In this document: positions 1 to 64,000 of the stretch, piece by piece
How the letters are laid out: each line of letters starts with the position of its first letter
Numbering within the stretch: the first letter of the stretch is position 1
Assembly (NCBI GenBank): GCA_021802485.1
Contig: JAJZXF010000003.1
Location: 1,636 to 65,635 of the forward strand
Length of the DNA: 64,000 nt
Source: Actinomycetes bacterium
GTDB lineage: Bacteria; Actinomycetota; Acidimicrobiia; Acidimicrobiales; JAJZXF01
Direction of reading: 5' to 3'
Program-made: the position numbers and the translations under genes
Notes under the pieces: generated by a model
What the model was told of the DNA's origin: nothing
The model's database searches: none
The model's input: the letters and a program-made list of their open reading frames with translations, nothing else

Positions 1-5
1 TCGGT

Positions 6-932
6 TCAGGGAACGTCGACCACTACCGTATTGGCAGCATGATCGTGCCATGCCTGACGCTTAGCATCCCACAACGGTGAAAGGCAATTAATGATACCGG
101 GTATATAGATCACCATCCACAGCACGGAGTAGACCACGCGTCGCAGTATTGCCCGACCGGCACCAACAGCACCACCCGTCTGAGCATCACGCACAGCTAT
201 ATGGAGCAGCTTCTTCCCGAGGGTCTGGCCAGACTCGCTGCCTTCCATCAGGCCCGTATAGAGGATGAAGACTACAAGCATCAAGAAGGGAAGGAGGAAG
301 AGTGCGGCGAAAATACCGCCGCCCGAACTCGTGGTACCGCAGTACGTACCGAAATTCGTGGTGTTACAAACCTGGTGAGTCGATGCGACGCCGATTCCAA
401 AGAGGAGCCCAATAATAATCCAGCTCGGAATGCCCACAATGAGGCCGTCGATAATGATCGCAACGAGCCTCTTCCACCACTCCGACAGCGGACGGCCTAA
501 GGCGTCCGTCGGACCTGCGGCCAAAGGCCACTGCTGAGATCCAGCGCCGTATGGCTGCTGATACTGGGGTGGGAACCCCGGCGGCTGGCCCTGAGGAGGG
601 CCATATGGGGGCTGCACGGGGGGTGGTGGCGGGAAGGCACCAGAACCGGGAGGTGGACCTGGTGGCGCGGGAGGTGGCGGCGGGAAGGCCCCGGGCGGCT
701 GGCCCTGAGGAGGGCCATATGGGGGCTGCGCGGGAGGTGGTGGTGGGAAGGCACCAGAACCGGGAGGTGGACCTGGTGGCGCGGGAGGTGGCGGCGGGAA
801 GGCCCCGGGCGGCGCGGGAGGTGGCGGAGCACCCCATGCTGGAGCACCTCCTCCAGGCTGGTTGTCACCGTTATTAGACTCGCCTGCAGTCCCCTCAGGG
901 GACACGCCCCCACCTGGCGTTACATCGGTCAT
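6..932 (-). CDS. RDD-family integral membrane protein with proline-rich N-terminal region
   Basis: Within ORF 6..1025. Preferred start is the ATG at 932, in frame and with GAGAGG about 6 nt upstream. The C-terminal half has an RDD-like pattern (WWKRLVAIIIDGLIVGIP ... RRVVY ... WHD) and about 3 hydrophobic segments. The N-terminal half is a PPGAFPPPPPAPPG-type low-complexity region. Confidence 0.8.
   Translation of the reverse strand: MTDVTPGGGVSPEGTAGESNNGDNQPGGGAPAWGAPPPPAPPGAFPPPPPAPPGPPPGSGAFPPPPPAQPPYGPPQGQPPGAFPPPPPAPPGPPPGSGAFPPPPPVQPPYGPPQGQPPGFPPQYQQPYGAGSQQWPLAAGPTDALGRPLSEWWKRLVAIIIDGLIVGIPSWIIIGLLFGIGVASTHQVCNTTNFGTYCGTTSSGGGIFAALFLLPFLMLVVFILYTGLMEGSESGQTLGKKLLHIAVRDAQTGGAVGAGRAILRRVVYSVLWMVIYIPGIINCLSPLWDAKRQAWHDHAANTVVVDVP
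581..808. repeat. 2 x 114-nt tandem coding repeat (38-aa Pro-rich unit)
   Basis: Units 581-694 and 695-808 differ at only a few bases. They encode PPGAFPPPPPAPPGPPPGSGAFPPPPP(A/V)QPPYGPPQGQ twice within the RDD gene. Confidence 0.85.
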
Positions 933-1079
933 TAAACACCTCTCAGTCGCTGCTATTGCACATCTCAGCCATCGCCTGACTTTGGCTCCTCTACACTGGT
1001 TAGTACATCTATCGACTGCGGTCAAGCATTAACGGTATGTGCAGGTCTCGTTAGTTAACTGTAATGGCTCGCCTGACGC

Positions 1080-1745
1080 TCAGGAACTACCGCGCAGGTC
1101 CCCGAGGAGGCTTGCTCTCGTCTCCTCCCCGAGAAGGACGGACGCCTCGTAGTCTCGGTGAGCTACACGAATCGTCACAGGGCCGCTAGCGAATGCCTCG
1201 ACCTGAACTGGATCAAGCTCGAACTTGATGTAATGAACGGAGGCTGTCGTCCCCTCCCTGGTCAGTGCAGCTTCATGGGTTGCCTCTGGCTTGCAACGAA
1301 CGAGCAACGGTTCTTTCTGATCGTCGCTCTGACCAATCAGGATCTCGATTGCACGTTCTATCCCGACCAGCCGTGGCAGCCATTGTTTCAAGTCATCCGC
1401 TGAGGTCATCTCAAGGAAGAGAGTCCCAGACAGCTCACCTTGACCCGGGATCAGCGGATTGTAGGCGTCCAGCTCGCCTTGGATCTGAGCATCGGAGTGC
1501 ATGCGTTCTGCCCTTGCCATCTCCTGTACTTGGAAGCGAACGGTCTCCCGGTTCTCAAATACAATTGAGATCAAGCGTCCGAGCTGCACTCTCCTGACAC
1601 GCTTCAATGCGATCACGTCTCTTCGCATCTCGTCTCGAATACGGTCGTAGGCCCGGAGGTCGGCTATATCTTCCAATGCAAGCTTCGGCCATGAAACTGG
1701 CCTTGGAGCGTTCACGGCACTCTTCGACAACTCGACAGCGCTCAC
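1080..1745 (-). CDS. DUF3501-family protein
   Basis: 221-aa ORF. The GTG start overlaps the stop of the upstream Fe-S gene (GTGA). The sequence pattern (AYDRIRDEMRRDVIALKRVRRVQLG ... VFENRETVRFQVQEM ... AYNPLIP) and the position next to an HdrD-like Fe-S protein and rubrerythrin fit the DUF3501 context as I recall it. Confidence 0.7.
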   Translation of the reverse strand: MSAVELSKSAVNAPRPVSWPKLALEDIADLRAYDRIRDEMRRDVIALKRVRRVQLGRLISIVFENRETVRFQVQEMARAERMHSDAQIQGELDAYNPLIPGQGELSGTLFLEMTSADDLKQWLPRLVGIERAIEILIGQSDDQKEPLLVRCKPEATHEAALTREGTTASVHYIKFELDPVQVEAFASGPVTIRVAHRDYEASVLLGEETRASLLGDLRGSS

Positions 1746-3079
1746 GTTGAGCGCTCTTCTGGGATCCCATAGGCCCTGGCCAGCAACTGCAGGGGATGCA
1801 GTGGCACGAGACCGGTCTCCTCTCGGATAGCTCCGTTCGCTAGATGGCAGTCACCGCACAGCTCGCCGCTTGACGCGTCCACAGACCGGCAGAGCTTTCC
1901 TGCCACCTTCTTTGCAAGAGCGTAATTCTCAGCTCTATATCCCCACGTGCCATCTATGCCGGAGCACCCTTGCAGCACGTTGACCTTCATCCCCGCAAGT
2001 GCCAGCAGGTCCCGCGACGGAGAACCCATGGTCTGGGCCCGCGTGTGACAAGACAGATGGTACGTCACCTTCTCGGGCACATGGCCATTGAACTCAGTAT
2101 CAAGTGGCCTTCCCGAGTTCCGGTGCGCTCTCAATAGGTACTCCGCTGCATCGAAAGTGTGCTCCGCGACCATTGCCGCGTCGGCCGCAATCTGAGCCCC
2201 GCGAGCTGACTCGCCCTCAATTCCACCGAGGTAGCGCGGATAGTCCTTTCGGATCACGTACGCGCATGTCGGTTGCGGCACAACAACATCACGACCAGCA
2301 CGAACCTCCGCAGCGAGAACGGTGACGTTACGTCTCGCGGAACGCCTGAACTCCGGGACGTTCCCGCCATGAAGCCACGGCGCACCACAGCATCGAGCTC
2401 CATCAGCAAGGACACACGAGACGTCGTTGCGTTCGTAAACCTTTACGAGGTCCATGCCTATCGCTGGCTCCATGTACTCCACGAAGCACGTCGGGAACAC
2501 AGCAACTTCGCCACGCGGGGATCCAATCATCGCTCCGTTCCTCCTCGCGAACCAGGTGCTGAAACGCTGGCGAGCGTACGGCGGGAGCAGGCGCTCAGAT
2601 GCAATGCCCACCGCCCGCTGCATTACACGCCGAGAGGCGGAGCCACGCTTCGACGTGAGCATGTTCACGAGTGGTGCGACAGAAGTCGATGCCTTCCCAA
2701 GAAGATCCGTGCGACCTAGAAACTGATCAGCTACGCGCTCTGTCACAGTTGCCTTGCCGCTAGAGCGACGTAGCGCATATGCCCTCGCTATCAAACGCGG
2801 AAAGTCGAGCTCCCACTCATGAGGCGGTATGTAGGGGCATTTCAGATAGCACAGCTTGCACTGGTAACACTCATCAATCACCCGGTCATGATCACTTGGC
2901 TGCATGCGAGAGACCGCGCCGTCCAACGAGTCGATGGTGTCGAACAGGGTCGGGAATGCGGGGCAAAGGTTGAAACACAGCCTACATCCGTGGCAGATCT
3001 CAAAGACGCGCTCCAGTTCCACGCGCAAATCTGCCTCGTCATAGTAGTGCTTGTGGCTCGGATCGTACGTCGTGGTCAT
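1742..3079 (-). CDS. (Fe-S)-binding oxidoreductase, HdrD/GlcF-like
   Basis: 445-aa ORF with two ferredoxin-type motifs, CHGCRLCFNLCP and CYQCKLCYLKCP. Downstream Cys-rich segments include CCG (GARCCGAPW). Confidence 0.85.
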   Translation of the reverse strand: MTTTYDPSHKHYYDEADLRVELERVFEICHGCRLCFNLCPAFPTLFDTIDSLDGAVSRMQPSDHDRVIDECYQCKLCYLKCPYIPPHEWELDFPRLIARAYALRRSSGKATVTERVADQFLGRTDLLGKASTSVAPLVNMLTSKRGSASRRVMQRAVGIASERLLPPYARQRFSTWFARRNGAMIGSPRGEVAVFPTCFVEYMEPAIGMDLVKVYERNDVSCVLADGARCCGAPWLHGGNVPEFRRSARRNVTVLAAEVRAGRDVVVPQPTCAYVIRKDYPRYLGGIEGESARGAQIAADAAMVAEHTFDAAEYLLRAHRNSGRPLDTEFNGHVPEKVTYHLSCHTRAQTMGSPSRDLLALAGMKVNVLQGCSGIDGTWGYRAENYALAKKVAGKLCRSVDASSGELCGDCHLANGAIREETGLVPLHPLQLLARAYGIPEERST

Positions 3080-3223
3080 GATATAGCTCCTCCTTAGGAG
3101 AACGTTACGCGATCATCATGAGGCCGTCGACCCCGCAGGCAAACGCCCTGCCCCGCAGCCAAGCGCCCCGGAGGCGGCGGGCCGCCGCTCCCGCCGCATC
3201 ATCCACACAGGCCAGTGCGGAAC

Positions 3224-3643
3224 TCAGGACACCGACGTAAGCCCCTGGGAGAAGCGCCCAGCATGGCTCTTCTCCGCCTTCGCAAGCGTCTCGAACCACT
3301 CGGCTATTTCATCAAATCCCTCGCCTCTCGCAGTCGCGGCAAAACCCGGGTACATCTCCGTGTACTCATACGTCTCGCCTTCAATTGCCGAGTGCAGATT
3401 CTCTTCGGTGCTCCCTACGCTGACCCCGGTCACCGGGTCGCCCACCTCCGCTAGAAAGTCAAAATGCCCGAAGGCGTGGCCAGTCTCGCCTTCTGCGACC
3501 GAGCGGAACAGAGCAGCAACGTCGGGGTATCCCTCCACGTCGGCCTTCTGCGCAAAGTACAGGTACCGCCGGTTCGCCTGGCTCTCACCCGCGAATGCTG
3601 CCTTAAGGTTGTCATGGGTCTTCGTGTCTTTTAGTGCAGGCAC
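3224..3643 (-). CDS. Rubrerythrin-family diiron protein (no rubredoxin domain)
   Basis: 139-aa ORF with a GTG start and GGAGGA about 7 nt upstream. Motifs: FAGESQANRRYLYFA, EGETGHAFGH, EGETYEYTEMY, AEKSHAGRF (ExxH diiron ligand motifs). Confidence 0.9.
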   Translation of the reverse strand: MPALKDTKTHDNLKAAFAGESQANRRYLYFAQKADVEGYPDVAALFRSVAEGETGHAFGHFDFLAEVGDPVTGVSVGSTEENLHSAIEGETYEYTEMYPGFAATARGEGFDEIAEWFETLAKAEKSHAGRFSQGLTSVS

Positions 3644-3656
3644 TGGTTCTTCCTCC

Positions 3657-3688
3657 TTGGTTAGTTAGTTAGTTGATTGGTTGGTTGG
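3657..3688 (-). repeat. 8 x tetranucleotide repeat directly 5-prime of the rubrerythrin Shine-Dalgarno
   Basis: The minus strand reads (CCAA)3 TCAA (CTAA)3 CCAA, then GGAGGA-AGAACCA-GTG. It fills half of the 64-nt gap between the fur-like stop and the rubrerythrin start. Confidence 0.8.
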
Positions 3689-3707
3689 TACTTGACTGCG
3701 TGGTCGG

Positions 3708-4181
3708 TCACTTGGCTGCTTGGTCCGTTGGCGTTGGCTCAGGCTGAGTACACGCAGCGAGCTCAATCCGGCAGACATCGCAATACCCCCTGAAGACGAC
3801 CTCAGCACTTCCCAGTAAGAAGCCGTGATCCGCGCCCGAAGGCACCTCCAGTTGGGAGTAGTCAGCATCGAGATCAGCCACCTTGCCACATCCACGACAG
3901 ACCAGGTGGTGATGGGGACTCTCGACGTTCGGATCAAAACGCATCGTGCCTGTACCGAGATCGAGGGGTAGCACCTCTCCCATTTCCGCAAGGTCATTCA
4001 ACGTCTGATACACGGTCTTGAGTGAGATCGTCTCCATCTCAGACCTCGCTGCAGTGTAGACCGCCTCCGCTGACGGGTGGCTGGTGTCTCCCTGGATGAT
4101 CCTGAAGATACACTGGCGCTGCGGCGTCACCTTCCTGCCGTTCGCTCTAAAGACCTCCGCCAGTTCCTGGGGACTACGCAC
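3708..4181 (-). CDS. Fur-family metalloregulator (PerR/FurA-like by context)
   Basis: 157-aa ORF with a GTG start. Has a winged-helix segment (KVTPQRQCIFRIIQ ... SAEAVY ... ISLKTVYQTLNDL), HHHLVCRGCG and a C-terminal CDVC (two CxxC pairs). Sits immediately upstream of rubrerythrin. Confidence 0.9.
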   Translation of the reverse strand: MRSPQELAEVFRANGRKVTPQRQCIFRIIQGDTSHPSAEAVYTAARSEMETISLKTVYQTLNDLAEMGEVLPLDLGTGTMRFDPNVESPHHHLVCRGCGKVADLDADYSQLEVPSGADHGFLLGSAEVVFRGYCDVCRIELAACTQPEPTPTDQAAK

Positions 4182-4333
4182 AATTGGACCTTATCACCAC
4201 TAACTGTTATCTGACAAGTCATTACATTTGGCTATGTACGGACCAGCGACGTCCACCAGAACCTGCTCCGCACGCTGCACGTGCGTGTGCGCCTTGCTTT
4301 GAGTACCCATCGGGAGGCTAACCTCTTGCCGTT

Positions 4334-5467
4334 ATGCCAACCACTAGTGAAAACGACGCGTCAGAACACCTTCCAAGGCGGGCGAGGCGCCAAGCCGGCG
4401 GCACCTCGAACCGCCTGTGGATAGCTGTACTTGCTACCTTCATACTGTTGATTGCTGCGTTGATCGTTATCGCTGTACGAGCGGCATCTACTCATCCGCA
4501 CGTCCATGGGAAGGTAGCCCCAGTGCCCACGCTACCCACAACCACAGCGTCGAACAGCACGAACACCAGCGGCATTTGCCCCTTGACCGGATTGCCAGCG
4601 CCCAGAGGATCCATCCCTGCAAGACCTGCGCTCGCGATCAAGGTGGACAACTACTCCGCAGCTAGGCCGCAGACCGGGATCAACCATGCGGACATCGTCT
4701 TCGAGGAGCCGGTGGAGGGTGGCATCACGAGGTTTGTCGCCGTCTTCCAGTGCCATGGCGCGAAGCTGGTGGGTCCGATCCGCTCTGCCCGCTTGGTCGA
4801 CGTCGACATCCTATCCCAGCTAAGCGATCCGATCCTTGCGAACATGGGCGGTATTCCCCCGGTTATTTCTGCTATCCAGAACGCGCCCATCATCGAGGAG
4901 AACATGCTGGGGCTCGGCCAGGTGATTCATCGGAACTACAACAGAGTGCCACCGTACAACACGTATGCGAGCACCTCAGCGCTCTGGGGACTCCATTCGG
5001 CCGACACGACCGCGCCTGCCCAGCTGTTCACATACTCCAATACCGTCCCAGCTGGGACTCCCGCAGCAAGCGTCCACGTTCCGTTCTCCTACGCCTCCGA
5101 CGTCACCTGGAACTACGACCCCACAACCCACCAGTACCTGCGCTATTACAACGGCACGACACCGGCGATGCTGAGCGACGGCACTCAGATTTCAGCGGCC
5201 AACCTGGTCATACAGAGCGTCCGCGTCACCTACGGACCATGGGTCGAAAACTCCCTTGGCGGCCTCGAGGTCGTCTCGCACATGATCGGCTCCGGGCCGC
5301 TAATCGTCGTACGAAACGGAGTTGCAGTCTCTGGCACGTGGCAACGCCCTTCTCTTACCTCTCCAACCGTGCTCACCGCGGCCAACGGTTCGACCATCGC
5401 GCTCCAACCCGGCAACACCTGGGTCGAGATCGTCCCCAACACAGTGAGCGTTACGACCGCACCGTAA
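4334..5467 (+). CDS. DUF3048 (YerB-like) membrane-anchored protein
   Basis: 377-aa ORF with an N-terminal TM segment (LWIAVLATFILLIAALIVIAV). The core ALAIKVDNYSAARPQTGINHADIVFEEPVEGGITRFVAVF is typical of DUF3048. Confidence 0.8.
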   Translation: MPTTSENDASEHLPRRARRQAGGTSNRLWIAVLATFILLIAALIVIAVRAASTHPHVHGKVAPVPTLPTTTASNSTNTSGICPLTGLPAPRGSIPARPALAIKVDNYSAARPQTGINHADIVFEEPVEGGITRFVAVFQCHGAKLVGPIRSARLVDVDILSQLSDPILANMGGIPPVISAIQNAPIIEENMLGLGQVIHRNYNRVPPYNTYASTSALWGLHSADTTAPAQLFTYSNTVPAGTPAASVHVPFSYASDVTWNYDPTTHQYLRYYNGTTPAMLSDGTQISAANLVIQSVRVTYGPWVENSLGGLEVVSHMIGSGPLIVVRNGVAVSGTWQRPSLTSPTVLTAANGSTIALQPGNTWVEIVPNTVSVTTAP

Positions 5468-5777
5468 ACAGCATACGAAGGCTTCCAGCTAAGCGTAACT
5501 TACTCTCACACCAGGACAAGTTCTCAGAGGGGACTTGCTCGCTTACCCTGGCAACCAAGTCATAGCCTCAGCAGGTCCATCCACCATCTCGGGTAGCTTC
5601 GATGGGCGCCAATTGGTCAGTTGCCGGCAGAAGAAGCCCAACACCCGGCGTCAAACCCTCCTCACGTGCTGAAGAAGCATCTGCACGGCATCGTCACGCA
5701 CCACAAGCAAGCGCGTTGTACAGATCATTAGGATCGATGGGGTTCTCCCACCGGCACAACGAGTAGGAGGCTATTTC

Positions 5778-6044
5778 ATGGCAGAGGTGATCGGCGCACA
5801 AATCGAGCAGCTGCAACAGCTTGAGGTCACTTTCAAGAACCAGGCCGGAAATGTCGAGTCGATGACCAAGGGGATCACATCCCAGCTCGGTTCAACCCAG
5901 TGGGAAGGTCCCGCTGCAGATCGGTTCCGAAGCGCTTGGTCGGGCGAGTTCGCACCCATGCTGAACAAGCTCGTAACCGCCCTAACCGAAGCCAGCCAGG
6001 AAATCGACCGTCGTCGCAATGCCCTGATCCAGGCTGGGAGTTGA
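5778..6044 (+). CDS. WXG100-family (ESAT-6-like) type VII secretion protein
   Basis: 88-aa ORF with GTAGGAGG 6-8 nt upstream of the ATG. A central W-x-G (TQWEGPAADRF) lies between two predicted helices. Confidence 0.85.
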   Translation: MAEVIGAQIEQLQQLEVTFKNQAGNVESMTKGITSQLGSTQWEGPAADRFRSAWSGEFAPMLNKLVTALTEASQEIDRRRNALIQAGS

Positions 6045-6134
6045 ACAAGTTGCGGCCCTGAGCCCTATCTTACGGAAGGCGAATGTGGCCGCAATCCGAT
6101 CAACGCGAACCCAGTGGTAACACTCGTACGTGGG

Positions 6135-6173
6135 CTTCCAGGCGAAACAGCGCCTGGAAGCAGCGCCTGGAAA
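6135..6173 (+). repeat. 10-bp perfect hairpin with duplicated 3-prime arm
   Basis: CTTCCAGGCG (6135-6144) pairs with CGCCTGGAAG (6151-6160). A second copy, CGCCTGGAA, lies at 6164-6172. It is 90 nt downstream of the WXG100 stop and no U-tract follows. Confidence 0.4.
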
Positions 6174-6643
6174 TGGTGTTAATCTAGTGGCTAATCGGAT
6201 CGAGGCCATCCTGCTCCTAGAACCACATGTCGCGCGGCGGTGCTGCAAACGAGCGCCCAACTACTATCATGCATTGCGTGGAACTGGGCGACGTACGCAC
6301 CGCCAATATTTGTTGCGACCCTTCCCAGAGACGGCTGCCTGCTCCCCCGGGATCATTTCGCCTTGCTTTCGGTGTCTGCGGCATCGCTAAAGGGTCGGTG
6401 GCTTTATTGACTTTGGAAGCCACAGCGGAGCCCAGGAAAGGTCGGCGTTTCGTCCGTGATCAATATCATCTTCGACCCCGAATCGCCCGGCTCTCGCTCG
6501 CACAATCAAGATCAGCCTTATCTGCAAGCGCAAGAGCTTGCAGCAAGCTCTACATGCCAACCCGTGGAGGCGCCCATGCCTGGCGGGAATTAATGTGATC
6601 TCACGGATCTTGTTCCTCGCTCCCGCGATCGGCGGTTGATTCG

Positions 6644-6877
6644 ATGGCTATCGACCCCAGCGACTCCCAGGACCTTGTCGATGAGATCCGCAAGGCGATC
6701 GCAGCGGATGCCGTAGGTCTTGCAGAGGTCGTGGATCTCCTTACACTCCTGCGAATGGAGCGCTTATCGCGCACATCAGATGTCCCACGAGAAGCAATCT
6801 GGCATCAGATCTTCACCCGGATAGACGAGGCTCCCCGCACAACGCACCCTGACGACGGCAACGCGATGCCCCGCTAA
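6644..6877 (+). CDS. Hypothetical small protein
   Basis: 77-aa ORF with non-repetitive acidic/helical composition, a weak SD and no recognisable motif. Confidence 0.3.
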   Translation: MAIDPSDSQDLVDEIRKAIAADAVGLAEVVDLLTLLRMERLSRTSDVPREAIWHQIFTRIDEAPRTTHPDDGNAMPR

Positions 6878-7442
6878 ACCGACACGTGATTCTTATCTTT
6901 TGAAGCCTCCCGGCCCTAAAGGGCCGAGATTCCGTGTCGATGCCCTGTCTCCTTCCGATACTGCTGGTAGGCCATAGGGAGCGCCTGGTTCCCGGGGCAT
7001 GTTGTTCATGCCGCCACCGATGTAGCTGTGGTGGCCTGGTCCGGTACCGGAATGCCGCCAGACACCTCTGTCGCACCACGACTGCGCCGGGTGTGACGGG
7101 CCGTGATGCGCGCCGCTGATCGTCGCGAACGGCGAGGTCGGCCTCGGTGCTTGGTACTGTTCGGCCTCGACAACCCTCCGGCTTCTTGGAGGTGAGGTGC
7201 GAACGCTCGCCACATGGACGCGGCTCCCTCTAAGTCGCACGTGTCTGTGCTGGCACTATTGCAGCACGCGTCCCTACCACCTACCAGCCCAGTCCGATGT
7301 TCGCTATCGCTGCCCTGAGTGGCCGAGTTTGCGCTCACAAACAAACAGATCAACGACCACAGCCTCGGTCCGCTTCGATCACGCGTAAGCGCATGCTGGC
7401 ATCGGCGCCACCAGCATTCTCGCCTGTTCTGAGAAACAAAGA

Positions 7443-8336
7443 CTATACCCGAGCAGCTTCCTGCGAACTTGAAGGAAAGAAGGATGCGAGATCCGCCAGC
7501 AGCTGCGCCTTTGACGTCTGGAATACGTCTACCAACTCATCGCCTCCTCCGCCCACAAGAGATCCGGTGGCTGGCAGCCGCCAGAGACCCAGTTCGCCAG
7601 CATCAGCCCATGAAACCACGCCCCCCTCGACGGTCGATCCGGCGCCAAAGTGCATAACGGTTGTCACAACGAATGCTTTACAGGCCGCCAAAGCCTCTAC
7701 AAGCTGGCTCATGAGCGACTCGTCATCCCTGCCACGACACAGCTGTAACGCCTCGTCGCGAGCTCCAGAGTCCGCGAGGTCGCGTATCCGCATTAGAAGA
7801 GAACGTGGCAGCGAGAGGATGCCATCCCCTATCATCGGTCGGTCCGAGAGCTGAGTACGCAACTGCAGCCGACCGGGAATCTCCTCAGCTCGAAACGGAG
7901 TGAATCGAAAGACGCCATCGCAAACCACTGCTTGCTCGACCGCGGCCTCAGGCTGCGCCAGGATAAACCACGTATCATCTGCTTCCTCCGTGCGACACGA
8001 GATCTCAACGGACAGCGATGGCACACAGATCAAATACACGAGATCCCGCACAGCCTCGCGGGCTCTGGACTCTGGGGTCTGCGCCGTTGCGACAATCGGC
8101 TCACCATCTCCCGCGGGCGCGGAACTGACAATACGTCGTGCTACCAGGCTACGACGGGCAACTGCTGCAGCATCATCGCTTACGAGACTCAAGTCCCCCG
8201 CGGTCCTCGGAGGAGCGATTGCCAGATGCCTTGCAAGGACCACCAGCTCCTCGCTCGAGAAGTCAATCGAAAGCTCCACCATCCCTACCCTTTCATCCTC
8301 GTCCCAACAAGCTCTCTTTGCAGGTGCGTTCGTCAC
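7443..8336 (-). CDS. Hypothetical cytoplasmic protein, possibly EspG-like T7SS chaperone
   Basis: 297-aa ORF (alternative start MVELS at 8285) with no TM or signal peptide. Its layout loosely recalls EspG proteins (ELSIDFSSEELVVLARHLAIAPP near the N-terminus, VVSWADAGELGLWRL near the C-terminus). It lies between two WXG100-type genes. The family call is weak. Confidence 0.4.
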   Translation of the reverse strand: MTNAPAKRACWDEDERVGMVELSIDFSSEELVVLARHLAIAPPRTAGDLSLVSDDAAAVARRSLVARRIVSSAPAGDGEPIVATAQTPESRAREAVRDLVYLICVPSLSVEISCRTEEADDTWFILAQPEAAVEQAVVCDGVFRFTPFRAEEIPGRLQLRTQLSDRPMIGDGILSLPRSLLMRIRDLADSGARDEALQLCRGRDDESLMSQLVEALAACKAFVVTTVMHFGAGSTVEGGVVSWADAGELGLWRLPATGSLVGGGGDELVDVFQTSKAQLLADLASFFPSSSQEAARV

Positions 8337-8403
8337 AATCTAGCACTGGGCGCGTTGAAATGATCAAGGGAGTAGTTAACTCCGCAGACGCCGGATAATC
8401 GGG

Positions 8404-8850
8404 TTGAACAATCGGAAGGACGCTACATTGCAGACACCGGTCGGGGATGCAACTGCCTTGGATCAAGCGGCAAGTACCTGTCGTCAACGGGGTAGCGAAA
8501 TCTACTCCCTCGCAAGTTCTCTAGCCAACGAGACGACGTCGCCATCATGGGTCGGCCCCAGAGCTGACCGCTTCCGCAATGACATGGGAGCCATGAAACA
8601 CAACCTTGATTCGATCGCAGCTGAACTCGAGACCCTCGCTTCGCAGTTCTTGGCATTGGCCCGTGAAGTAGAGGGGGAGATGAACCTGCTTCAAAAGATT
8701 GAACAAGACGTTCTTCAATTCATGGACTCCTTCGAACCACTTCTCGACATGCCACCGCCGCCATGGCAAGGCACCCCCTGGGGTCCGGGACATCTCCCTG
8801 GCCCGTTCGATCCCGCATGGAAAGCTGTAGCAAAGGCCTTCGGCCTGTGA
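8404..8850 (+). CDS. WXG100-like protein with C-terminal Pro/Trp-rich extension
   Basis: 148-aa ORF with a TTG start. The W-x-G (SPSWVGPRADRFRNDM) is flanked by helical segments (LDSIAAELETLASQFLALAREVEGEMNLLQKIEQ). The extra tail reads PPPPWQGTPWGPGHLPGPFDPAW. Confidence 0.7.
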   Translation: MNNRKDATLQTPVGDATALDQAASTCRQRGSEIYSLASSLANETTSPSWVGPRADRFRNDMGAMKHNLDSIAAELETLASQFLALAREVEGEMNLLQKIEQDVLQFMDSFEPLLDMPPPPWQGTPWGPGHLPGPFDPAWKAVAKAFGL

Positions 8851-8896
8851 CGTCCACCGCTTTGCGCACACTCGCCTTCTTGCGAGGCTCTGAATA

Positions 8897-10714
8897 ATGG
8901 CCTACTGGACCCCAACCAGCTGGGCTACCGCAGTGCTCAAGTACTTGGGCGCTCCGATCACCCAGAACAACATCGACAACATCACTCGCTGGATGCGTGC
9001 GGAAAAAGGAGCCGACTGGTTCAACCGGAACAATCCCTTGAACTCATCGGTCGGCACGGACTCCATCGACGGCACGGGTTCGTATCCGAACCTCGGTGTA
9101 GCTGCAAGGAACGTCGCGGGAATGATCAACCAGGGGAATATGAGTGGGATCAAGCAGGCACTCATGTCGAACGCACCGCTTCCCACCTTCTCTGCAGCGG
9201 TGGTCGAGTCTCCGTGGGCGAGTTCACATTACGGCGGAAACCCCTCCTACTTCACCGACGTTCCGCCCTTGCCTAACACCGAAGCGCCAGTGTCAGCAGG
9301 AACTACTGACCTCACCCCCCCCACCACGGTGGACAGCAACCCCACGACCTCAACCGGCACAGGATCGACCGGCACAGGATCGACCGGCACGGGAACCTCA
9401 GCGGGCACTTACACCGTTCAGGCAGGCAACACTCTCTGGGGTATTGCGAAGCAATACGGCATCCCAGTTGCCGCACTCATTGCGGCCAACCCGCAGATCA
9501 CCAATCCAAACCTGATCTTTCCCGGAAACGTAATCAATATTCCCCAGCAGTCCTCATCTCCCAGAACCCCGCCACCAAGACCGAAACCGGTAACCAAACC
9601 CATTACAAGACCCGGATCACGAGGTTCCGGCGGGCGGATATTCGTCGACATAAATGCAAACCTTTCAATGGCTGGGCGGATGCAGGCGCACGCCAACCAA
9701 CTCGGCGATATCCGCCTCAGCTTGCTCAGCGTCGCTTCACGGACTTCACCGCCACCACCACAGGTAAGTGGACTGCTCAATTCGCTCAACAGACTTCTAG
9801 ACCAGCTGAATACGGTCACGACCAACCTGCACGCTCAGGCAAAAGGAGTCATTGACAACGCTCGCGGTCTCGCAGCCGAAGAGCGCCACGCAACAAGCAA
9901 CTATACCAATTTGGGACACCAGATCACATGGCCTGATATGATATGGGACGTCCAGTACGCAGGCAGTGTGCCTGGCTTTCTTCGGCCCCTCTTCGAGTTT
10001 GTCGACGCGGAGCTGGCATCCCTGGTGTCACTGCCAAAGACCTCGTTCCCAAGCGTTCTGCCATTGCACACTGCACCCGTAGAGGTGCCAACGGCGCCAG
10101 TCGTTTCGTCAACGCCAGTGTCGGTCGGACCAGTCGGATCCGGTATCCTTGCCACCTCGATCGCGACCGCAGGTGTGACGGTGGCACAAGAGGAGGCGAA
10201 CTTCGCCAAGTCACAGATCTATTGGAACGGTCCTTACGGACGGGTGCTGCTCAATTCATCACAATGGCTGGGGGGCCATGGGATTGATGTGCACTCCGAC
10301 GCCGGAACGAACTATAAGGGGCATTATCAGTGCGTCACACTCGTGACGGACCTCTTCCGTGAGAGGGGTTGGATTCATGGCTCGTGGTTGGGCAACGGCA
10401 ACACCCTCCTCAATTCTCTGCCGCCTGGAGTAACGAAACAGCTCAACGGCCACATCACCCATCTCGTCCCCGGAGATGCAGTAAGCATGCAGGTCGCACA
10501 TGACGGTGTAACGGACCAATACGGGCACGCCGTTGTGGTTAACCAGATCATCAAGTGCTCCAACGGCTACATGGTGCAGTTCGTCAATCAGAATTCACCA
10601 ACCGTCTACACCTACGGCACGCTGAGTCCTTCCGGAGTTCTGACCATGAACCCCTCAGGCTCCTGGTCCTACGACATTATTGGTGTGGCACACGCCACCG
10701 CCAACACGGGCTAA
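8897..10714 (+). CDS. LysM + CHAP domain peptidoglycan hydrolase without recognisable signal peptide
   Basis: 605-aa ORF, 46 nt after the WXG-like gene. LysM: YTVQAGNTLWGIAKQYGIPVAALIAANPQITNPNLIFPGNVINIP. C-terminal CHAP-like domain has a Cys in HYQCVTLVTDLF and a His in YGHAVVVNQI. The N-terminal 130 aa is unassigned (NNPLNSS motif). A helical middle segment is present. The N-terminus MAYWTPTSWATAV is not Sec/Tat-like. Confidence 0.8.
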   Translation: MAYWTPTSWATAVLKYLGAPITQNNIDNITRWMRAEKGADWFNRNNPLNSSVGTDSIDGTGSYPNLGVAARNVAGMINQGNMSGIKQALMSNAPLPTFSAAVVESPWASSHYGGNPSYFTDVPPLPNTEAPVSAGTTDLTPPTTVDSNPTTSTGTGSTGTGSTGTGTSAGTYTVQAGNTLWGIAKQYGIPVAALIAANPQITNPNLIFPGNVINIPQQSSSPRTPPPRPKPVTKPITRPGSRGSGGRIFVDINANLSMAGRMQAHANQLGDIRLSLLSVASRTSPPPPQVSGLLNSLNRLLDQLNTVTTNLHAQAKGVIDNARGLAAEERHATSNYTNLGHQITWPDMIWDVQYAGSVPGFLRPLFEFVDAELASLVSLPKTSFPSVLPLHTAPVEVPTAPVVSSTPVSVGPVGSGILATSIATAGVTVAQEEANFAKSQIYWNGPYGRVLLNSSQWLGGHGIDVHSDAGTNYKGHYQCVTLVTDLFRERGWIHGSWLGNGNTLLNSLPPGVTKQLNGHITHLVPGDAVSMQVAHDGVTDQYGHAVVVNQIIKCSNGYMVQFVNQNSPTVYTYGTLSPSGVLTMNPSGSWSYDIIGVAHATANTG

Positions 10715-11126
10715 GTGCTGCGAGCCGCTTTTCAACGGCCATTCACAACCTCTACGGGATCACTCTTAGAGCCCCGGTAGAAGTGAACTGGGTGAGCCTG
10801 CAGATCGCCTTGCAATCCATGTTCCGCCGTAGCTGGTAGAAGTTGCACAGCACAGCAACGAGACGGGCCGCTCAACCGACCCCCGTGAGCCCTTGTTGGT
10901 TGTCTCTGCGTCATGCTTCGCTCGGGTTCAGCAGGGCGAATCATGGGTGCCCTGTCCCTTTCGCGCGTCCTTCTTCCCATCATCCCGGTCAGTGAATTTC
11001 CGACACGTCACACCCACTCTATCTTGAGAATGCCCCTGGAGGTGTGTCGTTGGCCGTGTAGCTGACCAGAACTCTTATCGAGCACCCAGCCCCGAAGGTG
11101 CTTCATGCCACAGCGACTCTTTGGGT

Positions 11127-11873
11127 CTACGTGGAGGCTATCCCCACCATCGGTGCGTTCAGATGCCTTCCACCCATTGATCCGTAAAACCTAGCGTCTC
11201 CGTAGTTGAACACGCCCCCGTCCGATGCAACTGTCCAGTACCCTTGGTCATCCGGGGTGGATGCGATGCTCACCATGGGTGCGTTCAAAGGCTTTCCACC
11301 CTGTGAGCCATAGAAGTGCGCGTCGCCAAACGCAAAGACCCCACCGTCTGCTGCGACGAGAAGGTATCCCTTTCCATCAGGGGTCGGCACCATGCCTATG
11401 ACGGGCGAGTTCAGGTGCCTTCCACCCATCGAGCCGTAGAACTGAGCGGTACCAAAGGCGAACAGCCCACCGTCGGAGGCGACCAGCCAATAGCCGTTGC
11501 CACCTGGGGTTGGCGCCATGCCAACCACAGGCGCGTTCAGGTGCTTTCCGCCCATAGAGCCGTGGAACTTGGAGTCTCCGTAGCTGAAGATGCCCCCGTC
11601 TGCAGCCACGGTCCAGTACCCGCACCCGCGAGGACCAGACGCGATGCCGACCATCGGCGCGTTCAGGTGCTTGCCACCCATGGACCCGTGGAACGCTGCA
11701 TTGCCGAAGCTGAAGATGCCCCCGTCCGATGCGACGGTCCAATAGCCTTTGCCGGAGGGAGTGGCCGCCATCGCCACCATCGGTGCGTTCAGGTGCTTGC
11801 CACCCATGGACCCGTGGAACGCTGCATTGCCGTAGCTGAAGATGCCGCCGTCTGATGCCACGGTCCAGTACCC
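11127..11873 (-). repeat. 6 x 126-nt (42-aa) coding tandem repeat, diverged copies
   Basis: Period read from the protein: GYW[TL]VA[SA]DGG[ILV]F.[FY]G.A.F[YH]GS.GG..LN[AS]P[MV]VG[MI]A..P... Confidence 0.8.
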
Positions 11874-13238
11874 CATAGACGGCACAGATGAGACCTGCAG
11901 AGCGCCTGTGGCCTCGATCAGGTTGCCCTTTGTCGTGGTTGATGTGCCCGAATAACAGGGTGGGGTTGAGTAATAGTAAGAACCCAGTGCAGCGCACGCT
12001 GATGCACTTTCACATGACACGGACTGAAGGGCGTTATAAGGGGATGGAACTTGTCCAGTACCCAGGGTCGTGTCCACGTTCGGGCTGGAGACGACTGACC
12101 AGGTGGAGCCGTTGTAGGTCTCAACGAGGGTGAGAGTCGGAGAAACGGATCCAACCAGGGTGTCGACGGAACCCACCGCTGCGCAGAATGTTGCGCTCGT
12201 GCAAGATACGCTGTCCAGGAAGTTCCCCCAGCCAGGATTGGGATTGGGATTGGGACTAGGCGTGATGGACCACGAGGAGCCATCATAGGTCTCAACGAGT
12301 GTACCCACACTATTGTAGCTGTTGACAGAGTAGGCACCAACGGCTTCACAAAACATCGCGCTGACGCACGACACTCCGGAATACAAATAATTACGTGATG
12401 TGGAGCCACTAGGGTTGGGATTGGGCATAACGCTCCACGTGAAGCCGTTGTAGGTTTCGATGAGACCTTTAGTTGAGTTAGGCAGGTCGTAACCGCCAGC
12501 AGCCATACAGAACATGCTGCTGGCACACGACACGCTTAGCAAGCGGACAATACCATTTCCTTCGTTGGGACTCGGTGTAATCGACCAGGAAGAGCCATTG
12601 TATGTCTCGACGAGGGTAGCACCAGCTTGGTTGCTGGCAGTCGTGTAATAGCCAACGGCTTCACAAAACTTTGCGCTGGAACACGACACGCCAGTCAGAA
12701 TGTCTTGATCGGTTGCAGATGTGTTAGGGCTGGGCGTAATCGACCAAGACGAGCCGTTGTATGTCTCGACGAGGGTATGATATGGGGAAACAGCTCCAGT
12801 GCTCCAAATGCCGACAGCGACACAGAACGACGCGCTCGGACATGACACAGCGTTGAGCGAGCCATAGCCGTGCCCATTCGCTATTTTGGGACTGGGCATA
12901 ACGCTCCACACGTGACCGTTGTAGGTCTCGATGAGCGCGCTATACGTATTCGAACTAGCTGTCACACTAGTTGGCCTCGGCCCAACTGTGACACAGAATG
13001 ATGAGTTCACACAGGAGATGCCACGAAAATAAAATCCGCCAAAAGCCAAGCCAAACCGTTGTGCCTGCGGGCTTGCGACAATCGCCCACGTTCCCGCTGT
13101 ACCTGAAGCAGCTGCGCTCGCCATTGGCATCCCCGCGAGTCCGGCCGACGCCAGAACAACGCAGAGGCAGGTGCCGACCATTGCCGCTGCGCGATAGATC
13201 GATCTTGGCGCGGAAGACTCCTTCGAATGAGGGTCCAT
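11127..13238 (-). CDS. Secreted two-module repeat protein (Cys-pair repeats + six GYW/ASDGG 42-aa repeats)
   Basis: ORF 11127..13250, preferred ATG at 13238 just after the upstream stop. Signal-like N-terminus ([29 protein letters not shown]). Carries about 8 repeats of the ..SC.S..FC.AVG ... [17 protein letters not shown] type, then 6 repeats of [36 protein letters not shown]. Confidence 0.85.
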   Translation of the reverse strand: [703 protein letters not shown]

Positions 13239-13240
13239 CG

Positions 13241-15657
13241 CTAGCCCCACTGCTCAGCAAGGGTCTGGCTGATGCCCGAGGCGCTCATCTCGAATCCTGT
13301 TGCGAGGCAGCTGGCAGAAGAAGCACACGTCACGCCGTTGAGGGCGTTCATCGTAGAACTCGGGTTCGGGGTCGTCGGGATTGACCAAGAAGTTCCGTTC
13401 CGGGACTCCGCGAGGGTCTCTGTCGCGCCCGATGAGTCGACGTAGCCACCGACTGTCATACACGAACTCGACGACGAACACGAGACGCCATAGAGGAAGT
13501 TGTTCAGTGACGTAGAGGTGTTTGGACTTGTCTGGGTGACCCACGATGTGCCGTTCCAGTACTCGATGAGGGTCTGGTAGACACCTGAGGAGTCGATGTA
13601 GTCACCGACTGCTTCGCAGGAAGTCGATGACGCACATGAGACGCCGTAGAGGAAGTTGTCCTGTGACGTGGAGGTGTTTGGACTTGTCTGGATAACCCAC
13701 GATGTGCCGTTCCAGTACTCGACGAGGGTCTGTGGGGCACCTGAGGAGTTGATGTAGAAGCCCGTTGCTACACACGAGCTCGACGAGACACACGAGATGC
13801 CGTTGAGGTAGTTAGCAGAAGTGCTTGGATTCTGGCTTGTCATGGTGGACCATGATGTGCCGTTCCAGATCTCCGCGAGGGTCTCAACCGGCTGCTGGGT
13901 CCCGCTCGTGGTGGGTGCTGCCTGGGAGTCACCGACCGCTATGCAAGAAGTGCTCGACACACAGTCGACCCCCATCAACTGATTGAGCGAGGATGGAGAC
14001 GTGTCGGGATTCGGGCTGTTGACGATGGACCAGTTGCTACCGTTGTACTGCTCTATCAGGGTGTAGTCGGCGAAGCCGGTTGTGCTGAACTGGTTCGAAG
14101 GTACGTTGAAGTACGCACCTGCTGCAACACAGAAGCTAGAAGACACACACGATACTCCGTTGAGCGAGTTGTCGACTGGGGGGGTGCCATTACTCAGGCT
14201 TGTGTTATTCGGACTTGTGACTATTGACCACGTGAAGGTGCTCGAGTTCCAGGACTCAACGAGGGTCTGGAGGTAGCTGAAGTGGCCAACCACGTCGCAG
14301 CTCGTAGAGGTGGTACACGATATCGCTCTCAACTGGTCACTAAAGGATCCCTGAGACTCCGTCGTCCCATTTGCGCTTGTGGAAATAGCGAACCCGCTGT
14401 TGTTGCCGGACTCGACGATGGTCTGGTAGTCGTACCCTGGCTGAAACGATCCGTCCGCGTAGCACGAAGTCGAAGATGAACACGAGATGCCGTAGAGGTA
14501 GTTGTTCGCAGGCGCTGTGCTAGACGGCCCACCGCCCCCGTTCACGCCACCGCTCTCGTTCCCGCTGGAGATGACACTAGCGTTGTTGGCGCATGTACCG
14601 GATAGACACCAATAGTCCACCAGGGTCTGGTCAACGCCCAGACTCGTGTCGTAGTAGTAACCAGCTGCATAGCAGCCGTCACTTGAAGGACACGAGATGC
14701 CATACAGGTAGTTGTTTCCAGAGCCCACGTTCCCAGCTAGTGACCCACCGACAGCCCACTTGGTGGGAGATCCGGCCTCATATAGAAAAAGCACCTGGTC
14801 CACACCGGAGGAGTCCACGTAGTAACCGGCCGCGAAGCACTCGTTCGATGACACACAAGACACTCCATAGAGGTAGTTGTTGCCGTTGTTGGCATTACTC
14901 GAAGTCGCCACGGTCCAGCTGGTGCCATTCCAGTAGTCGATGAGTGTTTGGGCGAGGCCTGAGGAGTTGACGTAGTAACCCGCTGCGTAGCACTCGGTTG
15001 ATGACACACAGGTTGCGCTGTTCAGGTAGTTGCTCTCCGACGTGGAGGTGTTCGGACTCGACTGGATCGACACCGTTGGGGGTGAGGTTGAGCCGTTGTA
15101 CTGCTCGATGAGGGTCTGGTAGACCCCGGAAGAGTCCACGTAGTCACCTACTGCTGTACACGAAGTCGATGACGTACACGAGACGCCGTTCAGGTAGTTG
15201 CTCTCCGATGTGGAGGTGTTCGGACTCGACTGGATGATGGACCACGAAGTCCCGTTGTACTGCTCGATGAGGGTCTGGTAGACACCTGAAGAGTCCACGT
15301 AGTCACCTACTGCTATGCAGGAAGTCGATGACGTGCAAGAGACGCCGTTCAGGTAGTTGTTCTGGTTCGTACCGTTGTTCTGACTTGAGTCTTGGGCCCA
15401 GGTGGGTGGCCCTCCGGAGGTGCCGGGGGACTCGGTGGCTGCAAGGGTGGCTTTCACAGCGAAGTTGCCTGCTGAAAAACATGTAGAGCCTGAACAACTC
15501 GTGCTATAAAGAGCATTGTCTTGCGTTGCGCTAGAGTTCGCGCTCGTTACGCTGGACCAGCTCGGAGATGTTGCTGATGCACCCCCCCCAGAGTGAGAAG
15601 TGCGCTAGCTGCTATCGCAGCTGTCGCTATCGAACGTGGGAATGCCCTTTTTCGCAT
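13241..15657 (-). pseudogene. Secreted Cys-pair repeat protein split by a frameshift at a G8 tract (pseudogene, phase-OFF allele or assembly error)
   Basis: ORF 13241..15457 (738 aa) has about 14 WNGTSW...SPN...N.L.GVSC.S.T.C.AVG.Y repeats but no signal peptide. The same frame stays open upstream to 15604 and encodes another repeat. A 35-codon ORF from the ATG at 15657 (AAGAGG 8 nt upstream) encodes MRKRAFPRSIATAAIAASALLTLGG, a typical signal peptide. It leaves frame at G8 (C8 on plus, 15582-15589). One extra G would fuse both parts into an 805-aa precursor. Confidence 0.75.
15582..15589 (-). repeat. Homopolymeric G8 tract (C8 on plus strand) at the signal-peptide/mature-domain junction
   Basis: Read directly: a-cccccccc-a at 15581-15590. 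Frame analysis is given in the previous feature. Confidence 0.95.
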
Positions 15658-15993
15658 TGGTGAGCCTCTTTTCCACTTGTTTCATCATTCGCTTGCGAGC
15701 GAAATGCCCGGAGTCGTTCCAAGTTGTGCTTCCGGTGCCCAGGAACACAACCTGTGTAAACCCTCACCCGGATCACACTTACCACACCAATCTGGAGTCC
15801 GTCAATGATGTTTGCGCTATGAAGCGCATTGGTGTCGCAAACCATGCCTGGCTCAGCATGCGAGTTTGCCAACGCATCCCGAGGTCCACGATGGCCACGA
15901 GACCGCGAGTGGAAGTATCTCCTGGATGAGTCGTGTGATCACTTCAAGCGCCAGCGCGCGGTCTGTCCGAGCCAGCGCTTTCGCCGCAGGCGC

Positions 15994-18900
15994 TCAGCGA
16001 GCCACCTGAACGAGGCTTACCCCGGAACGTTGCGCAAGGTATCCGCGCCCTGGGGGAAACCGCACAGTAGAACGCCGGGGGAACCGCACGCCGAACAGGT
16101 CGCCATCGACATCCACATCCGGCATGATCACCAAGCCGTGCTTGGCCTTTCGCATCTCAGACAGCCACCCTGCGTACGCGCGGTGCGCTCTATGGGTCTG
16201 GCAGGCGGCACAGATAATCGTCGTCTGCTCCCGGGTCTTTCGGACCAGCTTCTCGAGATGGTCAGCGACGGGTCCTTCCAACAGCTCCTCTGCATCGTCG
16301 ATGATCACCACTGTGGGAGCTACGCTTGAACCCTGCGACGAAGCCACCATGTCCAGCACCGCCGCGTAAACCTCGTCCTGGCCGCTTGCTATCGATGTCC
16401 AGGTATCCAGGGCAGTCAGCGGCGTCCTGCGCGGCGCAAGCAGCACCATCGGTCCTTCCCGGAAGGCTGCCCTCAGACCCCGGGCCAGCGTCGCAAGAGC
16501 GACTGATCGCCCGGATCCATCCGGGCCGCAGATGAGAAAGGTAGGGTTCTCATCTAGACGCACCGCCATGGGGCGGAGATCCGCGCCGTCGATAGCAAAG
16601 GGGATCCTGCGCATGGCAGAAACAGGCGCGGGGAGGACGTCCGCTGGTATATCATCGCCCAATACCTCCACCGAAGGTGCCCGCTGCCCGTCGGAAGCAC
16701 TCAAGGCAGCGCCAAGCTTCTTGATGCATTCAACCTGGGCTCTGCCTGAGGCGTCGTCTCCGAGCACTGCCACATGGATCTCCGCCCCGCTGGAGAGGAA
16801 GCCTCTCCCTGGCGGGAGATCGGCATCGCCCACGTTCCGCAGGCCAAGCCACTGGTACTCATCAGCGTCCCCCATGCGCAAGATCACCCGGCCTGGTATC
16901 GAAGCAAGAAGCCGGTTCGGCACGCCGCCCCTGCGGTCCACGCTGATCACGAGGTGGACCCCGACAGACGATCCGTCTGCTGCGATCTGGGCCAGCCGAT
17001 CGATCTGCGCTCCAGCATCAAGATCGCCGAACACATCCACAAAACCGCTGTAGCCGTCGAGCAGGAGGACCACCCACGGGCTACGCTGTCCCTCCGGTTG
17101 CCCGGAGCGGAGCTCCATGAACGAGCCCGCTGCTGCGCTCCCAAGTGCAACCTGGCGCTCGGCCACGATACGCTCCAACAGAGCGAGGATACGTTCAGCT
17201 CGCTCGATGTCGCTCGCCGTCGCGACTCCGCCGCACTGGGGCAGGGCCTCGATCGCCTGAAGCCCGCGAGTAGCGAAGTCCAGGCCGTACAGATTGAGAT
17301 CCGAGGCGCTCCATCGCTCGGAGAGCCCGGCCGCAATTGTCCGCAAGAGCGTGGTCTTGCCCGAACCTCCCGTGCCAAACACCAACAAGTGGCCCAACTC
17401 GTCAAAGTCGAGCACCAACGGATCCTGGCTCTGACTCTCAGGCCTGTCCACAACCCCAGCTACCGTCGAGAGCCGCTCCCTTGGAATGGACTCGCTCGCA
17501 AGTGTCGCTAGCGAGTAGCTCGTAGCGAGCGGATCCAGCCACGGACGTCGTGGCAAGCTCGACCCGGATGCGCTCCAGGCCTCGCACACCGCAGCCACCA
17601 ACCGTTGCAAATCGCTTTCACCGGAACGATCCGCCTCCGATTTCGGCCAGCTGATTGGCGAGGGTCCGAACGCAATGGGTCGCACGTTGACAACCGGCTC
17701 GCTCCCCGCCTCGCTACGGCGCCCTCCGACATAGGCGACCTGCACCGGGTGAATGTCGCTGCCCGAACGTATGAACGCACGGCCTACGAGGTCGTCTGGA
17801 ATGCGAGCCGCATCTGGGACAGTCAGGATGTCTACCGACTCCTGGTCGTCGTGAAAGCGCAAGGAGATCCGCACCGGGACGTTCGTGCGTATCTTATCGT
17901 CGATAATGCCCGCTGGGCGCTGGGTAGCGAGCACCAGATGTACCCCGAGTGAGCGCCCACGAGCTGCGATGTCGACCACACCGTCAACAAATTCCGGGAC
18001 GCTTGTCTTCAAGAACGCAAACTCATCAAAGACAAGCAACAACGAGGGTGGTGCATGTTCTGGATCACCCTGCTCGAAGTCGATGAGGTTCTTGTACCCC
18101 GCGGCAGCGAGGAGATGCTCCCGACGGCGAACCTCTGCCTCCAAGGACTCGAGCGCGCGCCTCGCAAGATGGCCGTCGAGGTCGGTAAAGTACCCCGTGA
18201 CATGAGGCAGCTCGGTGCACTCCTTGAAAGCCGCTCCGCCCTTGTAGTCGATGAGTACGAACGTGAGGCGCTCCGGCGGATGGGAAGCTGCAAGCGCGGC
18301 AACGAACGTCTGCAAGAGCTCGCTCTTGCCAGCCCCAGTTGTTCCACCCACCAGCATGTGTGGTCCTTCTCGCTGGAGATCGAGCACTTGTGGGCCATCA
18401 GCGTTAACACCAATGATCCCGGGAAGACCAATGCGCGATCGGGCCCACCGGCTCGCGATACCCTCTGGGGTTGGGTCCTCTAGCGCGAGAAGTTCAAGCA
18501 GGTTGACCTGGCGCGGGAGCTCGCTGCCACGACCGCCCGCAGTCACATCACGGAGCGGCGCCAGTGCCAAGGCTACCTTCTCAACCAGGCGCACTGGCAC
18601 CAAATCGGCGAGGATCCCGTTTATGGTCACCCCTTCACGCACCTGGACCAGTGACAGCTCCCCCGCATTTTCGGGCGTCGATGACAGGGTCACGAAATGC
18701 GTGCACTCCCCCGGCAGTGACCTGACCGCTTCAGACACGACCAGTGCGGTCACTCCAACCGCTGGGCCTGACTCGAGAACCCGGGAGAGCATCGGCCGGG
18801 AAAGCTCCATGTCTCCGGCTATTACGAGAAGGACGTGAGGCATATGCCTGGACTTTCCAGCGCCGAAGCCCCCTCCAGCCGGTTCCTGACGCGTCCGCAC

Positions 18901-20376
18901 TACTTCGTCGACAAGACCCAATAGGTAGTGATGATCTTCAGCGCTCGTAGAGACAGTTGACGCCGATGGCAGGAGCACCGACGTGTGGGGCATCCATGCG
19001 AGGAACTGCCACGCTGCCTCTCGCTGTGCTGGCACCAGTGCGACTATTGCGAGATCACGCGGGCTGTGAAGGCATGCCGCTCCAAGAATCAGGCTCCGGG
19101 CAAGCGCGCTGCTGTCGTCATCTGGTCCCGAAATCCCGAGAACACCTTCGCCCAATGGCACGGTTACCGGCACCGACGGGTCGATCTTGTGATCGTCCTG
19201 GATCGCATCCAACGGGCCAGGTGGGCGGTCTGGGTCAGGTGGCTGCGCTCCATCGAATCTGAGCCTGGCAGGACGGTCCGCGAGACCGACCCGTAAGCGA
19301 AGAAAGTCATCATCCGTACCTCGACGCTCCCAGAGTGGCTGCTCGAGGCGTATCGCCCGCTGTGCGAGATCCGCTGGCCCGGGGGCCGCTGAGCGTTGAA
19401 CCTGCAGGTCCCAAAGGTGAGCCTCATCTGCACTGGTACGAACTCGTTCAACCTGGCGGGCGAACCGGGTCATCGCCTTCTTGTGAGCTGACTTGCCACT
19501 CCGGCGGTCGCTCACCACCGAGATAACCGCCATGACGGGAGATAGGACAGCGAACATAAGGAACATAGCGTTGTGGGCCACCTCTGCTATCACCACGCCG
19601 AGCGCAAGAGGGATCAAAGCGGTAAGGATTGGCAGCCGCGCCTTGGTGGGTGGCTTCGGGGGGACTGGAAGCGATATGACCGGGGGATCCGATGGAGGCA
19701 CTGCGCGCGGCGGACGATTGACCAGCAGCCTCCCGTCCTGGTAAGAGGGCGCGAGTAGTGCAGGGACCGGCGAAGGCCGCACCGTGAGCAACGACCCACC
19801 GAGGTTCGCCACAGCGCCAGGAGACAAGGCAGTTGGCTCTGTGCCGATCGGACGTCCTTCAACTGCTGTCCCATTCGTTGAGCCCATATCAGAGATCCAT
19901 ATCTGATCCCCCCTCAACTGGAGCGAGGCGTGAACTGACGAGATCGACGGGTCGGGCACTAGGATCGTCGCTTGATCTCCTCGACCGATCGTGACTGGAC
20001 GGTCACTGAGATCGAGATCGTAGACAATGCCAGCGCAGGGTCCGCTCTCTACGAGTAGCTGCCACGATCCTCGCGTTGCGAGCGGGTGGCCCGCAACCTC
20101 TGGCGCAAGTGAGGCACGGGAGGCCGTAAGGATGTCACCATCTCGAAGTTCGAGATCCGCGAGCGGCGTATCAGCTTGAAGCTGCGCCCCGCTACGGCGT
20201 ACGCAAAGCGGCCCGTTCACCTCAGAGCGGCCGATGACCCGGGTTAGCGAGTCCATCAACTGCCCAGCAGTCGCCCTGCGATCGTAGGCGACTGCCACAG
20301 GCACAGCCGTACTCGGACCATCGGTCTCAACCAAGATCGACACTTCGACATGGTCCGAGATGTTGGAAGTAGTCAC
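15994..20376 (-). CDS. FtsK/SpoIIIE-family type VII secretion ATPase (EssC/EccC-like) with N-terminal ubiquitin-like and FHA domains
   Basis: 1460-aa ORF with a GTG start. aa 9-86 look YukD/ubiquitin-like (VEVSILVETDG ... LADLELRDGDILT). aa 104-200 are FHA (VTIGRGDQATILVPDPSISSVHASLQLRGDQIWISDMGSTNGT). Two TM segments lie at aa 247-290. Three P-loops: GGTTGAGKS (677-685), GTGGSGKT (1001-1008), GPDGSGRS (1283-1290). Walker B-like motifs: LLLVFDEF, VVLLLDGY, VVIIDDAEE. Confidence 0.9.
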   Translation of the reverse strand: MTTSNISDHVEVSILVETDGPSTAVPVAVAYDRRATAGQLMDSLTRVIGRSEVNGPLCVRRSGAQLQADTPLADLELRDGDILTASRASLAPEVAGHPLATRGSWQLLVESGPCAGIVYDLDLSDRPVTIGRGDQATILVPDPSISSVHASLQLRGDQIWISDMGSTNGTAVEGRPIGTEPTALSPGAVANLGGSLLTVRPSPVPALLAPSYQDGRLLVNRPPRAVPPSDPPVISLPVPPKPPTKARLPILTALIPLALGVVIAEVAHNAMFLMFAVLSPVMAVISVVSDRRSGKSAHKKAMTRFARQVERVRTSADEAHLWDLQVQRSAAPGPADLAQRAIRLEQPLWERRGTDDDFLRLRVGLADRPARLRFDGAQPPDPDRPPGPLDAIQDDHKIDPSVPVTVPLGEGVLGISGPDDDSSALARSLILGAACLHSPRDLAIVALVPAQREAAWQFLAWMPHTSVLLPSASTVSTSAEDHHYLLGLVDEVVRTRQEPAGGGFGAGKSRHMPHVLLVIAGDMELSRPMLSRVLESGPAVGVTALVVSEAVRSLPGECTHFVTLSSTPENAGELSLVQVREGVTINGILADLVPVRLVEKVALALAPLRDVTAGGRGSELPRQVNLLELLALEDPTPEGIASRWARSRIGLPGIIGVNADGPQVLDLQREGPHMLVGGTTGAGKSELLQTFVAALAASHPPERLTFVLIDYKGGAAFKECTELPHVTGYFTDLDGHLARRALESLEAEVRRREHLLAAAGYKNLIDFEQGDPEHAPPSLLLVFDEFAFLKTSVPEFVDGVVDIAARGRSLGVHLVLATQRPAGIIDDKIRTNVPVRISLRFHDDQESVDILTVPDAARIPDDLVGRAFIRSGSDIHPVQVAYVGGRRSEAGSEPVVNVRPIAFGPSPISWPKSEADRSGESDLQRLVAAVCEAWSASGSSLPRRPWLDPLATSYSLATLASESIPRERLSTVAGVVDRPESQSQDPLVLDFDELGHLLVFGTGGSGKTTLLRTIAAGLSERWSASDLNLYGLDFATRGLQAIEALPQCGGVATASDIERAERILALLERIVAERQVALGSAAAGSFMELRSGQPEGQRSPWVVLLLDGYSGFVDVFGDLDAGAQIDRLAQIAADGSSVGVHLVISVDRRGGVPNRLLASIPGRVILRMGDADEYQWLGLRNVGDADLPPGRGFLSSGAEIHVAVLGDDASGRAQVECIKKLGAALSASDGQRAPSVEVLGDDIPADVLPAPVSAMRRIPFAIDGADLRPMAVRLDENPTFLICGPDGSGRSVALATLARGLRAAFREGPMVLLAPRRTPLTALDTWTSIASGQDEVYAAVLDMVASSQGSSVAPTVVIIDDAEELLEGPVADHLEKLVRKTREQTTIICAACQTHRAHRAYAGWLSEMRKAKHGLVIMPDVDVDGDLFGVRFPRRSTVRFPPGRGYLAQRSGVSLVQVAR

Positions 20377-20927
20377 GATACCACTCCGTCCCTGTGCGCC
20401 TGACGCTCGCTGTAGGCGGCCCTCAGCGCCCTCAGCGCCCTGTACGTTAGCGCCCGGACGGCGTCTTCATTCGAGTCGAGCACCACAGCGGTCTCCGCCA
20501 CGGTCAGCTCCTGGAGAAAACGCAGTTCAATCACACTCCTCTGTCGTGTTGGCAGGGACGCCAAGACGCTGAGCGCCTCCGCAATCCGACCCCGGCTATA
20601 CTGCGCCTCACCGTCTTGGCCGCTCTCGATCAAAGAGTCGGCCACCAGCAATCGCTCATCAAGAGGAATCAACTCGGGTCGCCTGCGGCGGCTTTCACCT
20701 ACAACCAAGTTGTATGCGATCCTAAAGAGCCATGCTCGCTCAGGAAGGCCTCGATCCTCGTAGCGGCTGTAGGCCGCAAACGCACGACAGAACGTCTCCG
20801 CGGTGAGATCCTGGGCCGCCTGGGCTCCGACCCTACGACACAGGAACCCAAAGACGCCGTCAACGTTCTCGCGGTAGATCGCATCGAATGCGACATTGCC
20901 CACACGCTCAGCGCCCACGAGCCTCAT
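20373..20927 (-). CDS. ECF-type sigma-70 family RNA polymerase sigma factor
   Basis: 184-aa ORF. Region 2 (ERAWLFRIAYNLVV) and region 4 HTH (LPTRQRSVIELRFLQELTVAETAVVLDSNEDAVRALTYRALRALR). Its stop overlaps the ATPase GTG start (GTGA at 20373-20376). Confidence 0.9.
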   Translation of the reverse strand: MRLVGAERVGNVAFDAIYRENVDGVFGFLCRRVGAQAAQDLTAETFCRAFAAYSRYEDRGLPERAWLFRIAYNLVVGESRRRRPELIPLDERLLVADSLIESGQDGEAQYSRGRIAEALSVLASLPTRQRSVIELRFLQELTVAETAVVLDSNEDAVRALTYRALRALRAAYSERQAHRDGVVS

Positions 20928-21132
20928 CGCCAGTGCCTGAGTATGCCAGAGACCAACATCCAGGTATTACCGCCCGCTCCCATCCGACCTTTGCCAGATA
21001 GCGTAATACATCGCAATAGAGCGCTGGCAAGCGCTGCGGATCCTCGCAAGCAGTCGCAGACTCCGCACACGAAACAGAACAATCTGCTCGCTCCCGGGAC
21101 CTGCATTGGTGTCTCACAAGAGCGAATTCAGT

Positions 21133-21147
21133 GCACACAGTGTGTGC
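21133..21147. promoter_or_regulatory. Perfect 7-1-7 palindrome GCACACA-G-TGTGTGC just upstream of the kinase RBS
   Basis: Read directly. It is followed by GGAAG (21152-21156) and the ATG at 21159. Function unknown (operator or RNA hairpin). Confidence 0.25.
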
Positions 21148-21158
21148 TATCTGGAAGT

Positions 21159-22919
21159 ATGTACTCCATGACAGACAACTCAGCTGGCCAGGGCGATCTC
21201 GTGATCCCAGGATACCGGGACTTCAGTCTGCTCGGTCGCGGAGCATCGAGCACCGTTTACCGCTGCCACGACGAGGAGCTGAACAGATGGGTCGCTGTGA
21301 AGGTGTTCCTTGCGGACGATCCAGAGGATCCTGCGCGAAAGCGCTTCCGCAGAGAGCGTGAGATAACAGCGAACCTCGGCAAGCATCCACACATCGTCCA
21401 GGTGCTCGGTACCGGCTTTTCTGCTGGTGGCCTTCCCTATGTGGTGATGGAGTTATTCGAGCAGGGCTCGATCGCGGACCGCATCCAAGCTGCTGGAGCG
21501 TTCTCGGTCACAGACACGATAGACATCGGTGCAAAGATCGCAGATGCTCTGTGCGCGGCACATAAAGCAGGAGTGCTTCATCGTGACATCAAGCCACAGA
21601 ACATCCTGCTCTCAGAGTACGGACCAGCTCTCGCAGACTTCGGCATCGCTCGCTCGGCTACGAACCTCGAGTGGTCCCAGAGCCTCGAGCAGCTGACGCC
21701 GTGGCATGCAGCACCCGAGATTCTCTCAGGTGGTCCGCCAACACAAGAAGCTGACGTGTACGCTCTCGGCTCTACCCTTTATGCCATGCTCGCTGGGCGA
21801 CCTGCGTTTGCCGGTGCACCTGGAGAGTCGCTGCTTCGCTACCAGGTGAGAGCAACCGAGGAGCCGCTGCCACCACTCGCCCGTAGCGATGTCTCGCCTG
21901 AGCTGTTCGCAGTACTCGCTACAGCTATGGCAAAGGACCCGAGAGATCGCTACCGGTCCTCTGCTGACCTGCGAGATGCACTTCGGAGCCTGACCAGCGT
22001 TGCTGCAACAGCGCAAGGCTCCCCACAGAGCCCATGGGCGCCGAAAGCATCTACGCCTACACGACAGACCAGTGACTTGTCGCCAACATGGTCCAAGGAT
22101 GCGCCATTGTTTTCGGATACCCAACAACCTGCAGACCCACAAGCCCCTACCTTGCGAGATGCGCAAACTATCTTACGCAGCTCAGCAATGCGGGAACGAA
22201 CCACACCATCGGCGAAAGAGCCTTCGAACAGCACAATCGAGCGCGCTGTCGCAGGCGCCTCGCTCGAAGACAATCGCTCAGGCCCGCAGCCAGAGCTCAC
22301 ACACCAGCTGCAACCGAACCCCGAAGCCCGCTCCCCTCATTCACCCATCACAGCATCTATCCCTCTCGATCTCCAAGCTGATGGCTCAAAGACGATCACA
22401 AGGACCCATAGTTACACCTCAGCAGAGGAAGAACTACAGCCACAAACACAGAAGAAGCACCTGCGCATCGGAATCCTTGTCGCTACAGCAGCGGTGCTCG
22501 TCGCAGCTATAGCAGTGGTAGTGGTAGCTGGTTCGAGCCAGCGTGCCCCGAAGGTGATCAAGGTGTCAACCCAGCAGACCATCCCTGTCGAGACCTCAGC
22601 AGCTCCTGTCTCGCTGCATGCGACGACCTCTCCTAACGGCAGTTCAGTTGAGCTGCAATGGACGACTGGGAGCGTTCCTCCAGACGGCTACGTAGTCTTG
22701 AAGGTGCCAGGCGGTAATGCGACACCATCGCTCGTGCATCCGGGACCGAGCGCATCCGCGACCCTGTTCAACGTCGGTGGGCTGGACCCAACCACCTCCT
22801 ACTGCTTCATCGTGATCGCGCTTGTCGGCAGTCACGATGCCGAGGCGCCGTCGTGTGCCTGCATCCGCGGCGCCACCCTTTCGCCCCAGCACGTATTCCC
22901 GCATCTAAGCTGCTCTTGA
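21159..22919 (+). CDS. Transmembrane Ser/Thr protein kinase (Hanks type) with extracellular FN3-like domain
   Basis: Inside ORF 20616..22919, whose 5-prime 300 nt are antisense to the sigma gene and were rejected. Start ATG at 21159 (or 21168). Kinase motifs: GRGASSTVY, VAVKV, HRDIKPQNILL, DFGIA, HAAPE. TM segment: LRIGILVATAAVLVAAIAVVVVAG. Confidence 0.85.
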   Translation: MYSMTDNSAGQGDLVIPGYRDFSLLGRGASSTVYRCHDEELNRWVAVKVFLADDPEDPARKRFRREREITANLGKHPHIVQVLGTGFSAGGLPYVVMELFEQGSIADRIQAAGAFSVTDTIDIGAKIADALCAAHKAGVLHRDIKPQNILLSEYGPALADFGIARSATNLEWSQSLEQLTPWHAAPEILSGGPPTQEADVYALGSTLYAMLAGRPAFAGAPGESLLRYQVRATEEPLPPLARSDVSPELFAVLATAMAKDPRDRYRSSADLRDALRSLTSVAATAQGSPQSPWAPKASTPTRQTSDLSPTWSKDAPLFSDTQQPADPQAPTLRDAQTILRSSAMRERTTPSAKEPSNSTIERAVAGASLEDNRSGPQPELTHQLQPNPEARSPHSPITASIPLDLQADGSKTITRTHSYTSAEEELQPQTQKKHLRIGILVATAAVLVAAIAVVVVAGSSQRAPKVIKVSTQQTIPVETSAAPVSLHATTSPNGSSVELQWTTGSVPPDGYVVLKVPGGNATPSLVHPGPSASATLFNVGGLDPTTSYCFIVIALVGSHDAEAPSCACIRGATLSPQHVFPHLSCS

Positions 22920-23026
22920 CGCTGGTCCAACGCCGCTCTACAACCCATCAGAGGCAGCAACAGGGACAGCGATTGACAACGAGTTATGATTACACACCCG
23001 CCATCGCGGCGTAGGCCGCAAAGTGC

Positions 23027-25288
23027 CTAGCGTTGAAGCACGGTTCGAATATCGATCGCACGAATGAAGCGACCCCGCCGCCCGAGCGCTGATGCCGCTA
23101 CTAGCCCAACGCTGTCAGCATGCCGCCATGCCTCGAGCGCCGCGTCATCGTCAGGCTCCCACTGAGAGAATGTCGCTGCATTGACCATCCGGGCAATAGG
23201 CTCGAGATCCGCAACAGACTCTCTTCCAAGACACATTTCACCAACCGCCACCAACTCTGTGGCAGTTCGAGACTGGTCACGCGCAACTCCAAGCGACCTG
23301 ATCTGATCGATCGACTCAAGCCATGCGCCAATCACGCGTCCTTTCGCTGAAGTTGCCCCACGTCGCAACCGGCGTCGCCGGCGGCGTAGGAGAGCCACCA
23401 CTCCAGCTAGCAGGCCGAGCACGACCGCGACGAGAACGAGCACAGCACCAATCACGATCGCGACGAGAACCAGGCGGTTCAACTGTTTCGGGGCAACCAC
23501 ATGAGGGACCGGCCCCTGGACTATGTGCTGCGAACTCCCCCCGGGGACTGGGCTCGTTATAGCGCTCGAATGACCCTTCACCCTCTCGTCCGGTGGAGGC
23601 TTCACGTTCCCAGGGCGGCGCGTCGGATCAAACGCGACCCAACCCAAACCCGCGAAGTCAATCTCCGCCCCAGCGTAAGCATCCCGAGTAGTCACTTGCC
23701 ACCGGTTCCCACCCAATCGCGTACCTGAATGGAATCCCACGTACACCCGTGCAGGGAGACCAAGCGACTCAGCCAAGAGCGCGAACGCAGATGCGAACTG
23801 CTCTGAGGTACCGCGTTTGGAGCCCGTATGGGTCCCGTACAAGAAGTGCTCCATCACCCGGATGTTGGTACCCGAAGGCGCCTTTGGGTCAAATGTGTAC
23901 AGGCTCGTATTGTGCAACGCATTCTCTAGGTCCTGCGCCTGCTCGCATGGCGTCACAGCCCCTTGAGTGAGTCGTTGCGCCAACTTCTCGATCTGCGACG
24001 GCAATGTGATGGTCCGCCCAGGGAGCACGTTCTTGGTCGCACAGTTCGGCGTGTTTGCCGTGGTCGCTGACCGCAGGGTATACCTGGAGCCGGATGCGTG
24101 ACCGGAGGCCGCGACCAGGACTCCTGTTCGAAGATCAGCTAGAGCTGAAAGACCCTGGATCTTGCTCGCACGCCCGTCGGTGGGTAGCCATGGGCCAGGT
24201 AGGGACTTGATCGAGAACTTCTGGACAAGATCCACCATTGGCACCTTGCTGGATCGATGAGCACTGCCGGGCGGGCCTGCTGGTACGACATCGCCAATGC
24301 GCTCGAAACGCGACGTGCTCGTCCAACCGAGGAGATCGCTATAGCTGGACAGATATGCCAGCCGGAACGACGGCGGATTCACGCTCGATGACGTGACGGT
24401 GAAGAGAACCTTTGGCTTGGCCTGCGCCCACTTGCTCAGCTCGTCCAACGGGTTGATCGCCTGTACCGGCTTGGTTGGCGGGATCCAGCCCGCCCGTGGA
24501 TCATACGCATGGCCAGATGCGAGCACCGGCATGGACGGGCCAGCTAGCAGTGCGATCACGACCGCAACAATCGTGCAAAGGCATGCCTCCAGCAATCGAC
24601 GAAGGGTGACCTTTCTATGATCTGAATGTGCTGCCTCAACAACCGGCGATGCGGTAGCGCCCGCGAGCACCAGAACGACAACAACGAAAATCATCACAGG
24701 TACCGACCGCTCTACGCCAGCGCCGATACCAAACGGCAGCGCTACCAGCAACGCGGCCACCGCCGGGATCGTTGCGACCATAGGGTAGCGGGTTCGCTGC
24801 ACGATCTCCGTTCCGAGAGCCGCTGCGATCCACACCACTATGCACGGGAGCACGAGCATGTCCACCGGACCGGTAGCAGGCAGAGGCACAGAAAGTATCT
24901 GTGCCCAGGCGTCCACGATCCCGCGATATACGCCCGAAAACGTCGCGGGACTCGGAATGATCGAGAGCACCGTAGTGTGGAGCACCGCGACCGCCACGAA
25001 CCAGTAGAACGCCACCACTGACACCGCTGCAGGCAGAGCAACGCCGCGACCTCGACGCTGGCCAATTGCGTATGCGATCCCGGCGGGGATAAGCGTCGAC
25101 AGGATAACCGGGACACCAATTGCCGCCCAACCAAAGACTCGGATCCACTCTGATGCAGCGATACCGACGAGGATCGTGATTCCTGTGACGCTAAGTCCCG
25201 TGCCCAGTCGCCCCCTATTGCCTCGAGCTGATCGAGCGCCCGAGCTTTCAGTTGCTTGGTCGTTCACAGCGCAGCCGCCGCGTTCCAC
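23027..25288 (-). CDS. Polytopic transglutaminase-like (TgpA-type) membrane protein with substituted catalytic residues
   Basis: 753-aa ORF. An alternative GTG at 25267 gives a GTGA overlap with the DUF58 stop. Has multiple N-terminal TM segments. The core GTSEQFASAFALLAESLGLPARVYVGF ... RDAYAGAEIDFAGLGWVAFDPT resembles the TGase core, but has Ser495 where Cys is expected and Tyr538 where His is expected. Confidence 0.75.
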   Translation of the reverse strand: MERGGCAVNDQATESSGARSARGNRGRLGTGLSVTGITILVGIAASEWIRVFGWAAIGVPVILSTLIPAGIAYAIGQRRGRGVALPAAVSVVAFYWFVAVAVLHTTVLSIIPSPATFSGVYRGIVDAWAQILSVPLPATGPVDMLVLPCIVVWIAAALGTEIVQRTRYPMVATIPAVAALLVALPFGIGAGVERSVPVMIFVVVVLVLAGATASPVVEAAHSDHRKVTLRRLLEACLCTIVAVVIALLAGPSMPVLASGHAYDPRAGWIPPTKPVQAINPLDELSKWAQAKPKVLFTVTSSSVNPPSFRLAYLSSYSDLLGWTSTSRFERIGDVVPAGPPGSAHRSSKVPMVDLVQKFSIKSLPGPWLPTDGRASKIQGLSALADLRTGVLVAASGHASGSRYTLRSATTANTPNCATKNVLPGRTITLPSQIEKLAQRLTQGAVTPCEQAQDLENALHNTSLYTFDPKAPSGTNIRVMEHFLYGTHTGSKRGTSEQFASAFALLAESLGLPARVYVGFHSGTRLGGNRWQVTTRDAYAGAEIDFAGLGWVAFDPTRRPGNVKPPPDERVKGHSSAITSPVPGGSSQHIVQGPVPHVVAPKQLNRLVLVAIVIGAVLVLVAVVLGLLAGVVALLRRRRRRLRRGATSAKGRVIGAWLESIDQIRSLGVARDQSRTATELVAVGEMCLGRESVADLEPIARMVNAATFSQWEPDDDAALEAWRHADSVGLVAASALGRRGRFIRAIDIRTVLQR

Positions 25289-26418
25289 ATCTCGGCAAAT
25301 CCCGAACCAGTAGCGCTTCGAAGCACTGTGACGTTCGCTGGTGCATCGCAGCGGACCTGATCCGCGTTCGAGGAGATGATCCCGATGATCTCGGTGTCGA
25401 AACGCTTGCCAAGAGCTGCTATCGAATCGAGCTGGCTGCTCGCTGGCACTCCGGTGATCACCACCAGCACATCGCCGCGACGCTCACTCGCAAGTCCATG
25501 CACCAGCTCTTGAATCGACGCTTCAGGGCCAAGTTGCACTGCCGCCAGGCAGTCGAGTAGCTCTACCGCGTCTGGCGCCATTCCCCTTCCCGTCGCGCCT
25601 TGACCCCCTGGGGTCAGCAGCCGCACGGGGAAACGCCCATCCGTAGCGGCAACAGCGACGGATGCTGCAGCCTCGACAGCCTCTTCGAAAAGCTCAGGCG
25701 AGCCTTGGTAACTTTCTGCGGACGTGTCTAACACCAAGGTGACCAGCGGCAAGCTCGTGTCGACGTGTTCTCGGACCATAAGCGTGCCGAGCCTTGCGGA
25801 CGACTTCCAGTGAACGTGACGGAGATCATCCCCGACTACGTACTCTCTAAGGGTGTGGAACGTCACGCTGCCCTGGGGTATCTTGTCTGCATCGGGACCG
25901 TCAAGGCTGCGGGTCCTGCCAACGGGAAGTCCACGAACGACGTGGGTCACCGGATGAACCCAGAAACGCTCGATCGAACCGACTCGCTGGGTCGTGCGCC
26001 ATAGCCCGAACGGGTCCTGGCGAGTGACGACAAGCGGGCCCACGTCTATCACCGCTCGATGATCCGTTGGCAGCCGGTATGTCGTACGCGTAGCGGCACC
26101 TGGAGCAAGCCGGGGTATCTCCACCGAGATCGCGCCTGGACCAAACTGCTCAACGGCGATCGTCGGCGACACGGCAAGCTTTGAGGGATTACCGATGGAG
26201 AGCAGACCGAGTGCCAGCTTTCCCCTGGTCACCTTGTTCGGCTCGATGCTCCGCTCGATCCGCAGGCGAGGCCGGCGCAGCACCCAACCAAAGCCCGCGA
26301 CGAACACAACCACTCCTGCTGTCACCACGATGTCTACTTCTCGGTAGTGAACAAACGATCCGAAGATGAACAGCACCACCAGGCCCGCAGCGACACCCAG
26401 ACCGCGGAGCGTCAGCAC
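25264..26418 (-). CDS. DUF58 domain protein
   Basis: 384-aa ORF with two N-terminal TM segments. Hallmark sequence: LREYVVGDDLRHVHWKSSARLGTLMVRE. Confidence 0.9.
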   Translation of the reverse strand: MLTLRGLGVAAGLVVLFIFGSFVHYREVDIVVTAGVVVFVAGFGWVLRRPRLRIERSIEPNKVTRGKLALGLLSIGNPSKLAVSPTIAVEQFGPGAISVEIPRLAPGAATRTTYRLPTDHRAVIDVGPLVVTRQDPFGLWRTTQRVGSIERFWVHPVTHVVRGLPVGRTRSLDGPDADKIPQGSVTFHTLREYVVGDDLRHVHWKSSARLGTLMVREHVDTSLPLVTLVLDTSAESYQGSPELFEEAVEAAASVAVAATDGRFPVRLLTPGGQGATGRGMAPDAVELLDCLAAVQLGPEASIQELVHGLASERRGDVLVVITGVPASSQLDSIAALGKRFDTEIIGIISSNADQVRCDAPANVTVLRSATGSGFAEMWNAAAAL

Positions 26419-26425
26419 GGCTTGC

Positions 26426-27430
26426 TCAGACCGTCTGTGGAATAGGACTTGGCACAGCGTCCAAGACCCGCCCGATCAGCGACTGAGGGGTCACACCACG
26501 CAGCTCGGCCTCAGGCTGGAGGATGAGACGATGGGAAAGCACGCTCTCGGCAAGTCCCTTCACATCCTCTGGCACCGCGTAGCTGCGACCGGACAGCGCA
26601 GCAAGCGCCCTCGCTGCTCGTAGCAACGCTATCGAACCGCGCGGACTTACCCCAAGGCGGATCTCTGGAAGCACCCTCGTCGCAGCCCCGATCGCGATGA
26701 TGTAGTCGTGCAGTGCATCCGCGACGTGAACCCGCGACGTCTCTGTGATCATCTGCGAAACCCGATCAGTCGAGAGCACGGGAGGAAGGTCAGTGAGGAC
26801 CTTGCCGTCCAAATGATTGACGAGAATGGCCCGTTCCGCGTCCGCGTCTGGATAACCGACACTCACCCGCATGAGGAAGCGATCCAGCTGGGCCTCGGGT
26901 AACCGGTAGGTTCCGTCCATCTCAATTGGATTCTGCGTAGCTACAACGATGAACGGTCGCGGAACCGGATGGGGCACGGAGTCGACCGTGACCTGGCGTT
27001 CCTCCATCACCTCGAGCAGTGCAGACTGGGTCTTCGGCGACGCGCGGTTGATCTCGTCCGCGACCACAATGTTCGCGAACACCCCCCCTGGGTGGAACTC
27101 AAAGGTACGCGATCCCTGGTTGAAGATGGTCACACCTGTCACATCAGATGGGAGCAGGTCCGGGGTGAACTGGATGCGCCGCCAGGAGCCATGGATCGAT
27201 GCGGACAGAGCGCGGGCAAGCGACGTCTTTCCGAGACCCGGAACGTCCTCGATCAGCAGATGCCCTTCAGCAAAGAAACAAGTGAGCGCCAGCTTGATAA
27301 CCTCAGGCTTGCCCTTGATAACCGTGGCAATATTCGCGGCCAAGCGGTTCGCATCGCCCGCAAGCGACCCCGGATCGCGAGCCTCTTTGCCTATCGCTGA
27401 CGAGACAGGCTGCTGTTGCGATCTACTCAT
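26426..27430 (-). CDS. MoxR-family AAA+ ATPase
   Basis: 334-aa ORF. Walker A: VPGLGKTSLARAL. Walker B and sensor: ADEINRASPKTQSALLEVMEERQVTV. Confidence 0.95.
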   Translation of the reverse strand: MSRSQQQPVSSAIGKEARDPGSLAGDANRLAANIATVIKGKPEVIKLALTCFFAEGHLLIEDVPGLGKTSLARALSASIHGSWRRIQFTPDLLPSDVTGVTIFNQGSRTFEFHPGGVFANIVVADEINRASPKTQSALLEVMEERQVTVDSVPHPVPRPFIVVATQNPIEMDGTYRLPEAQLDRFLMRVSVGYPDADAERAILVNHLDGKVLTDLPPVLSTDRVSQMITETSRVHVADALHDYIIAIGAATRVLPEIRLGVSPRGSIALLRAARALAALSGRSYAVPEDVKGLAESVLSHRLILQPEAELRGVTPQSLIGRVLDAVPSPIPQTV

Positions 27431-27484
27431 TTTTCCACTCCTCGTGGCCTTTTCATCAACGTTTGTGGATTCAAACTCGTGGAT

Positions 27485-30409
27485 TCAAAATTGAACGGTA
27501 TTGCTCGTTGCGCTCTTCCCGCCAGCAGACACGACAAGATATACCTTCACGCCAATCGCAGCGCAGCCGTCCTCGGGATGCCCAGTGGGCGGTGCCCAAC
27601 TGGCAGATCCGCTGGCGTTCGTAGAGTACCAAGCTGAAAAGCCCCCAGACCCTGGATTGACCCAAAACTGACTGGGATCGTAACAGGTGAATGTGATGGA
27701 CGAATTGGCTGGGAAGTGTGACACGACCACGTTGACCCAGTGGCATCCAGAACACCCCGGCATTGTTGAGCCATTGGAGTCGGTAGTGCTGTTGCCAACG
27801 CTGATAGTCACAGAGGGAGCAGGGGGGCATGCAGCCGTCGTCGCGCTAGCGCTCCCCGGAGCACTGGAATTGCCACCAGCATTCACAGCCACGACGGAGA
27901 GTGAGTGGCTCTGAGAACAGCTGAAGGTCTGTGTATATGAGTTGCCAACAACCGAACTCGCACCGCCTCCATCAACTGAGACGTTGTAGCTCGTGATCGA
28001 GCTTCCAGGATCGCTCGGAGTGGTCCATGTCCACGTGATCGAGTTGCCGTTTGCTGACGCAGCCACGACCGGAGTGCCCGGCGCTCCAAATGGTGTCGCT
28101 GGAGCAGCTGACGGCACCTGTGACGCGGGTGTGCACCCGAGCACATTGCAGGCTGCGACGCTCACTGTGTAGGCAGTGCCGTTCGTCAATCCTGACAGAC
28201 TCGCGGAGTAGCTCGATTGTCCTGTTGCCGCGGCGATCGTTGTGGTTGCGATAGTCGCCGGGCTGATCGAGACCTTGAAGCTAGTGACGTCGCTCCCCCC
28301 TGAACATGTTGGATCGCTTGGATTGCACGTCCATCCTACGCTGAGCTGCCCTGATCCGTTTGGCGTAGCGGTCAATCCTGTGACCGCGCCCGGTGGCTCC
28401 TGAGCGGTAACCGGATTCGACGCGTTTGACGGAAGGCTCGTCTTGTTGAGGTTGTTATCGGAGACAACGCTGAACGTATAGGTCTGGCCGAGCTGTATGC
28501 TTCCATTTTGAGAACTCACCTTGACCTGAGTCGAGGAGCCGGAGACCTTCACGTTCGCTGCCCCAGTAGCTCCAGTTCCCGACGTCGCGGCACCAGTATC
28601 GGTTATCAGCACTTCATAGGCCGTGATCCGATGCCCCTGACCATTAGCCGGATTCCAGCTGACGCTGATCGTGCCGTCATTATTAGACGACGCCGTCACC
28701 TGCGTGGGTGCGCTCGGCACTGCACTTGACGGTGTCGCATTGACCGCAGTAGACGCAGCGCTCGTGCCGACCGAGTTGGATGCAGCGACTGTAAATGCAT
28801 ACTTCGTGCCGTTGGTAAGCCCCTTCACGGTAAACGGGCTCGACCGCACCACCTTGGTCCCACTCGACCCATTGCCCGAAACGACTTTCCATACGACTGG
28901 ATAGCCGGTGATGGGGCTGCCACCGTTCGCAGAACCAGACCACGACAACGTGACGGCACGGTTACCAGCGAACGCAGTAACACTGGTCGGGGCAGTCGGG
29001 GCCTTTGGCGGCACGATCACGGTTGATGTCGGCGCTGGGGCAACACGCGTTGGAGCTGGGTTCGTGGGGTTCGCTGGAGTCGGAGCTGGCGGCGGGGGGG
29101 GTGGAGGTGGCAGTGTGATCCGCGGCGGGACGACGTTGGATATTGCAGCCGGATTGCCCTTATTGATCTCGTGGACGGCGCCTGTCGGGTTAACGACGAT
29201 TGCGTTGTTCCCGTCTGGCTGGTTCACCCATAGGTAGCCACCCTGCAGCGAGATGTGGATCGGGCCGTGTTTCCAGGGGAGGCCGATGGGAGCTGACGCC
29301 ACGTTCCCCTGGTCATCGAGGACTACGAGCTTGTGTCTGGTGAGATCGGGGACATAAACCCTCCCGTTGTAGACCTGCGGAGTGCCAAGGAGATCCTGGG
29401 GCCCGATTCCTGGAGGCTGGATCGGCGAGCTGACAGACGATACGGTCGCATTCCCCGACAGGTGAACGAGCACGACCTGGCCACTTCCCGACTCCGCTAC
29501 CGGAACAGTGCTGCCGGTCACAATCTTCGGGATTAGAACAGACTGAGCGGACTGCCTGGAAAGAGATGGGATGTGCGCAAGCGAACCGCGCGCGCCACCA
29601 GGTGCTGTGATGAACGTCCCGTTGTGGAGATCCAAAACAGCTGGCGAGTTGTCCACAAGCGAGATCGCAAGCTGCGCAGCGGCGGTCTTACGCGGCACTA
29701 CCCGGCCGCCCTTGCCAGTTCGAAGATGGCCCGAAGATACGGTTGCTGAGACCAATGACCCAGTCGCGGCGTCCACCACCCATAGTCGGCCCGTGGAACT
29801 CACGACGCCAGCAGTGAGAGTGCCATGGATATCGGTCCTCCCCAATACCCTCGTAGAGACAGGGTCAAGAGCCTCGATGGTACCCTCCTTGCGGTGGATG
29901 ATGAACACCGCGTTGGAGGCGTCTTCGACGTCGACGTTCCTTGATCGAGCGTTGCCCGCAACCCGGCGGTTGTCTTCAATCTTGAAAGCGCTCAGATTCA
30001 AGCTGCCAACGGTCCCTGCCGTCCGATCCCACAATACAGCGTTTTCCCCGGCCTGGAGGACCTCGAGGCGATGTCCCTTGGCCCCTTTGACAAGGAGCTC
30101 GAGATCAACCTTGCTAGTGGAGCCATTCGCCAGGAGAATTGCGCCGTTGCTGCTATTGCTCAACCAGCCATGTCCATCGAGGAGATTCAAAAGACTAGCG
30201 TGCTGGGCGGTCCCGAGAGCAGCAGCGAGCGTCGCTGCAAGCATGGCAACCACTACACCGAGCGCTATGAACGCATGTGAACCGCGCCTATCGGTCCGCC
30301 TTGCCAGGACTTCGGCAAGCGTGTTCCGCAACTGCACAAGTCTCCTCATCGAGTCGCGCTCACCATCGACACTCCCCATCGAGCCCCATCTCACGGACAC
30401 CACCGCCAC
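27485..30409 (-). CDS. Membrane-anchored surface protein with poly-Pro linker and multiple fibronectin type III-like domains
   Basis: 974-aa ORF with a single TM (FIALGVVVAMLAATLAAAL). An N-terminal region of about 400 aa is followed by PPPPPPPPAPTPANPTNP. At least 5 FN3-like units (e.g. PTSVTAFAGNRAVTLSWSGSANGGSPITGYPVVW) and a Cys-rich C-terminal domain follow. First gene of the MoxR/DUF58/TGase string. Confidence 0.8.
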   Translation of the reverse strand: MAVVSVRWGSMGSVDGERDSMRRLVQLRNTLAEVLARRTDRRGSHAFIALGVVVAMLAATLAAALGTAQHASLLNLLDGHGWLSNSSNGAILLANGSTSKVDLELLVKGAKGHRLEVLQAGENAVLWDRTAGTVGSLNLSAFKIEDNRRVAGNARSRNVDVEDASNAVFIIHRKEGTIEALDPVSTRVLGRTDIHGTLTAGVVSSTGRLWVVDAATGSLVSATVSSGHLRTGKGGRVVPRKTAAAQLAISLVDNSPAVLDLHNGTFITAPGGARGSLAHIPSLSRQSAQSVLIPKIVTGSTVPVAESGSGQVVLVHLSGNATVSSVSSPIQPPGIGPQDLLGTPQVYNGRVYVPDLTRHKLVVLDDQGNVASAPIGLPWKHGPIHISLQGGYLWVNQPDGNNAIVVNPTGAVHEINKGNPAAISNVVPPRITLPPPPPPPPAPTPANPTNPAPTRVAPAPTSTVIVPPKAPTAPTSVTAFAGNRAVTLSWSGSANGGSPITGYPVVWKVVSGNGSSGTKVVRSSPFTVKGLTNGTKYAFTVAASNSVGTSAASTAVNATPSSAVPSAPTQVTASSNNDGTISVSWNPANGQGHRITAYEVLITDTGAATSGTGATGAANVKVSGSSTQVKVSSQNGSIQLGQTYTFSVVSDNNLNKTSLPSNASNPVTAQEPPGAVTGLTATPNGSGQLSVGWTCNPSDPTCSGGSDVTSFKVSISPATIATTTIAAATGQSSYSASLSGLTNGTAYTVSVAACNVLGCTPASQVPSAAPATPFGAPGTPVVAASANGNSITWTWTTPSDPGSSITSYNVSVDGGGASSVVGNSYTQTFSCSQSHSLSVVAVNAGGNSSAPGSASATTAACPPAPSVTISVGNSTTDSNGSTMPGCSGCHWVNVVVSHFPANSSITFTCYDPSQFWVNPGSGGFSAWYSTNASGSASWAPPTGHPEDGCAAIGVKVYLVVSAGGKSATSNTVQF

Positions 30410-30577
30410 CCCTGAAGTACATGAATATGGCCCTATTTGCCGAAGTACTTTGCGGTGACGCGGGTAATGTTAGATGGCCTCGCATGTGTTAGTCAATTCC
30501 GGGTCTTGAACCCAGGCCGAGCATACGCAGCCCACTTCAGTCCACGAGTCCGCCTCTCCCCCCTCCGACCGAGGATG

Positions 30578-31048
30578 TCATCCCCGCTCGAGCGCCTGCA
30601 TGCGCTTGGTGGCAGCAAGGAGATCTGAGTTCGCTGTACTCAGCAGACCAAGTGCATGGGTAAAGGCCATCTTCCGAGCAGGCACGCCTGCATCGTGGTA
30701 ACAGTCGACAGCGACCGAGTAGTAATCGCTGTAAGCCTTGCTCAGATCAAGCGTTGCCGCATGATCCGGCGTCGGAAGCTCGGTGTTCGCTGCTTCAGCG
30801 TCGTTGCTCAGCACCAGGCAGGCCGTCTTCACCGCAGTTGGATCATTCCCGCCCGCGAGCTTCATGATACGTGCTGCATCCTGGAGGAGGACATTGCTCG
30901 AACGTGCCACGCCGGTCGCTCGAGTCCAAGCCCGCATCCTGTGGGATGGACTGCCGGTCATATCCGCCCCAGCAGCGCACCCGCTCAGAGCCAGTGCGAC
31001 CAAGCCTACGACGAGGAGCTTCGCGATCGATGCGCGAGCCGGGCTCAA
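30578..31048 (-). CDS. Putative lipoprotein
   Basis: 156-aa ORF. The TTG start overlaps the tyrS stop (TTGA). Lipobox: LVALALSGCAAG. Confidence 0.65.
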   Translation of the reverse strand: MSPARASIAKLLVVGLVALALSGCAAGADMTGSPSHRMRAWTRATGVARSSNVLLQDAARIMKLAGGNDPTAVKTACLVLSNDAEAANTELPTPDHAATLDLSKAYSDYYSVAVDCYHDAGVPARKMAFTHALGLLSTANSDLLAATKRMQALERG

Positions 31049-32334
31049 TCCACCCTCACCAGGCAGTACTCGCGCCTTCCTTTTCTCAGGACCAGATAGC
31101 GATCCTGGAGCAAATCCGAGAGCGTGACGATCCGATCGGGGTCCTTTTCACGCTGGTTGTTGAGGTATGCGCCACCCTGGAGAACTGTCCTGCGACCCTC
31201 GGAACGAGACCGAGCGAGTCCGGCAAGTACAAGCGCATCCACGAGGCCAAGCTCGCCCGCGAGAACCCGGTCACGATCGATCCTTGCCGATGGCGCGTCC
31301 GCAAAGACCTCCAGCAGAGTTGCCTCGTCCAGTTCCGCAAGTCCGCCCGAGAACAGTGCTGAGGATGCCCGCTCGGCCCCCTCGGCCTCAGCGCTCCCGT
31401 GCACCATCGCGCACACGCTGCGAGCAAGGACCCCCTGGGCCTCCCTTCGTTCCGGCCTCTGCTTAGTCGCAGCCTCCAACTCTTCGATCTCCTGATGAGA
31501 CAGCCATGTGAAGTAACGCAAGTACGCCCCGACAACGGAGTCCTCACTACGAAGAAAGAACTGGTACAGCTGGTAGGGGCTCGTGCGGCTCTTGTCCAGC
31601 CAAACCGTACCTTGCTCTGTCTTTCCAAACTTGGTGCCGTCCGACTTGAGCACTAACGGGGTGGTCATTCCCCAGACCTGCTCGCCACGCTGCCTGCGGA
31701 TCAGCTCGATACCCATCGTGATATTGCCCCACTGGTCGCTCGCTCCAATCTGAAGCCGGCAACCAAAGGCATCGAACAGGTGCAGGAAATCGTAGGCCTG
31801 GAGAAGCATGTAGCTGAATTCGGTAAATGAGATGCCGCGCTCTGGCCGTTCCAGCCGCTGGCGCACGGACTCCTTCGCTACCATCTGGTTCACGCTGAAA
31901 TGTTTGCCAACCTCTCGCAGGAGATCAATAGCGCCAAGCGAGCCGAGCCAGGAGGCGTTGTCCACAAGGAGCCCCCGGCTGCCTCTGTCGCTCTCAGAAT
32001 CGATGTCCAGCAAAGCTGCAAGCTGGCGGCTGACCGCAGCGACATTCGATGCAGCTTCTTCTCTCGTGACCAGAGCCCGTTCCTCTGCCTTCCCACCTGG
32101 ATCGCCTATCAGCCCGGTAGCTCCGCCGACGAGGACGACCGGGCGGTGGCCTGCCTCCCGCAAGCGGCGGATCATACATACCTGCAGCAGATGCCCAACA
32201 TGTAGGCTCGCAGCGGTTGGATCGAAGCCGACATATACGCAGATCTCTTCCTCATCAAGCGCACGGGCCAGGCTCGGGTCACTGATCTGATGAACCAGCC
32301 CGCGGAATTCCAAGTCCTCAAAGAGCGAAGTCAC
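31045..32334 (-). CDS. tyrS: Tyrosine--tRNA ligase
   Basis: 429-aa ORF with a HIGH-type motif (HVGHLL), a KMSKS-type motif (KFGKT) and a C-terminal S4-like domain. Confidence 0.95.
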   Translation of the reverse strand: MTSLFEDLEFRGLVHQISDPSLARALDEEEICVYVGFDPTAASLHVGHLLQVCMIRRLREAGHRPVVLVGGATGLIGDPGGKAEERALVTREEAASNVAAVSRQLAALLDIDSESDRGSRGLLVDNASWLGSLGAIDLLREVGKHFSVNQMVAKESVRQRLERPERGISFTEFSYMLLQAYDFLHLFDAFGCRLQIGASDQWGNITMGIELIRRQRGEQVWGMTTPLVLKSDGTKFGKTEQGTVWLDKSRTSPYQLYQFFLRSEDSVVGAYLRYFTWLSHQEIEELEAATKQRPERREAQGVLARSVCAMVHGSAEAEGAERASSALFSGGLAELDEATLLEVFADAPSARIDRDRVLAGELGLVDALVLAGLARSRSEGRRTVLQGGAYLNNQREKDPDRIVTLSDLLQDRYLVLRKGRREYCLVRVD

Positions 32335-32394
32335 CTGCTAAGACTGCCACGGTTCCATTCACAGAGCACGGCGACTCGCGAACATCGCGCCGAA

Positions 32395-34215
32395 CTAGAG
32401 CAGTTCGCCAACGCGCTTCGCGATCTCATCGTGGACTTCCACCTCCTGCTCGCGAGAAACTCGCACAATCACAACCGCTAGGCCGCGCCGCTCGTGAGCT
32501 GCAACTAGCTCATGGACAAGCTCGGCTGCACTCGACACCTCAATCACTGCTGCGCAAAAGGCTCTCGCGACATCGCCGACGTCGACGGCCGCCGGGGTAG
32601 CGAAGAACCTCTCGAAATCGTCATGTTCCAGCACCTTCGCCTGGGGTAGGAAAGAGAAAATCCCACCACCCGCATTGTCCACGATCACGAGCGTGGCCGC
32701 TATTCTCTCTGTGTCGACGCTCGCAAGCGCTGAGCAGTCATGAAGAAAAGCCAGGTCCCCGAGGAGCGCAACCACCGGGCGGTTCCCGCTGGATGACGCG
32801 CTCACACCAAGAGCGGTAGAGACCACGCCGTCTATGCCGTTGACTCCCCTGTTCGACAAGATTCTCGGTGGATCAGCGACCGGAGGCCCGAACCACTCGA
32901 CGTTGCGGATCGCCATGGACGATGACACAACGAGGTCGCACCCACCATCCATGGCTCGCACAAGGCGGCGAGCCACCGCGGGACCGCAAAGCTCGCCGCG
33001 TTCCACCAGGACCTGGTCCATCACGTCCTGAGCCACATCGTCCGCGTCCTTCCAGCCCGCCAGCCAGCTGTTTCCACCTGCTGTGCTCAGGCTGGAGTCA
33101 CTCCCGCAGGCACCCGCACCCATGCCCCTGCGAGTAGCTTCCCCGGCGACCGCTCTGCAAAAAGATCCAGGGTCGGCCCTTACGGCCCGGGTCGCAACCC
33201 TAGCTGGGTCAGCCCATCGCCACCACGGATCCACCAGGTACTGCTCCACCTGCCTGGATGCGAGATCGGCTATCCAGTCGTTCACGACCCTCGACGCCCA
33301 AGGTGCTCCAATACACACGATCACCTCCGGCTCATGCGAGTCGGCAAAGACCCTCACACGCAACAGAGCATCTGCAGCCGCGATCACGTTACGCGACGCA
33401 GTACGTGCACCTGACCGGGGATCCGCGAGCAGTGGCCATCCAAGAGCGTCGGCCATTGCAACGAGGTCGCCTGGGTCGCCAGCCCCAGAGCCAGCGATGA
33501 TCACCCCCCGCCTACCTGCAATTTCAGGGCGCAGTCCTGAGGGGGCTCGCTGCGAAGCAGGATTCGGAGCCAGCAGTTGTTCGATCACGTCAGCGCTAGG
33601 CGGCGTCGGGGAAGATGATGCAGCATGCCACGGCGCTCCCCCGCTGCGCCCCGAAGGTATGCTTGAGGGTTCGGACACGAGTGGGTCGCGAAACGCTAGG
33701 TTCAGATGGACCGGACCGGGTCCAAACGGGCCCACTGTCGCTTCCATGGCTGAGCGTGCTGCAAGCGACCTCCAGGCGCGGCTCACGCCCACGTCTGCGA
33801 CACCCGGCTCAGCGCTCCAGCGCACGGCCGCGCCGAAGAGCCCGGTCTGCTCGATCGTCTGGGGGGCGCCGACACCATGCAGTTCGGGCGGCCGGTCCGC
33901 GGTGCACACGATCAGGGGAACCCCTGAGTGGTGGGCTTCGAGCACGCTCGGGTGGAGCTCCGCAGCTGCGGTCCCGCTGGTGGTCAAGACGACTACTGGT
34001 CGAGCGCTCTCGAGGCCAATGCCAAGTGCAAAGAAGCCAGCTGAGCGCTCGTCAAGGCGCACGTGGGTAGTGATCGCGTCGTGATGTGCTAGTGCAAGCA
34101 CGAGAGGCGTCGATCGAGAACCGGGCGAGATCACTGCATCGCGGACACCAGCCCTTGCCCATTCATCCACAACGGCTGCTGCAAACGCTGCCTGTACACT
34201 CGTCTGTCGTGTCAT
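32395..34215 (-). CDS. menD: 2-succinyl-5-enolpyruvyl-6-hydroxy-3-cyclohexene-1-carboxylate synthase
   Basis: 606-aa ORF. N-terminus AAVVDEWARAGVRDAVISPGSRSTPL, ThDP motif LLGDLAFLHD, and men gene context. Confidence 0.9.
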   Translation of the reverse strand: MTRQTSVQAAFAAAVVDEWARAGVRDAVISPGSRSTPLVLALAHHDAITTHVRLDERSAGFFALGIGLESARPVVVLTTSGTAAAELHPSVLEAHHSGVPLIVCTADRPPELHGVGAPQTIEQTGLFGAAVRWSAEPGVADVGVSRAWRSLAARSAMEATVGPFGPGPVHLNLAFRDPLVSEPSSIPSGRSGGAPWHAASSSPTPPSADVIEQLLAPNPASQRAPSGLRPEIAGRRGVIIAGSGAGDPGDLVAMADALGWPLLADPRSGARTASRNVIAAADALLRVRVFADSHEPEVIVCIGAPWASRVVNDWIADLASRQVEQYLVDPWWRWADPARVATRAVRADPGSFCRAVAGEATRRGMGAGACGSDSSLSTAGGNSWLAGWKDADDVAQDVMDQVLVERGELCGPAVARRLVRAMDGGCDLVVSSSMAIRNVEWFGPPVADPPRILSNRGVNGIDGVVSTALGVSASSSGNRPVVALLGDLAFLHDCSALASVDTERIAATLVIVDNAGGGIFSFLPQAKVLEHDDFERFFATPAAVDVGDVARAFCAAVIEVSSAAELVHELVAAHERRGLAVVIVRVSREQEVEVHDEIAKRVGELL

Positions 34216-34268
34216 CTCTCGTCGTATCTCAACACGGAATCGGCTGCCAAGCTGACCCCGGTGGAAGG

Positions 34269-35078
34269 TTGCATGCCACGACCCTAGGGCACGGATCCCG
34301 GCTGGTGCTCGTCCATGGCTTCACCCAGACCGGCCGATCCTGGGACCAGGTTGCGAGTAAGCTCAGCTCACAGCATGAGATCGTCCTCGTCGACCTGCCA
34401 GGCCACGGCGGCTCCTCCGCGGTACGAGCCGATCTCGTCACCGGCGCGGCTCTGATAGCACAAGCGGGCGGGAAGGCCGCGTATGCAGGGTACTCGCTCG
34501 GAGGGCGCCACTGCCTGCACCTTGCACTTTTGTACCCGGACCTCGTCGAACGCCTCGTCTTGATATCCGCGTCGCCGGGAATCGCCGAAAACGCCGAACG
34601 AGCGGCACGCAGGGCAACCGATGACGCTCTGGCCGCCAGCCTCGATGTCGGCGATTTGCAGGAAGGCGCTCGATGCCAGCGAGAAACCAGCAACGTGGAG
34701 CACGGTAGATGCCCGAAGCTCGAAGCTTTCCTTCGCACCTGGCTCGATCAGCCATTGTTCTCCAAGCTCGACCACACAACCTCCGGCTTCGAAACCCGCC
34801 TCGCGGAGAATTCATGTGCCGGCCTAGCGTCAAGCCTCAGGCTCGCGGGAGCCGGCGTCCAGGAGTCACTCTGGAAGCGCCTCGGGGAGCTGGACATGCC
34901 GGTACTGGCCATTGCTGGCAGCGAGGATCGCAAGTACGCCAGCATAGCGAGGCGCATGGTTCGCGAGATCGGTACCAACGCTCAGGTCGCGATCGTCGAA
35001 CGAGCAGGCCACGCAGCCCATCTCGAGAGGCCCGATGCCCTCGCCTCGATCTTGGATTCGTTCATGAACAACCGGTGA
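34269..35078 (+). CDS. menH: Alpha/beta hydrolase, probable SHCHC synthase
   Basis: Inside ORF 34086..35078, whose 5-prime part is antisense to menD. The TTG at 34269 is preceded by GGTGGAAGG. Motifs: LVLVHGFTQTGRSW and the nucleophile elbow GYSLGG. The function call rests on the divergent menD context. Confidence 0.65.
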   Translation: MHATTLGHGSRLVLVHGFTQTGRSWDQVASKLSSQHEIVLVDLPGHGGSSAVRADLVTGAALIAQAGGKAAYAGYSLGGRHCLHLALLYPDLVERLVLISASPGIAENAERAARRATDDALAASLDVGDLQEGARCQRETSNVEHGRCPKLEAFLRTWLDQPLFSKLDHTTSGFETRLAENSCAGLASSLRLAGAGVQESLWKRLGELDMPVLAIAGSEDRKYASIARRMVREIGTNAQVAIVERAGHAAHLERPDALASILDSFMNNR

Positions 35079-36148
35079 GCGCTTGTCCGCCTGGCCTCTT
35101 AACTTGGGATTACGGCTCCGACCAGTCTTCAGGCCGCCCTCTTGAACGCAGGATAGCGGGTTCGCAGTGGCCTTCTGGTCCCTTTCGGTCGTCCGGGATC
35201 GGGTGTGATGGTTGCTTGGTGGGAGGGCCGGCGTGCCAAGTGCTGCACGCAGTTGCCGAAACCCCCGCCCGGCCCGGTGACCAGCGGCGGCTCCGAACTC
35301 TCCGATCTGCGCTCAGCCGCGGCGGTCGAGTGCCACTCACCCTGCCGCACGACAATCGGAAATCTGCCCAGCGCCGACTGACGCCAATGTGTCCAGGACA
35401 CCGGACATGGTGATCAAGTTCATGTGATGCCAGAGGCGTCCTTGGCCGAATAGTGCAGCACGGGATTCGTCCCGGATAGGTGATCTCCGCATCAGTGAGC
35501 TTCTCACAAAGAGCTGTCACGATTATCCATCTGATCGGACTAATCACAGCATGTCGGGGTTGATGACCTGGCAGTGTCGCAACATCTCGCGGCCGAGGTG
35601 CCCATTGTCCGGTCGGATGGATAACCGAAAGAGCTGCAATCGCCTGAGTGCGCCGAGGTGCGGAGAGTGGGTCGATGCAGATGTGGAGCGCACTACCGGT
35701 CATCTCAACCACGCGTGTTCCCCAAAGAAGCGCGCACGCTTCGCACCGCAGTTGTCACGGGCGCGGCTCGGTCGCCAATCAGTCCATTGTGCTGCTGGTG
35801 CTGGGTCAGTTGAGTTGATTCCCATACATTTCGTTGATCGCATCTGAAATCGAAAGCCCTGGGCCTTCTGGAGATTTAACCCTGTTCAGGGCCGAATGTC
35901 AGCGGCGAGCCAGGCTGCTATGTCAGGTGTCCTGGAGTCACAGAACGTGCGACCTATCGGCGAGGCAGAATCAAGTTCAGAAGGCCGAATCCCGGCTACG
36001 TTGTGGTGCCCCATGACGCCTTCACAGGAAGCGGAGCAGAGGTGCGGATCACCGAATCGGTGCGCCGAGCCTTTTCCGCACGGCCGCGGACCCGACCGCC
36101 TACAGATTGTCTAGTCCTGCGTGGTCGAAGCGGCAGATGAACCATTGT

Positions 36149-36427
36149 TCAGCGAGGCCGGTAGACGGCAGACCGATGCTGGATGTCGAGGACGATCACA
36201 ACGCGCTTGTCCTCGTTGATCTCGTACAGGATGCGCCACTCACGTCCAAGCCGGGCGCTGTAGATGCCGGTCAGCGTGTCATGAAGTGCTTTGCCCACCC
36301 TGCGCGGGTTGTCGAGGAGTGGCCCGGTGACGAACTCAGACGCCGCTACCGCAACGTCAGGGGGCAACCGATTGGCCAACGCACGACGAGCCGGTGGCGC
36401 GGTTCCCAGCTCGTAGCGTTGGCTCAC
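36149..36427 (-). CDS. Type II toxin, RelE/ParE family
   Basis: 92-aa ORF. The GTG start overlaps the antitoxin stop (GTGA). C-terminus WRILYEINEDKRVVIVLDIQHRSAVYR is typical of RelE/ParE. Confidence 0.85.
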   Translation of the reverse strand: MSQRYELGTAPPARRALANRLPPDVAVAASEFVTGPLLDNPRRVGKALHDTLTGIYSARLGREWRILYEINEDKRVVIVLDIQHRSAVYRPR

Positions 36428-36681
36428 GAAGCCTGGCGTCCTCGCACCAGGCTTCGTACAGCGTCCGCCCCGTAGACGATGTCGCCGTCGGCGGCCGCCT
36501 GACGGGCTTCGGCCAAGGATCGCAGCGCCTCGGGGTCGGCCACCACATCGGCGGTCTCGCGCAGCGCCAGGAACGTCTCGATGGCCAGTACCACGGTCTG
36601 ATGGACGCTGCGGCGGTCCTCCTCAGCAGCGGCACGCAGCTCGGCGTCGAGGTCCGGGTCGAGACGCAGGGTCATAGCCAT
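36424..36681 (-). CDS. Type II antitoxin with ribbon-helix-helix N-terminus
   Basis: Start ATG at 36681 (MAMTLRLDPDLDAELRAAAEEDRRSVHQTVVLAIETFL is an RHH pattern). The C-terminal part DPEALRSLAEARQAAADGDIVYGADAVRSL resembles RelB-type toxin-binding tails. Confidence 0.8.
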   Translation of the reverse strand: MAMTLRLDPDLDAELRAAAEEDRRSVHQTVVLAIETFLALRETADVVADPEALRSLAEARQAAADGDIVYGADAVRSLVRGRQAS

Positions 36682-36691
36682 ACCGTTATGA

Positions 36692-36714
36692 TACCATTTG
36701 ATACTTATATGGTA
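36692..36714 (-). promoter_or_regulatory. Candidate operator/promoter of the RelE-type TA pair
   Basis: Inverted repeat TACCAT-N11-ATGGTA in an AT-rich patch immediately upstream of the antitoxin ATG. TATCAT lies 6 nt before the ATG on the minus strand, compatible with a leaderless transcript. Confidence 0.35.
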
Positions 36715-37050
36715 CAGGCGCAGCGTTGCCGCCAACCGTTCCCGCTACTTTGGGGCTGGGGTCACGTTCCGTGGCACTGGGCTGACACCGCATCATTAGT
36801 TTGCAAGCTTGGTAGCCGCCAAAGCGTATCAATCTCGTCGCGAGGACTCGTGTCATACGTACGGCCACCACCAACGGGAGCACCAAACCGGGGGTTCCCT
36901 TCGAAAGGGCGCCACGGAGACATACAGCGTCAAGGCGGTCCGAGCCGCCGCTATCGCTCCGGTTCTCCCGAGCGGACTACCCGCTTTCCCGTGACCCCGT
37001 GCTTTCCTCCGTGGGGATTGGCGCTCAGGAACCGAGAAGGAAGACCCCTG

Positions 37051-37632
37051 TCATTGCGGCTGTGCATTCGCCGCATGAAAGGCATGGCGCTGCGACTTGA
37101 TCCAACCTTCTAACTCTGGTCCGCCAGTGACGAGGCGAACTTCAAGAACACACGTGATTCGTTGAAACATCGTGTTCACGTCGAAACCGACATCCACCTG
37201 TGGCTTTATCGCGAGATGGCGTAGTTCCCAGGATCGGGCAGACACACTCTCGGCTTGAATCAACAACCACCCCGGATTCATGGCGGGGAACACGAGTACG
37301 GCCAGGACGCCGGTCTGCCCCGGATTCAAAATGCCATCCAAGTCGCGTTGCGTGAGAACAATCCTTGATTTATCCGTCGTTTTGACTTCCACGGAAATGG
37401 TATGGCTCTCACCGTCTATCCTCGGAGACGTAGCAGTGAAGTCCGGGACGCCGATTGCATTCTCGATGACGTGGAAGCCCGCTGCTTCAAAACTGCATGC
37501 GAGCACTTGCTGCATCACTCGCCCAAATTCTTGTGGACTCAACATCTTGTAGAGCGAATCCAACTGGTAGATCGTTCGGTTGATCCGACTCCGATCCTCC
37601 TGTGGCTCATCCATCTTCGGCAACGACCGCAC
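37051..37632 (-). CDS. Mrr-like PD-(D/E)xK nuclease-fold protein
   Basis: 193-aa ORF. An alternative ATG at 37614 gives an ATGGATGA overlap with the ATPase stop. Pattern: SPQEFGRVMQQVLACSFEAAGFHV ... GVPDF ... ISVEVKT ... TGVLAVLVF. That is D ... E-x-K in the order and spacing of restriction-endonuclease-fold enzymes. Confidence 0.65.
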   Translation of the reverse strand: MRSLPKMDEPQEDRSRINRTIYQLDSLYKMLSPQEFGRVMQQVLACSFEAAGFHVIENAIGVPDFTATSPRIDGESHTISVEVKTTDKSRIVLTQRDLDGILNPGQTGVLAVLVFPAMNPGWLLIQAESVSARSWELRHLAIKPQVDVGFDVNTMFQRITCVLEVRLVTGGPELEGWIKSQRHAFHAANAQPQ

Positions 37633-39805
37633 ACCCAGCCGACGGGGACCACGACAGACATTTGCGGTCGAGTGACTCCTCCGCCGTTGCGCTGCCGATT
37701 AGTTCATCGAGCTCCGAATCCTGCGTGCCGACAAGGACTTGGAGCTGTGGCGCTAGCCGAGAAAGGATTCCTACGAGTGCCTGCTTGTGCTCGGTATCAA
37801 GATTCTGACTGGGATCATCGAGTATCACAAAGCCAATGTTGTGCTGGAGTTGCGTTGCAAGAGCCAGGTATACGCTCAGCGCAACGCAGTTCATTTGGGC
37901 CGTGGACAAGCGTGAACTCGCAAGCGTCTGACGATTGTCGGTGGATGCGTGCGTGCGGATGAAGTAGTTATTTCGCTCGATTCCTGAAAGGCGCTGGCTT
38001 TCTACAGAGATTTCGATGTCATCGAAATAAGGGTGGTTGCATAGCTCCTTGTACAGCCTTGCGATATCCACCTGCGCGTTCTCTACGGCATCCCCTGCTC
38101 TCGTGCTTGCTTCTGCGGTGACGATATCAGCAATCGTTCTGATGCCATTTTCCAATCTGCTCAGTGACTCGATCTGTTGCTCTGCAACCGAGGAGTCCTC
38201 GTCGCCCTTTCCGAGACGTGATGAAGCCTCCTGATAGTTGGCGTCAAGTTCAAGAAATCGCGCAATCTCCCGGAGCCGTCCCATCAGCGATTGGATTGCT
38301 TCGATCTCCTCTTCTCGCTTGCTCCGCTCCGTATCCACAGTGGAAGCCTGCTGAAAGAGCTTTTCCTTTTGCCTGTCAAGCGCATCGATCAGGTGGTCGT
38401 CGGCTACGTTAGTCGTCAACAACGCACGGGCTTCCGTGCGAGCGTTCGTCATTTCCTCGCCGTATTGCTGGCGTTCCTTGAGCAAACGGCCTCGCTTCGT
38501 GATCGCAGCATCCAGGTCACCGATCCGTCGCTGTTGCTCCATCTCTGACTTATGAGCGGCTGCTATCTCCGTACGAAGGTCGCCACTGAGATGCCCTTCT
38601 AGCCGAGCGATCAACGCATCCCTTTCGATCTCCTGTCCACAGGCCGGGCAGTTGCTCTCACCAACTGATGCTTGAAGGTACGTCAAGGTGTCTTGAACGA
38701 TCCGCTCAGAGATGCCGAGCTTTTCCTGAGCTTCCCGGAACTGCTGGACCGCCGCTTCGGCAGTCGCCTTCTGCTCGTCAAGCGTGTCGAGGTTACCGAA
38801 CCCTTGCTGTAGCTCCGCCACGCTCTTGTCAACGCCATCGAGAAGCGCAGCGACTCTGCGGAGCGTCGTGCGTGCTCCGTCCACGGCGGCAGTCTGCTTT
38901 GACGTGTTGGCTGCGATGGCAGCATTCGTCGCCGTCTGTCGGATGACTTTGATTGCCTCAGTGACTCGACGGTTGAAGCTATCGACCCCATCGGCATCGT
39001 CGGGTTCGGACTGATCTTTGATCGGGGCGACGATCGACGCCGCAAGCGTTTCGAGACAGTCGATCACCTGACGTGCGAGTTGTGCAACGGCGGAAAACGT
39101 GAGGTCTGCTTCTGACAGCCCCTTCTTCTTGGCGTCATCCAAGGCACGTTGCCGATGTGCTTCGACCTGTTCGACGGCACCAGTCAATCGATCGACAGCG
39201 GTTCTCTTGCTCTTCTCCAGCTTGTCGAGAGCGTCACGAACGGGCTTCGCGGAACCGGACAGCGCCTTGAGCATGTCTCGCAGCTTCTCGACCCCGAAAA
39301 GTCGGTCCAGCGCCTCGTTGCAAACCCGCGGATCTTCAGTCAGGAGTCCACGGATGCTTTCTTGATGCAGATACACCGCACGGGCACGGTAAAAGTCGTC
39401 AAAGGTCAACCCGAGCAAACGAAACAGGGCAGCGTTGGCTTCGGTCCCGACGTACTCTTCGCCGTTCGGGAGCTGTACGGTGGCCCCCGCAGCTCGCTTT
39501 CCCGCCTTCTTGGATCGCGTGATTGATGCAATGCCGTCGTCGCTCTCGAGGTCAATCCTGACAGTGGCCGACTGCGCTCTGTGGCGGATGTTGACAAGCT
39601 CGTCATTGGTTGTGTTCTCTTTGGGTTGGTATTGCAACTCACCAAAGAGTGCCCATTCAATCGCACCCAGGATGGAAGTCTTGCCCGATCCATTTGGTGC
39701 GGAGAGCACGGTTGTTTGCCGGTAGAAGTCGATCTCAATCGGGTCACAGATACCCCGGAATCCTTCTGCTTTCAGCCTGACGTGTCGGAGCTTCTGTGCG
39801 CTCAT
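37607..39805 (-). CDS. Rad50/SMC-like ABC ATPase with central CxxC (zinc-hook-like)
   Basis: 732-aa ORF. Walker A: SAPNGSGKTS (aa 35-44, nt 39674-39703). Q-loop-like: YLHQES. A charged helical region spans about aa 170-590. CPAC lies at aa 386-389 (nt 38639-38650), the midpoint of the protein. Signature-like LSTAQMNCVAL, Walker B FVILDDP, D-loop SQNLD. Confidence 0.85.
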   Translation of the reverse strand: MSAQKLRHVRLKAEGFRGICDPIEIDFYRQTTVLSAPNGSGKTSILGAIEWALFGELQYQPKENTTNDELVNIRHRAQSATVRIDLESDDGIASITRSKKAGKRAAGATVQLPNGEEYVGTEANAALFRLLGLTFDDFYRARAVYLHQESIRGLLTEDPRVCNEALDRLFGVEKLRDMLKALSGSAKPVRDALDKLEKSKRTAVDRLTGAVEQVEAHRQRALDDAKKKGLSEADLTFSAVAQLARQVIDCLETLAASIVAPIKDQSEPDDADGVDSFNRRVTEAIKVIRQTATNAAIAANTSKQTAAVDGARTTLRRVAALLDGVDKSVAELQQGFGNLDTLDEQKATAEAAVQQFREAQEKLGISERIVQDTLTYLQASVGESNCPACGQEIERDALIARLEGHLSGDLRTEIAAAHKSEMEQQRRIGDLDAAITKRGRLLKERQQYGEEMTNARTEARALLTTNVADDHLIDALDRQKEKLFQQASTVDTERSKREEEIEAIQSLMGRLREIARFLELDANYQEASSRLGKGDEDSSVAEQQIESLSRLENGIRTIADIVTAEASTRAGDAVENAQVDIARLYKELCNHPYFDDIEISVESQRLSGIERNNYFIRTHASTDNRQTLASSRLSTAQMNCVALSVYLALATQLQHNIGFVILDDPSQNLDTEHKQALVGILSRLAPQLQVLVGTQDSELDELIGSATAEESLDRKCLSWSPSAGCAVVAEDG

Positions 39806-39888
39806 CGTGTCGTCGTTCTCTTGCGAGCAGCGGCCTTCTTTGCAGGTACCTTTTTCTTCGGGGCAGCGCTTTTCGTAACCGACCGGAC

Positions 39889-40086
39889 CTATCTCAGGTC
39901 TTTCTCCACAGCGAGCCTCGATTGCCGCACTCGTTCCACAATTACGCCCTTGACAGCACTCGGGCCGCCATCGTCGAACGCCGCCCGGATGTCGGCCCAG
40001 AGGATGCGAGTGTCCCCGTCCGGCAATGCCTTGCTGATCTTGGCGTCAACGTCATCGAAGATCGAGCCAGCGGACAGCTCAGACAT
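39889..40086 (-). CDS. Small hypothetical protein, first gene of the ATPase-nuclease operon (ends at an in-frame TAG)
   Basis: 65 codons from the ATG at 40086 (MSELSAGSIFDDVDAKISKALPDGDTRILWADIRAAFDD...). The TAG at 39889-39891 is followed in frame by 28 sense codons (VRSVTKSAAPKKKVPAKKAAARKRTTTR). These end in a TGA that overlaps the ATPase ATG (ATGA, 39802-39805). Confidence 0.45.
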   Translation of the reverse strand: MSELSAGSIFDDVDAKISKALPDGDTRILWADIRAAFDDGGPSAVKGVIVERVRQSRLAVEKDLR

Positions 40087-40150
40087 CGGAAGAGCACCCA
40101 GCTCGGTGATCCCGAAGCGCAGCGAACGTCCAGGTTGACATAGGGTAATA

Positions 40151-40179
40151 ATATTACACGGGTGTTCCGACACCGGCAA
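40151..40179 (-). promoter_or_regulatory. Sigma-70-like promoter TTGCCG-17-TAATAT with overlapping palindrome
   Basis: Minus strand: TTGCCG (40179-40174), a 17-nt spacer, then TAATAT (40156-40151). The -10 lies inside the perfect palindrome GTAATA-A-TATTAC (40145-40157). This AT-rich patch is about 60 nt upstream of the small ORF. Confidence 0.5.
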
Positions 40180-40196
40180 CGGTGCTACGCTCCGGC

Positions 40197-40707
40197 TCAC
40201 GGCCGGGGAAGCGCTGTCAAGCCGTACGAGCCACTGCCGACCACCACCACCACCACGTGATCGACCACAACGAGCCCGTATCGGCTGCACGCAGCAGCGA
40301 GGGGGCGGGAGGGTGCGATCCTCCGGTTCCGTAGCGTTCGGAGTGCCCCAGCGGCGGGAGCGGACAGAGACGAAGCCGGTGGCCCGGCGCGCCTGGGATC
40401 CATGGAGGATCGGGCGTGTCGAGGGGCGAGGTGCTTGGACCCAGCCGGCAGCGACGATGGCCGTGCCGACCAGGCGATGCCGATCGTCCAGGTAGGGCGT
40501 CGGCGTGATGTCCTCACAGCGATGGCGGCGCAGGTCTCCGGCGAGCTGCGCAGCCGCTGCAGGGCCGTCGATCCTACGAGGAAGGTCCAGCTTTGCGTCG
40601 GCCACAGCGTCCCGGTGGCAAACGACCCGTCGTCGGCGGGCAAGCGTCCGGATGAGGTGAAAGGTTGTCGGGACCATCGTGGTGCCCTCCAGTGAGAGTG
40701 GATTCAT
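40197..40707 (-). pseudogene. RadC/JAB-like protein gene, frameshifted
   Basis: N-terminal part is in the frame of ORF 39889..40755 (YLDDRHRLVGTAIVAAGWVQAPRPSTRPILHGSQARRATGFVSVRSRRWGTPNATEPEDRTL). The C-terminal part is in the frame of ORF 40197..40643 (PLAAACSRYGLVVVDHVVV...GSGSYGLTA). The switch falls near the C/G runs at 40295-40315. The JAMM HxH position reads RSRRWG. Confidence 0.5.
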
Positions 40708-40929
40708 GGAGGTGACCCACTGGCCACGGACAAAGCGGAGCGCCCGAAGGGGCACTCGGGCGCCTGAGCACGTCTTAAGGCCGCAGCCCTCACGGACGGG
40801 GTGCTACGTGTTCAGGAGTGAAGCCGCTTTGATCTGTTTGGGCGGCTACGAGGCCGGCGTGCCTCGCACCACGCAGGTGTTGACCGTTGCCGGGATAGGG
40901 CGCTACACTGTGTACACAAAGGAGACACA

Positions 40930-41187
40930 ATGGCCAAGGTGAAGAGTATCGGCGTCCGTGAGTTCCGCAACAACGCCAGCACGTACCTCTCCGGCTCGGA
41001 GACGATCGCCGTCAACCGGCACGGCAAGGTGATCGGGTTCTACATCCCGCTCGAACGGGACGAGGACGAGGTCCGGCGTGCTGTGGCCCAACTCGGCGCT
41101 GCTGTCGGCCAGGTTCTGGAAGAGACCGGTATGACCGAAGAGGAGCTGGCACGGGCGTTCGACCTACGACGGCCCATGCCTAAATGA
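40930..41187 (+). CDS. Type II antitoxin (Phd/YefM-like N-terminus)
   Basis: 85-aa ORF with AAGGAGA upstream. Sequence: IGVREFRNNASTYLSGSETIAVNRHGKVIGFYIP. Has an ATGA overlap with the downstream PIN gene. Confidence 0.85.
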   Translation: MAKVKSIGVREFRNNASTYLSGSETIAVNRHGKVIGFYIPLERDEDEVRRAVAQLGAAVGQVLEETGMTEEELARAFDLRRPMPK

Positions 41188-41618
41188 TCATCGTTGCAGA
41201 CGCCAGCGTCCTCGTTGGCGAGTTACTTCGTGACCGTGGGCGCAACCTCATCCTGCACCCGCAGGTGCAGCTCGTGGTCGCCGAGCACCAATGGAGCGAG
41301 GTCGAGCATGAACTGGAGCGGCGTCTGTCCATCATGGAGTCCAGGGGCCGTATCTCCGCTGAGCGACGTAGCGTCCTCGAAGGGGCAGTTCAACACCTCG
41401 TCGATGTCCAGGGCATCGAACTCATCCCTCGAACGGCCTATGAGCAGTTTGAGGAGGCAGCTCGGCGTCGGGTTCCACGAGACCCCAACGACTGGGCACC
41501 GGTGGCCCTCGCCATGGCCCTCGACGCTGGCATCCTGACCGGGGACAACGACTTCCTCGGCTGCGGCTGTCCGACCTGGACGGTCGAGACGCTTCGAGCG
41601 GAGCTGGGGAAGTCATGA
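41184..41618 (+). CDS. PIN-domain toxin (VapC-like)
   Basis: 144-aa ORF with N-terminal MIIVADASVL (first acidic residue) and C-terminal PNDWAPVALAMALDAGILTGDNDF. Confidence 0.85.
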   Translation: MIIVADASVLVGELLRDRGRNLILHPQVQLVVAEHQWSEVEHELERRLSIMESRGRISAERRSVLEGAVQHLVDVQGIELIPRTAYEQFEEAARRRVPRDPNDWAPVALAMALDAGILTGDNDFLGCGCPTWTVETLRAELGKS

Positions 41619-42209
41619 GCGATGGACGTATAGACCCGGACACCGCCGACTTGCTGTCTGCACGTTATCCCATGACCGCCCCGAAGGCAGATTCCGGGGC
41701 TCGAAAAAAATGCCCCGCAGATGAGCCCGAAGGTCGGGTCCATCCCATGAACGCTCTGGCGATCGGGCCGCGCGTCACTCTTGGCCAGAAGCCGTCGGGA
41801 GTACATTAGCCCAGTTCAAATGGCAAATCAGGGCCACACGGGACCACTGTGGATAACCCGCCAGATGAGCCCTCAATTTCCACCCCGCGGGGACGTGGGG
41901 CCAAGCGGGAGCCGAGCCTCTATCTCCTGGGCGAAGGCCATGGAAAGGGCCAAGAACTTGGATGCGCAGCACTCAAGAACCCGCTGGCGCACAGAGGGTG
42001 GAACGTGCCTACAGCTCGCTGCGGAACAGGAGAGATGCGTGTCGAGGACACCTAACATAGCAGCCGGGTCCACCGCTGACATTCGGCCCTGCAAAGGGTT
42101 GAATCCCCTGCAAGCGCTGGGCTTTCGACTTCAGACGTGATCAACGAAAATCCCATCCGTGCACGGCACGAGGACTTTCTGTCAGCTGAGGTGGAGGGGG
42201 AAATAACCT

Positions 42210-42450
42210 GTGGCGTTCCTTTTCTCCTACATCGCGTCCGTCCGGATGCTCCAGCTCTTTGGCCAGCTACGCAAGAAGAACACGGATCTCGTGATCGAGA
42301 TCCTCATGCTCCGCCACAAGCTTTGTGCGCTGCAGCGCCAAGTACCGCGCCCGTGACTTCGGGCATCGGACATGTGTAGTTGGGAAGCCCAACAAACTCC
42401 CTCGCAGGAAGCTTGTAATCGAAACTCCGGTCCGCCAATGACGGTAGTAG
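42210..42450 (+). mobile_element. Decayed N-terminal fragment of an integrase-core (IS481/IS3-like) transposase
   Basis: Reading from 42210: VAFLFSYIASVRMLQLFGQLRKKNTDLVIEILMLRHKLCALQRQVPRP, then a stop at 42354. This matches the characteristic D[VL]EIL.LRH[QK]L..L.RQ..RP N-terminus of actinobacterial rve transposases. A shifted frame continues with KLPRRKLVIETPVRQ. No catalytic domain follows. Confidence 0.5.
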
Positions 42451-42588
42451 CCCACCTCTTGGTGTTCAGCGAAGTCCGGCGTAACAGAGGCCCGATGCGG
42501 GGCCGCGCCTCAAGCCCTCACGGGCTGAAGGCCGCAAAGATCTTATCTTGGAAGAACCGACAGTTCGGCCTTCCGGGGCCGAGAGAAG

Positions 42589-43458
42589 TCACACGGCAAT
42601 CCCGACGGCAAGCAACACCGCAAAAACCAGCGCAAGTACTCCCCCCCCGCCTAGGACCCCCACGAGATCGAGCCCCGATACGCCCCGTAGGACCTTCAGG
42701 ACGAGCGACACCGCAAGAGGCAGAGCAATCAACGCCACTGCTGCCCACGGCCTCACCCATGCCACCGGGCCAACGAGCGCAAATGGTGCAAGCACCACGA
42801 AAGCGTAAGAAACCCTCGTCGCCCGCGGCCCCATCCTGACCGCAAGCGTCTTCTTGCCAGCAAGCGCGTCCCCTTCGATGTCGCGCAGGTTGTTCGCCAC
42901 CAGCAGCCCAACTGCCAACAGCCCAACAGGGACCGCGGCGGCTACTGCGAGAGCCGTCAGCTTAAGCGTCTGCACGTAAGCGGTGCCGATCACCGCCACC
43001 AGCCCGAAGAAAACGAACACGAACACCTCTCCCCAGCCTGCGTACCCGTACGGGCGCGGGCCGCCAGTGTAGAGCCACCCCGCGGCGATACACGCTGCCC
43101 CAAGCACAATGAGTTGAGGGCCCACCGCAGCCGCAAGAGCGAGGCCTGCAATCCCTGCGACCGCGAAGCTCACGCCAGCGGCTGCAAGCACTGCCTTGGG
43201 CCGGGCAGCACCGGAAGCCACAAGACGCTGGGGGCCAACGCGCTCAGCATCCGCTCCGCGGACCCCGTCAGAATAGTCATTTGCGTAGTTCGTCGCTACC
43301 TGCAGAGCCCCGGCAACCACGAGGCAAGCGCCCGCCCGCCACCAGATCACCCCGCCCGAGACGCTAGCGACCGCGGTCCCGACGAGCACAGGCGACACCG
43401 CTGCAGGCAGCGTACGCGGCCTAGCCCCCCGGACCCACGCTCCAAACCCTGCGCCCAC
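42589..43458 (-). CDS. menA: 1,4-dihydroxy-2-naphthoate polyprenyltransferase
   Basis: ORF 42589..43527. Preferred GTG at 43458, downstream of the menB stop. UbiA-family motif NYANDYSDGVRGAD, multiple TM segments, men context. Confidence 0.85.
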   Translation of the reverse strand: MGAGFGAWVRGARPRTLPAAVSPVLVGTAVASVSGGVIWWRAGACLVVAGALQVATNYANDYSDGVRGADAERVGPQRLVASGAARPKAVLAAAGVSFAVAGIAGLALAAAVGPQLIVLGAACIAAGWLYTGGPRPYGYAGWGEVFVFVFFGLVAVIGTAYVQTLKLTALAVAAAVPVGLLAVGLLVANNLRDIEGDALAGKKTLAVRMGPRATRVSYAFVVLAPFALVGPVAWVRPWAAVALIALPLAVSLVLKVLRGVSGLDLVGVLGGGGVLALVFAVLLAVGIAV

Positions 43459-43471
43459 CGGCGAACTCCGA

Positions 43472-44410
43472 CTACGGGCGCCGCGGAAAACGGCCAAACT
43501 CAGGCTGGCGGCGCTCAAGAAAGGCATTCCGGCCCTCCTGGCCCTCCTCTGTCATGTAGAACAGCATCGTTGCGTCGCCTGCGAGTTGTTGTATTCCTGC
43601 CAGCCCGTCATCTGCGGCATTAAATGCTCCCTTCAGCATCCGGAGCGCGATCGGCGACATCGCTAGCATCTCCCGGCACCACCCGACGGTCTCTTCCTCC
43701 AGGCGCTCCAGGGGAACAACGGTGTTCACAAGACCCATCTCCAGAGCCTGCACCGCGCCGTACTGGCGGCATAGGAACCAGATCTCCTTCGCCCGTTTCA
43801 ACCCGATCGTGCGCGCCAGCAGCCCAGCTCCGTACCCGCCGTCGAAGCTACCGACCTTGGGCCCGGTCTGGCCGAAAATCGCGTTCTCCGCGGCTATCGT
43901 GATGTCACACACGAGATGAAGTACGTGGCCGCCACCGATCGCGTACCCGGCCACCATCGCAACCACGGGCTTTGGGAGGCGGCGGATCTGTACCTGGAGA
44001 TCCAGCACGTTCAGCCGCCCCACCCCCCTGCGGGCCAAGTCATCATCGCCAAGGTAACCGTCGCTCCCCCTGATCCGCTGGTCTCCCCCCGAGCAGAACG
44101 CTTGGGGTCCTTCGCCGGTGAGCACGATTACGCCGACCTCCGGATCATCTCTAGCGATGTCGAACGCTTTCGAAAGCTCCGACAGCGTCTGTGGTCTGAA
44201 GGCGTTGCGCACCTCGGGACGGCATATCGTGATCTTCGCTATTCCACCAGGTTCCTCGGGCCCGCGAAGCACTTCGAAGCGGATGTCCTCATAGGTTGCC
44301 TGCGGGCAATAGTCTTTCCACACGATTTCGGGACTGCTCACGTACTGCAGGCTATCGTCGCGGGCAACATTGGCCAAGAAATGCTGCAAGAGGGCCTGCA
44401 TCGTCGACAT
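43472..44410 (-). CDS. menB: 1,4-dihydroxy-2-naphthoyl-CoA synthase
   Basis: ORF 43472..44542, start ATG at 44410 (MSTMQALL). Crotonase fold with [11 protein letters not shown] and FDGGYGAG, typical of MenB. Confidence 0.95.
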
Positions 44411-44487
44411 GGTCCAGTCCTGTGCCAAGAACCCAGAGCGACCTCGCGCAACATTGCGCGCCGTTGCGCGCCTATGCTGGCTCGGAT

Positions 44488-45621
44488 ATGGCTTCCCTGG
44501 TTGCCCTCCACATCCCCGGAGGGCCGCGCTTCGTTGAGGCACTGCGGGCTACATGGGAGGCCGGGGACGCAGTCCTTCCCCTTGACGTCCGCCTACCGGA
44601 CGACGCGATCAAGGAGATCGTTGCCCACGCGCGGCCTTGCGCAATCATCACTGCCTCGGGTGATCGCCACCTTCTTCCCGGAGCGCTTCCAGTTGAGGAC
44701 GGCGACGCCCTGGTCGTCTCGACCAGCGGAACTACTGGCACACCGAAGGCCGCAATACTGACGCATCAAGCCGTTCGTGCCTCTGCTGAAGCCTCGAACG
44801 CCAGGCTTCAAGTGGAGCCGGATCGCGGTGACCGCTGGCTCGCCTGCCTGCCACTTGCCCATATCGGGGGACTCTCGGTGGTGACACGTGCGCTCATAAC
44901 TGGTATACCGCTGGTGGTCCATGACGGCTTCAACGCTGAAGCTGTGACAAAAGAGGCGGCAAACGGACCCACGCTCGTCTCCCTCGTCGCCACTGCTCTG
45001 CACAAACTCGACCCCGGCGTGTTCCGGAAACTCCTCCTCGGAGGCTCTGCTCCGCCCGAGAAAGTTCCAGCAAACGCGGTGGTCACCTACGGCATGACCG
45101 AGACCGGCAGCGGCATCGTCTACGATGGCGTCCCGCTCGACGGAGTACAGGTGGCGCTGAACGACCAAGGCGAGATCCGTGTAAAGGGCCCGATGCTGCT
45201 CCGTGCCTACCGCGAAGGCAACGATCCTCACGGCAGCGACCCGAAAAGCCCGGACGGATGGTTCTATACCGGCGACGCAGGATGGCTTGACGAAACCGGA
45301 CACCTGCACGTGCGGGGCCGCGTCGCTGAAGTGATCGTAACCGGTGGGGAGAAGGTCTGGCCACTGACCGTAGAACGGGTCCTGTCAACGCACCCTGCTA
45401 TAGCAGACACCACCGTGGCTGGGGTCGCAGACCCCGTGTGGGGCGAGCGCGTAGTCGCTTACGTCGTACAGTCGGGTGACGAGGCACCAGACCACGACGA
45501 ACTCAGGTCGCTTGTGGCACAGAAGGTCGCGCCATGGGCTGCCCCGAAGGAGATTGTGGTCGTGGATGCACTGCCGAGAACCCCAATGGGCAAGATCGCA
45601 AAGGATCAGTTAGGCCGCTGA
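44488..45621 (+). CDS. menE: o-succinylbenzoate--CoA ligase
   Basis: ORF 44296..45621, start ATG at 44488 (MASLVALH), divergent from menB with a 77-nt gap. AMP-binding motif [12 protein letters not shown] and C-terminal PRTPMGKI. Confidence 0.85.
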
Positions 45622-45662
45622 TCTGGCGGGTTGACTCAACGCTTGCTGCGCGTGTGACCTAT

Positions 45663-46427
45663 TCAGCCGCTGAGCTGGTGGGAGCCAACCAGAGTGCCCC
45701 CATCTACAACCAGCGTATGGCCGGTGATCCACGAAGCCGCGTCCGATGCGAGGAAGACTACCGCTTTCGCAATGTCTTCTGGCTCGCCAAGCCGGCCAAG
45801 CGGTATGTGGGATGCGATGAACTCCTCGGCTCCCTCCCAGAGCGCTCTTGCGAAGTCCGTCTTCACGACTCCAGGGGCAATTGCGTTCACGCGAACCGTG
45901 GGGGCTAGTTCCGCTGCAAGGTGGCGCGTCATATGTATGACAGCTGCCTTCGTAATGTTGTAGTAGCCGAGACCAGGCTCCACCGACATCCCCCCTATGG
46001 AAGCCATGTTGATCACCGCGCCGCCGCTGTCGCTCATCCCCATCCGCCACACCTCCTGCACCCACAGCAGAACCCCGAGCTGGTTCACGCGAGCCGTTTT
46101 CTCCGCTCGCGCAACGTCGAGATCGACCAGTGGCCCCATGTACGGGTTGGTCGCAGCGTTGTTCACCAACACGTCGATCGACCCCAAGCGCTCCACGCAT
46201 GCCTCAACGCAGCGCTGTATCGCATCGGGATCACCCGCGTTCGCTGCGAAGTACTCAACCTTTCGGTCGATCTCAGCTGCAGCACGCTGGAGCGCATCGG
46301 CTTTGCGCGACGAAATCATCACCCGCGCACCCGCATCGGCGAGAGCCCGAGCAGCAGCAAACCCGATGCCACGTGAGCCTCCGGTCACCAGTGCAACCTT
46401 TCCATCCAAAGAGATCCTCATCACCAA
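45663..46427 (-). CDS. SDR-family oxidoreductase (FabG-like)
   Basis: 254-aa ORF with TGGSRGIG, NNAA and YNITKAA (YxxxK). Confidence 0.9.
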   Translation of the reverse strand: MVMRISLDGKVALVTGGSRGIGFAAARALADAGARVMISSRKADALQRAAAEIDRKVEYFAANAGDPDAIQRCVEACVERLGSIDVLVNNAATNPYMGPLVDLDVARAEKTARVNQLGVLLWVQEVWRMGMSDSGGAVINMASIGGMSVEPGLGYYNITKAAVIHMTRHLAAELAPTVRVNAIAPGVVKTDFARALWEGAEEFIASHIPLGRLGEPEDIAKAVVFLASDAASWITGHTLVVDGGTLVGSHQLSG

Positions 46428-46579
46428 AGCTTAGGTGCTCGAGTCGCACCAGAGCCCAGCCGATAACAGACCGTTTCAGCAACACTCAAAGCTCGCGAAC
46501 AACCCCGCACGGAGAGGGTTACCAACTGTTCCCCAAGGGATCAGCAACCAGCGGCGAACATACGTGCTACTATTGAAGA

Positions 46580-46865
46580 ATGAAGTTGTCCGAGTTGGCA
46601 GAGCAAGAGGGCATCCACTACCAGACTGCGTGGAAGTGGTTCAAGGACGGAAAGCTCCCAGTCCCTGCCGTCCGCACGCGATCGGGGACGATCTTGGTGG
46701 AGGTGCCACGGGCGACCAGCGATCCGACCTCGACCGTCAGGTTGCCCGCATTACCGAGTGGGCCACTGCACTGGCGATGGCCGTCTCCGAGGAGGTGATC
46801 GAGGTCGGATCAGGGATGAATGGACGCCGTCGCAAGCTCTCTCGATTGCTCACTGACGCAACGCC
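46580..46865 (+). pseudogene. IS607-type serine-recombinase transposase (tnpA) relic
   Basis: HTH part: MKLSELAEQEGIHYQTAWKWFKDGKLPVPAVRTRSGTILVEV (frame of ORF 46580..46798). It continues in another frame as DQRSDLDRQVARITEWATALAMAVSEEVIEVGSGMNGRRRKLSRLLTDATP. The YARVSS catalytic-Ser segment is missing, and the gene is cut at 46865 by the IS3-family element. Confidence 0.65.
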
Positions 46866-46904
46866 TGAGGTGTGTCTGACTTCGCGATAGAGATCCCGTT
46901 TCGA

Positions 46905-48002
46905 TCAAACCACATCATGGGGTCTCCGGTCGGGTTGTTTCTGTGTTGGATTTCTATGATAGGCGAGTCTGCGAAGGCGTGCTGATTCCAGTCCGGCCTC
47001 TCGTGCCTTGCGGATCGCTGGGCCACGTCCCTCGTGCTCGTCGTCGGGGGTTACATAGCCAATCCCGGCATGGAGGCGTACCCCGTTGTAGTGGGTGCGG
47101 ATGACAGCGAGCTCGGCCCGCAGAACCGCTGGATCCTCTATTTCGAGCAGGTGGGGGTTCTCCATCTTCAGGTGTCCGTTGAAGGACTCGATCCACGCTT
47201 GATCGGTCGGGGTCCCAGGCCGACCGAAGTGCTGGGCAATCGCACACATAGCCATGAACTCCCGGGTCGATCCCGAGGTCATCTGTGGTCCATTGTCTGA
47301 CACTGCGAGCAAGACGGGTCGGTTCTCGTCATCGACTCCTGGATCGACCAGAGCGTCAGCACGGGCTTCGACAAGTGCGAGTAGTCCCTCTGCACAAAGC
47401 GCGTCAGTGAAGACGATCTCGACCTGGGTGGAGGTCTCCTCGCAGGAGACGATGTCGGCCAGCCACTTGCGGCTCACCAGATCCTCGACGATCGTCACTG
47501 CCATTTTGCAGCGGGGAAAATGAGTCGTGTCGTAGATCCAGATCTGGTTCGGGCGGTACTGAACCCATTCGGGGAATGGCTTGCGCAAAGAGGTCCCCGG
47601 TCGTGGCGGTGCTTTGAGATGAAGCCCGTGAGCAGCAAGGACACGCCGTAGTGATGAGGGAGACACCCATACGCACTCCAGGTAGGAGCCCCGGTGGGCG
47701 AGCTTGCGGTGAGAGCGATCGACATCTCCCCACTCGTGGTAGAGCGCTACGATCTCTGTCACCTCGTCATCTAAGAGCCCGTGCATCGGGTTGCCTCCTG
47801 GTGCACGGTCTGAGAGCTCGCCAGCTACCCTGCGCTCGACCCACCGATAGACCCGGAGCTCGTTGAGTTCGAGTTCTCTGCACGCAGAGCGAAAGCTCCA
47901 GCCTTGATCGCAGGCGGCATCGATGAGCTCGAGCAGTGCTTCCTTGGTGGCCGCATCGACTCGGCTTGGGACTTGGCCACTCAGCCCCAGCGTCCTTTTC
48001 CC
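46905..48002 (-). CDS. IS3-family transposase OrfB (rve/DDE), expressed as OrfAB fusion
   Basis: Part of ORF 46905..48449 downstream of the slippery site. DDE candidates: IWIYDTTHF, LAVSDNGPQMTS, AWIESFNGHLK. Confidence 0.85.
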   Translation of the reverse strand, partial: GKRTLGLSGQVPSRVDAATKEALLELIDAACDQGWSFRSACRELELNELRVYRWVERRVAGELSDRAPGGNPMHGLLDDEVTEIVALYHEWGDVDRSHRKLAHRGSYLECVWVSPSSLRRVLAAHGLHLKAPPRPGTSLRKPFPEWVQYRPNQIWIYDTTHFPRCKMAVTIVEDLVSRKWLADIVSCEETSTQVEIVFTDALCAEGLLALVEARADALVDPGVDDENRPVLLAVSDNGPQMTSGSTREFMAMCAIAQHFGRPGTPTDQAWIESFNGHLKMENPHLLEIEDPAVLRAELAVIRTHYNGVRLHAGIGYVTPDDEHEGRGPAIRKAREAGLESARLRRLAYHRNPTQKQPDRRPHDVV

Positions 48003-48343
48003 TCGACAAGCATCAGCTTTACCGCCATCTCTTTCAACGCCTCTCCCAAGCGGACAGCATCTGCCCGGGCGGCTTCGAGCTCGTAGTCGCGTTGCTTGGT
48101 CTTGGCACCGGATTTGGAGTTCGCCAGCGCGGCCAGAGCACCCTCTTTGGCAACGGTTCGTATGCGCATGACGACGCCACGATCTACTCCGTTCTGCTCG
48201 GATGCCTCTGCCATTGTCACCTCCTGGCGAACGAGCTGGAGGAAGATCTCGTACTTTTGCAACGGGGTCAAGAATCGCTTGGATCGCCTTCCGGCGCGGT
48301 CGGTTCCACGGGTGGGATCGGTCATAGGAAGATACTCCTCCAC
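47981..48343 (-). CDS. IS3-family transposase OrfA (HTH + leucine-zipper-like)
   Basis: 120-aa ORF (alternative start MTDP at 48325). Sequence: FLTPLQKYEIFLQLVRQEVTMAEASEQNGVDRGVVMRIR. The helical tail ends VEGKGRWG, overlapping orfB in the -1 frame. Confidence 0.85.
   Translation of the reverse strand: MEEYLPMTDPTRGTDRAGRRSKRFLTPLQKYEIFLQLVRQEVTMAEASEQNGVDRGVVMRIRTVAKEGALAALANSKSGAKTKQRDYELEAARADAVRLGEALKEMAVKLMLVEGKGRWG
47996..48002 (-). promoter_or_regulatory. -1 programmed ribosomal frameshift heptamer G GGA AAA
   Basis: In the orfA frame: GAG GGA AAA GGA CGC TGG GGC TGA. Slipping to GGG AAA AGG ACG CTG gives ...GKRTLGLSGQVPSRVD, which is the orfB frame. Confidence 0.7.
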
Positions 48344-48415
48344 TGGTCGTGGAAACCCGCGGATGTAGTTTGATTGACGGACCGATCTCTATCACGAAGT
48401 CAGGTGCAAACCACA

Positions 48416-48570
48416 ACCATGTCAGCATACGTGTTGGCATGGGGTGCAATTAGATTGTTAGTCCCTTGAAGCGTAAACCACGCCATAGTGCCAAACAGCG
48501 CGAGGATCACGCCAACAACGACAATCGAGACCTTGGAGTTCCCCAAGACTCCTCTCATGACCTTGCGCAT
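48416..48570 (-). pseudogene. 5-prime fragment of a third copy of the ~200-aa membrane-anchored paralog, cut by the IS
   Basis: MRKVMRGVLGNSKVSIVVVGVILALFGTMAWFTLQGTNNLIAPHANTYAD aligns with the N-termini of the 50765..51367 and 53704..54336 products. Homology stops at the IS end (48415). Confidence 0.75.
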
Positions 48571-48801
48571 CTCAGGCACTCTTCACGATCTTTGAGGCTC
48601 GGCCTCATCGAGCAGCATCAACGGTTTCATCACCTAAACGCCCACAAGCTTACGACGGTTCATGAAGTCATCTCTGTAGATAGCAAGCACCAACTGGTCC
48701 CAGCGCCTGCCTGCATGATAGATATGGCCGCGCAGACATCATTCTTGGTGTAATGATGAAGGCCACTTTGGATGAAAGGCCATCGGTGCTGGTAGCAGAG
48801 C

Positions 48802-49422
48802 TCAGCTTGTGGCCATACCAACTATTGGCTTGTTCAAGTGCTTTGCACCCATTGAGCCGTAGAACTTCGCGTCACCGAAGCTGAAGATTCCGCCGTCTGA
48901 TGCTACGAACCAGTAACCCTTGCCATCTGGGGTTGCAGCCATACCAACTATTGGCTTGTTCAAGTGCTTTGCACCCATTGAGCCGTAGAACTTCGCATTG
49001 CCGAAGCTGAAGATTCCGCCGTCTGAGGCTACGAACCAGTAGCCCTTGCCGTCTGGCGTAGCTGCCATGCCAACTATTGGCTTGTTCAAGTGCTTCGCAC
49101 CCATAGAGCCGTAGAACTTCGCGTCACCGAATGAGAAGATTCCGCCATCTGACGCTACGAACCAGTATCCCTTGCCATCTGGCGTAGCAGCCATGCCAAC
49201 TATTGGCTTGTTTAGGTGCTTTGCACCCATCGAGCCGCAGAACTTCGCATCACCGAATGAGAAGATTCCGCCATCTGAGGCGACGAACCAGTAACCTTTG
49301 CCATCTGGGGTAGCAGCCATACCGACAATTGGAGCGTTCAAGTGCTTTGCACCCATAGAGCCGTAGAAGTTCGCGTCACCGAAGCTGAAGATTCCGCCGT
49401 CTGACGCTACGAACCAGTAGCC
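48802..49422 (-). repeat. 5 x 126-nt near-identical coding tandem repeat
   Basis: Period measured from CCATACCAACTATTGGC at 48813 and 48939. The unit encodes GYWFVASDGGIFSFGDAKFYGSMGAKHLNKPIVGMAATPDGK. Confidence 0.9.
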
Positions 49423-50673
49423 AATCCCAGAAGGCGACATTGGCGAGGTGCTATAAGCAAGGATCAGGTTCTGGTATACGGATGCGCTCTTGTATGAACC
49501 TGTAGCCACGCAGAAACTCGAGCCTACGCATGAGACTGAACTGAGATAGTTTGTCTTGGTCGAAGAGGTAGACAACGATGCTGCAGAGTCTAGAGACCAG
49601 GCGCTCCCGTTCCAGGTGAGGACCAGGTTCTGAGCGTAACCAGCGGCATCGATATATTTCCCACCTGCTACACAAAAACTCTGGCTCGTACACGAAACCG
49701 ATCTGAGAGCATCAGCACTACTCCCGGGAGCTGGAAGCGATGCTTGGGTATCCACGGACCATTTGCTCCCGTTCCAGGTGAGGACCAGGTTCTTATCAGT
49801 AGTTCCGTTGTAGAAGACCCCCGCCGCTACGCAAAAACTCGCACTCGCACACGAAACAGACTTCAGTTCATTGAACTGCGACGCCGATGTCGAAAGAGAC
49901 GAAGCGGCATCGAGTGTCCAGGTGTTCCCATTCCAGGTGAGGAGGAGGTTCTGGGACTCTTTGCCTGGACTATAATAACCTGCTGCAACACAGAAACTCG
50001 CACTCGTGCATGATATTGACGTGAACCCGCCTGGCTGGCCCGTGGGGGTAGACAGCGACGCTGCGGTGTCGAGTTTCCATGTACTTCCATTCCAGATGAG
50101 GAGAGTAGTCTGCGGATTACCACTCCCGTTGATGTAGACACCCACCGCAACACAGAAGCTCACACTCACGCACGAGATGGAGGCCAGCACGTTGTCCTGG
50201 GTTGCGGAGGTGGACAACGACGCGGCGGTGTCGAGTGTCCAAGTGCTCCCATTCCAGGCGAGGAGGAGGTTCTGAGCGTTTCCGCTCCCGTTGATGTAAT
50301 ACCCGGTCGCTACGCAGAAGCTCACACTTGAACACGATACCGACATGAGGAAACTCGCAGCTGTAGACAATGATGGCGAAGGGTCGAGAAGCCATCTAGT
50401 CCCGTTCCAAACAAGGACCATGTCCTGTGGATGACTGCTCGCATTCGAATAGAATCCTGCCGCGACGCAGAACTTCTCGCTCACACACGATACGGATTCC
50501 AGTGCATTCAACTGCGTTGCAGATACGGACAATGACGACGAGGCGTCGAGAGACCACGTAGGCGCCAGCGATGCAGCAGATGCTTGAGGCGTCGAAAGCA
50601 TCGTAAGTGATCCAACAAGCAGCGCTGTCATCACGGCACCAACAGCTCCTGCTCTACAGATACGCGAAGACAC
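48802..50673 (-). CDS. Secreted two-module repeat protein, paralog B (7 Cys-pair repeats + 5 GYWFVASDGG repeats)
   Basis: ORF 48802..50970. Preferred GTG at 50673, 7 nt after GGGAGGAG (rc of 50681-50688), giving the signal peptide MSSRICRAGAVGAVMTALLVGSLTMLSTPQASA. Repeats follow as listed. Confidence 0.85.
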   Translation of the reverse strand: MSSRICRAGAVGAVMTALLVGSLTMLSTPQASAASLAPTWSLDASSSLSVSATQLNALESVSCVSEKFCVAAGFYSNASSHPQDMVLVWNGTRWLLDPSPSLSTAASFLMSVSCSSVSFCVATGYYINGSGNAQNLLLAWNGSTWTLDTAASLSTSATQDNVLASISCVSVSFCVAVGVYINGSGNPQTTLLIWNGSTWKLDTAASLSTPTGQPGGFTSISCTSASFCVAAGYYSPGKESQNLLLTWNGNTWTLDAASSLSTSASQFNELKSVSCASASFCVAAGVFYNGTTDKNLVLTWNGSKWSVDTQASLPAPGSSADALRSVSCTSQSFCVAGGKYIDAAGYAQNLVLTWNGSAWSLDSAASLSTSSTKTNYLSSVSCVGSSFCVATGSYKSASVYQNLILAYSTSPMSPSGIGYWFVASDGGIFSFGDANFYGSMGAKHLNAPIVGMAATPDGKGYWFVASDGGIFSFGDAKFCGSMGAKHLNKPIVGMAATPDGKGYWFVASDGGIFSFGDAKFYGSMGAKHLNKPIVGMAATPDGKGYWFVASDGGIFSFGNAKFYGSMGAKHLNKPIVGMAATPDGKGYWFVASDGGIFSFGDAKFYGSMGAKHLNKPIVGMATS

Positions 50674-50764
50674 GTTCAAGCTCCTCCCATTTCTCCATTT
50701 CTCAATCCCGGTATACGACGCAGAAGTGCAGCGCACACCCCATATCCAAATACCATCTCCATCC

Positions 50765-51367
50765 TCAACTATTTGGCCACCCCGGCGTCCAACCTGACCG
50801 CGGGGCATTGCTCGCTTTGCACACCGACGCGCTGGAGGCCTGATACTCATATCCAATGCGCAGGTGCTCCTTGCGAGCAATAGACCTGTCCCCCACCGTC
50901 TGGCGTTCATACCAGCAGTTCTTACCCACACCCTTAGAGGCCACGATGATCTCCTGGCAGGCATTTCCATCAGCGCAGAGGTCGACTGAGACTATTGCAA
51001 TCATCCCGGGTGTGCGCACTCCCTTTCGCTTGACGGACCCGAAATACGAGGATCTGACAACGGCACCTGTTGTCACACTAACCTTCGCGTATCCGCCAAG
51101 GTACGGATTGGTAACGTACGCGACGATCGCATGTAGGGTGACCCCTCTGTAGGACGTGGCGGTGTGGCCTCCGGCGAGTGAGTAAGCAGCATCTGCAACC
51201 GTTTTGTTGCTACCCTGGGCATAGTTGTCAGCAGTGAGCTTCGGGGTCAGATTGCTAGTCCCGAAGAACGTAATCCATGCCAGGGTGCCAAGCAGCGCGA
51301 GGATCACGGCGGCAAGGCCAAGCGAGACCTTGGAGTTCCCCAATACTCGTCTCATGGCACTTAGCAC
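50765..51367 (-). CDS. Membrane-anchored Cys-containing protein, paralog 2
   Basis: 200-aa ORF (GTG at 51367 or ATG at 51355). N-terminal TM: VSLGLAAVILALLGTLAWITFF. Conserved C-terminus: VDLCADGNACQEIIVASKGVGKNCWYERQ ... VCKASNAPRSGW. No family recognised. Confidence 0.7.
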   Translation of the reverse strand: MLSAMRRVLGNSKVSLGLAAVILALLGTLAWITFFGTSNLTPKLTADNYAQGSNKTVADAAYSLAGGHTATSYRGVTLHAIVAYVTNPYLGGYAKVSVTTGAVVRSSYFGSVKRKGVRTPGMIAIVSVDLCADGNACQEIIVASKGVGKNCWYERQTVGDRSIARKEHLRIGYEYQASSASVCKASNAPRSGWTPGWPNS

Positions 51368-51602
51368 CTCAGGAACTCTTCACGATCTTTGAGGCTCGGC
51401 CTCATCGAGCAACATCAACGGTCTCATTATGTCAGCACCCACAAGCCTACGACGGCTCATGAAGTCATCTCTGTAGATAGCAAGCACCAACTAGTCCCAG
51501 CGCCTGCCTGCATGGTAGATGTGGCCGCGCAGGCATCCTTCTTGTTTGATGTAGTGATCAAGGCCACTTTGGACGAAAGGCCATCGGTACTGGTCGCAGA
51601 GC

Positions 51603-52349
51603 TCAGCTTGTGGCCATACCGACGATCGGTTTGTTCAAGTGCTTTGCGCCCATCGAGCCATAGAACTTCGCATCACCAAAGCTGAAGATGCCGCCATCTG
51701 ATGCTACGAACCAGTAACCCTTGCTATCTGGGGTAGCAGCCATGCCGACGATTGGTTTGTTCAAGTGCTTTGCACCCATCGAGCCATAGAACTTCGCATC
51801 ACCAAAGCTGAAGATGCCGCCATCTGAGGCTACGAACCAGTAACCCTTGCCATCTGACGTAGCTGCCATACCGACGATCGGAGCGTTCAAGTGCTTTGCA
51901 CCCATCGAGCCATAGAACTTTGCATCACCGAAGCTGAAGATGCCCCCGTCTGATGCTACGAACCAGTACCCCTTGCCATCTGGGGTAGCAGCCATTCCAA
52001 CGATCGGCTTGTTCAAGTGCTTTGCACCCATGGAACCGTAGAAGTTCGCATCACCGAAGCTGAAGATTCCCCCATCTGATGCCACGAACCAGTAACCCTT
52101 GCCATCTGGCGTAGCTGCCATGCCGACGATCGGTTTGTTCAAGTGCTTTGCGCCCATCGAGCCGTAGAACTTCGCATCACCAAAGCTGAAGATGCCGCCA
52201 TCTGAGGCTACGAACCAGTAACCCTTGCCGTCTGGGGTAGCTGCCATACCGACGATCGGCTTGTTCAAGTGCTTTGCACCCATCGAGCCGTAGAACTTCG
52301 CATCACCGAAGCTGAAGATGCCTCCATCTGATGCTACGAACCAGTAACC
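51603..52349 (-). repeat. 6 x 126-nt near-identical coding tandem repeat
   Basis: Same unit as at 48802-49422, with one more copy. Confidence 0.9.
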
Positions 52350-53612
52350 AATCCCGGGAGGCGACATTGGTGGCGGCATCGGTGAGGTGCCATAGGAAAG
52401 GATCAGGTTCTGGTATATCGATGCGCTCTTGTATGCTCCTGTAGCCACGCAGAAACTCGAGCCTACGCATGAGACGGAACTGAGATAGTTGATCTTGGTC
52501 GAAGAGGTAGACAACGATGCTGCAGAATCGAGCAACCAGGTGCTCCCGTTCCAAGTGAGGACCATGTTCTGGGTCTGACCAGCTGTATCGGTATATTTCC
52601 CACCTGCTACACAAAAACTCTGGCTCGTACACGAAACCGATCTGAGAATATCAGCGCTAGTCCCAGAAGTTGAAAGCGATGCTTGGGCATCCAGGGACCA
52701 CTTGCTTCCGTTCCAGGTGAGGACCAGGTTCTTGTCAGTAGTTCCGTTGTAGAACAGCCCCGCCGCTACGCAAAAACTCGCACTCGCACATGAAACGGAC
52801 TTCAGTTCATTGAACTGTGACGTCGATGTCGAAAGAGACGAAGCGGTATCGAGCGACCAGGTGTTCCCATTCCAGACAAGGAGGAGGTTCTGGGCCATCT
52901 TGTCTGGACTATAGAAACCTGCTGCAACACAAAAACTCGCACTCGTGCAAGATATTGACATGAAGCCGCCTGGCTGGCCCGTGGGGGTAGACAGCGACGC
53001 TGCGGTATCGAGTTTCCATGTACTTCCATTCCAGATGAGGAGAGTAGTCTGCGGATTACCACTCCCGTTGATGTAGACACCCACCGCAACGCAGAAGCTC
53101 ACACTCGCACACGAGATGGAATACAGCATGTTGAACTGGGTTGCGGAGGTGGACAACGACGCAGCGGTGTCAAGTGTCCAAGTGCTCCCATTCCAGGTGA
53201 GGAGGAGGTTCTGAGGGTTTCCGCTCGTGTTCATGTTATACCCAGTCGCTACGCAGAAGTTTACACTTGCACACGATACCGACGTGAGGCCACTCGCAGC
53301 CGTGGACAATGACGGCGAAGAGTCGATAAGCCATCTAGTCCCGTTCCAAACAAGGACCATGTCCTGCGGCCGGCTACTCGGATTCGCATAGTATCCAACC
53401 GCGACGCAGAACTTCTCACTCACACACGATACGGAGCCCAAGCCATTGTCCTGCGTTGCGGATGTGGACAACGACGGCGAGGCGTCGAGAGACCACGTAG
53501 GCGCCAATGAAGAAGCAGATGCTTGAGGTGTCGAAAACATCGTAAGTGATCCAACAAGCAGCGCCGTCATCACGGCACCAACAGCTCCTGCTCTACAGAT
53601 AAGCGAAGACAC
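51603..53612 (-). CDS. Secreted two-module repeat protein, paralog A (7 Cys-pair repeats + 6 GYWFVASDGG repeats)
   Basis: ORF 51603..53921. Preferred GTG at 53612 after GGGAGGAG, as in paralog B. The signal peptide is nearly identical to B. Confidence 0.85.
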   Translation of the reverse strand: MSSLICRAGAVGAVMTALLVGSLTMFSTPQASASSLAPTWSLDASPSLSTSATQDNGLGSVSCVSEKFCVAVGYYANPSSRPQDMVLVWNGTRWLIDSSPSLSTAASGLTSVSCASVNFCVATGYNMNTSGNPQNLLLTWNGSTWTLDTAASLSTSATQFNMLYSISCASVSFCVAVGVYINGSGNPQTTLLIWNGSTWKLDTAASLSTPTGQPGGFMSISCTSASFCVAAGFYSPDKMAQNLLLVWNGNTWSLDTASSLSTSTSQFNELKSVSCASASFCVAAGLFYNGTTDKNLVLTWNGSKWSLDAQASLSTSGTSADILRSVSCTSQSFCVAGGKYTDTAGQTQNMVLTWNGSTWLLDSAASLSTSSTKINYLSSVSCVGSSFCVATGAYKSASIYQNLILSYGTSPMPPPMSPPGIGYWFVASDGGIFSFGDAKFYGSMGAKHLNKPIVGMAATPDGKGYWFVASDGGIFSFGDAKFYGSMGAKHLNKPIVGMAATPDGKGYWFVASDGGIFSFGDANFYGSMGAKHLNKPIVGMAATPDGKGYWFVASDGGIFSFGDAKFYGSMGAKHLNAPIVGMAATSDGKGYWFVASDGGIFSFGDAKFYGSMGAKHLNKPIVGMAATPDSKGYWFVASDGGIFSFGDAKFYGSMGAKHLNKPIVGMATS

Positions 53613-53703
53613 GTTCAAACTCCTCCCATTTCTCCATTTCTCAATCCCGGTATACAACGCAGAAGTGCAGCGCACACCCCATATCCAAATACCATCTCCA
53701 TCC

Positions 53704-54336
53704 TCAACTATTTGGCAACCCCGGTATCCAACCTGACCGCGGGGCATTGCTCGCTTTGCACACCGACACACTGGATGCCTGATACTCATATCCAATGCGC
53801 AAGTGCTCCTTGCGAGCAATAGACCTGTTCCCCACCGCCTGGCGTTCGTACCAGCACTTGTTGCCAACACCCCAGGATGCCACGACAATTTCCTGACATG
53901 CCTTGCCGTCAGCACAAACATCTACTGACACCTCAGACAATAACTTACCCCTCGGGAGCGATAACTGTCCCGGACGTGTAGCGGTAGTTCTTGGTGGTAG
54001 CGCTCGTGGAGCGCTCGTTACTGCCCCGCTGATCATTCTTGGTTTCACTCTATAAGCGAAATACTCGAGTCCGTAAGCATCATCTGTCGCGATGGCATGC
54101 AGTGTGACCCCGTTATAGGATGTCGCATTACGACCTCCAGCAAGTGAATACGCTGCGTTGAGAACCGCAAAGTCGCTCACTTGGGCATAATTGTCAGCAG
54201 TAACATTTAGCGGCAGGTTATGCGTTCCTAGAAACGTGGGCCACACGAGTGCGCCAAGGAGCATCAAGAATGGCACGGCAGCAAGGCCAAGCGAGACCTT
54301 GGAGTTCCTCCGGATTCGTCTCATGACACTTAGCAC
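53704..54336 (-). CDS. Membrane-anchored Cys-containing protein, paralog 1
   Basis: 210-aa ORF. The N-terminal 90 aa and C-terminal 75 aa are close to the 50765..51367 product. The central 50 aa could not be aligned by eye. Confidence 0.7.
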   Translation of the reverse strand: MLSVMRRIRRNSKVSLGLAAVPFLMLLGALVWPTFLGTHNLPLNVTADNYAQVSDFAVLNAAYSLAGGRNATSYNGVTLHAIATDDAYGLEYFAYRVKPRMISGAVTSAPRALPPRTTATRPGQLSLPRGKLLSEVSVDVCADGKACQEIVVASWGVGNKCWYERQAVGNRSIARKEHLRIGYEYQASSVSVCKASNAPRSGWIPGLPNS

Positions 54337-54399
54337 CTCAGGAACTCTTCACGATCTTTGAGGCTCGGCCTCATCGAGCAACATCAACGGTTTCATCAC

Positions 54400-55242
54400 C
54401 TAAACGCCCACAAGCTTACGACGGTTCATGAAGTCATCTCTGTAGATAGCAAGCACCAGCTGGTCCCAGCGCCTGCCTGCATGATAGATGTGGCTTCGTA
54501 GGCATCCTTCTTGCTTGATGTAGTGATCAAGGCCGCTTTGGAACTGAGCGAGGTTGAACTCTGGAAGCTCGAGGTAGAGCTTCTCGAAGTCCCAGGTGCC
54601 GAAGACATAGCCGAGGAACAGCACCACAGCTTCAGCACCAGCGCCAGAGCCGATGAGGCGTGGCTCTACGACAGCTGCGAGGTATGCATGCCTGTTCAGC
54701 GGGTTTGCGTTGTAGCCGACCACGAGGCCCACCGGCTCGTTGCTTCGACGACGTGTGACAACGAGTTGCGTGAGCACTCCTGTCTCGAAGGTGCGGATGA
54801 ACTCATCATAAGATGGGACAGCACCTCCGTAGCGCCAGCGCCACGCCACCTCTGTTGAGATCGCTATCTCATAGAGCCTCCCGTAGTGCTCACCTCCCGG
54901 TGGCTTCAGCTCTACAAGGGATCCCCTGAGCCTCAACCCCTCGGGTATGCCTGGATCATCCACGCGATCTCGCTGAACATCAGAGGACCTGGTCAGGTAG
55001 TAGGAGTATAGGCTACGCAGCGTGTCGAGCGCTTCGATGATCTCGAGCTCATCTTCTGGCGCTGATGGCTCACCAACAAGCTCTGAGACCAGCTCAACCG
55101 CAAGCATCATCTGAAGTGAGTCGAAGTCCAGATCCTCCGCGAGGCGGCTGTCAAGGCTCAAAGTCGCTCTGTCGCACAAGTCCATCTCCCTCGCGAAGAG
55201 ATCGATGAACGCCTCTTCATCAAGAAAAGGTGCCATTGGCAT
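54400..55242 (-). CDS. Carrier-protein (ACP/PCP-like) domain fused to GNAT-family acyltransferase
   Basis: 280-aa ORF. The N-terminal 75 aa contain LAEDLDFDSLQMMLAVELVSEL (DSL phosphopantetheine-site pattern). The C-terminal 180 aa look RimJ/RimL-type GNAT (LRLRGSLVELKP ... GSGAGAEAVVLFLGYVFGTWDFEKLYLELPEFN ... EGCLRSHIYHAGRRWDQLVLAIYRDDF). Confidence 0.7.
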   Translation of the reverse strand: MPMAPFLDEEAFIDLFAREMDLCDRATLSLDSRLAEDLDFDSLQMMLAVELVSELVGEPSAPEDELEIIEALDTLRSLYSYYLTRSSDVQRDRVDDPGIPEGLRLRGSLVELKPPGGEHYGRLYEIAISTEVAWRWRYGGAVPSYDEFIRTFETGVLTQLVVTRRRSNEPVGLVVGYNANPLNRHAYLAAVVEPRLIGSGAGAEAVVLFLGYVFGTWDFEKLYLELPEFNLAQFQSGLDHYIKQEGCLRSHIYHAGRRWDQLVLAIYRDDFMNRRKLVGV

Positions 55243-56695
55243 CTACCACGTACGCTGGCACACCCTGATTGTGAGCAGAGATTCCTTGCAGGACAGAGTC
55301 GATCGTTGTATAGCAGCTTCCGTGACCATAACTTGGCTGCGCCAACACCGCACCCACCTTATCCGTCGTATTGTCAATGACTCCCGCCGCCTTCCCCGCA
55401 TTTCCAGGTTTAGGAACATAAACTGCGCCCCCGCTATCTCCCGGGTTTATTGTGAAGCTTGCACAGGCGAGATTTCCAACGAGAGTTCCAAAATATTGCA
55501 TGCCAACCCATACATCTGTTCCAGGCGGCCAGCCGATGGTGCCGCAGGTGATCTCATTAGTTATATAGCCACTAGCGCAAACTGACCGCCCTGCCCATTG
55601 GTCGTTGTTCGACGCCCGCCCAACTACATTATCGATAAAGCCGAAGGTGCCAGCGTCCTTTGTCTCAGCAAGGATTGTGCCCTTTGCCTTGTACGAGGAT
55701 TGGTACGGCTTGGTCAAGACAAACGCGTAGTAATCGCCGCCCGTGCCATAGCTGTATACGCGGGTGCCGATCCCGATCATAGTGCCATTAGTATAATTAA
55801 TCTGGTCCATTGGGTGCGCGCAGTGGCCAGCAGTAACGCCGTAGTATTTGTACGTGTTATAGAAAGGCCCTCGCAATGTGAAACCAGTGGTGCACTGGGC
55901 TGGTCCGTCGTTGAAGGGCTGCATAGGCCCGAGCCCCGCCTTGTAAAAAGGCACTGAGTTCCTGTTGACGCCGGGCAGCAGCCCTGGCCCCCCAGCCGGC
56001 TGGGAAGCAGTGTTGGGGCTTAGAGTTGGCTTCGGTGCGGGACGGATCCACTGCACACGCAGCGCATCCGAGGGGATGAGCTTTTGCAACTCAGCAAGGA
56101 ACCTCACGTCCTGGTGCGTAAGTCCGATACCAACGGAGTTGTCCTTTGTGTCGATATAGAAGATCATCTCGCCGGATGGCCTGTACGCTGGTGTCTTGAA
56201 GTGGCTCGCTACGTAGTCCACGATGGTCTTCTTGTATGCGTCGAGCTGCGCCATTGTGTACTTCACGTAGCTGACCTTGGTCTTCGTGGCAACGCTCAGC
56301 GCCAGGCGACCCTGAAACAGCCTCTCGGTGCTTGCATTTGGAGAACCTGCAACCATGATCCTTGTAACAGGCGACTTGCCCGAGTTGTCTATCCATGCTC
56401 CTGCAAACCGGCTAGCAAAGGTGCGCTTCGCATCGCTCACCACACTTGAGACATGAAGCGCTTCCTGAGCTGCAATGTTCGCAGCCGATCCCGGATTACC
56501 GTGGGGAGATGCGATCGGCGAGGCGAGTTGCGGCAATCGGCTCAGTGTCGAGGTTGTCGTTGCGTTTTCGCCAAGGGTTCCCTGGTTCGTCACACCAACG
56601 ACGCCGATCGCGGCTGCGCCTGCTACACCCGCTGCGCCGTAGACCTGAAGTGTGCGGTACTTCTTCCGGAGTGCCCGCTTCCATGCACGATTCAT
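55220..56695 (-). CDS. Secreted S1-family (alpha-lytic/streptogrisin-like) serine protease with prodomain
   Basis: 491-aa ORF with an N-terminal anchor/signal (VYGAAGVAGAAAIGVVGV) and a prodomain of about 250 aa. Motifs: CTTGF, TAGHC (His) and GDSGGAVY (Ser). Its 3-prime end overlaps the next gene by 23 nt. Confidence 0.85.
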   Translation of the reverse strand: MNRAWKRALRKKYRTLQVYGAAGVAGAAAIGVVGVTNQGTLGENATTTSTLSRLPQLASPIASPHGNPGSAANIAAQEALHVSSVVSDAKRTFASRFAGAWIDNSGKSPVTRIMVAGSPNASTERLFQGRLALSVATKTKVSYVKYTMAQLDAYKKTIVDYVASHFKTPAYRPSGEMIFYIDTKDNSVGIGLTHQDVRFLAELQKLIPSDALRVQWIRPAPKPTLSPNTASQPAGGPGLLPGVNRNSVPFYKAGLGPMQPFNDGPAQCTTGFTLRGPFYNTYKYYGVTAGHCAHPMDQINYTNGTMIGIGTRVYSYGTGGDYYAFVLTKPYQSSYKAKGTILAETKDAGTFGFIDNVVGRASNNDQWAGRSVCASGYITNEITCGTIGWPPGTDVWVGMQYFGTLVGNLACASFTINPGDSGGAVYVPKPGNAGKAAGVIDNTTDKVGAVLAQPSYGHGSCYTTIDSVLQGISAHNQGVPAYVVDANGTFS

Positions 56696-56742
56696 CTTGT
56701 TGTCCGACCCCTTTCATCTTCGCTCTGGCTTCGGCTGCAAGC

Positions 56743-56770
56743 AGGGTACCCCCCCCCAGAAGATTGTCAA
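56743..56770 (-). promoter_or_regulatory. Promoter-like TTGACA-16-TACCCT whose spacer contains a G9 tract
   Basis: Minus strand: TTGACA (56770-56765), ATCTTCT + GGGGGGGGG (C9 on plus, 56749-56757), then TACCCT (56748-56743). It is 48 nt upstream of the protease ATG at 56695. Confidence 0.5.
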
Positions 56771-56931
56771 ATGTGTTCCCGTGGCTCCATCAAGGGATAG
56801 AGAGCGCAAGGCCCAGACCTACTGCTGCACTTTCGAGCGAAACCCCGGCAGAACAGGGATTTTCCCTCGCAGTATCCCAGCTCCACCAGAGCGCGACCTG
56901 GGCGCACTATCCCGACTCGAAAAGTGGACCG

Positions 56932-58536
56932 TTAGGCGGTTTGCACAATGTGGGCTACGTTCACTGGCGCTTGTGCTGATGCGAAGCCAGGAAGGCCTCC
57001 AACAGCGCCAGAGGGCGACCCCGCGGCGCCGGGCCTGTCAGGTTCAAGCGCCGCGATTCGGACCTCTGTGCCAACCAGATCTTCGGACTCCGCATAGGCC
57101 AGGTCGTCAGGATCTTCGAGACGCGCGTAGATACGGCCCTCACTGTTGTCCGGGCCCCCAGACGGCACGTCACACACAAGAACTCCCCAAGCAGGTTCGC
57201 CACTCGACGAGTGCGCAACTGAATAAGCCACTACCCGCGCTCGTTCAGCGCAGGAATCAAGGATTGGCATCTTGCCTACCATGTCCACACGTCTTTGAAC
57301 CGGTGCCAGGTCAGGGCTCTCAAGCGATCCCGGTCCAGGCTCGCTCGACCAGACGCTGAAAGCATGCTTGCTCATGTGCATGCCAACGCCGCTTACGAGG
57401 CCATGCGACCCGGGGTTCTCCCTCAGCACCTCGGCCAATGTTCCAATAGCGTGGCTCACGTAGTTGTGCCCCGGACCGCCATGATAGGCAAGCCCGCCAG
57501 TCAAGGTGATGCTCCTGTCTACCTGCGCACCGAGACCGAGAGATTCCTTGGAAAACTCCACCGCGCTCGCAAAACAGGAGTAGATGTCCATGTACGCGAT
57601 GTCGTCGAGAGCAAGGCCCGACATCCGCAGCGCTTCGGCAGAAGCTTCTCGCATGGCAACTGACTTGGACATGTCGGTCCGCTCCGCTAAGTACCAGGGG
57701 TCCTCAGCATAACTCCATCCCCGCAGGTAGATTCGCCTGTCCAACGGAACCCCGAGCGCATCGGCCTTCTCCGTCGTGGCCATTAGGAAACCCGCCGCCA
57801 TGTCGACATCCATAATCGCGGTTGCGTACTTCGTGTACGGGAAAGCAACCATGCGATTCTGCGGCGACGGCACCGCTATCTCCTCTGGTAAGCGCTCCAG
57901 GCGAAACCAGGCGTCCGGATTGCTAGCAGCGACCTTTGCGAGCGGCGACAGCAGCGCACCAACTGCTTGTCCGCGTTCACTCATCGGCGTCCCGCGACGG
58001 GACCGAAGAGAGCTGTCAAAGACCGCGAAGGTGAGCCACGCGTCGAAGATTCCGTGCGCCACCTCCGAAGGATGCAGTGGCGCTGGAAGGGGGAACGCAG
58101 CCCTGACAGATGGCGGGAAGCTCCAGTTGGGCCTTTCGCCGCGCATTTTGATACGCCGACGCGTTGCAAGCGCCTCGCCGCCCACCACAAGGGCCAGCTC
58201 CATCTCTCCCGCAAGCATCCGCTGAGCAGTCTCGCCCAGGAGGACCTGCGGGGTTGTCCCACCGATGGCTGAGTACACGCGATGGCGCGGATCAGCGCCT
58301 AGACGCTCGGCAAGCCTGCGCGGTGGATCGTCATACTGCCAACCTTGGCAGTAGACGACCTGGATGCTGTCGAGATCCTTCACGCATCCAGGCGCCCCCG
58401 CGTCACAAGCAGCACCTCGTGAAACCTCGTGCCACATCTCGAGCGGCTCCGGCGCACCTTCAGAACCAACGTCGCTCGGATGCCAAGTCTTCCTGGACTG
58501 GCCTATGAGGCATGGGGTTCGAGGATCCACCGTCAT
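56932..58536 (-). CDS. Thiolase-like (acetyl-CoA acetyltransferase / lipid-transfer-protein type) protein
   Basis: 534-aa ORF. The N-terminus MTVDPRTPCLIGQS and overall pattern (IYSCFASAVEF, GGLAYHGGPGHNYVSH) resemble the long actinobacterial thiolase-fold proteins. Active-site residues were not verified. Confidence 0.6.
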   Translation of the reverse strand: MTVDPRTPCLIGQSRKTWHPSDVGSEGAPEPLEMWHEVSRGAACDAGAPGCVKDLDSIQVVYCQGWQYDDPPRRLAERLGADPRHRVYSAIGGTTPQVLLGETAQRMLAGEMELALVVGGEALATRRRIKMRGERPNWSFPPSVRAAFPLPAPLHPSEVAHGIFDAWLTFAVFDSSLRSRRGTPMSERGQAVGALLSPLAKVAASNPDAWFRLERLPEEIAVPSPQNRMVAFPYTKYATAIMDVDMAAGFLMATTEKADALGVPLDRRIYLRGWSYAEDPWYLAERTDMSKSVAMREASAEALRMSGLALDDIAYMDIYSCFASAVEFSKESLGLGAQVDRSITLTGGLAYHGGPGHNYVSHAIGTLAEVLRENPGSHGLVSGVGMHMSKHAFSVWSSEPGPGSLESPDLAPVQRRVDMVGKMPILDSCAERARVVAYSVAHSSSGEPAWGVLVCDVPSGGPDNSEGRIYARLEDPDDLAYAESEDLVGTEVRIAALEPDRPGAAGSPSGAVGGLPGFASAQAPVNVAHIVQTA

Positions 58537-58574
58537 ATCTCGCGCCTAGTGTGTGTCTCGCTCGACTTGACGGC

Positions 58575-59780
58575 TCAAGATGCCTTGCCGGGCAGTTGGA
58601 TCGCCCGATCCGCAATGATGTTCTTTTGGACCTCGGTGGATCCACCCGCGATCGTGGAATAACGCTGGAACGAGTAGAGCCGTACCCACCTGCCACGGTC
58701 CACAGCGTCAGGCCCTCCCCTCGCAAGAGCCCCGTACACTCCAAGCATGTCCACGGCAAGCTCTGCAAGAGTCTGCGAGAGGTACGACCACTGCAACTTC
58801 GCGAACGGGACCTCCGGCCAGTTCTTCTCCCCCTTGAGCACCTTGCTGAAGGCTCTATAGCTGAGGAGCTTCGTCAGCTCTATCTCGGTCCAGGCCTTAG
58901 CGATACGCTCCTGGATCTCCGGATCCGCGAGCGCATCTGGATTCACCGACTTCGCCATCGATATCATCGCTCGAAGATCCTCAGCGAGGATGATCGCCTG
59001 CCCAGCTATACCCACCCGCTCGTGCCCGAGGGTTCCCATGGCCACGATCCAGCCGCCACCCTCTTCGCCTAACCGGTTCTCGACAGGCACACGCACGTCG
59101 GTAAAGAACACCTCGTTGAACATTGACTCATCTGCGATGTCACGGATCGGACGGCGCTCGATTCCGTCGCTTTCGAGATCCACGATGAAAGCAGTTATCC
59201 CCTCGTGCTTTGCACCACGCTCGATTGCCGACGGATCCGTGCGCAGCAAGAACAGCCCCCACTTGGCAAGGTGCGCGGTCGAGATCCATATCTTCTGGCC
59301 GTTCACCACATAGCAGTCTCCATCGCGTATCGCGGTAGTCCGCAGGTTCGCAAGATCGTTGCCGGCGTCGGGCTCCGAAAATCCCTGGCACCAATGATCG
59401 TCCGCGTTGATGATCCCTGGAAGCCATCGCTTCTTCTGCTCGTCAGTCCCCCAGCGAATGATCATGGGGCCGATCTGCCAGATGCCGTTTGCGTTGAACA
59501 TACCCGGAGTCCGCCTGCGGGCCATCTCCTCGGAGTAGATCAGCCGCTGGGTAGGAGTAGCATCTCGCCCGCCCCAGGCTGTTGGCCAGTGGATCGCGGC
59601 CCAGCCTCCTGAGTTAAGCATGCGCTGCCAGGCCCTGCGGCGTTCCTGCGATTTCTTGGCAGCCATCCGCAAGTCTTCATCCTCACCAGCCTCTGCAAGG
59701 AACCTTGGAAGGAATTCGTCGAGCCACGCACTCAGTTCGCTTCGAAACATCTCGTCTTCGGGAGCCAGTGAGAAGTCCAC
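58575..59780 (-). CDS. Acyl-CoA dehydrogenase
   Basis: 401-aa ORF. N-terminus MDFSLAPEDEMFRSELSAWLDEF, internal WCQGFSEPDAGNDLA, C-terminus YSTIAGGSTEVQKNIIA. Confidence 0.9.
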   Translation of the reverse strand: MDFSLAPEDEMFRSELSAWLDEFLPRFLAEAGEDEDLRMAAKKSQERRRAWQRMLNSGGWAAIHWPTAWGGRDATPTQRLIYSEEMARRRTPGMFNANGIWQIGPMIIRWGTDEQKKRWLPGIINADDHWCQGFSEPDAGNDLANLRTTAIRDGDCYVVNGQKIWISTAHLAKWGLFLLRTDPSAIERGAKHEGITAFIVDLESDGIERRPIRDIADESMFNEVFFTDVRVPVENRLGEEGGGWIVAMGTLGHERVGIAGQAIILAEDLRAMISMAKSVNPDALADPEIQERIAKAWTEIELTKLLSYRAFSKVLKGEKNWPEVPFAKLQWSYLSQTLAELAVDMLGVYGALARGGPDAVDRGRWVRLYSFQRYSTIAGGSTEVQKNIIADRAIQLPGKAS

Positions 59781-59999
59781 GCCCGGAATCTAGTACCCAT
59801 AGACATGCCGTTGCTAGCACGACCACGAGGCGAGGTTACAAGCTCGCGAACCAACCGGACCGGTGGTCCGCGATGCTCACTAGGGCCGAGACCCACCACC
59901 AGCACAAGTCCCGCGCTTCGCGGCCAGGGTGTGCGCTTGGACAACGCCCAGGACGTTGACATTGGCGTCAGAGCGCTGCGCGGGTGAGAATAGAAGTCG

Positions 60000-61094
60000 A
60001 TGGACTTCACTTTCAGTGCCGAACAAGATGCCCTACGTGAAGCGGTGCGGAGTTTCCTCTCCGCTCGCGTGAACAGTGAATACGTGCGCTCGATGGCAGA
60101 TGACGAGGTCGGCTACACCCCCGAGCTTTGGAACGAGATGGCGAGCTTGGGCTGGACCAGCATGCTCATCCCAGAAGACCTTGGAGGGCTTGGCCTTGGC
60201 ATCCTCGAGTCGTGCGTGATCCTTGAGGAGATGGGGCGCGTGCCCTTGCCGGGTCCGTACATGTCATCAGCGATTATGGCCACCATTGCCGCAAAGCACT
60301 TGGAAGCAACAGACCTGCTGCGCTCGCTGGCCGAAGGCACGACAAAGGGGGCCATAGCGCTTGAAGAAGTGGGTTACGGCGACCCAGTGGAAACCTTCAG
60401 GACAAGAGCCCGGCGCAGGGGCGCGGGGTGGGTGGCGAACGGTCTGAAGCCACTGGTCCTTGGTGGCGAAGCTGCCGACTGGGTGATCGTAGTCGCAAGG
60501 ACCGAAGAGGGCACCAGGTCCTTCCTGCTCGAAAAGCCAAAGGGCACCCCGGTGCCCACGATGGACCCGACCCGAAAGGCCACCCGAATCGACCTTGTGG
60601 ATGAGCCCGTGATCCCGATCGGCCCCAACGGTGACCAGACGGCGATTTGGAGGCTCATCTGCGACGATATAGCGGTAGCGATAGCCGCTGAGCTGGTCGG
60701 TGTCAGTGAGCAGGCTTTTCACCTTGCAGTCGAGTACGCGAAGGTCCGGGTCCAGTTCGGGCGTCCGATTGCAACCTTCCAGGCGGTCAAGCACAAGACC
60801 GTGGACATGCTGCACGCGGTCGAGATGGCAAGGGTCGCGATGCACTACGGTGCGTGGGCAGCAGATACGGACCATCCGGACCGCGCTCGAGCCGCTGCGA
60901 TGTGCAAGAGCTACGCAGGATCTGCTGGCGTCAAGGTCACCGGTGACGCAATTCAGATCCATGGAGGCGTTGGCTTCACCTGGAATTGTGACGCTCACTT
61001 TCTTTACAAACGCGCCAAACAGGATGACTTACTACTCGGCGGCCAGAGCCCCCAGCGCAAGAGGCTGGCCCGAATGATCATACAACCTGAATGA
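60000..61094 (+). CDS. Acyl-CoA dehydrogenase
   Basis: 364-aa ORF. N-terminus MDFTFSAEQDALREAVRSFL, C-terminus FGRPIATFQAVKHK ... IQIHGGVGFTWNCDAHFLYKRAK. Confidence 0.9.
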   Translation: MDFTFSAEQDALREAVRSFLSARVNSEYVRSMADDEVGYTPELWNEMASLGWTSMLIPEDLGGLGLGILESCVILEEMGRVPLPGPYMSSAIMATIAAKHLEATDLLRSLAEGTTKGAIALEEVGYGDPVETFRTRARRRGAGWVANGLKPLVLGGEAADWVIVVARTEEGTRSFLLEKPKGTPVPTMDPTRKATRIDLVDEPVIPIGPNGDQTAIWRLICDDIAVAIAAELVGVSEQAFHLAVEYAKVRVQFGRPIATFQAVKHKTVDMLHAVEMARVAMHYGAWAADTDHPDRARAAAMCKSYAGSAGVKVTGDAIQIHGGVGFTWNCDAHFLYKRAKQDDLLLGGQSPQRKRLARMIIQPE

Positions 61095-61170
61095 TCCCCA
61101 TTTACCCAAGATCGCAGGGGTTGGCAATGCTGGATGCCGCTTGCCGCGCAGCACTCGCGAAACAGCGCTG

Positions 61171-62916
61171 ATGCGACAGCACGCGTCACGCAAGAATGGA
61201 AATGCAGGTAATGGCTACCGGGATTCGTGGGGACTTCGGCCGCTGCCGGAGGAGCTGCGTAAGAAGTACGTCTCGCTTGGCTGGTGGAACGACCAATCAC
61301 TTGGCGAGCTCCTGGACAGCCAACTTCGCTCCCACGAGCAAAACGACTTCCGCATCTGGTCATCCTCGCGGCCTTTCCAGGGAACTATAGGCGACGTTCG
61401 CTCCTTGGCACGGCGGCTCGCGAGGGGTCTCGAGAAGATGGATGTCCACCCCGGTGACGTAGTCGCCTTCCAGCTTCCCAACTGGGTCGAGGCTGCGATC
61501 ACCTTCTACGGCTTCAGCATGCTTGGCGTGGTTCTCGTTCCAATAGTGCACTTCTACGGGCCGAAAGAAGTCGGGTTCATACTGCGCGAGAGCGGGGCAC
61601 GGGTCTTCATCACCGCCGAACGTTTCGGTCACCATGAGATGCTCAACGACCTGCTGCCGCTCCTTGGCTCGCTGGAGGAGCTGAGGACGGTGATCGTCGT
61701 AGCAGAGCAGCCCGGCTCGTACTCGTTTCCTGCGGGATCACCCACCCCGACCACCAGCGCCCCACCCGTTTACCCAGGCGACCTCCCAACAGAGATAGTC
61801 GATTTCCCATCTCTGTTGGACAATGAGCAACTCAGCGCGCCAGCGCGGGTGGACCCCTCCTTCCCAGCTCTTATCGCATACACATCGGGCACGACCAGTG
61901 ACCCCAAGGGGGTCATCCACACGCATCGAAGCCTCGGGTTCGAGGTCCGCCAGCTCTCAGCTCTGCAAGCCGCCCGGGATCGACCACACATCACAGGAGC
62001 CCCCGTCGGACATGGGATTGGAATGCTCTCGGGGTTGCTCATACCCGTCTACCGCGGACATCCAATCCACCTGATCGACGTCTGGAATCCATCTGCAGTG
62101 CTCGCCGCGATGCTCGAGGCCGGGATCGCAGCGGGTGCTGGTTCGACTTACTTCCTCACCAGCCTTCTCGACTCTAGCGACCTAAAGCCCGAACATCTGA
62201 AACTGATGTCAAAGATCGGCCTGGGTGGATCAAGCGTCCCCGCCGCAGTCACCGAGCGAGCCGAGCGGCTCGGCATCTCGATAGTCCGGTCTTACGGATC
62301 CACCGAGCATCCTTCCACGACGGGATGTACCCACGATGAGCCTGCCCCGAAACGCCTCTACACAGACGGCAAGCCTCTGGAGGGAATAGAGATGCGAATC
62401 GTCGACGCAAGCGGCCGGGACGTAGCCCCTGGCGACGAGGGAGAGATACTCAGCCGCGGCCCTGACCGCTTCCTCGGGTACACCGATCCGCTTCTCAGCG
62501 ATGAGGCCATCGACGCCGACGGTTGGTACTCGACCGGCGACATCGGCATGCTGGACCCTGATGGATACCTCGTCATCACCGACCGTAAGAAGGACATCAT
62601 CATACGTGGCGGCGAGAACGTGAGCGCGGCCGAGGTCGAAGGCCTGCTGGCGCAGATAGACGGTGTCGCTGAGGTAGCGCTCGTCGCAGCTCCGGATCCG
62701 CGCCTTGGAGAGCACGGCTGCGCGTTCGTACGCATGAGCGACGGGGCCGATCTGCTGAACCTTGACATCGTCCGCAGTCACCTCGAAAAAACTGGCCTTG
62801 CGCGCCAGAAATGGCCGGAGGAGATACGTTTGGTCAAGGACTTCCCCCGCACTCCATCAGGGAAGGTGAAGAAGTTCGTCCTTCGCGAAGAGCTCCGGAA
62901 GGGGTATGAGAGATGA
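61171..62916 (+). CDS. AMP-dependent acyl-CoA synthetase/ligase
   Basis: ORF 61141..62916 (TTG); the ATG at 61171 is preferred. Motifs: YTSGTTSDPKGV, YGSTE, TGDIGMLDPDGYLVITDRKKDIIIRGGENV, PRTPSGKVKK. Confidence 0.85.
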   Translation: MRQHASRKNGNAGNGYRDSWGLRPLPEELRKKYVSLGWWNDQSLGELLDSQLRSHEQNDFRIWSSSRPFQGTIGDVRSLARRLARGLEKMDVHPGDVVAFQLPNWVEAAITFYGFSMLGVVLVPIVHFYGPKEVGFILRESGARVFITAERFGHHEMLNDLLPLLGSLEELRTVIVVAEQPGSYSFPAGSPTPTTSAPPVYPGDLPTEIVDFPSLLDNEQLSAPARVDPSFPALIAYTSGTTSDPKGVIHTHRSLGFEVRQLSALQAARDRPHITGAPVGHGIGMLSGLLIPVYRGHPIHLIDVWNPSAVLAAMLEAGIAAGAGSTYFLTSLLDSSDLKPEHLKLMSKIGLGGSSVPAAVTERAERLGISIVRSYGSTEHPSTTGCTHDEPAPKRLYTDGKPLEGIEMRIVDASGRDVAPGDEGEILSRGPDRFLGYTDPLLSDEAIDADGWYSTGDIGMLDPDGYLVITDRKKDIIIRGGENVSAAEVEGLLAQIDGVAEVALVAAPDPRLGEHGCAFVRMSDGADLLNLDIVRSHLEKTGLARQKWPEEIRLVKDFPRTPSGKVKKFVLREELRKGYER

Positions 62917-64000
62917 AAACTAAAGAAGATGCAGAACCCGGATCATCGTCGCCCGAGGATCATGAACGCACCCGAGACCCGGGGAATACCGCGTCCAGGC
63001 TCGAGCGGATAAGGCACAGCTGTGCCCACGTACTGGCTCAAGCCACGAAAGAGCGGTTCAGCGAGACCGGCACGGTCCATATAGCAACCGGACCTCCCAC
63101 CGAGACCGGGTTTTACTACGACTTCGAACTCCCGAGACCTGTCGTCCCAGAAGACCTCGAATGGATCGACCAGAGGGTAAAGGAGATCCTCTCCGAAGGT
63201 CACGCCTTCGTACGCTCCGAAGTCGACGAGTCCTCAGCGAGGGAGATCTTCGCGAATGAGCCGTTCAAGCAAGAGATCCTCGATGGCATCCTCGCTGGAA
63301 ATCTCGATGACAACGGGGTCCACTCCGATGGGGGCCCGCCAGTGCTCAGCACCTACACCCATAGCAGCTTCGTCGACTTGTGTGCTGGCCCACATGTCGA
63401 CAACACAGATGAGATCTCTCCAGATGCAGTAAAAGTGCTCAACGCAGCCGGAGCGTACTGGCGCGGGGACGAGAAAAGGCCGATGCTCCAGCGCATCTAC
63501 GGCACCGCATGGGAGACGCGAGAAGCGCTAGACCACTTCCTTTGGCAACGCTCCGAGGCCGAGCGCCGCGACCACCGCAAGCTCGGTCGGGAACTCGACA
63601 TGTTCATGTTCGATCAAAGTGCGCCTGGGATGCCGTACTGGCTCCCCAACGGGTTGTGCGTTCTCAACCGCCTGCTCGACTTCTCCCGCACCGAACACGA
63701 GAAGAGGGGTTACCAGGAGGTATCCACTCCGCTCGTAAATGAGAAGTCGTTATGGGAGACGTCGGGTCACTGGGAACACTACGTCGACAACATGTTCGTG
63801 ATCCCGATCGACGAGCACCGCACCTACGGAGTCAAACCGATGAATTGCCCAAGTGCGATGATCATCTTCAACCGACGCACCTGGAGTTACCGAGATCTGC
63901 CATTGCGCCTCTCGGACCTTGACGTGCTGCATCGCCATGAGCGATCGGGGACCCTCCAGGGTCTCCTGCGCGTTCAGAGCTTCCGCCAAGATGATGCCCA
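62913..64000 (+). CDS. thrS: Threonine--tRNA ligase, 5-prime partial in window, apparently lacking the N-terminal TGS domain
   Basis: Not in the ORF track because it runs off the window. The ATG at 62913 overlaps the ligase stop (ATGA). Motifs: RHSCAHVLAQA only 34 aa from the start, GFYYDFEL, AYWRGDEKRPMLQRIYGTAW, RRDHRKLGRELDMF, KPMNCPSAMIIF, FRQDDA. Confidence 0.9.
   Translation, partial: MKTKEDAEPGSSSPEDHERTRDPGNTASRLERIRHSCAHVLAQATKERFSETGTVHIATGPPTETGFYYDFELPRPVVPEDLEWIDQRVKEILSEGHAFVRSEVDESSAREIFANEPFKQEILDGILAGNLDDNGVHSDGGPPVLSTYTHSSFVDLCAGPHVDNTDEISPDAVKVLNAAGAYWRGDEKRPMLQRIYGTAWETREALDHFLWQRSEAERRDHRKLGRELDMFMFDQSAPGMPYWLPNGLCVLNRLLDFSRTEHEKRGYQEVSTPLVNEKSLWETSGHWEHYVDNMFVIPIDEHRTYGVKPMNCPSAMIIFNRRTWSYRDLPLRLSDLDVLHRHERSGTLQGLLRVQSFRQDDA

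Follow-up and report, generated by a model that had tools for sequence, protein, structure and literature searches.

A signal-less LysM-CHAP peptidoglycan hydrolase as a candidate type VII secretion cargo in a T7SSd-like locus of an Acidimicrobiales bacterium

[quoted passage not shown] Staphylococcus aureus needs EssH for T7SSb secretion and to assemble the wall-spanning subunit; the Sec signal peptide of EssH is 24 residues long, and the protein is expressly described as no substrate of the T7SS (PMC13059805). [quoted passage not shown]

The DNA analyzed here (the window, 64,000 nucleotides) belongs to an uncultured Acidimicrobiales bacterium with a genome of 2.86 Mb that is 97% complete. 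An FHA-bearing EssC-like ATPase, a WXG100 protein, and a Ser/Thr kinase, by which a T7SSd locus is defined (PMC11217815), are all present, and the host belongs to the Actinomycetota, as in the described systems. The gene for the EssC/TsdC-type ATPase (15994-20376, minus strand) adjoins an ECF sigma factor gene (20373-20927, minus strand). A five-gene module encodes an 88-aa WXG100 protein (5778-6044, plus strand), a conserved small acidic protein of 77 aa (6644-6877, plus strand), a 279-aa cytoplasmic accessory protein (7443-8282, minus strand), a WXG-type partner (8428-8850, plus strand), and a 605-aa multidomain peptidoglycan hydrolase (8897-10714, plus strand). Both WXG100-like genes of the genome lie within this module, and the hydrolase gene is present in one copy. 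The open reading frames at 5778-6044, 8404-8850, and 8897-10714 (all plus strand) were found as drawn in the first-pass annotation, which had missed the 77-aa gene; this gene and one copy of a dispersed repeat of ~450 bp (about 6900-7354) lie in the spacer that separates the WXG100 gene from the 279-aa gene.

The 88-aa protein, a TsdA/EsxA-type core substrate, contains a W-E-G motif and was matched by the Pfam WXG100 family PF06013 above its cut-off (35.9 bits vs. 27.3, E 9.2e-9), which bears out its original designation; the match to NCBIfam TIGR03930 (E 2.5e-10) was under that model's own cut-off. Its identity was 100%, 90%, and 83% to the counterparts in the related loci L001, L014, and L002, respectively. 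The partner has a W-V-G motif and a 45-residue C-terminal extension, and its match to PF06013 was weak (19.3 bits, below the cut-off of 27.3, E 1.4e-3). It was related to the 88-aa family in phmmer searches (E 1e-5 to 1e-3), and an 87%-identical homologue is labelled 'WXG100 family type VII secretion target' by NCBI. The Trp/Pro-rich tail (W..G...W.P..LP...D..W) was kept as far as the distant locus G196, and full-length relatives of the partner were found in only two of the 401 Acidimicrobiia genomes searched. Since the homologues begin with MQTPVGDA and a GGAAGG ribosome-binding site precedes TTG 8428, this codon is most likely the start, giving 140 aa; the 148-aa WXG-type protein proposed earlier retains its reading frame (8404-8850), its W-V-G motif, and its Trp/Pro tail, and it is probably shorter, with a WXG100 match under the cut-off. 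The 46-nt gap between the partner and hydrolase genes had been given correctly. A conserved YxxxD/E or FxxxD export motif was not found in the alignments, which were inspected by eye.

The hydrolase starts with an all-alpha N-domain (aa 1-125; 8897-9271, plus strand) of an unannotated wall-associated family, in which Glu36 (codon 9002-9004) is near-invariant. No matches to it were retrieved from Pfam, PHROG, or PDB sequences, and its relatives formed 586 representative clusters at E<=1e-3. It co-occurs with NlpC/P60 (13 of 54), PG_binding_1, VanY, CHAP, and CW_binding_2 domains, and in Microbacteriaceae proteins it is placed behind signal anchors. The LysM domain (aa 171-217; 9407-9547, plus strand) was matched by Pfam above the cut-off (E 3.2e-15; aa 172-216, 56.3 bits vs. 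20.9), and this region matched LysM structures with a Foldseek probability of 1.0. The C-terminal part (aa 441-605; 10217-10714, plus strand) is a CHAP cysteine peptidase/amidase with Cys479 (codon 10331-10333) and His544 (codon 10526-10528), both invariant across the aligned hydrolase family. The window protein itself matched CHAP (PF05257) below the threshold (E 1.1e-4, 23 bits vs. 26), while all five aligned family members matched it, with a best E of 3.8e-11; Foldseek returned weak matches to the LysK CHAP domain from a low-confidence model. The LysM-CHAP architecture first assigned to this 605-aa protein was thus upheld. An N-terminal signal/TM region is present in G346 (268 aa), the closest CHAP relative that stands alone, and together with the signal anchors on the N-domain relatives, this indicates that both domains work outside the membrane.

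The hydrolase has neither a Sec/Tat signal nor a membrane helix, and its maximum 19-residue hydropathy is 1.37. Its N-terminus is kept from residue 1 in all homologues, and as an in-frame TGA lies two codons 5' of the ATG, the frame cannot extend upstream; the lack of a Sec/Tat-type N-terminus noted earlier is therefore not removed by correcting the start. An EssH-type Sec-exported hydrolase was rejected on the same grounds, that is, no signal peptide and the in-frame stop. An LXG polymorphic toxin was also rejected, as Pfam gave no LXG match on the 605-aa protein, its N-terminus is globular and wall-associated, its helical element is internal and of ~95 rather than ~190 residues, and no immunity gene is adjacent.

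The order of the WXG100, small-protein, 279-aa (minus strand), partner, and hydrolase genes was kept in the window and in L110, L001, L014, and L002. Two of these loci, L001 and L014, have the module directly next to tsdC and the sigma gene, with 130-210 bp separating the end of the hydrolase gene from the stop of the convergent tsdC; in the window, the 3' neighbour of the hydrolase gene is a repeat-protein gene. A promoter-like motif of ECF type, GTCAC-N16-CGTTG, was located on the plus strand at 5693-5718, 59 nt 5' of the WXG100 start codon, and again at 8332-8357 (8331-8357 in its extended form), 70 nt 5' of the partner TTG. In each of the five genomes, GTCAC-N16-CGTT was found exactly twice per locus, 5' of the WXG100 and partner genes, with the positions in L110, L001, L014, and L002 orthologous to those in the window. 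In G196 (L096), the motif precedes the WXG100 gene and the partner homologue. The extended pattern CGTCAC-N15-SCGTTG has only two sites in the 2.86-Mb genome, both at this locus; as it was built from the two sites retrieved, its independent support is the conservation in other genomes alone. The sigma factor encoded next to the ATPase probably reads these promoters.

The absence of an ordinary export signal, the WXG-type partner, and the promoter motif held in common with the core WXG100 gene indicate that the hydrolase is probably a T7SS cargo, and probably of a new kind. The candidacy as a type VII substrate raised in the first-pass annotation gained backing from the synteny, the common motif, and the comparison with distant loci. 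We consider it reasonably likely that the protein is a muralytic cargo exported by the type VII route and targeted through an internal helical hairpin and its WXG partner.

The hairpin (aa 246-340; 9632-9916, plus strand), the proposed docking site of the partner, was predicted by AlphaFold2 as two long helices (252-281 and 288-338) in a low-confidence model (pLDDT 35-43). It is the fastest-evolving structured part of the hydrolase (44-76% identity). Between the window and L014, the identities were 44% for the hairpin, 51% for the partner, and 46% for the 279-aa protein, compared with 77% for CHAP and 83% for the N-domain; the faster divergence of the first three is the pattern that a co-evolving interface would show. 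The first 75 residues of the hairpin aligned weakly (E 5e-4, 27% identity) with the N-terminus of the protein encoded after the partner homologue in G196. The ATPase of this locus is 38-48% identical, its partner homologue is 32% identical overall (E 4e-23) with the same tail, and the partner, 279-aa, and small proteins there accompany a different cargo that has a hairpin-like N-terminus and no hydrolase domain. A weaker example is G289, in which the gene of a partner-like protein (hhalign 89%) is followed by one whose product has a helical N-terminus and gave an alpha/beta-hydrolase match below threshold; this N-terminus did not match the hairpin profile.

The helices could instead be a regulatory coiled coil that restrains the catalytic domain, as in hydrolases of the PcsB, CwlO, or RipC type, in which case the hydrolase would not be a type VII substrate, its release would occur by lysis, by a holin-like route, or through an unrecognized signal, and the proximity to the T7SS would reflect co-regulation only. 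Division hydrolases such as these provide established architectures of a coiled coil with CHAP or NlpC/P60, and the hairpin showed no detectable sequence similarity to WXG100 and LXG profiles. Signal peptides are likewise missing from the closest metagenomic N-domain proteins, in whose contigs neither WXG100- nor ATPase-like genes were detected; one of these contigs bears a terminase-like gene. To our knowledge, however, the known hydrolases of this kind have signal peptides, while the 605-aa protein has none. Its gene is moreover co-transcribed with a WXG-type gene 46 nt upstream behind a promoter motif that also precedes the core WXG100 gene, a protein that is not a hydrolase follows the G196 partner homologue and begins with a hairpin-like N-terminus, and no match to the N-domain was found in 50,697 phage records, 72,556 plasmids, or IMG/VR. 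We regard the coiled-coil explanation as distinctly unlikely.

Hydrophobic segments near the hairpin bear on a further explanation, namely that the hairpin-bearing protein belongs to the structure of the secretion machine and has the partner as a permanent binding subunit; in this clade, it would have gained hydrolase domains by fusion, and the enzyme would stay attached to the apparatus instead of being released. In G196, a strongly hydrophobic segment comes after the hairpin (19-residue hydropathy 2.01), hydrophobic or glycine-zipper segments adjoin the hairpin in L014 (1.94) and L002 (1.81), and the partner, the hairpin, and the 279-aa protein are kept as a set across distant loci. The proteins of the window, L001, and L110, however, nowhere exceed 1.4, so anchoring in the membrane is not a conserved property. 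With a membrane helix between LysM and CHAP, moreover, domains that act on the wall would end up on opposite sides of the membrane, and no such protein belongs to the published T7SSd core (TsdA, C, D, H, and I; PMC11217815). Very little weight is therefore given to a fixed structural role.

Returning to the exported-cargo reading, two accessory proteins of the module may serve it. The frame of the minus-strand gene extends over 7443-8336 (297 aa), and the start aligned with the homologues, at 8282, gives 279 aa, which is probably the correct length. The product has no signal peptide or membrane helix; it therefore remains the cytoplasmic protein described earlier, in a shortened form, as a candidate chaperone or adaptor. 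It had been called EspG-like, for which we found no counterpart: Pfam, NCBIfam, and PDB profile searches were all empty, and a Foldseek search with its AlphaFold2 model gave a best E of 0.07, with EspG absent from the top 50. An EspG-like identity was accordingly not supported by these searches, in which a remote likeness might go unseen given the low confidence of the N-terminal half of the model (overall pLDDT 61, pTM 0.55). The gene is also divergent from the partner-hydrolase pair, so the layout in which the two WXG genes bracket it did not hold. The protein is kept in L110, L001, L014, and L002 as well as in the distant G196 (hhalign 97.6%, E 4.5e-12). The 77-aa protein, without a Pfam match, has homologues in the same slot of L110 (89%), L001 (56%), L014 (41%), and L002 (30%); a probable homologue in G196 sits between tsdC and the WXG100 gene (hhalign 87%, E 4e-6).

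The wall on which the exported enzyme acts was considered next to its gene neighbourhood. No conserved small exported or immunity-like gene was seen beside the hydrolase gene in the window or the syntenic loci, in agreement with the initial remark that none was obvious downstream, and this weakens the reading as an antibacterial effector. Flagellar FlgJ is exported by its own machine, and the hydrolase could likewise take the same export route to the producer's own wall as a dedicated peptidoglycan-remodelling factor of the apparatus, EssH-like in function. Consistent with this, the gene lacks an immunity-like neighbour, is present in single copy, keeps strict synteny with the T7SS core across the five genomes, and encodes catalytic domains that are better conserved than the ATPase (77-83% vs. 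67% identity between the window and L014); EssH also sets the precedent of a CHAP hydrolase needed for T7SS assembly across the wall (PMC13059805). EssH, however, relies on a Sec signal. The non-hydrolase cargo of the G196 trio and the absence of any hydrolase from the 10-kb vicinity of 14 further T7SS ATPase genes of Acidimicrobiia indicate that the enzyme is not a general requirement of these machines, and a machine with a wall-cutter as its only recognizable large cargo would have no evident output besides the WXG100 protein. Such a dedicated remodelling factor is rather unlikely in our judgement. For the exported muralytic cargo that we favour, we lean slightly toward the wall of neighbouring cells, as an antibacterial effector, over that of the producer.

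In the mechanism we propose for this cargo, the hydrolase would reach the wall through the neighbouring T7SSd-like system instead of Sec/Tat. The ECF-type promoter would switch on two units jointly, the core WXG100 gene and the bicistronic partner-hydrolase operon. In the cytoplasm, the 140-aa partner would dock on the two-helix hairpin to form a WXG100-like helical bundle, and the ATPase might recognize either the Trp/Pro tail of the partner or the bundle itself, with the 279-aa protein, and perhaps the 77-aa acidic protein, acting as accessory or chaperone factors. Outside the membrane, LysM would anchor the hydrolase on peptidoglycan, CHAP (Cys479/His544) would cut stem peptides or cross-bridges, and the N-domain would possibly cut glycan.

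Among known systems, the T7SSb modules of an LXG toxin and Lap proteins (Streptococcus intermedius TelA-D; S. aureus EsaD with EsxB/C/D) are alike in that the gene for a small, helical WXG100-like partner is directly followed, in or beside the T7SS locus, by that of a large enzyme lacking a Sec signal, with an extra cytoplasmic accessory protein nearby and an enzymatic cargo part that varies between loci (PMC13492133, PMC11217815). The present module differs in having no LXG domain by Pfam, no FxxxD motif, and no adjacent immunity gene, in having one partner rather than two Laps, in the internal position of its helical element, with enzyme domains on both sides, and in its Acidimicrobiales host and T7SSd-type ATPase. 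PE/PPE-EspG and EsaD-EsaE also have a cytoplasmic accessory protein of ~280 aa encoded beside a helical-bundle substrate pair, whereas the 279-aa protein has no EspG-like sequence or fold signal. EssH shares a CHAP domain with catalytic Cys and His, a gene in a T7SS locus, and an uncharacterized N-terminal domain that it needs for function (PMC13059805), comparable with the unannotated N-domain of the 605-aa protein. It has no LysM, helical hairpin, or WXG partner, and no sequence relationship with the 605-aa protein was detected beyond CHAP family membership; the comparison drawn in the first-pass annotation therefore applies to the CHAP domain and the locus, and not to the route, since EssH is exported by means of a Sec signal and not as a T7 substrate (PMC13059805). 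The list of T7SSd components has no entry for the ECF sigma factor, the tailed partner, the 279-aa protein, or the small acidic protein (PMC11217815). TslA and TslM provide a precedent for a helical targeting domain that need not be N-terminal and for partners that complete the signal (PMC11217815, PMC13560087), while the helical element here lies mid-protein and the cargo is a peptidoglycan hydrolase, not a lipase. The module might, as a joint proposal that we hold tentatively and with some doubt, represent a third topological class of type VII substrate, in which a mid-polypeptide targeting hairpin is flanked by N-terminal wall-binding/glycan-side modules and a C-terminal CHAP peptidase, a single tailed WXG partner supplies its Trp/Pro tail as the export signal, and the enzyme is the first candidate for a peptidoglycan hydrolase that leaves the cell through a T7SS, with a dedicated ECF sigma factor in control.

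The 605-aa hydrolase carried a firm LysM domain (aa 171-217, E 3.2e-15). Its C-terminal domain (aa 441-605) gave a weak CHAP match when the window protein was scanned alone (E 1.1e-4; 23 bits, cut-off 26), and CHAP was matched by all five aligned family members (best E 3.8e-11), with Cys479 and His544 invariant in the family alignment. The domain order was an N-domain (aa 1-125), a Thr/Ser/Gly linker, LysM, a Pro-rich linker, two helices, a less conserved stretch, and CHAP. The helices, both long, were predicted at aa 252-281 and 288-338 with an S-P-P-P turn between them, and this internal segment is referred to as the hairpin. The full-length AlphaFold2 model was built from a shallow alignment (pLDDT 42.7), and only LysM and weak CHAP matches were retrieved with it by Foldseek.

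The N-domain was modeled as all-alpha with five helices (pLDDT 60-85 in the otherwise poor model). An exhaustive HMMER search assigned 586 representative clusters to this family, and in 54 scanned members, it was combined with NlpC/P60 (13), PG_binding_1, PG_binding_3, VanY, CHAP, and CW_binding_2. Because it co-occurs with these wall domains, the N-domain is considered a wall-associated module, and it represents a widespread family without a Pfam model: permissive Pfam scans, PHROG, and PDB profile searches with its sequence gave no matches. Trp32, Asn46, and Pro47 were invariant and Glu36 was nearly so among the scanned members, and the N-domain might cleave glycan. An origin of the hydrolase from a phage endolysin or conjugative element was rejected, as PHROGs matched only the LysM part; the N-domain had no matches in INPHARED phages, PLSDB plasmids, or IMG/VR. 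Nevertheless, some metagenomic N-domain proteins were encoded within compact arrays of genes that all point the same way, and the array of locus L120 included a terminase-like ORF.

The hydrolase lacks a Sec/Tat-type N-terminus, as the first-pass annotation had stated, with neither a basic n-region nor a hydrophobic core. A signal peptide gained by start-codon correction was excluded by an in-frame TGA two codons upstream of the ATG, and all homologues share the N-terminus (MAYWTPTSW...) starting with residue 1. Classical export is used by relatives of both outer domains. In approximately 70 Microbacteriaceae genomes, the N-domain forms the C-terminus of chromosomal proteins of 215-250 aa that start with a signal anchor, and the nearest stand-alone CHAP relative (268 aa, genome G346, a member of Acidimicrobiia) has an N-terminal signal/TM region. 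The domains of the hydrolase therefore belong outside the membrane, yet it is without the usual means of export. Membrane anchoring of the window protein was rejected, as no segment exceeded 1.4 in a 19-residue hydropathy scan. The homologue in locus L002 (2676-4601) contained a glycine-zipper insert (GxxxG) of approximately 35 residues just before the hairpin (hydropathy 1.81), and that in L014 (10001-11815) had a hydrophobic helix just after it (1.94); neither element was found by the hairpin in the hydrolases of the window, L001, and L110.

The remaining genes of the module were re-examined. All the previously proposed ORFs (the WXG pair, the intervening ORF, and the 605-aa protein) exist in the window, which has a G+C content of approximately 60%. 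The 88-aa protein clearly belongs to WXG100 (PF06013; E 9.2e-9, exceeding the cut-off). The tailed WXG partner of the hydrolase had been read as 148 aa; the gene was retained, and its start was moved to the probable TTG at 8428 (RBS GGAAGG, 140 aa), as its homologues begin with MQTPVGDA, aligning there. A W-V-G motif occurs in the partner, its WXG100 match is sub-threshold (E 1.4e-3), and a homologue of 87% identity is annotated at NCBI as a WXG100-family T7 secretion target. The intervening ORF, described as 297 aa, is present on the minus strand and most likely spans 7443-8282 (279 aa), because all three homologues begin at the equivalent of its Met19.

Between the WXG100 and 279-aa genes, a 1.4-kb spacer encodes a small acidic protein (77 aa, 6644-6877, plus strand), which had no family match and was kept in four other genomes (89, 56, 41, and 30% identity). 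Every copy of the module includes such a conserved protein, which is small (72-81 aa), acidic, and helical and shows the motif P-R-E-A-I-W. The 77-aa protein could serve secretion as one more accessory factor, or it could be a small soluble anti-sigma factor that acts on the adjacent ECF sigma factor. The spacer was also invaded by an approximately 450-bp copy (~6900-7354) of a dispersed repeat (~360-470 bp) with at least 25 genomic copies of 76-93% identity, many at contig ends. This repeat was missing from the same spacer in L110, the closest relative; a shorter piece of it (~7261-7366) had a dozen further copies, and the equivalent spacer of L001 contained an IS200/IS605 TnpA (Y1_Tnp) fragment.

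Approximately 5 kb downstream of the hydrolase gene are the genes for the ATPase TsdC (FHA-bearing EssC/TsdC-type, 1460 aa), an ECF sigma factor, and a divergent Ser/Thr kinase. An FHA ATPase, WXG100, and Ser/Thr kinase gene set is the definition of T7SSd given by Garrett, Higginson and Palmer in 2024 (PMC11217815). The module order (WXG100, small acidic protein, 279-aa protein on the minus strand, partner, hydrolase) was kept in the window and in loci of four other genomes, L110 (GCA_054636835.1), L001, L014 (JAJYWA010000008), and L002. The hydrolase gene ended 130-210 bp from the convergent tsdC stop in L001 and L014. Two large repeat-protein genes (11127-15657, minus strand) separate the hydrolase gene and tsdC in the window; they were absent from this position in L001 and L014 and are thus considered a local insertion in a compact locus. 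The window genome (2.86 Mb, 97% complete) has one hydrolase copy and no WXG100-like genes beyond the two of the module.

The motif GTCAC-N16-CGTT(G) precedes the WXG100 start by 59 nt and the partner start by 70 nt, and it occurred exactly twice per locus, at these two positions, in all five genomes. The extended form CGTCAC-N15-SCGTTG had the same two sites genome-wide (one for the reversed control); as the pattern was derived from those sites, it is its persistence in the other genomes that counts as independent evidence. ECF sigma promoters typically comprise two blocks with a CGTT -10 element, and we infer that the adjacent ECF sigma factor, the obvious candidate, reads both promoters. Induction of the hydrolase would coincide with that of the core WXG100 protein, and the compact motif would define a two-promoter regulon, a testable by-product of this analysis. 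A third exact GTCAC-N16-CGTTG, without the extended form, was found at 23952-23977 (plus strand) in the region of a MoxR/DUF58/transglutaminase-like operon.

We consider it rather probable that the T7SS exports the hydrolase in complex with the tailed WXG partner, which would dock on the internal hairpin. Once outside, the hydrolase would act on peptidoglycan via LysM, CHAP, and perhaps the N-domain. Between the window and L014, the hairpin, the partner, and the 279-aa protein were 44-51% identical, whereas the catalytic domains were 77-83% identical, and this faster divergence fits a co-evolving interface. The family is tiny, comprising five genomes that are close and one or two loci that are distant, and its members are related genomes rather than independent observations. 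Homology of the hairpin to the two WXG families was rejected (hhalign probabilities of 2.4% and 0.1%), and no YxxxD/E or FxxxD motif was conserved in the inspected alignments of the homologues. The helices might instead be a PcsB-type regulatory coiled coil in a hydrolase exported independently of the T7SS; we regard this as improbable.

A search with the N-terminal half of the ATPase found EssC-like ATPases in 69 of 401 Acidimicrobiia genomes, all with at most 38% identity across this query. The hairpin-CHAP part was confined to the window's genome among approximately 400 Acidimicrobiia genomes, besides the stand-alone CHAP protein of G346. The best-matching ATPase locus was that of G196 (L096), in which the following genes were ordered on one strand: the sigma factor (49% identical), the ATPase, a small acidic protein, the WXG100 protein (52% identical), the kinase, the partner, a 349-aa protein, an ORF of approximately 158 aa (weak YbjN match), and the homologue of the 279-aa protein (hhalign 97.6%). 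The small acidic protein (L096 9044-9265, minus strand), between tsdC and the WXG100 gene, is a probable homologue (hhalign 87%), and the partner homologue (E 4e-23) has the same tail, W-x-G-T-P-W-x-P-G-x-L-P...D..W. The promoter motif was again found upstream of the WXG100 and partner genes. Residues 1-75 of the 349-aa protein aligned with the hydrolase hairpin (E 5e-4), with R-I-x-x-D and I-R-L-x-L-L in common; its remainder comprises a hydrophobic segment and a Gly/Asn/Pro-rich tail, and a hydrolase domain is absent. Thus, the partner, hairpin, 279-aa protein, and small protein constitute a conserved set, and the cargo varies in its enzymatic part. The hairpin protein might also be a fixed component of the machine, which appears less probable still than the coiled-coil explanation.

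The G196 ATPase (L096 9330-13668, minus strand) is read as a pair of neighbouring ORFs (tblastn matches at 13668-11737 and 11726-9333), which could represent a split EccCa/EccCb-like arrangement or a frameshift. G196 has extra motif copies at site 4052, where a lipoprotein-like 260-aa gene follows, and at site 14301, divergent from the sigma gene. A third and weaker case was G289 (L211, G289:C61, 1435-3063, plus strand), in which the gene for a tailed partner-like protein (hhalign 89%) lies 4 nt ahead of one for a 398-aa protein. The N-terminus of the 398-aa protein is helical but did not match the hairpin profile, and a G-H-S-H-G region in this protein resembles alpha/beta-hydrolases (sub-threshold Pfam match, E 0.003). 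The G289 genes lie on a contig other than that of the ATPase match and are preceded by a gene for a 309-aa protein with a weak MspA-porin match. Word-indexed protein searches recovered further partner and hydrolase homologues from close relatives only, and metagenome scans yielded no homologues with the partner alignment and only N-domain proteins with the hydrolase alignment.

The 279-aa protein is cytoplasmic by sequence and had no family matches, including in the PDB profile search. Its AlphaFold2 model (five sequences, shallow; pLDDT 61, pTM 0.55) had a confident C-terminal alpha/beta half. The label EspG-like, previously applied to it, is unsupported because the best Foldseek match in PDB had an E of 0.07, EspG was not among the top 50, and the profile search was empty. 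Because G196 retains it next to a cargo that is not a hydrolase, an immunity role specific to CHAP appears unlikely, and the evidence points to a general accessory role, e.g., as a putative chaperone, adaptor, or machine part.

The hydrolase may be an effector or a housekeeping wall-opener, and we lean slightly toward the former. It looks like an effector because a variable cargo lies behind a conserved partner, and like a wall-opener because of the strict single-copy synteny, the highly conserved catalytic domains, and the absence of an immunity gene.

Known T7SS substrates carry an N-terminal helical targeting domain (LXG, PE/PPE). Two recent substrates carry it at the C-terminus (PMC11217815). 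An internal hairpin with cargo on both sides, if true, would widen the rules for finding substrates and would bear on the channel passage of a bulky multidomain protein; how T7SS cargo crosses the thick Gram-positive wall is an open question (PMC13492133). Export of the hydrolase by the T7SS itself, if true, would represent a new class of antibacterial effector for the T7SS or a self-exported wall-opener. No T7SS-exported peptidoglycan hydrolase was described in the literature searched, although absence there is no proof of absence. To our knowledge, EssH is the only characterised T7SS-linked hydrolase. The T7SSd survey of 2024 mentions neither LysM nor peptidoglycan (PMC11217815). The layout of the module works like that of the LXG-Lap module; however, it falls outside the LXG-Lap family, because it lacks both an LXG domain and an immunity gene, and its helical element is internal. 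The hydrolase shares CHAP and its locus position with the T7SS-linked EssH, but it differs in the Sec-dependence that defines EssH (PMC13059805).

Follow-up and report, generated by a model that had tools for sequence, protein, structure and literature searches.

Locus anatomy

The window (the whole 64,000-nucleotide stretch of DNA analysed here) carries a two-gene cassette on its minus strand, the first gene of which is divided between two reading frames at a run of eight Gs (Table 1). Frame A reads MRKRAFPRSIATAAIAASALLTLGG, followed by the G8 run, the out-of-frame residues VHQQHLRAGPA and a stop codon; the product of the G8 state is 36 aa long, counted from ATG 15657. Frame B begins with RTSHSGGGASATSPSW... 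and encodes the mature repeat protein, but no ATG, GTG or TTG is found in this frame before GTG 15457. An earlier note on this DNA had given the same positions for the start codon, the run and the beginning of the open frame, had mentioned a good ribosome-binding site, and had described a signal peptide cut off from its repeat protein by G8, with the latter having no start codon of its own before 15457. All of this was found to be correct, as was its claim that six or nine Gs would fuse both parts. In silico, the frames are joined by run lengths of G6 (804 aa), G9 (805 aa) and G12, and left apart by G7, G8, G10 and G11.

The run lies at the end of a hydrophobic core and encodes the Gly run of the signal-peptide c-region. 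By inspection, the leader consists of a charged n-region (MRKRAFPR), a 15-residue hydrophobic core (SIATAAIAASALLTL) and a small-x-small motif (GGG-ASA). Based on the n-region, the core, the ASA motif and the leaders present on most family members, frame A is predicted to start with a Sec-type signal peptide. Scans for promoter and terminator consensus sequences around gene 1 yielded nothing useful.

Table 1. Positions of the cassette features within the window.
Feature	Position	Strand	Remarks
Shine-Dalgarno-like AAGAGG	15665..15670	minus	spacer to ATG 7 nt; read from sequence
Frame A, signal-peptide ORF	15547..15657	minus	ATG 15657-15655, TAA 15549-15547, 36 codons
G8 homopolymer	15582..15589	minus (C8 on plus)	codons 23-26 of the pre-protein
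Ala-Ser-Ala (GCA TCA GCA), predicted signal-peptidase motif	15572..15580	minus	directly after the run
Frame B, mature repeat protein	13241..15604	minus	788 open codons including stop TAG 13243-13241
GTG start of the public annotation	15455..15457	minus	738-aa product, MDA8400564.1
Tryptic peptide TSPSWSSVTSANSSATQDNALYSTSCSGSTCFSAGNFAVK			encoded upstream of the annotated GTG 15457
Second homopolymer within gene 1	14178..14184	minus (C7 on coding strand)	
Gene 2	11127..13238	minus	703 aa from ATG 13238

Products of the cassette

The gene 1 product is predicted to be a tandem beta-propeller with approximately 14-15 four-stranded blades. Its AlphaFold2 model (mean pLDDT 82.8) is all-beta and shows about 14-15 four-strand units. 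The best fold matches in PDB were tandem or 7-bladed propellers, e.g., Elp2, GH74 xyloglucanase, Aip1 and Ycf48, with E-values of 1e-11 to 1e-8 and a low overall TM of 0.3-0.4, and a sequence search of PDB with the gene 1 protein gave no match. The blade repeat has the consensus NYLxGVSCxSxxxCxAVG...TLxExWNGTxWS, and partial Pfam matches of the repeat protein were to DUF2510 and DUF6087. Since each blade contains a conserved Cys pair and most family members start with a signal-peptide-like leader, both features argue that the gene 1 protein must be exported.

Gene 2 starts only 2 nt after the stop codon of gene 1, which makes translational coupling or polarity from gene 1 to gene 2 possible. 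Its protein has a signal peptide of its own, blade repeats as in the gene 1 product and C-terminal GYWxVASDGGxF repeats. Cassettes of this kind form a small family of near-identical two-gene units in a genome of approximately 60% GC. In 77 loci of family members that are more distantly related, no poly-G run occurred at the signal-peptide junction; the feature is thus specific to this clade.

The G8 run within the species

In the earlier note, a homopolymer sequencing error was considered to be as good an explanation as phase variation. The true run would then be G9 and the gene intact; homopolymers are well known for such errors, and the window stems from a metagenome-assembled genome. However, ten further public assemblies of the window species (at least five from ENA and five from NCBI, obtained from different samples and with different assemblers) have G8, too, and represent at least five haplotypes which differ in SNPs, downstream gene length and flanking insertions. 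The records with G8 include L001-L009 and L018-L022; ERZ27233556, ERZ27233557, ERZ27237159, ERZ27237460 and ERZ27237490 are among the assemblies of this species. A one-off sequencing error is, therefore, very unlikely. Further, three other G/C runs of 8 (9315-9322, 29094-29101 and 42641-42648) sit within intact ORFs of the window, and a G7 run of the sister species, found in six records and short enough for reliable reading, is out of frame as well. Consequently, the error does not stand as an equal alternative, and an artefact appears very improbable.

No change in run length was found across the haplotypes of the window species, which are up to 13 SNPs in 5.7 kb apart. The 788-codon frame contains no other lesion in any record except L009, a low-coverage assembly with C8 instead of C7 at the second homopolymer, resulting in a second frameshift. 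The dN/dS between the window and L008 is uninformative, as nearly all differences fall within one 320-bp patch, which looks like repeat conversion. An exact search with the DNA flanking the run gave no match in the GTDB species-representative genomes; the species representative of the window thus does not contain the exact flanking sequence.

Taken by itself, the G8 run is unexceptional: the window contains five G/C runs of at least 8 bases, compared to 2.3 expected under a first-order model and 5.9 expected from base frequencies. Elsewhere in the window, a G9 at 56749-56757 is located between TTGACA and a TAnnnT-like hexamer. What goes beyond chance is the combination of a frame change at the run, a run at the same codon of the orthologue and the sole GGG-GGG encoding Gly-Gly. 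None of the 25 other Gly-Gly runs in the cassette genes uses GGG-GGG (5/119 window-wide), and GGG accounts for merely 23% of the Gly codons. Given the 0/25 and the low share of GGG, the pure run looks maintained.

The sister-species cassette

The closest relative carries a two-gene cassette with a protein identity of 55% for gene 1 and 59% for gene 2, the comparison for the latter being with the gene that follows gene 1 in the sister species. The sister copy of gene 1, too, starts with an ATG and a signal peptide and has an uninterrupted poly-G run at the aligned codon, together with IASA; the ribosome-binding site GAGGTG lies at a similar distance to the ATG, and the ASA cleavage motif is conserved. 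Judging by isolate names, the related MAGs are probably from mine-drainage sediments; several of the sister-species records are low-coverage MAGs. The assemblies of the sister species include ERZ27237373, ERZ27237422 and ERZ27237183.

The run lengths in the sister species are G7 (six records), G10 (two records) and G11 (two records), with the G7 run located at a third copy. The records L102 and L012 share 5,211 bp of identical sequence, apart from a single G of the run (G10 vs. G11). On sequence grounds, such a single-G difference is the signature of a hypermutable repeat, but part of the G10/G11 difference could stem from assembly errors in a homopolymer of this length. Thus, a difference in run length on a near-identical background exists in the sister species, whereas the window species has G8 throughout. 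An alternative upstream start in the mature frame is present neither in the window nor in the G11 alleles. The G7 and G10 alleles have one TTG, which was rejected as a start codon since the resulting leader is not a signal peptide.

Between the window species and the sister orthologue, dS is approximately 1.1, and the run has been retained at the same codon across this distance. The dN/dS is 0.30 over the whole gene 1 protein, with 0.49 in the signal peptide and 0.23-0.34 in the mature-protein part beyond the run. In the 41 codons between the run and the annotated GTG, 28/41 residues are identical and dN/dS is 0.23; as none of its codons in the window could serve as a start, this stretch can be translated solely through the run. 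By these ratios, purifying selection acts on the coding sequence before as well as after the run.

These data also bear on the public annotation, according to which GTG 15457 is the start of a cytoplasmic protein without any relation to the signal-peptide ORF upstream. This GTG is picked by gene callers and is conserved in the sister species. Nevertheless, it has no clear ribosome-binding site upstream and no signal peptide downstream, and the 41 codons before it are conserved as protein. Moreover, the sister species has retained the signal-peptide ORF together with its ribosome-binding site and the ASA motif, and the family, with Cys pairs in every blade, is an exported one. We consider the annotated start hardly credible.

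A different explanation is hotspot pseudogenisation, in which copies with a fragile poly-G were recently and independently knocked out and are now decaying, without any adaptive switching. It would account for the facts that every allele seen is out of frame and that G8 is fixed in the window species. Additional damage points in the same direction, namely the second frameshift in L009, an interrupted run (G5AG2) in the sister copy L024 which would lock this copy out of frame, and the reduction of several sister copies to a 136-aa short form. However, going by the record titles, L009 and L024 are MAG contigs at approximately 1.1-1.5x coverage and, due to this very low coverage, their extra lesions may be errors. 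The 788-codon frame is free of further lesions outside L009, and constraint at a dN/dS of 0.3 extends over a dS of about 1.1, including the part translatable through the run alone. Further, the pure run was kept in both lineages, although it could easily be broken up by a synonymous change, as is the rule at the 25 other Gly-Gly sites. Instead of the multiple lesions and relaxed constraint of a unitary pseudogene, a single frameshift and a dN/dS of 0.30 were found. A very recent inactivation of gene 1 may still have taken place, but on the whole we regard pseudogenisation as unlikely.

Search for in-frame alleles and the possibility of recoding

None of the approximately 22 records of both species, all of them consensus assemblies, contains an in-frame (ON) allele. 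The exact in-frame proteins are absent from a collection of 15 billion proteins, and a full-length protein search did not find an in-frame form either. A scan of JGI metagenomes with the N-terminal alignment recovered two distant family members and nothing else. Protein searches with the N-terminus alone had low sensitivity: one scored just 92 candidates, and a second gave zero matches, missing even the known 738-aa protein which shares 34 residues with the query. The negative results of the N-terminal searches, therefore, carry little weight, and the absence of the ON form is better judged from the full-length search and the exact look-ups.

A conserved ORF for which all alleles are out of frame could also be expressed by recoding at the RNA level. 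In this case, the DNA would remain out of frame, and polymerase stutter or a ribosomal shift on G GGG GGG would provide constitutive low-level expression. Polymerase slippage adds or removes bases and could rescue every allele. Concerning the ribosome, CTG GGG GGG fits, in formal terms, the X XXY YYZ heptamer pattern, and a small hairpin is located upstream of the run in both species. However, the hairpins lie at different distances from the run (17 nt vs. 6 nt) and surpass shuffled sequences by a small margin only (z = −1.6 and −2.0), and downstream of the run no stimulatory structure was detected (z = −0.3 and −0.6 vs. shuffled). In addition, G8 and G11 need one base more, while G7 and G10 need one fewer; since opposite shift directions are required, no single ribosomal frameshift mechanism serves all alleles. 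Programmed ribosomal frameshifting was, thus, rejected despite the heptamer. In bacteria, most documented cases of productive transcriptional slippage involve A/T runs, which counts against the polymerase variant. Altogether, recoding seems improbable.

A special form of such slippage would be a conserved “dimmer”, in which the cassette is permanently out of frame and the propeller is produced from slipped transcripts of the G-tract alone. It would explain why the lengths 7, 8, 10 and 11 are all out of frame, why no assembly is ON and why selection is purifying, and, if true, would amount to conserved G-tract transcriptional slippage in Actinomycetota instead of a DNA on/off switch. We attach little probability to it.

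A probable slipped-strand switch as the best explanation

In our view, the locus is best explained as a slipped-strand (homopolymer) phase-variable switch of a secreted tandem beta-propeller in an uncultured actinobacterium (phylum Actinomycetota), here in the OFF state, to which we assign a probability of roughly 0.6. With G8, ribosomes starting at ATG 15657 would terminate after 36 codons and the exported protein would not be made. Replication slippage to G9 would restore the 805-aa pre-protein, which would be cleaved after ASA. The addition or deletion of a single G would break the link between the signal peptide in frame A and the mature protein in frame B, while three Gs more or fewer in the c-region would add or remove one glycine and change nothing else. 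The switch would control the gene 1 protein, probably together with gene 2, which may be translationally coupled to gene 1. For the window species, we infer that switching may be reversible and frequent, that an ON minority may exist and that OFF may be favoured in the sampled populations.

Among the marks of a contingency locus, the cassette has an uninterrupted coding homopolymer of at least 7 bases at the 5′ end, a run length which sets the frame, and both the repeat and the ORF maintained. Regarding the natural occurrence of ON as well as OFF alleles, OFF alleles alone are present among the approximately 22 records. Phase variation, as proposed in the earlier note, is hence supported in part: the orthologous cassette has a run of 7, 10 or 11 Gs at this codon, and two assemblies differ from each other solely in run length, but G8 is invariant in the window species and an in-frame allele was found neither in the records nor in the protein collection.

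To our knowledge, nearly all work on phase variation by homopolymers concerns host-associated pathogens. If confirmed, the switch would mean that free-living environmental actinobacteria, too, maintain contingency loci for proteins which are secreted or exposed at the surface, perhaps as a reaction to phage or grazing pressure. The design of a poly-G run within a signal peptide appears to be conserved here among the few members of a gene family in uncultured Actinomycetota. The public annotation, in which a 738-aa protein without leader starts at an internal GTG, would be corrected accordingly. Further, the locus is suited to measuring run-length heterogeneity in existing metagenomic reads.

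Comparison with known systems

The arrangement resembles that of pilC in Neisseria gonorrhoeae and N. meningitidis, where a poly-G run is located in the signal-peptide coding region (Jonsson, 1991, cited in PMC2193922). As far as the account in this citing paper goes, both cases have a homopolymeric G run within the leader-coding part of a gene for an exported protein, one base more or fewer switches expression and three bases alter the leader alone. By the same account, pilC encodes a pilus adhesin of a Gram-negative host-associated pathogen; this adhesin is unrelated to the tandem beta-propeller, which belongs to an uncultured, probably environmental member of another phylum, the Actinomycetota. 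Switching and both phases of pilC are described there from experiments, whereas here OFF alleles and length differences between assemblies were observed alone.

The poly-G contingency loci of Campylobacter jejuni (PMC3068675) are comparable in that runs of about 8-11 Gs occur in surface-structure genes, at several loci per genome, and differ in length between otherwise identical isolates. They are found mostly in glycosylation or modification genes of an AT-rich host-associated organism, in contrast to the two-gene cassettes in a genome of approximately 60% GC described here. The promoter-spacer homopolymers of the Neisseria opc/porA type (PMC3960869, PMC2193922) are similar solely to the window's G9 at 56749-56757 between promoter-like hexamers; they act by promoter spacing, while the locus at hand would be a translational (frame) switch.

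Within the same phylum, homopolymer phase variation is known from Mycobacterium tuberculosis, namely for the glpK 7C tract and for ESX-1-associated tracts (PMC10334774, 10.1101/717272, PMC11898584). There, too, coding homopolymers of 7-9 G/C bases cause reversible frameshifts, and reversion has been documented in culture and in patients. The tracts lie in metabolic or regulatory genes, however, not at a signal-peptide junction. Nearly all Actinobacteria, M. tuberculosis included, are without MutS/MutL, and their NucS acts on transitions (PMC5290159, PMC8228993).

Structure of the interrupted gene

The earlier note had described a repeat-protein gene (gene 1) in which a G8 run separates a signal-peptide ORF (frame A) from a long frame for the mature protein (frame B), and this anatomy was confirmed on the sequence in all its elements (see table). 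Read directly, the minus strand gives GGAAAAGAGG-CTCACCA-ATG, after which frame A encodes MRKRAFPRSIATAAIAASALLTLGG, enters the eight Gs and ends after VHQQHLRAGPA. Frame B begins RTSHSGGGASATSPSWSS..., and a scan of the window sequence found no ATG, GTG or TTG in this frame upstream of the internal GTG. When the run was edited in silico, only G9 (805 aa) or G6 (804 aa) joined the two frames and G7 and G10 did not, which bears out the claim that nine or six Gs would fuse signal peptide and mature protein. Taken alone, the run is unremarkable in the window (59.6% GC), where five G/C runs of at least 8 were observed, against 2.3 expected under a first-order model and 5.9 from base composition. 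The next gene of the two-gene cassette (gene 2) starts 2 nt past the stop codon of gene 1, a spacing from which the frame state of gene 1 may influence gene 2 expression, too.

Features of the cassette and of homopolymer runs in the window and in related records (Gn or Cn, run of n bases)
Feature	Location	Run or length	Remark
Frame A, minus strand	ATG 15657 to TAA 15549-15547	36 codons	
Junction run, minus strand	15589-15582	G8	C8 on plus strand
Frame B, minus strand	15604 to TAG 13243-13241	788 codons	internal GTG at 15457
Internal run of gene 1, coding strand	14178-14184	C7	C8 at L009:2905
Patch over last blades, gene 1 3' end	13246-13567	320 bp	L008:4891-5212
Gene 2	11127-13238		
LysM protein	9315-9322	G/C8	codon ~140; C8 in two other assemblies too
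fn3-repeat protein	29094-29101	G/C8	codon ~437
UbiA	42641-42648	G/C8	near C-terminus
Gene 1 neighbours	15994-22919		
WXG100 gene	L018:19414-19680		
Promoter-like run, minus strand	56749-56757	G9	~55 nt upstream of ATG 56695
Run in Chloroflexia MAG	L089:3750-3758	C9	
Sister cassette, context pth/L25/prs	L011; L024	G11; G5AG2	L024 very low coverage
Sister cassette, context flhA...csrA	L012; L023 = L103; L102	G10; G10; G11	
Sister cassette, context EF-G	L015, L016, L105, L106, L107	G7	repeat-collapsed short form of gene
Sister cassette, context lost at contig end	L104	G7	

The run in further assemblies

The earlier note had also considered the run equally the classic site of a homopolymer sequencing error, an assessment that further assemblies do not support. 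The 738-aa product starting at the internal GTG has a public entry (MDA8400564.1, 'MAG: hypothetical protein M0008_11070 [Actinomycetota bacterium]'), and the exact product occurs in the ENA assemblies ERZ27233556, ERZ27233557, ERZ27237460 and ERZ27237490 and the NCBI assemblies GCA_027410595.1, GCA_027335905.1, GCA_028068685.1 and GCA_027410695.1. Two more records, ERZ27237159 (L008) and GCA_021847875.1 (L009), were obtained via cluster members. All ten further records of the window species carry G8; they do not all repeat one sequence (0-13 substitutions over 5.7 kb), gene 2 differs in length among them and their flanks vary, transposase insertions included. Further, the window has intact ORFs that contain an in-frame G/C run of 8 at three other places (LysM, fn3-repeat and UbiA proteins), so homopolymers are not a general cause of broken genes in this assembly. 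G8 is very unlikely to be a simple sequencing error. The same three runs are usable as error controls and could be further variable sites.

Fetching contigs via the 738-aa product favours out-of-frame alleles. An in-frame allele, expected as an 805-aa top match in the full-length protein search, was absent there, as were the exact 805-aa and 804-aa sequences from the protein collection.

Other changes were seen among these records. In L009 the internal C7 run of gene 1 is C8, the sole difference in 3,031 bp; the extra base shifts the frame a second time and represents either another variable run or a low-coverage error. Between the window and L008, 50 of 59 differences fall in the patch over the last blades, a pattern suggestive of gene conversion among repeats or paralogues. 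Gene 2 encodes 703, 661, 612 or 608 aa depending on the assembly, apparently by changes within its tandem repeats (window, L002, L004, L005), which could be repeat-number variation or assembly repeat collapse.

An orthologous cassette in a sister species

The closest homologous protein (P0014) is 55% identical, comes from a different organism and is likewise annotated without a leader. The DNA of this sister species (L011, L012) has the architecture of the window: a GAGGTG ribosome-binding site, ATG, the leader MAHATSVTRASAKALAFAGSVLLTATAAVFL, a pure poly-G run and then IASASSPSWS... in another frame. Since the following gene is 59% identical to gene 2, the whole two-gene cassette is orthologous. 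In-frame run lengths are again 6, 9 and 12. The GTDB representative is 'Actinomycetes bacterium FK2.bin64' (GCA_021791755.1), and this single MAG contains the cassette in all three upstream contexts. Records L102 and L012 differ solely by one G in the run over 5,211 bp.

Homology across the sister records L011, L012, L015, L023, L024 and L102-L107 starts abruptly near 'cgacttgacatggttgtcg', the unit comprising promoter, signal-peptide poly-G gene and second gene. The cassette has apparently been duplicated or relocated. Some gene copies are collapsed to a two-blade 136-aa form.

We aligned the repaired window protein to the repaired sister protein and back-translated the alignment to codons. 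Over 743 codons, dS was ~1.1 and dN/dS 0.30; the 41-codon segment from the run to the annotated GTG gave a dN/dS of 0.23, with 28 of 41 residues identical. In the window this segment contains no start codon and, thus, can have persisted as protein only via translation from the signal-peptide ATG through the run. The leader has diverged (8 of 23 residues identical) but retained its form, and the ASA motif directly after the run is conserved. In both species the junction reads CTG GGG GGG GG(T/C), while GGG-GGG occurs at none of 25 other Gly-Gly runs of gene 1, gene 2 and the sister gene; in the window, 23% of Gly codons are GGG, and of 119 Gly-Gly pairs 5 are written GGG-GGG. The pure G run hence looks maintained rather than accidental.

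The predicted protein

Among 8,000 candidates scored, 3,968 homologues were found at E ≤ 0.001, mostly from MAGs (Actinomycetota, Dormibacterota, Chloroflexota, Acidobacteria-like); the best mostly open with a signal peptide, then WSxxxSPN. The repeat unit is NYLxGVSCxSxxxCxAVGxY...TLxExWNGTxWS, with an invariant Cys pair per unit. Pfam gave only partial matches (DUF2510, DUF6087), and no sequence match was found in PDB. Modelling with AlphaFold2 (41 sequences; mean pLDDT 82.8) gave an all-beta structure of ~14-15 four-stranded units; the PDB folds that matched it best were propellers, either tandem or seven-bladed (Elp2, GH74 xyloglucanases, Aip1, CylK, Ycf48; E = 1e-11 to 1e-8), at low global TM scores of 0.3-0.4. 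Taken together, the product is a predicted exported tandem beta-propeller that is probably disulfide-bonded.

By gene content, the surroundings in the window are type VII secretion-like: an FHA-domain EccC/FtsK-SpoIIIE ATPase (1460 aa), an ECF-type sigma factor and a Ser/Thr kinase, with a WXG100 gene in the vicinity (at about 5.2-5.5 kb). Sister-species cassettes adjoin flagellar genes instead.

Proposed phase variation, its rivals and known systems

The finding is real, and its support is better than could be known from the first reading. Slipped-strand switching is the best-supported explanation: strand mispairing at the G run as the DNA replicates would switch the fusion of signal peptide to mature protein on and off, with G8 as an OFF state. 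Of the phase variation raised in the earlier note, variation in run length is seen in the sister species, where two records differ by one G, but not in the window species, where the run is always G8. Further, all six locus-by-length states (G8; G10 and G11; G11 and G5AG2; G7) are out of frame, which has a chance of (2/3)^6 = 0.09, and opposite corrections are required (+1 base for G8 and G11, −1 base for G7 and G10). Together, these observations leave room for two rivals.

One is recurrent knock-out at a fragile poly-G site, followed by decay. In its favour are the second frameshift of L009, the interrupted run of L024 and the collapsed short forms of the sister gene. Both L009 and L024, however, are part of the FK2/MAS3 MAG series, whose contigs with titles examined, including L024, have ~1.1-1.5x coverage. 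The other rival is rescue of out-of-frame alleles at the RNA level. Ribosomal frameshifting is unlikely in this role, because no structure lies downstream of the run (z = −0.3 and −0.6) and the alleles call for opposite shift directions; transcriptional slippage is conceivable, with no specific support in the present results.

Returning to slipped-strand switching, almost all Actinobacteria are without MutS/MutL, and NucS acts on transitions (PMC5290159, PMC8228993); from this literature on Actinobacteria at large, weak correction of homopolymer indels is plausible in the window organism. The isolate names, FK2 and MAS3 among them, point to acid-mine-drainage sediments as the probable origin of the organisms (compare PMC7779479).

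Elsewhere in the window, a perfect TTGACA and a TACCCT hexamer enclose a G9 run upstream of the gene for a 491-aa protein, which is hydrophobic in an N-terminal segment and weakly matches a Trypsin domain. The arrangement resembles promoter-spacer homopolymer switches of the opc/porA type; a consensus promoter scan did not call the site, and the run is also G9 in L017, the sole other assembly checkable. In a distant family member (Chloroflexia MAG), C9 directly follows TTGACA and precedes TATAGG/TATAGT-like hexamers ~170 nt upstream of a leader-bearing family gene, and may be a promoter homopolymer.

The mechanism itself is well known; its setting in uncultured Actinomycetota is unusual. Within this phylum, M. 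tuberculosis is an established case of phase variation at homopolymers (10.1101/717272, PMC10334774, PMC11898584). As in gene 1, a poly-G run lies within the signal peptide of Neisseria PilC, as cited in PMC2193922 from Jonsson et al. (1991).

Follow-up and report, generated by a model that had tools for sequence, protein, structure and literature searches.

The locus lies in a stretch of 64,000 nucleotides (hereafter the window) from an Acidimicrobiales genome. It includes a gene encoding a 1460-aa type VII secretion ATPase of the EccC/EssC type (15994..20376, minus strand) and, immediately upstream, the gene of a 184-aa ECF sigma factor (20373..20927, minus strand).

The ATPase and its junction with the sigma factor gene

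The ATPase carries, after a GTG start, a ubiquitin-like (Ubl) domain (aa 9-87; 20116..20352, minus strand), a single FHA domain (aa about 103-201; 19774..20070, minus strand), two adjacent TM helices (aa 245-291; 19504..19644, minus strand; Kyte-Doolittle scan) and three tandem FtsK/SpoIIIE-like P-loop domains, an arrangement that defines EccC/EssC-type ATPases (Pfam FtsK_SpoIIIE, E=5.4e-58, plus the third P-loop). The first P-loop domain (D1; 17737..18429, minus strand) has Walker A GTTGAGKS at aa 678 and Walker B LLLVFDE at aa 779 and is most likely the catalytic one. The second (D2; 16777..17454, minus strand) has Walker A GTGGSGKT at aa 1001 and a Walker B, VVLLLDG, devoid of the catalytic Glu, and the third (D3; 15997..16599, minus strand) has a degenerate Walker A, GPDGSGRS, at aa 1284. 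Among NCBIfam models, the protein scores above the cut-off for the EccCb domain (358.8 bits, cut-off 346.55) and below it for EssC (541.6 bits, cut-off 778.4) and EccCa (346.5 bits, cut-off 509.15).

The original prediction, drawn from the letters alone, had already proposed a YukD/EsaB-like ubiquitin fold, one FHA domain, two TM helices and three P-loop domains, and all of these hold. The AF2 model of the N-terminal domain is a beta-grasp (pLDDT 86.9, pTM 0.75) that Foldseek matches to SUMO, ubiquitin and ISG15 (E~3e-6, TMt 0.7-0.75), and a family profile of this region matches ubiquitin-like PDB chains (E=6.5e-6). The Pfam YukD model remains sub-threshold on the window protein (20 bits, cut-off 27) and matches 4 of 21 family members (best E 1.2e-5). 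The FHA domain is matched by Pfam (E=3.9e-15, aa 128-193) and its AF2 model by the FHA domains of GarA/OdhI (TMt 0.84-0.90). Its phosphothreonine-binding residues, GR...SxxH...NG, are intact and do not vary among the eight sigma-linked ATPases aligned, that of the window being one of them.

The sigma factor has regions 2 and 4 (Pfam Sigma70_r2 and Sigma70_r4) and no region 3, and is therefore of the ECF type, as had been predicted; it also scores above the cut-off of the NCBIfam sigma70-ECF model TIGR02937 (58.7 bits, cut-off 42.9). The acidic residues of region 2.2 are kept (AAQDLTAETF in the window, xAEDLTAETF as the consensus of its clade). The sigma stop codon and the ATPase start codon overlap as GTGA (20373..20376, minus strand), and a Shine-Dalgarno-like GGAG lies 7 nt 5' of the GTG, so that reading the sequence bears out the predicted frames, start and overlap. 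This junction reads as one of translational coupling; in a relative that is 80% identical (L173), the called gene coordinates give a 4-nt overlap at the same place.

Secretion and sensing genes around the pair

As expected of a T7SS ATPase, the gene is linked to a WXG100 gene. The latter (5778..6044, plus strand) encodes an EsxA-like protein of 88 aa with the motif TQWEGP (PF06013, 35.9 bits, cut-off 27.3), and orthologs are present in most loci of the family. A second, WXG-like protein of 148 aa with SWVGP (8404..8850, plus strand) is sub-threshold for WXG100 (19.3 bits), is kept in five relatives (L001, L084, L087, L088 and L089) and is probably a partner or adaptor of the WXG100 protein. 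Between these two genes, a conserved accessory protein of 297 aa (7443..8336, minus strand) has no match of its own in Pfam or PDB; it is weakly EspG-like through BLASTP similarity (E=4e-6) to a 280-aa protein of L086 bearing a Pfam ESX-1_EspG match. It has orthologs in L001, L084 and L085, and EspG-like genes are also found among the family loci. A 605-aa LysM protein (8897..10714, plus strand; E=3.2e-15) is probably a cell-wall hydrolase. Its gene lies directly beyond the ATPase gene in relatives; the L001 ortholog shows a weak CHAP match and CHAP proteins occupy that slot in L084 and L088. In the window, two genes for Cys/Ser-rich repeat proteins of 738 and 707 aa (11127..15457, minus strand) stand between the ATPase and LysM genes; they are missing at this position in L001, a 67%-identical relative. 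The GC content over these two genes is 0.563, below that of their flanks.

On the other side of the pair, a gene divergent from the sigma gene encodes a Hanks-type Ser/Thr kinase (21159..22919, plus strand, with a start codon at 21159 or 21168) that crosses the membrane once by a TM helix and bears an fn3 domain on its extracellular side (Pkinase, E=1.5e-44). It is followed by a module (23027..30409, minus strand; Pfam and TM prediction) that encodes a TgpA transglutaminase (23027-25288), a DUF58 protein (25264-26418) which we take to be vWA-related, a MoxR AAA+ protein (26426-27430; AAA_3, E=6.5e-62) and a membrane-anchored protein of 974 aa (27485-30409) with at least four fn3 repeats, in which an N-terminal TM helix was found and a C-terminal one was not detected. 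The kinase gene adjoins the ATPase gene in many loci of the family, the MoxR-DUF58-TgpA module likewise recurs beside it, and one and/or the other does so in many of 80 GTDB loci and in the sigma-linked loci. No match to a PP2C phosphatase, the equivalent of EsrF, was found in the scanned ORFs of the window.

The Pfam scan for secretion components covered 47 predicted ORFs of the window and passed over a few of about 90-125 aa. Among these 47 ORFs, as predicted, nothing matches EccB, EccD, EccE or MycP, which may be encoded elsewhere in the genome, nor EssA, EssB or EsaA. The EccB/EccD/EccE/MycP set that accompanies EccC in T7SSa (ESX) is thus not found in the scanned ORFs. The suggestion of a minimal secretion machine is not supported, as the locus does have T7SS parts, namely substrates, a weakly EspG-like gene and a kinase. 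The original prediction had overlooked the WXG100, WXG-like and weakly EspG-like genes, the kinase and the MoxR-DUF58-TgpA-fn3 module.

Spread of the ATPase family and constancy of the sigma-ATPase pair

FHA-bearing EccC-like ATPases form a family with hundreds of members in Actinomycetota: at least 412 proteins match at E<=1e-20 among the matches listed, and a tblastn survey found 588 genome stretches matching the family ATPase. An ATPase from Bifidobacteriaceae (L068) falls inside the same family, both in this survey and in the tree. Among the 87 family ATPases compared, 73 carry the Ubl at their N-terminus, nearly all of them without the sigma factor, and about half of the family ATPases compared keep the phosphothreonine-binding residues of the FHA. 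The Ubl-FHA-3xFtsK architecture is therefore common across Actinomycetota rather than a rare hybrid, and the view that FHA domains are atypical of actinobacterial EccC proteins has to be abandoned.

The association with the sigma gene is much more restricted. A sigma factor counted as an ortholog if its score against that of the window reached 110 bits or, for those without a phmmer score, if its identity was at least 47% in BLASTP or tblastn. In all 11 distinct loci with such an ortholog, the next gene downstream encodes an FHA-3xFtsK ATPase. The gap between the two genes ranges from -14 to +245 nt: six loci show spacings of -4, -4, -14, -1, -1 and +2 nt, and the five others (L088, L089, L090, L091 and L172) gaps of +29 to +245 nt. 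By comparison, the ATPase is at +1 in none of the 78 loci whose sigma relatives score no more than 90 bits, nor in those of two relatives at 98-102 bits. The co-occurrence check suggested for ECF sigma and FtsK-FHA genes thus gives 11 pairs in 11 ortholog loci and none in about 80 loci of distant relatives. The genes of this sigma clade were found nowhere but immediately ahead of FHA-EccC ATPase genes, and the pairing is not an accident of one genome. Adjacency persists across the sigma-linked loci despite rearrangement of the genes around the pair and ATPase identities that drop to about 44%, which suggests a functional tie between the two proteins.

The sigma-linked ATPases form one clade in the tree, within which a nested subclade has lost the sigma gene without obvious change in its ATPase. 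Residues that set the sigma-linked clade apart are dispersed over the length of the protein, and most of them recur in the nested members without sigma; no cluster of sigma-specific residues was seen in the cytoplasmic N-terminus. In agreement with the original prediction, the genes neighbouring the pair gave no match to an anti-sigma domain of Pfam, and no canonical anti-sigma gene is conserved among the 11 loci. A shared ECF-type promoter motif was not found in the sigma-upstream regions, where the best dyad does not exceed the level of shuffled sequences, and a three-way footprint of these regions was uninformative. Autoregulation of the sigma factor and its regulon are therefore predictions only.

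Relationship to known systems and control of the sigma factor

The architecture of the ATPase is not new, because it fits T7SSd and Esr-Esx systems described in 2024-2026; the FHA domain of TsdC and fusions of EsrG to EccC are already published (PMC11217815; PMC13622651), so that the protein is no longer the unusual hybrid that it first seemed. In T7SSd of Actinomycetota, the FHA domain of TsdC has a conserved phosphothreonine site and the system includes a kinase, TsdD (Garrett, Higginson and Palmer 2024, PMC11217815). The window likewise encodes an EssC/EccC-type ATPase (O. uli TsdC being compared by description) whose N-terminal FHA keeps the phosphothreonine-binding consensus and is thus predicted to be binding-competent, together with an associated Ser/Thr kinase and a WXG100 protein, and none of EccB/D/E/MycP and EssA/B/EsaA among the 47 scanned ORFs. 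It differs from T7SSd, which was reported without a ubiquitin-like component, by the Ubl fused to the N-terminus of its ATPase and by the ECF sigma gene ahead of the ATPase gene.

The Esr (epibiont sensing and response) pathway was described in Schaalia and other Actinomycetes (Wang et al. 2026 preprint, PMC13622651). It senses threats, its FHA output protein EsrG has been reported fused to EccC, and Esr2 controls the export of Esx substrates post-translationally (PMC13622651). Genes for MoxR, a vWA-type protein (here DUF58), a transglutaminase, a Ser/Thr kinase and a surface repeat protein are gathered near esx genes in the window as in Esr, an FHA is fused to an EccC-type ATPase as in the EsrG-EccC fusions, and phospho-control of Esx is the proposed role in both. 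In the usual Esr arrangement EsrG is separate, whereas the FHA is here in cis on the ATPase; the surface protein of Esr, EsrA, is a filament with Ig-like repeats and a beta-propeller, of which the membrane-anchored fn3 protein is the candidate counterpart in the window; and no phosphatase was found in the window. The main text of the Esr preprint contains no sigma factor (PMC13622651), whereas a sigma gene is present here. Moreover, the Acidimicrobiales host lies beyond the reported range of Esr, a pathway that its survey found essentially confined to the class Actinomycetes, to the exclusion of Acidimicrobiia (PMC13622651), which counts against an Esr-linked reading.

T7SSb of Bacillota also combines a ubiquitin-like module, FHA domains and an FtsK-type triple ATPase in one machine, and YukD promotes assembly of that system and binds YukB, a homolog of EssC (PMC12637312). 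However, YukD/EsaB is a separate protein in T7SSb and the Ubl is here fused to the ATPase; T7SSb has two FHA domains that lack phosphothreonine-binding residues and bind the pseudokinase EssB/YukC, whereas the FHA is here single and intact; and EssA, EssB and EsaA are absent from the scanned ORFs. Membership in T7SSb (Ess) was rejected on the single FHA, its intact GR/SxxH/NG signature and the lack of any EssB or EsaA match.

Control of a specialised secretion system by a dedicated ECF sigma factor has precedents in SigM with ESX-4 in mycobacteria (PMC13491425) and in EcfK with the T6SS of Xanthomonas, where the sigma factor acts downstream of the Hanks kinase PknS (PMC13147305). The window sigma factor differs from both in being fixed at -1 relative to the ATPase gene, and from EcfK, which is of the ECF43 type with a non-acidic region 2.2, in keeping the acidic motif. 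For its part, sigM is not known to lie next to eccC4 and has its own anti-sigma factor.

These comparisons lead us to favour, with moderate confidence, the view that the locus encodes an actinobacterial FHA-EccC Esx/T7SS, T7SSd-like and Esr-linked, of which the sigma factor is the dedicated transcriptional arm. Its operation can be pictured as follows. The surface sensing module (fn3 protein, MoxR, DUF58 and transglutaminase) would activate the adjacent membrane Hanks kinase. The resulting threonine phosphorylation would be read by the FHA that, together with the YukD-like Ubl, the cytoplasmic N-terminus of the ATPase motor carries in cis, and this would gate either the assembly of the secretion machine or its choice of substrates. 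The sigma factor would most likely direct transcription of the sigma-eccC operon to which it belongs and, probably, of the genes for the Esx substrates, so that the motor would be made only upon induction of the system. In this view, it is most likely an activator dedicated to the transcription of an Esx system under phospho-control. Against this view stand the kinase gene, seen in the retrieved flanks of only 3 of the 11 sigma-linked loci, the missing PP2C match in the scanned ORFs of the window and the missing shared promoter motif.

No regulator of the activity of the sigma factor was found. The ATPase itself would fill this gap if, as originally proposed, it served as the anti-sigma factor, which we consider unlikely: its Ubl-FHA N-terminus or juxtamembrane region would hold the sigma factor at the membrane and release it upon phosphorylation of a target by the kinase or upon substrate engagement, transcription being thereby coupled to the secretion or threat state. 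The ATPase gene does occupy the usual anti-sigma slot, being strictly kept at +1 and often overlapping or nearly abutting the sigma gene, and its product would be flagged as a putative anti-sigma factor by the working rule for ECF sigma factors, which looks for conservation of a TM protein at +1 (PMC7826278). The order of a cytoplasmic N-terminus and TM helices is that of membrane anti-sigma factors, the 11 loci offer no other conserved candidate, and the route from Esr/EsrG phosphorylation to transcription is stated to be unknown (PMC13622651). However, class I anti-sigma domains are helical bundles, often with HxxxCxxC, at a cytoplasmic N-terminus, whereas the ATPase has a beta-grasp and an FHA there, with no anti-sigma fold, no helical bundle and no Pfam match of the zf-HC2/RsdA type. 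Both N-terminal domains are common to homologs without sigma, the clade-specific residues are shared with nested members that lost it, and the latter show no obvious change. Furthermore, the five loci with +29 to +245 nt between the two genes show that sigma-ATPase coupling is not obligatory. Taken as a whole, the data neither support nor exclude an anti-sigma role of the ATPase. It seems rather doubtful that the Ubl-FHA N-terminus tethers the co-translated sigma factor to the membrane in a phospho-switchable manner, as an anti-sigma factor of a new class, and that the sigma factor is freed once the kinase signals or the secretion machine is engaged.

It is improbable that the sigma factor works without any anti-sigma and is activated through direct Ser/Thr phosphorylation by the adjacent Hanks kinase, in the manner of the ECF43 pairs EcfP/PknT and EcfK/PknS. 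ECF groups associated with kinases typically do without anti-sigma factors (PMC7826278), PknS and EcfK govern a secretion system (PMC13147305), and the kinase gene is adjacent and divergent in the window and present in L001 and L089. These three are, however, the only sigma-linked loci among the 11 in which the kinase was seen within the flanks retrieved, and the sigma factor lacks the ECF43 hallmark, i.e. replacement of the acidic DxxD of region 2.2 by a conserved Thr, in QTTA (PMC13147305), its acidic residues being retained. Very improbable, finally, is mere shared transcription of the two genes, with the sigma factor serving an unrelated regulon under a distant anti-sigma: no promoter motif ties it to esx genes, and distant partners are possible because the contigs come from fragmented metagenome-assembled genomes, but adjacency in 11 of 11 loci, at ATPase identities that drop to about 44%, would hardly be expected if the two were functionally unconnected.

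The sigma-ATPase association was not found in the ECF classification paper or in the T7SS and Esr literature searched and is, as far as we found, new. It reveals a well-delimited clade of ECF sigma factors whose genes, in Acidimicrobiia-like genomes that have diverged deeply, are fixed immediately ahead of the FHA-EccC gene. As for the ubiquitin-like component reported absent from T7SSd, it may in fact be part of the ATPase by fusion. An anti-sigma role, if the ATPase proved to have one, would found a new regulatory class tying a secretion motor to gene expression, and membrane tethering, if true, would connect threat sensing of the Esr type and FHA phosphorylation with transcription, a link so far missing. 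The sigma/FHA-EccC pair is a testable candidate for the step of Esr that leads from phosphorylation of the FHA protein to transcription, which is described as unknown (PMC13622651).

The sigma factor gene and the overlapping ATPase gene

The two genes of interest lie on the reverse strand and encode a 184-aa ECF sigma factor (20373..20927) and a 1460-aa ATPase that starts with GTG (15994..20376). Coordinates and translations agree with the original prediction: the sequence GTGA at 20373-20376 contains both the TGA stop of the sigma gene and the GTG start of the ATPase gene, and a GGAG motif is located 7 nt upstream of this start. The sigma factor possesses only sigma-70 regions 2 and 4 and passes the NCBIfam cut-off for the ECF superfamily.

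The ATPase carries an FHA domain (Pfam, E=3.9e-15), FtsK_SpoIIIE domains (E=5.4e-58) and a third P-loop region, with Walker A motifs at aa 678 and 1001 and a degenerate one at aa 1284, as well as two hydrophobic helices at aa 245-291. Its NCBIfam scores (EssC, 541.6 bits, below cut-off; EccCb domain, 358.8 bits, above cut-off; EccCa, below cut-off) would place it between EssC and EccC. The AF2 model of aa 1-250, built from a 21-sequence family alignment, contains two confidently predicted domains with a disordered linker between them. The modelled FHA domain is similar to the phosphothreonine-dependent FHA domains of GarA/OdhI (TMt 0.84-0.90) and retains the GR...SxxH...NG residues.

Membership of the N-terminus in Pfam YukD was rejected (20 bits versus a gathering cut-off of 27), this profile matching 4 of 21 family members with a best E of 1.2e-5. 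The ubiquitin-like fold was assigned instead from structure prediction and from a profile search against the PDB. A separate AF2 model of aa 1-92 (pLDDT 86.9, pTM 0.75) has the succession beta-beta-alpha-beta-beta-3(10)-beta that is the beta-grasp pattern; its closest structures are SUMO, ubiquitin and ISG15 (E ~3e-6, TMt 0.7-0.75), and a profile of this region matches ubiquitin-like PDB chains (E=6.5e-6). Taken together, the Pfam, Walker motif, helix, AF2 and profile results therefore bear out the initial description of the protein as a ubiquitin-like domain, an FHA domain, two TM helices and three P-loop domains.

The ATPase family and its published relatives

This layout, initially described as a hybrid, is not rare. 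A search of 5.8 billion proteins found, among the matches listed, hundreds of ~1450-aa proteins with the same layout, from Actinomadura, Streptomyces, Actinoallomurus, Frankiaceae, Acidimicrobiia and Dormibacteria, and at least 588 related stretches turned up when one genome per GTDB species was scanned. In the alignment, the FHA phosphothreonine residues (GR/SxxH/NG; aa 131-170 of the window ATPase) are strictly retained in the clade linked to the sigma factor and in roughly half of the family. Streptomyces, Actinacidiphila and Actinomadura-type members have other residues there (GS...P/A...A), which suggests that phospho-control has been lost in these proteins.

Published systems agree with this distribution. 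T7SSd, described from Actinomycetota, includes an ATPase, TsdC, whose FHA domain has a conserved phosphothreonine site, and a partner kinase, TsdD (Garrett et al. 2024, PMC11217815). The epibiont sensing and response (Esr) pathway, which senses threats, comprises a surface sensor, MoxR, a vWA protein, a transglutaminase, a kinase, a phosphatase and the FHA output protein EsrG; esx genes often adjoin it, and 'numerous instances' of EsrG-EccC fusion were reported (Wang et al. 2026, PMC13622651). The domain architecture of the ATPase is already known, and the window locus is a member of the FHA-EccC/Esr-linked Esx kind. Two differences should be mentioned. The Esr pathway was found to be essentially confined to the class Actinomycetes (PMC13622651), whereas the host of this locus belongs to Acidimicrobiales. 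Furthermore, T7SSd was reported without any ubiquitin-like component (PMC11217815), whereas in this family the ubiquitin-like fold is fused to the N-terminus of the ATPase (20116-20352 in the window), its profile matching 73 of 87 family members of full or near-full length. The profile misses the member from Bifidobacteriaceae (L068), whose N-terminal sequence looks beta-grasp-like by eye. The 'missing' TsxB of T7SSd may therefore be fused in cis to the ATPase.

The surrounding genes

Pfam, BLASTP and locus comparison revealed relevant neighbours that the original prediction had overlooked. Beyond the 3' end of the ATPase gene lie the genes of two repeat proteins (13241-15457 and 11127-13250), a LysM protein (8897-10714), a 148-aa WXG-like protein (8404-8850) and a conserved 297-aa protein (7443-8336). 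The gene at 5778-6044 encodes a genuine WXG100 protein (PF06013, 35.9 bits versus a cut-off of 27.3). The 297-aa protein has no Pfam match and no PDB sequence match of its own; BLASTP detects a weak similarity (E=4e-6) to a neighbour of the ATPase of the related locus L086 that is annotated as EspG (Pfam ESX-1_EspG). On the other side, upstream of the sigma gene and divergent from it, lies the gene of a Hanks kinase that has one TM helix and, outside the cell, an fn3 domain; TgpA, DUF58, MoxR and an fn3-repeat protein anchored in the membrane follow (Pfam and TM prediction). As originally stated, none of EccB/D/E/MycP or EssA/B/EsaA is recognizable among the 47 scanned predicted ORFs of the window, which comes from a metagenome-assembled genome of Acidimicrobiales.

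The longest kinase ORF (20616-22919, on the opposite strand to the sigma gene) would overlap this gene by 312 nt, and its kinase domain starts only at residue 201. The kinase start is probably at 21159 or 21168, giving a divergent intergenic region of ~230 nt.

L001, the locus of a 67%-identical relative, has the same gene order as the window except that it lacks the two repeat proteins, which are therefore considered as an insertion. These Cys/Ser-rich proteins (738 and 707 aa) occupy 11127-15457, between the ATPase and LysM genes, where GC is lower (0.563). The N-terminus of the 707-aa protein is signal-peptide-like, and its C-terminal part carries six repeats of ~40 aa (GYWTVASDGGIFSYG...) that look propeller-like. 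A homolog (E=3e-83) is encoded directly upstream of the ATPase in another family locus, L037, and L001 carries a fragment between kinase and sigma. Such proteins may be variable sensors or targets. A LysM and/or CHAP hydrolase gene is recurrently convergent with the 3' end of the ATPase gene (8897-10714 in the window, 8170-9147 in L084, 13020-13886 in L088), an arrangement reminiscent of the T7SSb-dedicated hydrolase EssH (PMC13059805).

Farther along the window, an rve-family integrase gene (46905-48449) is followed by two paralogous genes (48802-50970 and 51603-53921) whose ~720-770-aa products have only weak L24e/CSD-like matches; because GC is lower there (0.54-0.55), 46905-53921 is probably a mobile island. 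A defence or toxin-antitoxin cluster may lie at 37607-41618, which holds the genes of an SMC/AAA_23-type ATPase (37607-39805), of a 288-aa product without annotation (39889-40755) and of a protein with a PIN_2 domain (41184-41618).

Pairing of the sigma factor with the ATPase and its possible role

Proteins with a score of 110 bits or more against the window sigma, or sharing at least 47% identity with it where the phmmer score was unmeasured, were considered as sigma orthologs, and contexts were examined twice, around ATPase relatives and separately around sigma relatives. The next gene downstream of the ortholog encodes an FHA-3xFtsK ATPase in all 11 distinct loci. The gap between the two genes is -14 nt in L001/L002, -4 nt in the window and L173, -1 nt in L085 and L087, +2 nt in L084, +29 nt in L088, +65 nt in L089, about +85 nt in L090, +92 nt in L172 and +245 nt in L091. 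Sigma relatives at 98-102 bits have no such ATPase as a neighbour. A metagenome scan with the sigma alignment, which gave mostly distant sigmas among the matches listed and served as negative control, likewise found this neighbour in none of 78 loci with relatives at or below 90 bits among those matches. Conversely, among 80 GTDB ATPase loci, none has a window-type sigma directly upstream; a kinase or a MoxR-DUF58-TgpA module usually occupies that position.

Neighbour-joining groups the sigma-linked ATPases into a single clade. It includes a small nested group (L003, L086 and L004) without sigma where the upstream region is visible: L003 and L086 have a kinase in its place, and in L004 the contig end cuts the upstream region. 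This pattern would fit one gain and one loss of the sigma gene. Two tandem ECF sigma genes precede the ATPase in L088 (7307-8573). In L085 (1-1133), the stop of a MoxR gene overlaps the sigma start, so that all three genes (MoxR, sigma and ATPase) seem to share one operon.

The most economical reading is that the sigma factor serves as a dedicated activator of the motor and is transcribed together with it. ECF control of secretion has precedents in SigM with ESX-4 (PMC13491425) and EcfK with T6SS (PMC13147305). The search for a shared promoter upstream of eight sigma genes gave no common motif, the best -35/-10 dyad being present in 4 of 8 and so not exceeding shuffled sequences (maximum 4-5), and a three-way footprint of the window, L173 and L001 gave blocks conserved between the window and L173 and no recognizable ECF promoter.

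It was also considered, as an improbable alternative, that the ATPase itself is the anti-sigma of its co-translated ECF sigma. Its conserved +1 position, the frequent translational coupling and its membrane topology would be compatible with this role; the sigma-linked loci contain no other conserved anti-sigma candidate, and an operational rule of the ECF field considers a conserved TM protein at +1 as a putative anti-sigma (PMC7826278). However, the ATPase N-terminus is predicted to adopt a beta-grasp plus FHA fold and not that of an anti-sigma domain. The ubiquitin-like domain is found in 73/87 family ATPases, nearly all without sigma, and roughly half of the family retains a phosphothreonine-competent FHA domain. 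YukD, the ubiquitin-like protein of T7SSb, binds the ATPase and promotes assembly (PMC12637312), which would be a sufficient function for the ubiquitin-like-FHA module without any sigma. The search for a sigma-specific signature gave 70 clade-specific positions scattered along the whole ATPase, with no N-terminal cluster, most of them retained in the nested members without sigma. Direct activation of the sigma by the kinase, in the manner of ECF43, is unlikely because the sigma-2.2 motif of the sigma clade remains acidic (xAEDLTAETF) and is not of the ECF43 QTTA type (criterion of PMC13147305).

The sigma-ATPase pair is the part of the finding that remains unusual. No FtsK, FHA, WXG or type VII context is mentioned in the main text of the ECF re-classification paper (PMC7826278), that of the Esr preprint (PMC13622651) mentions no sigma factor, and a full-text literature search for the combination gave nothing relevant. 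An ATPase acting as the anti-sigma of its own sigma factor would, if true, be of high interest.
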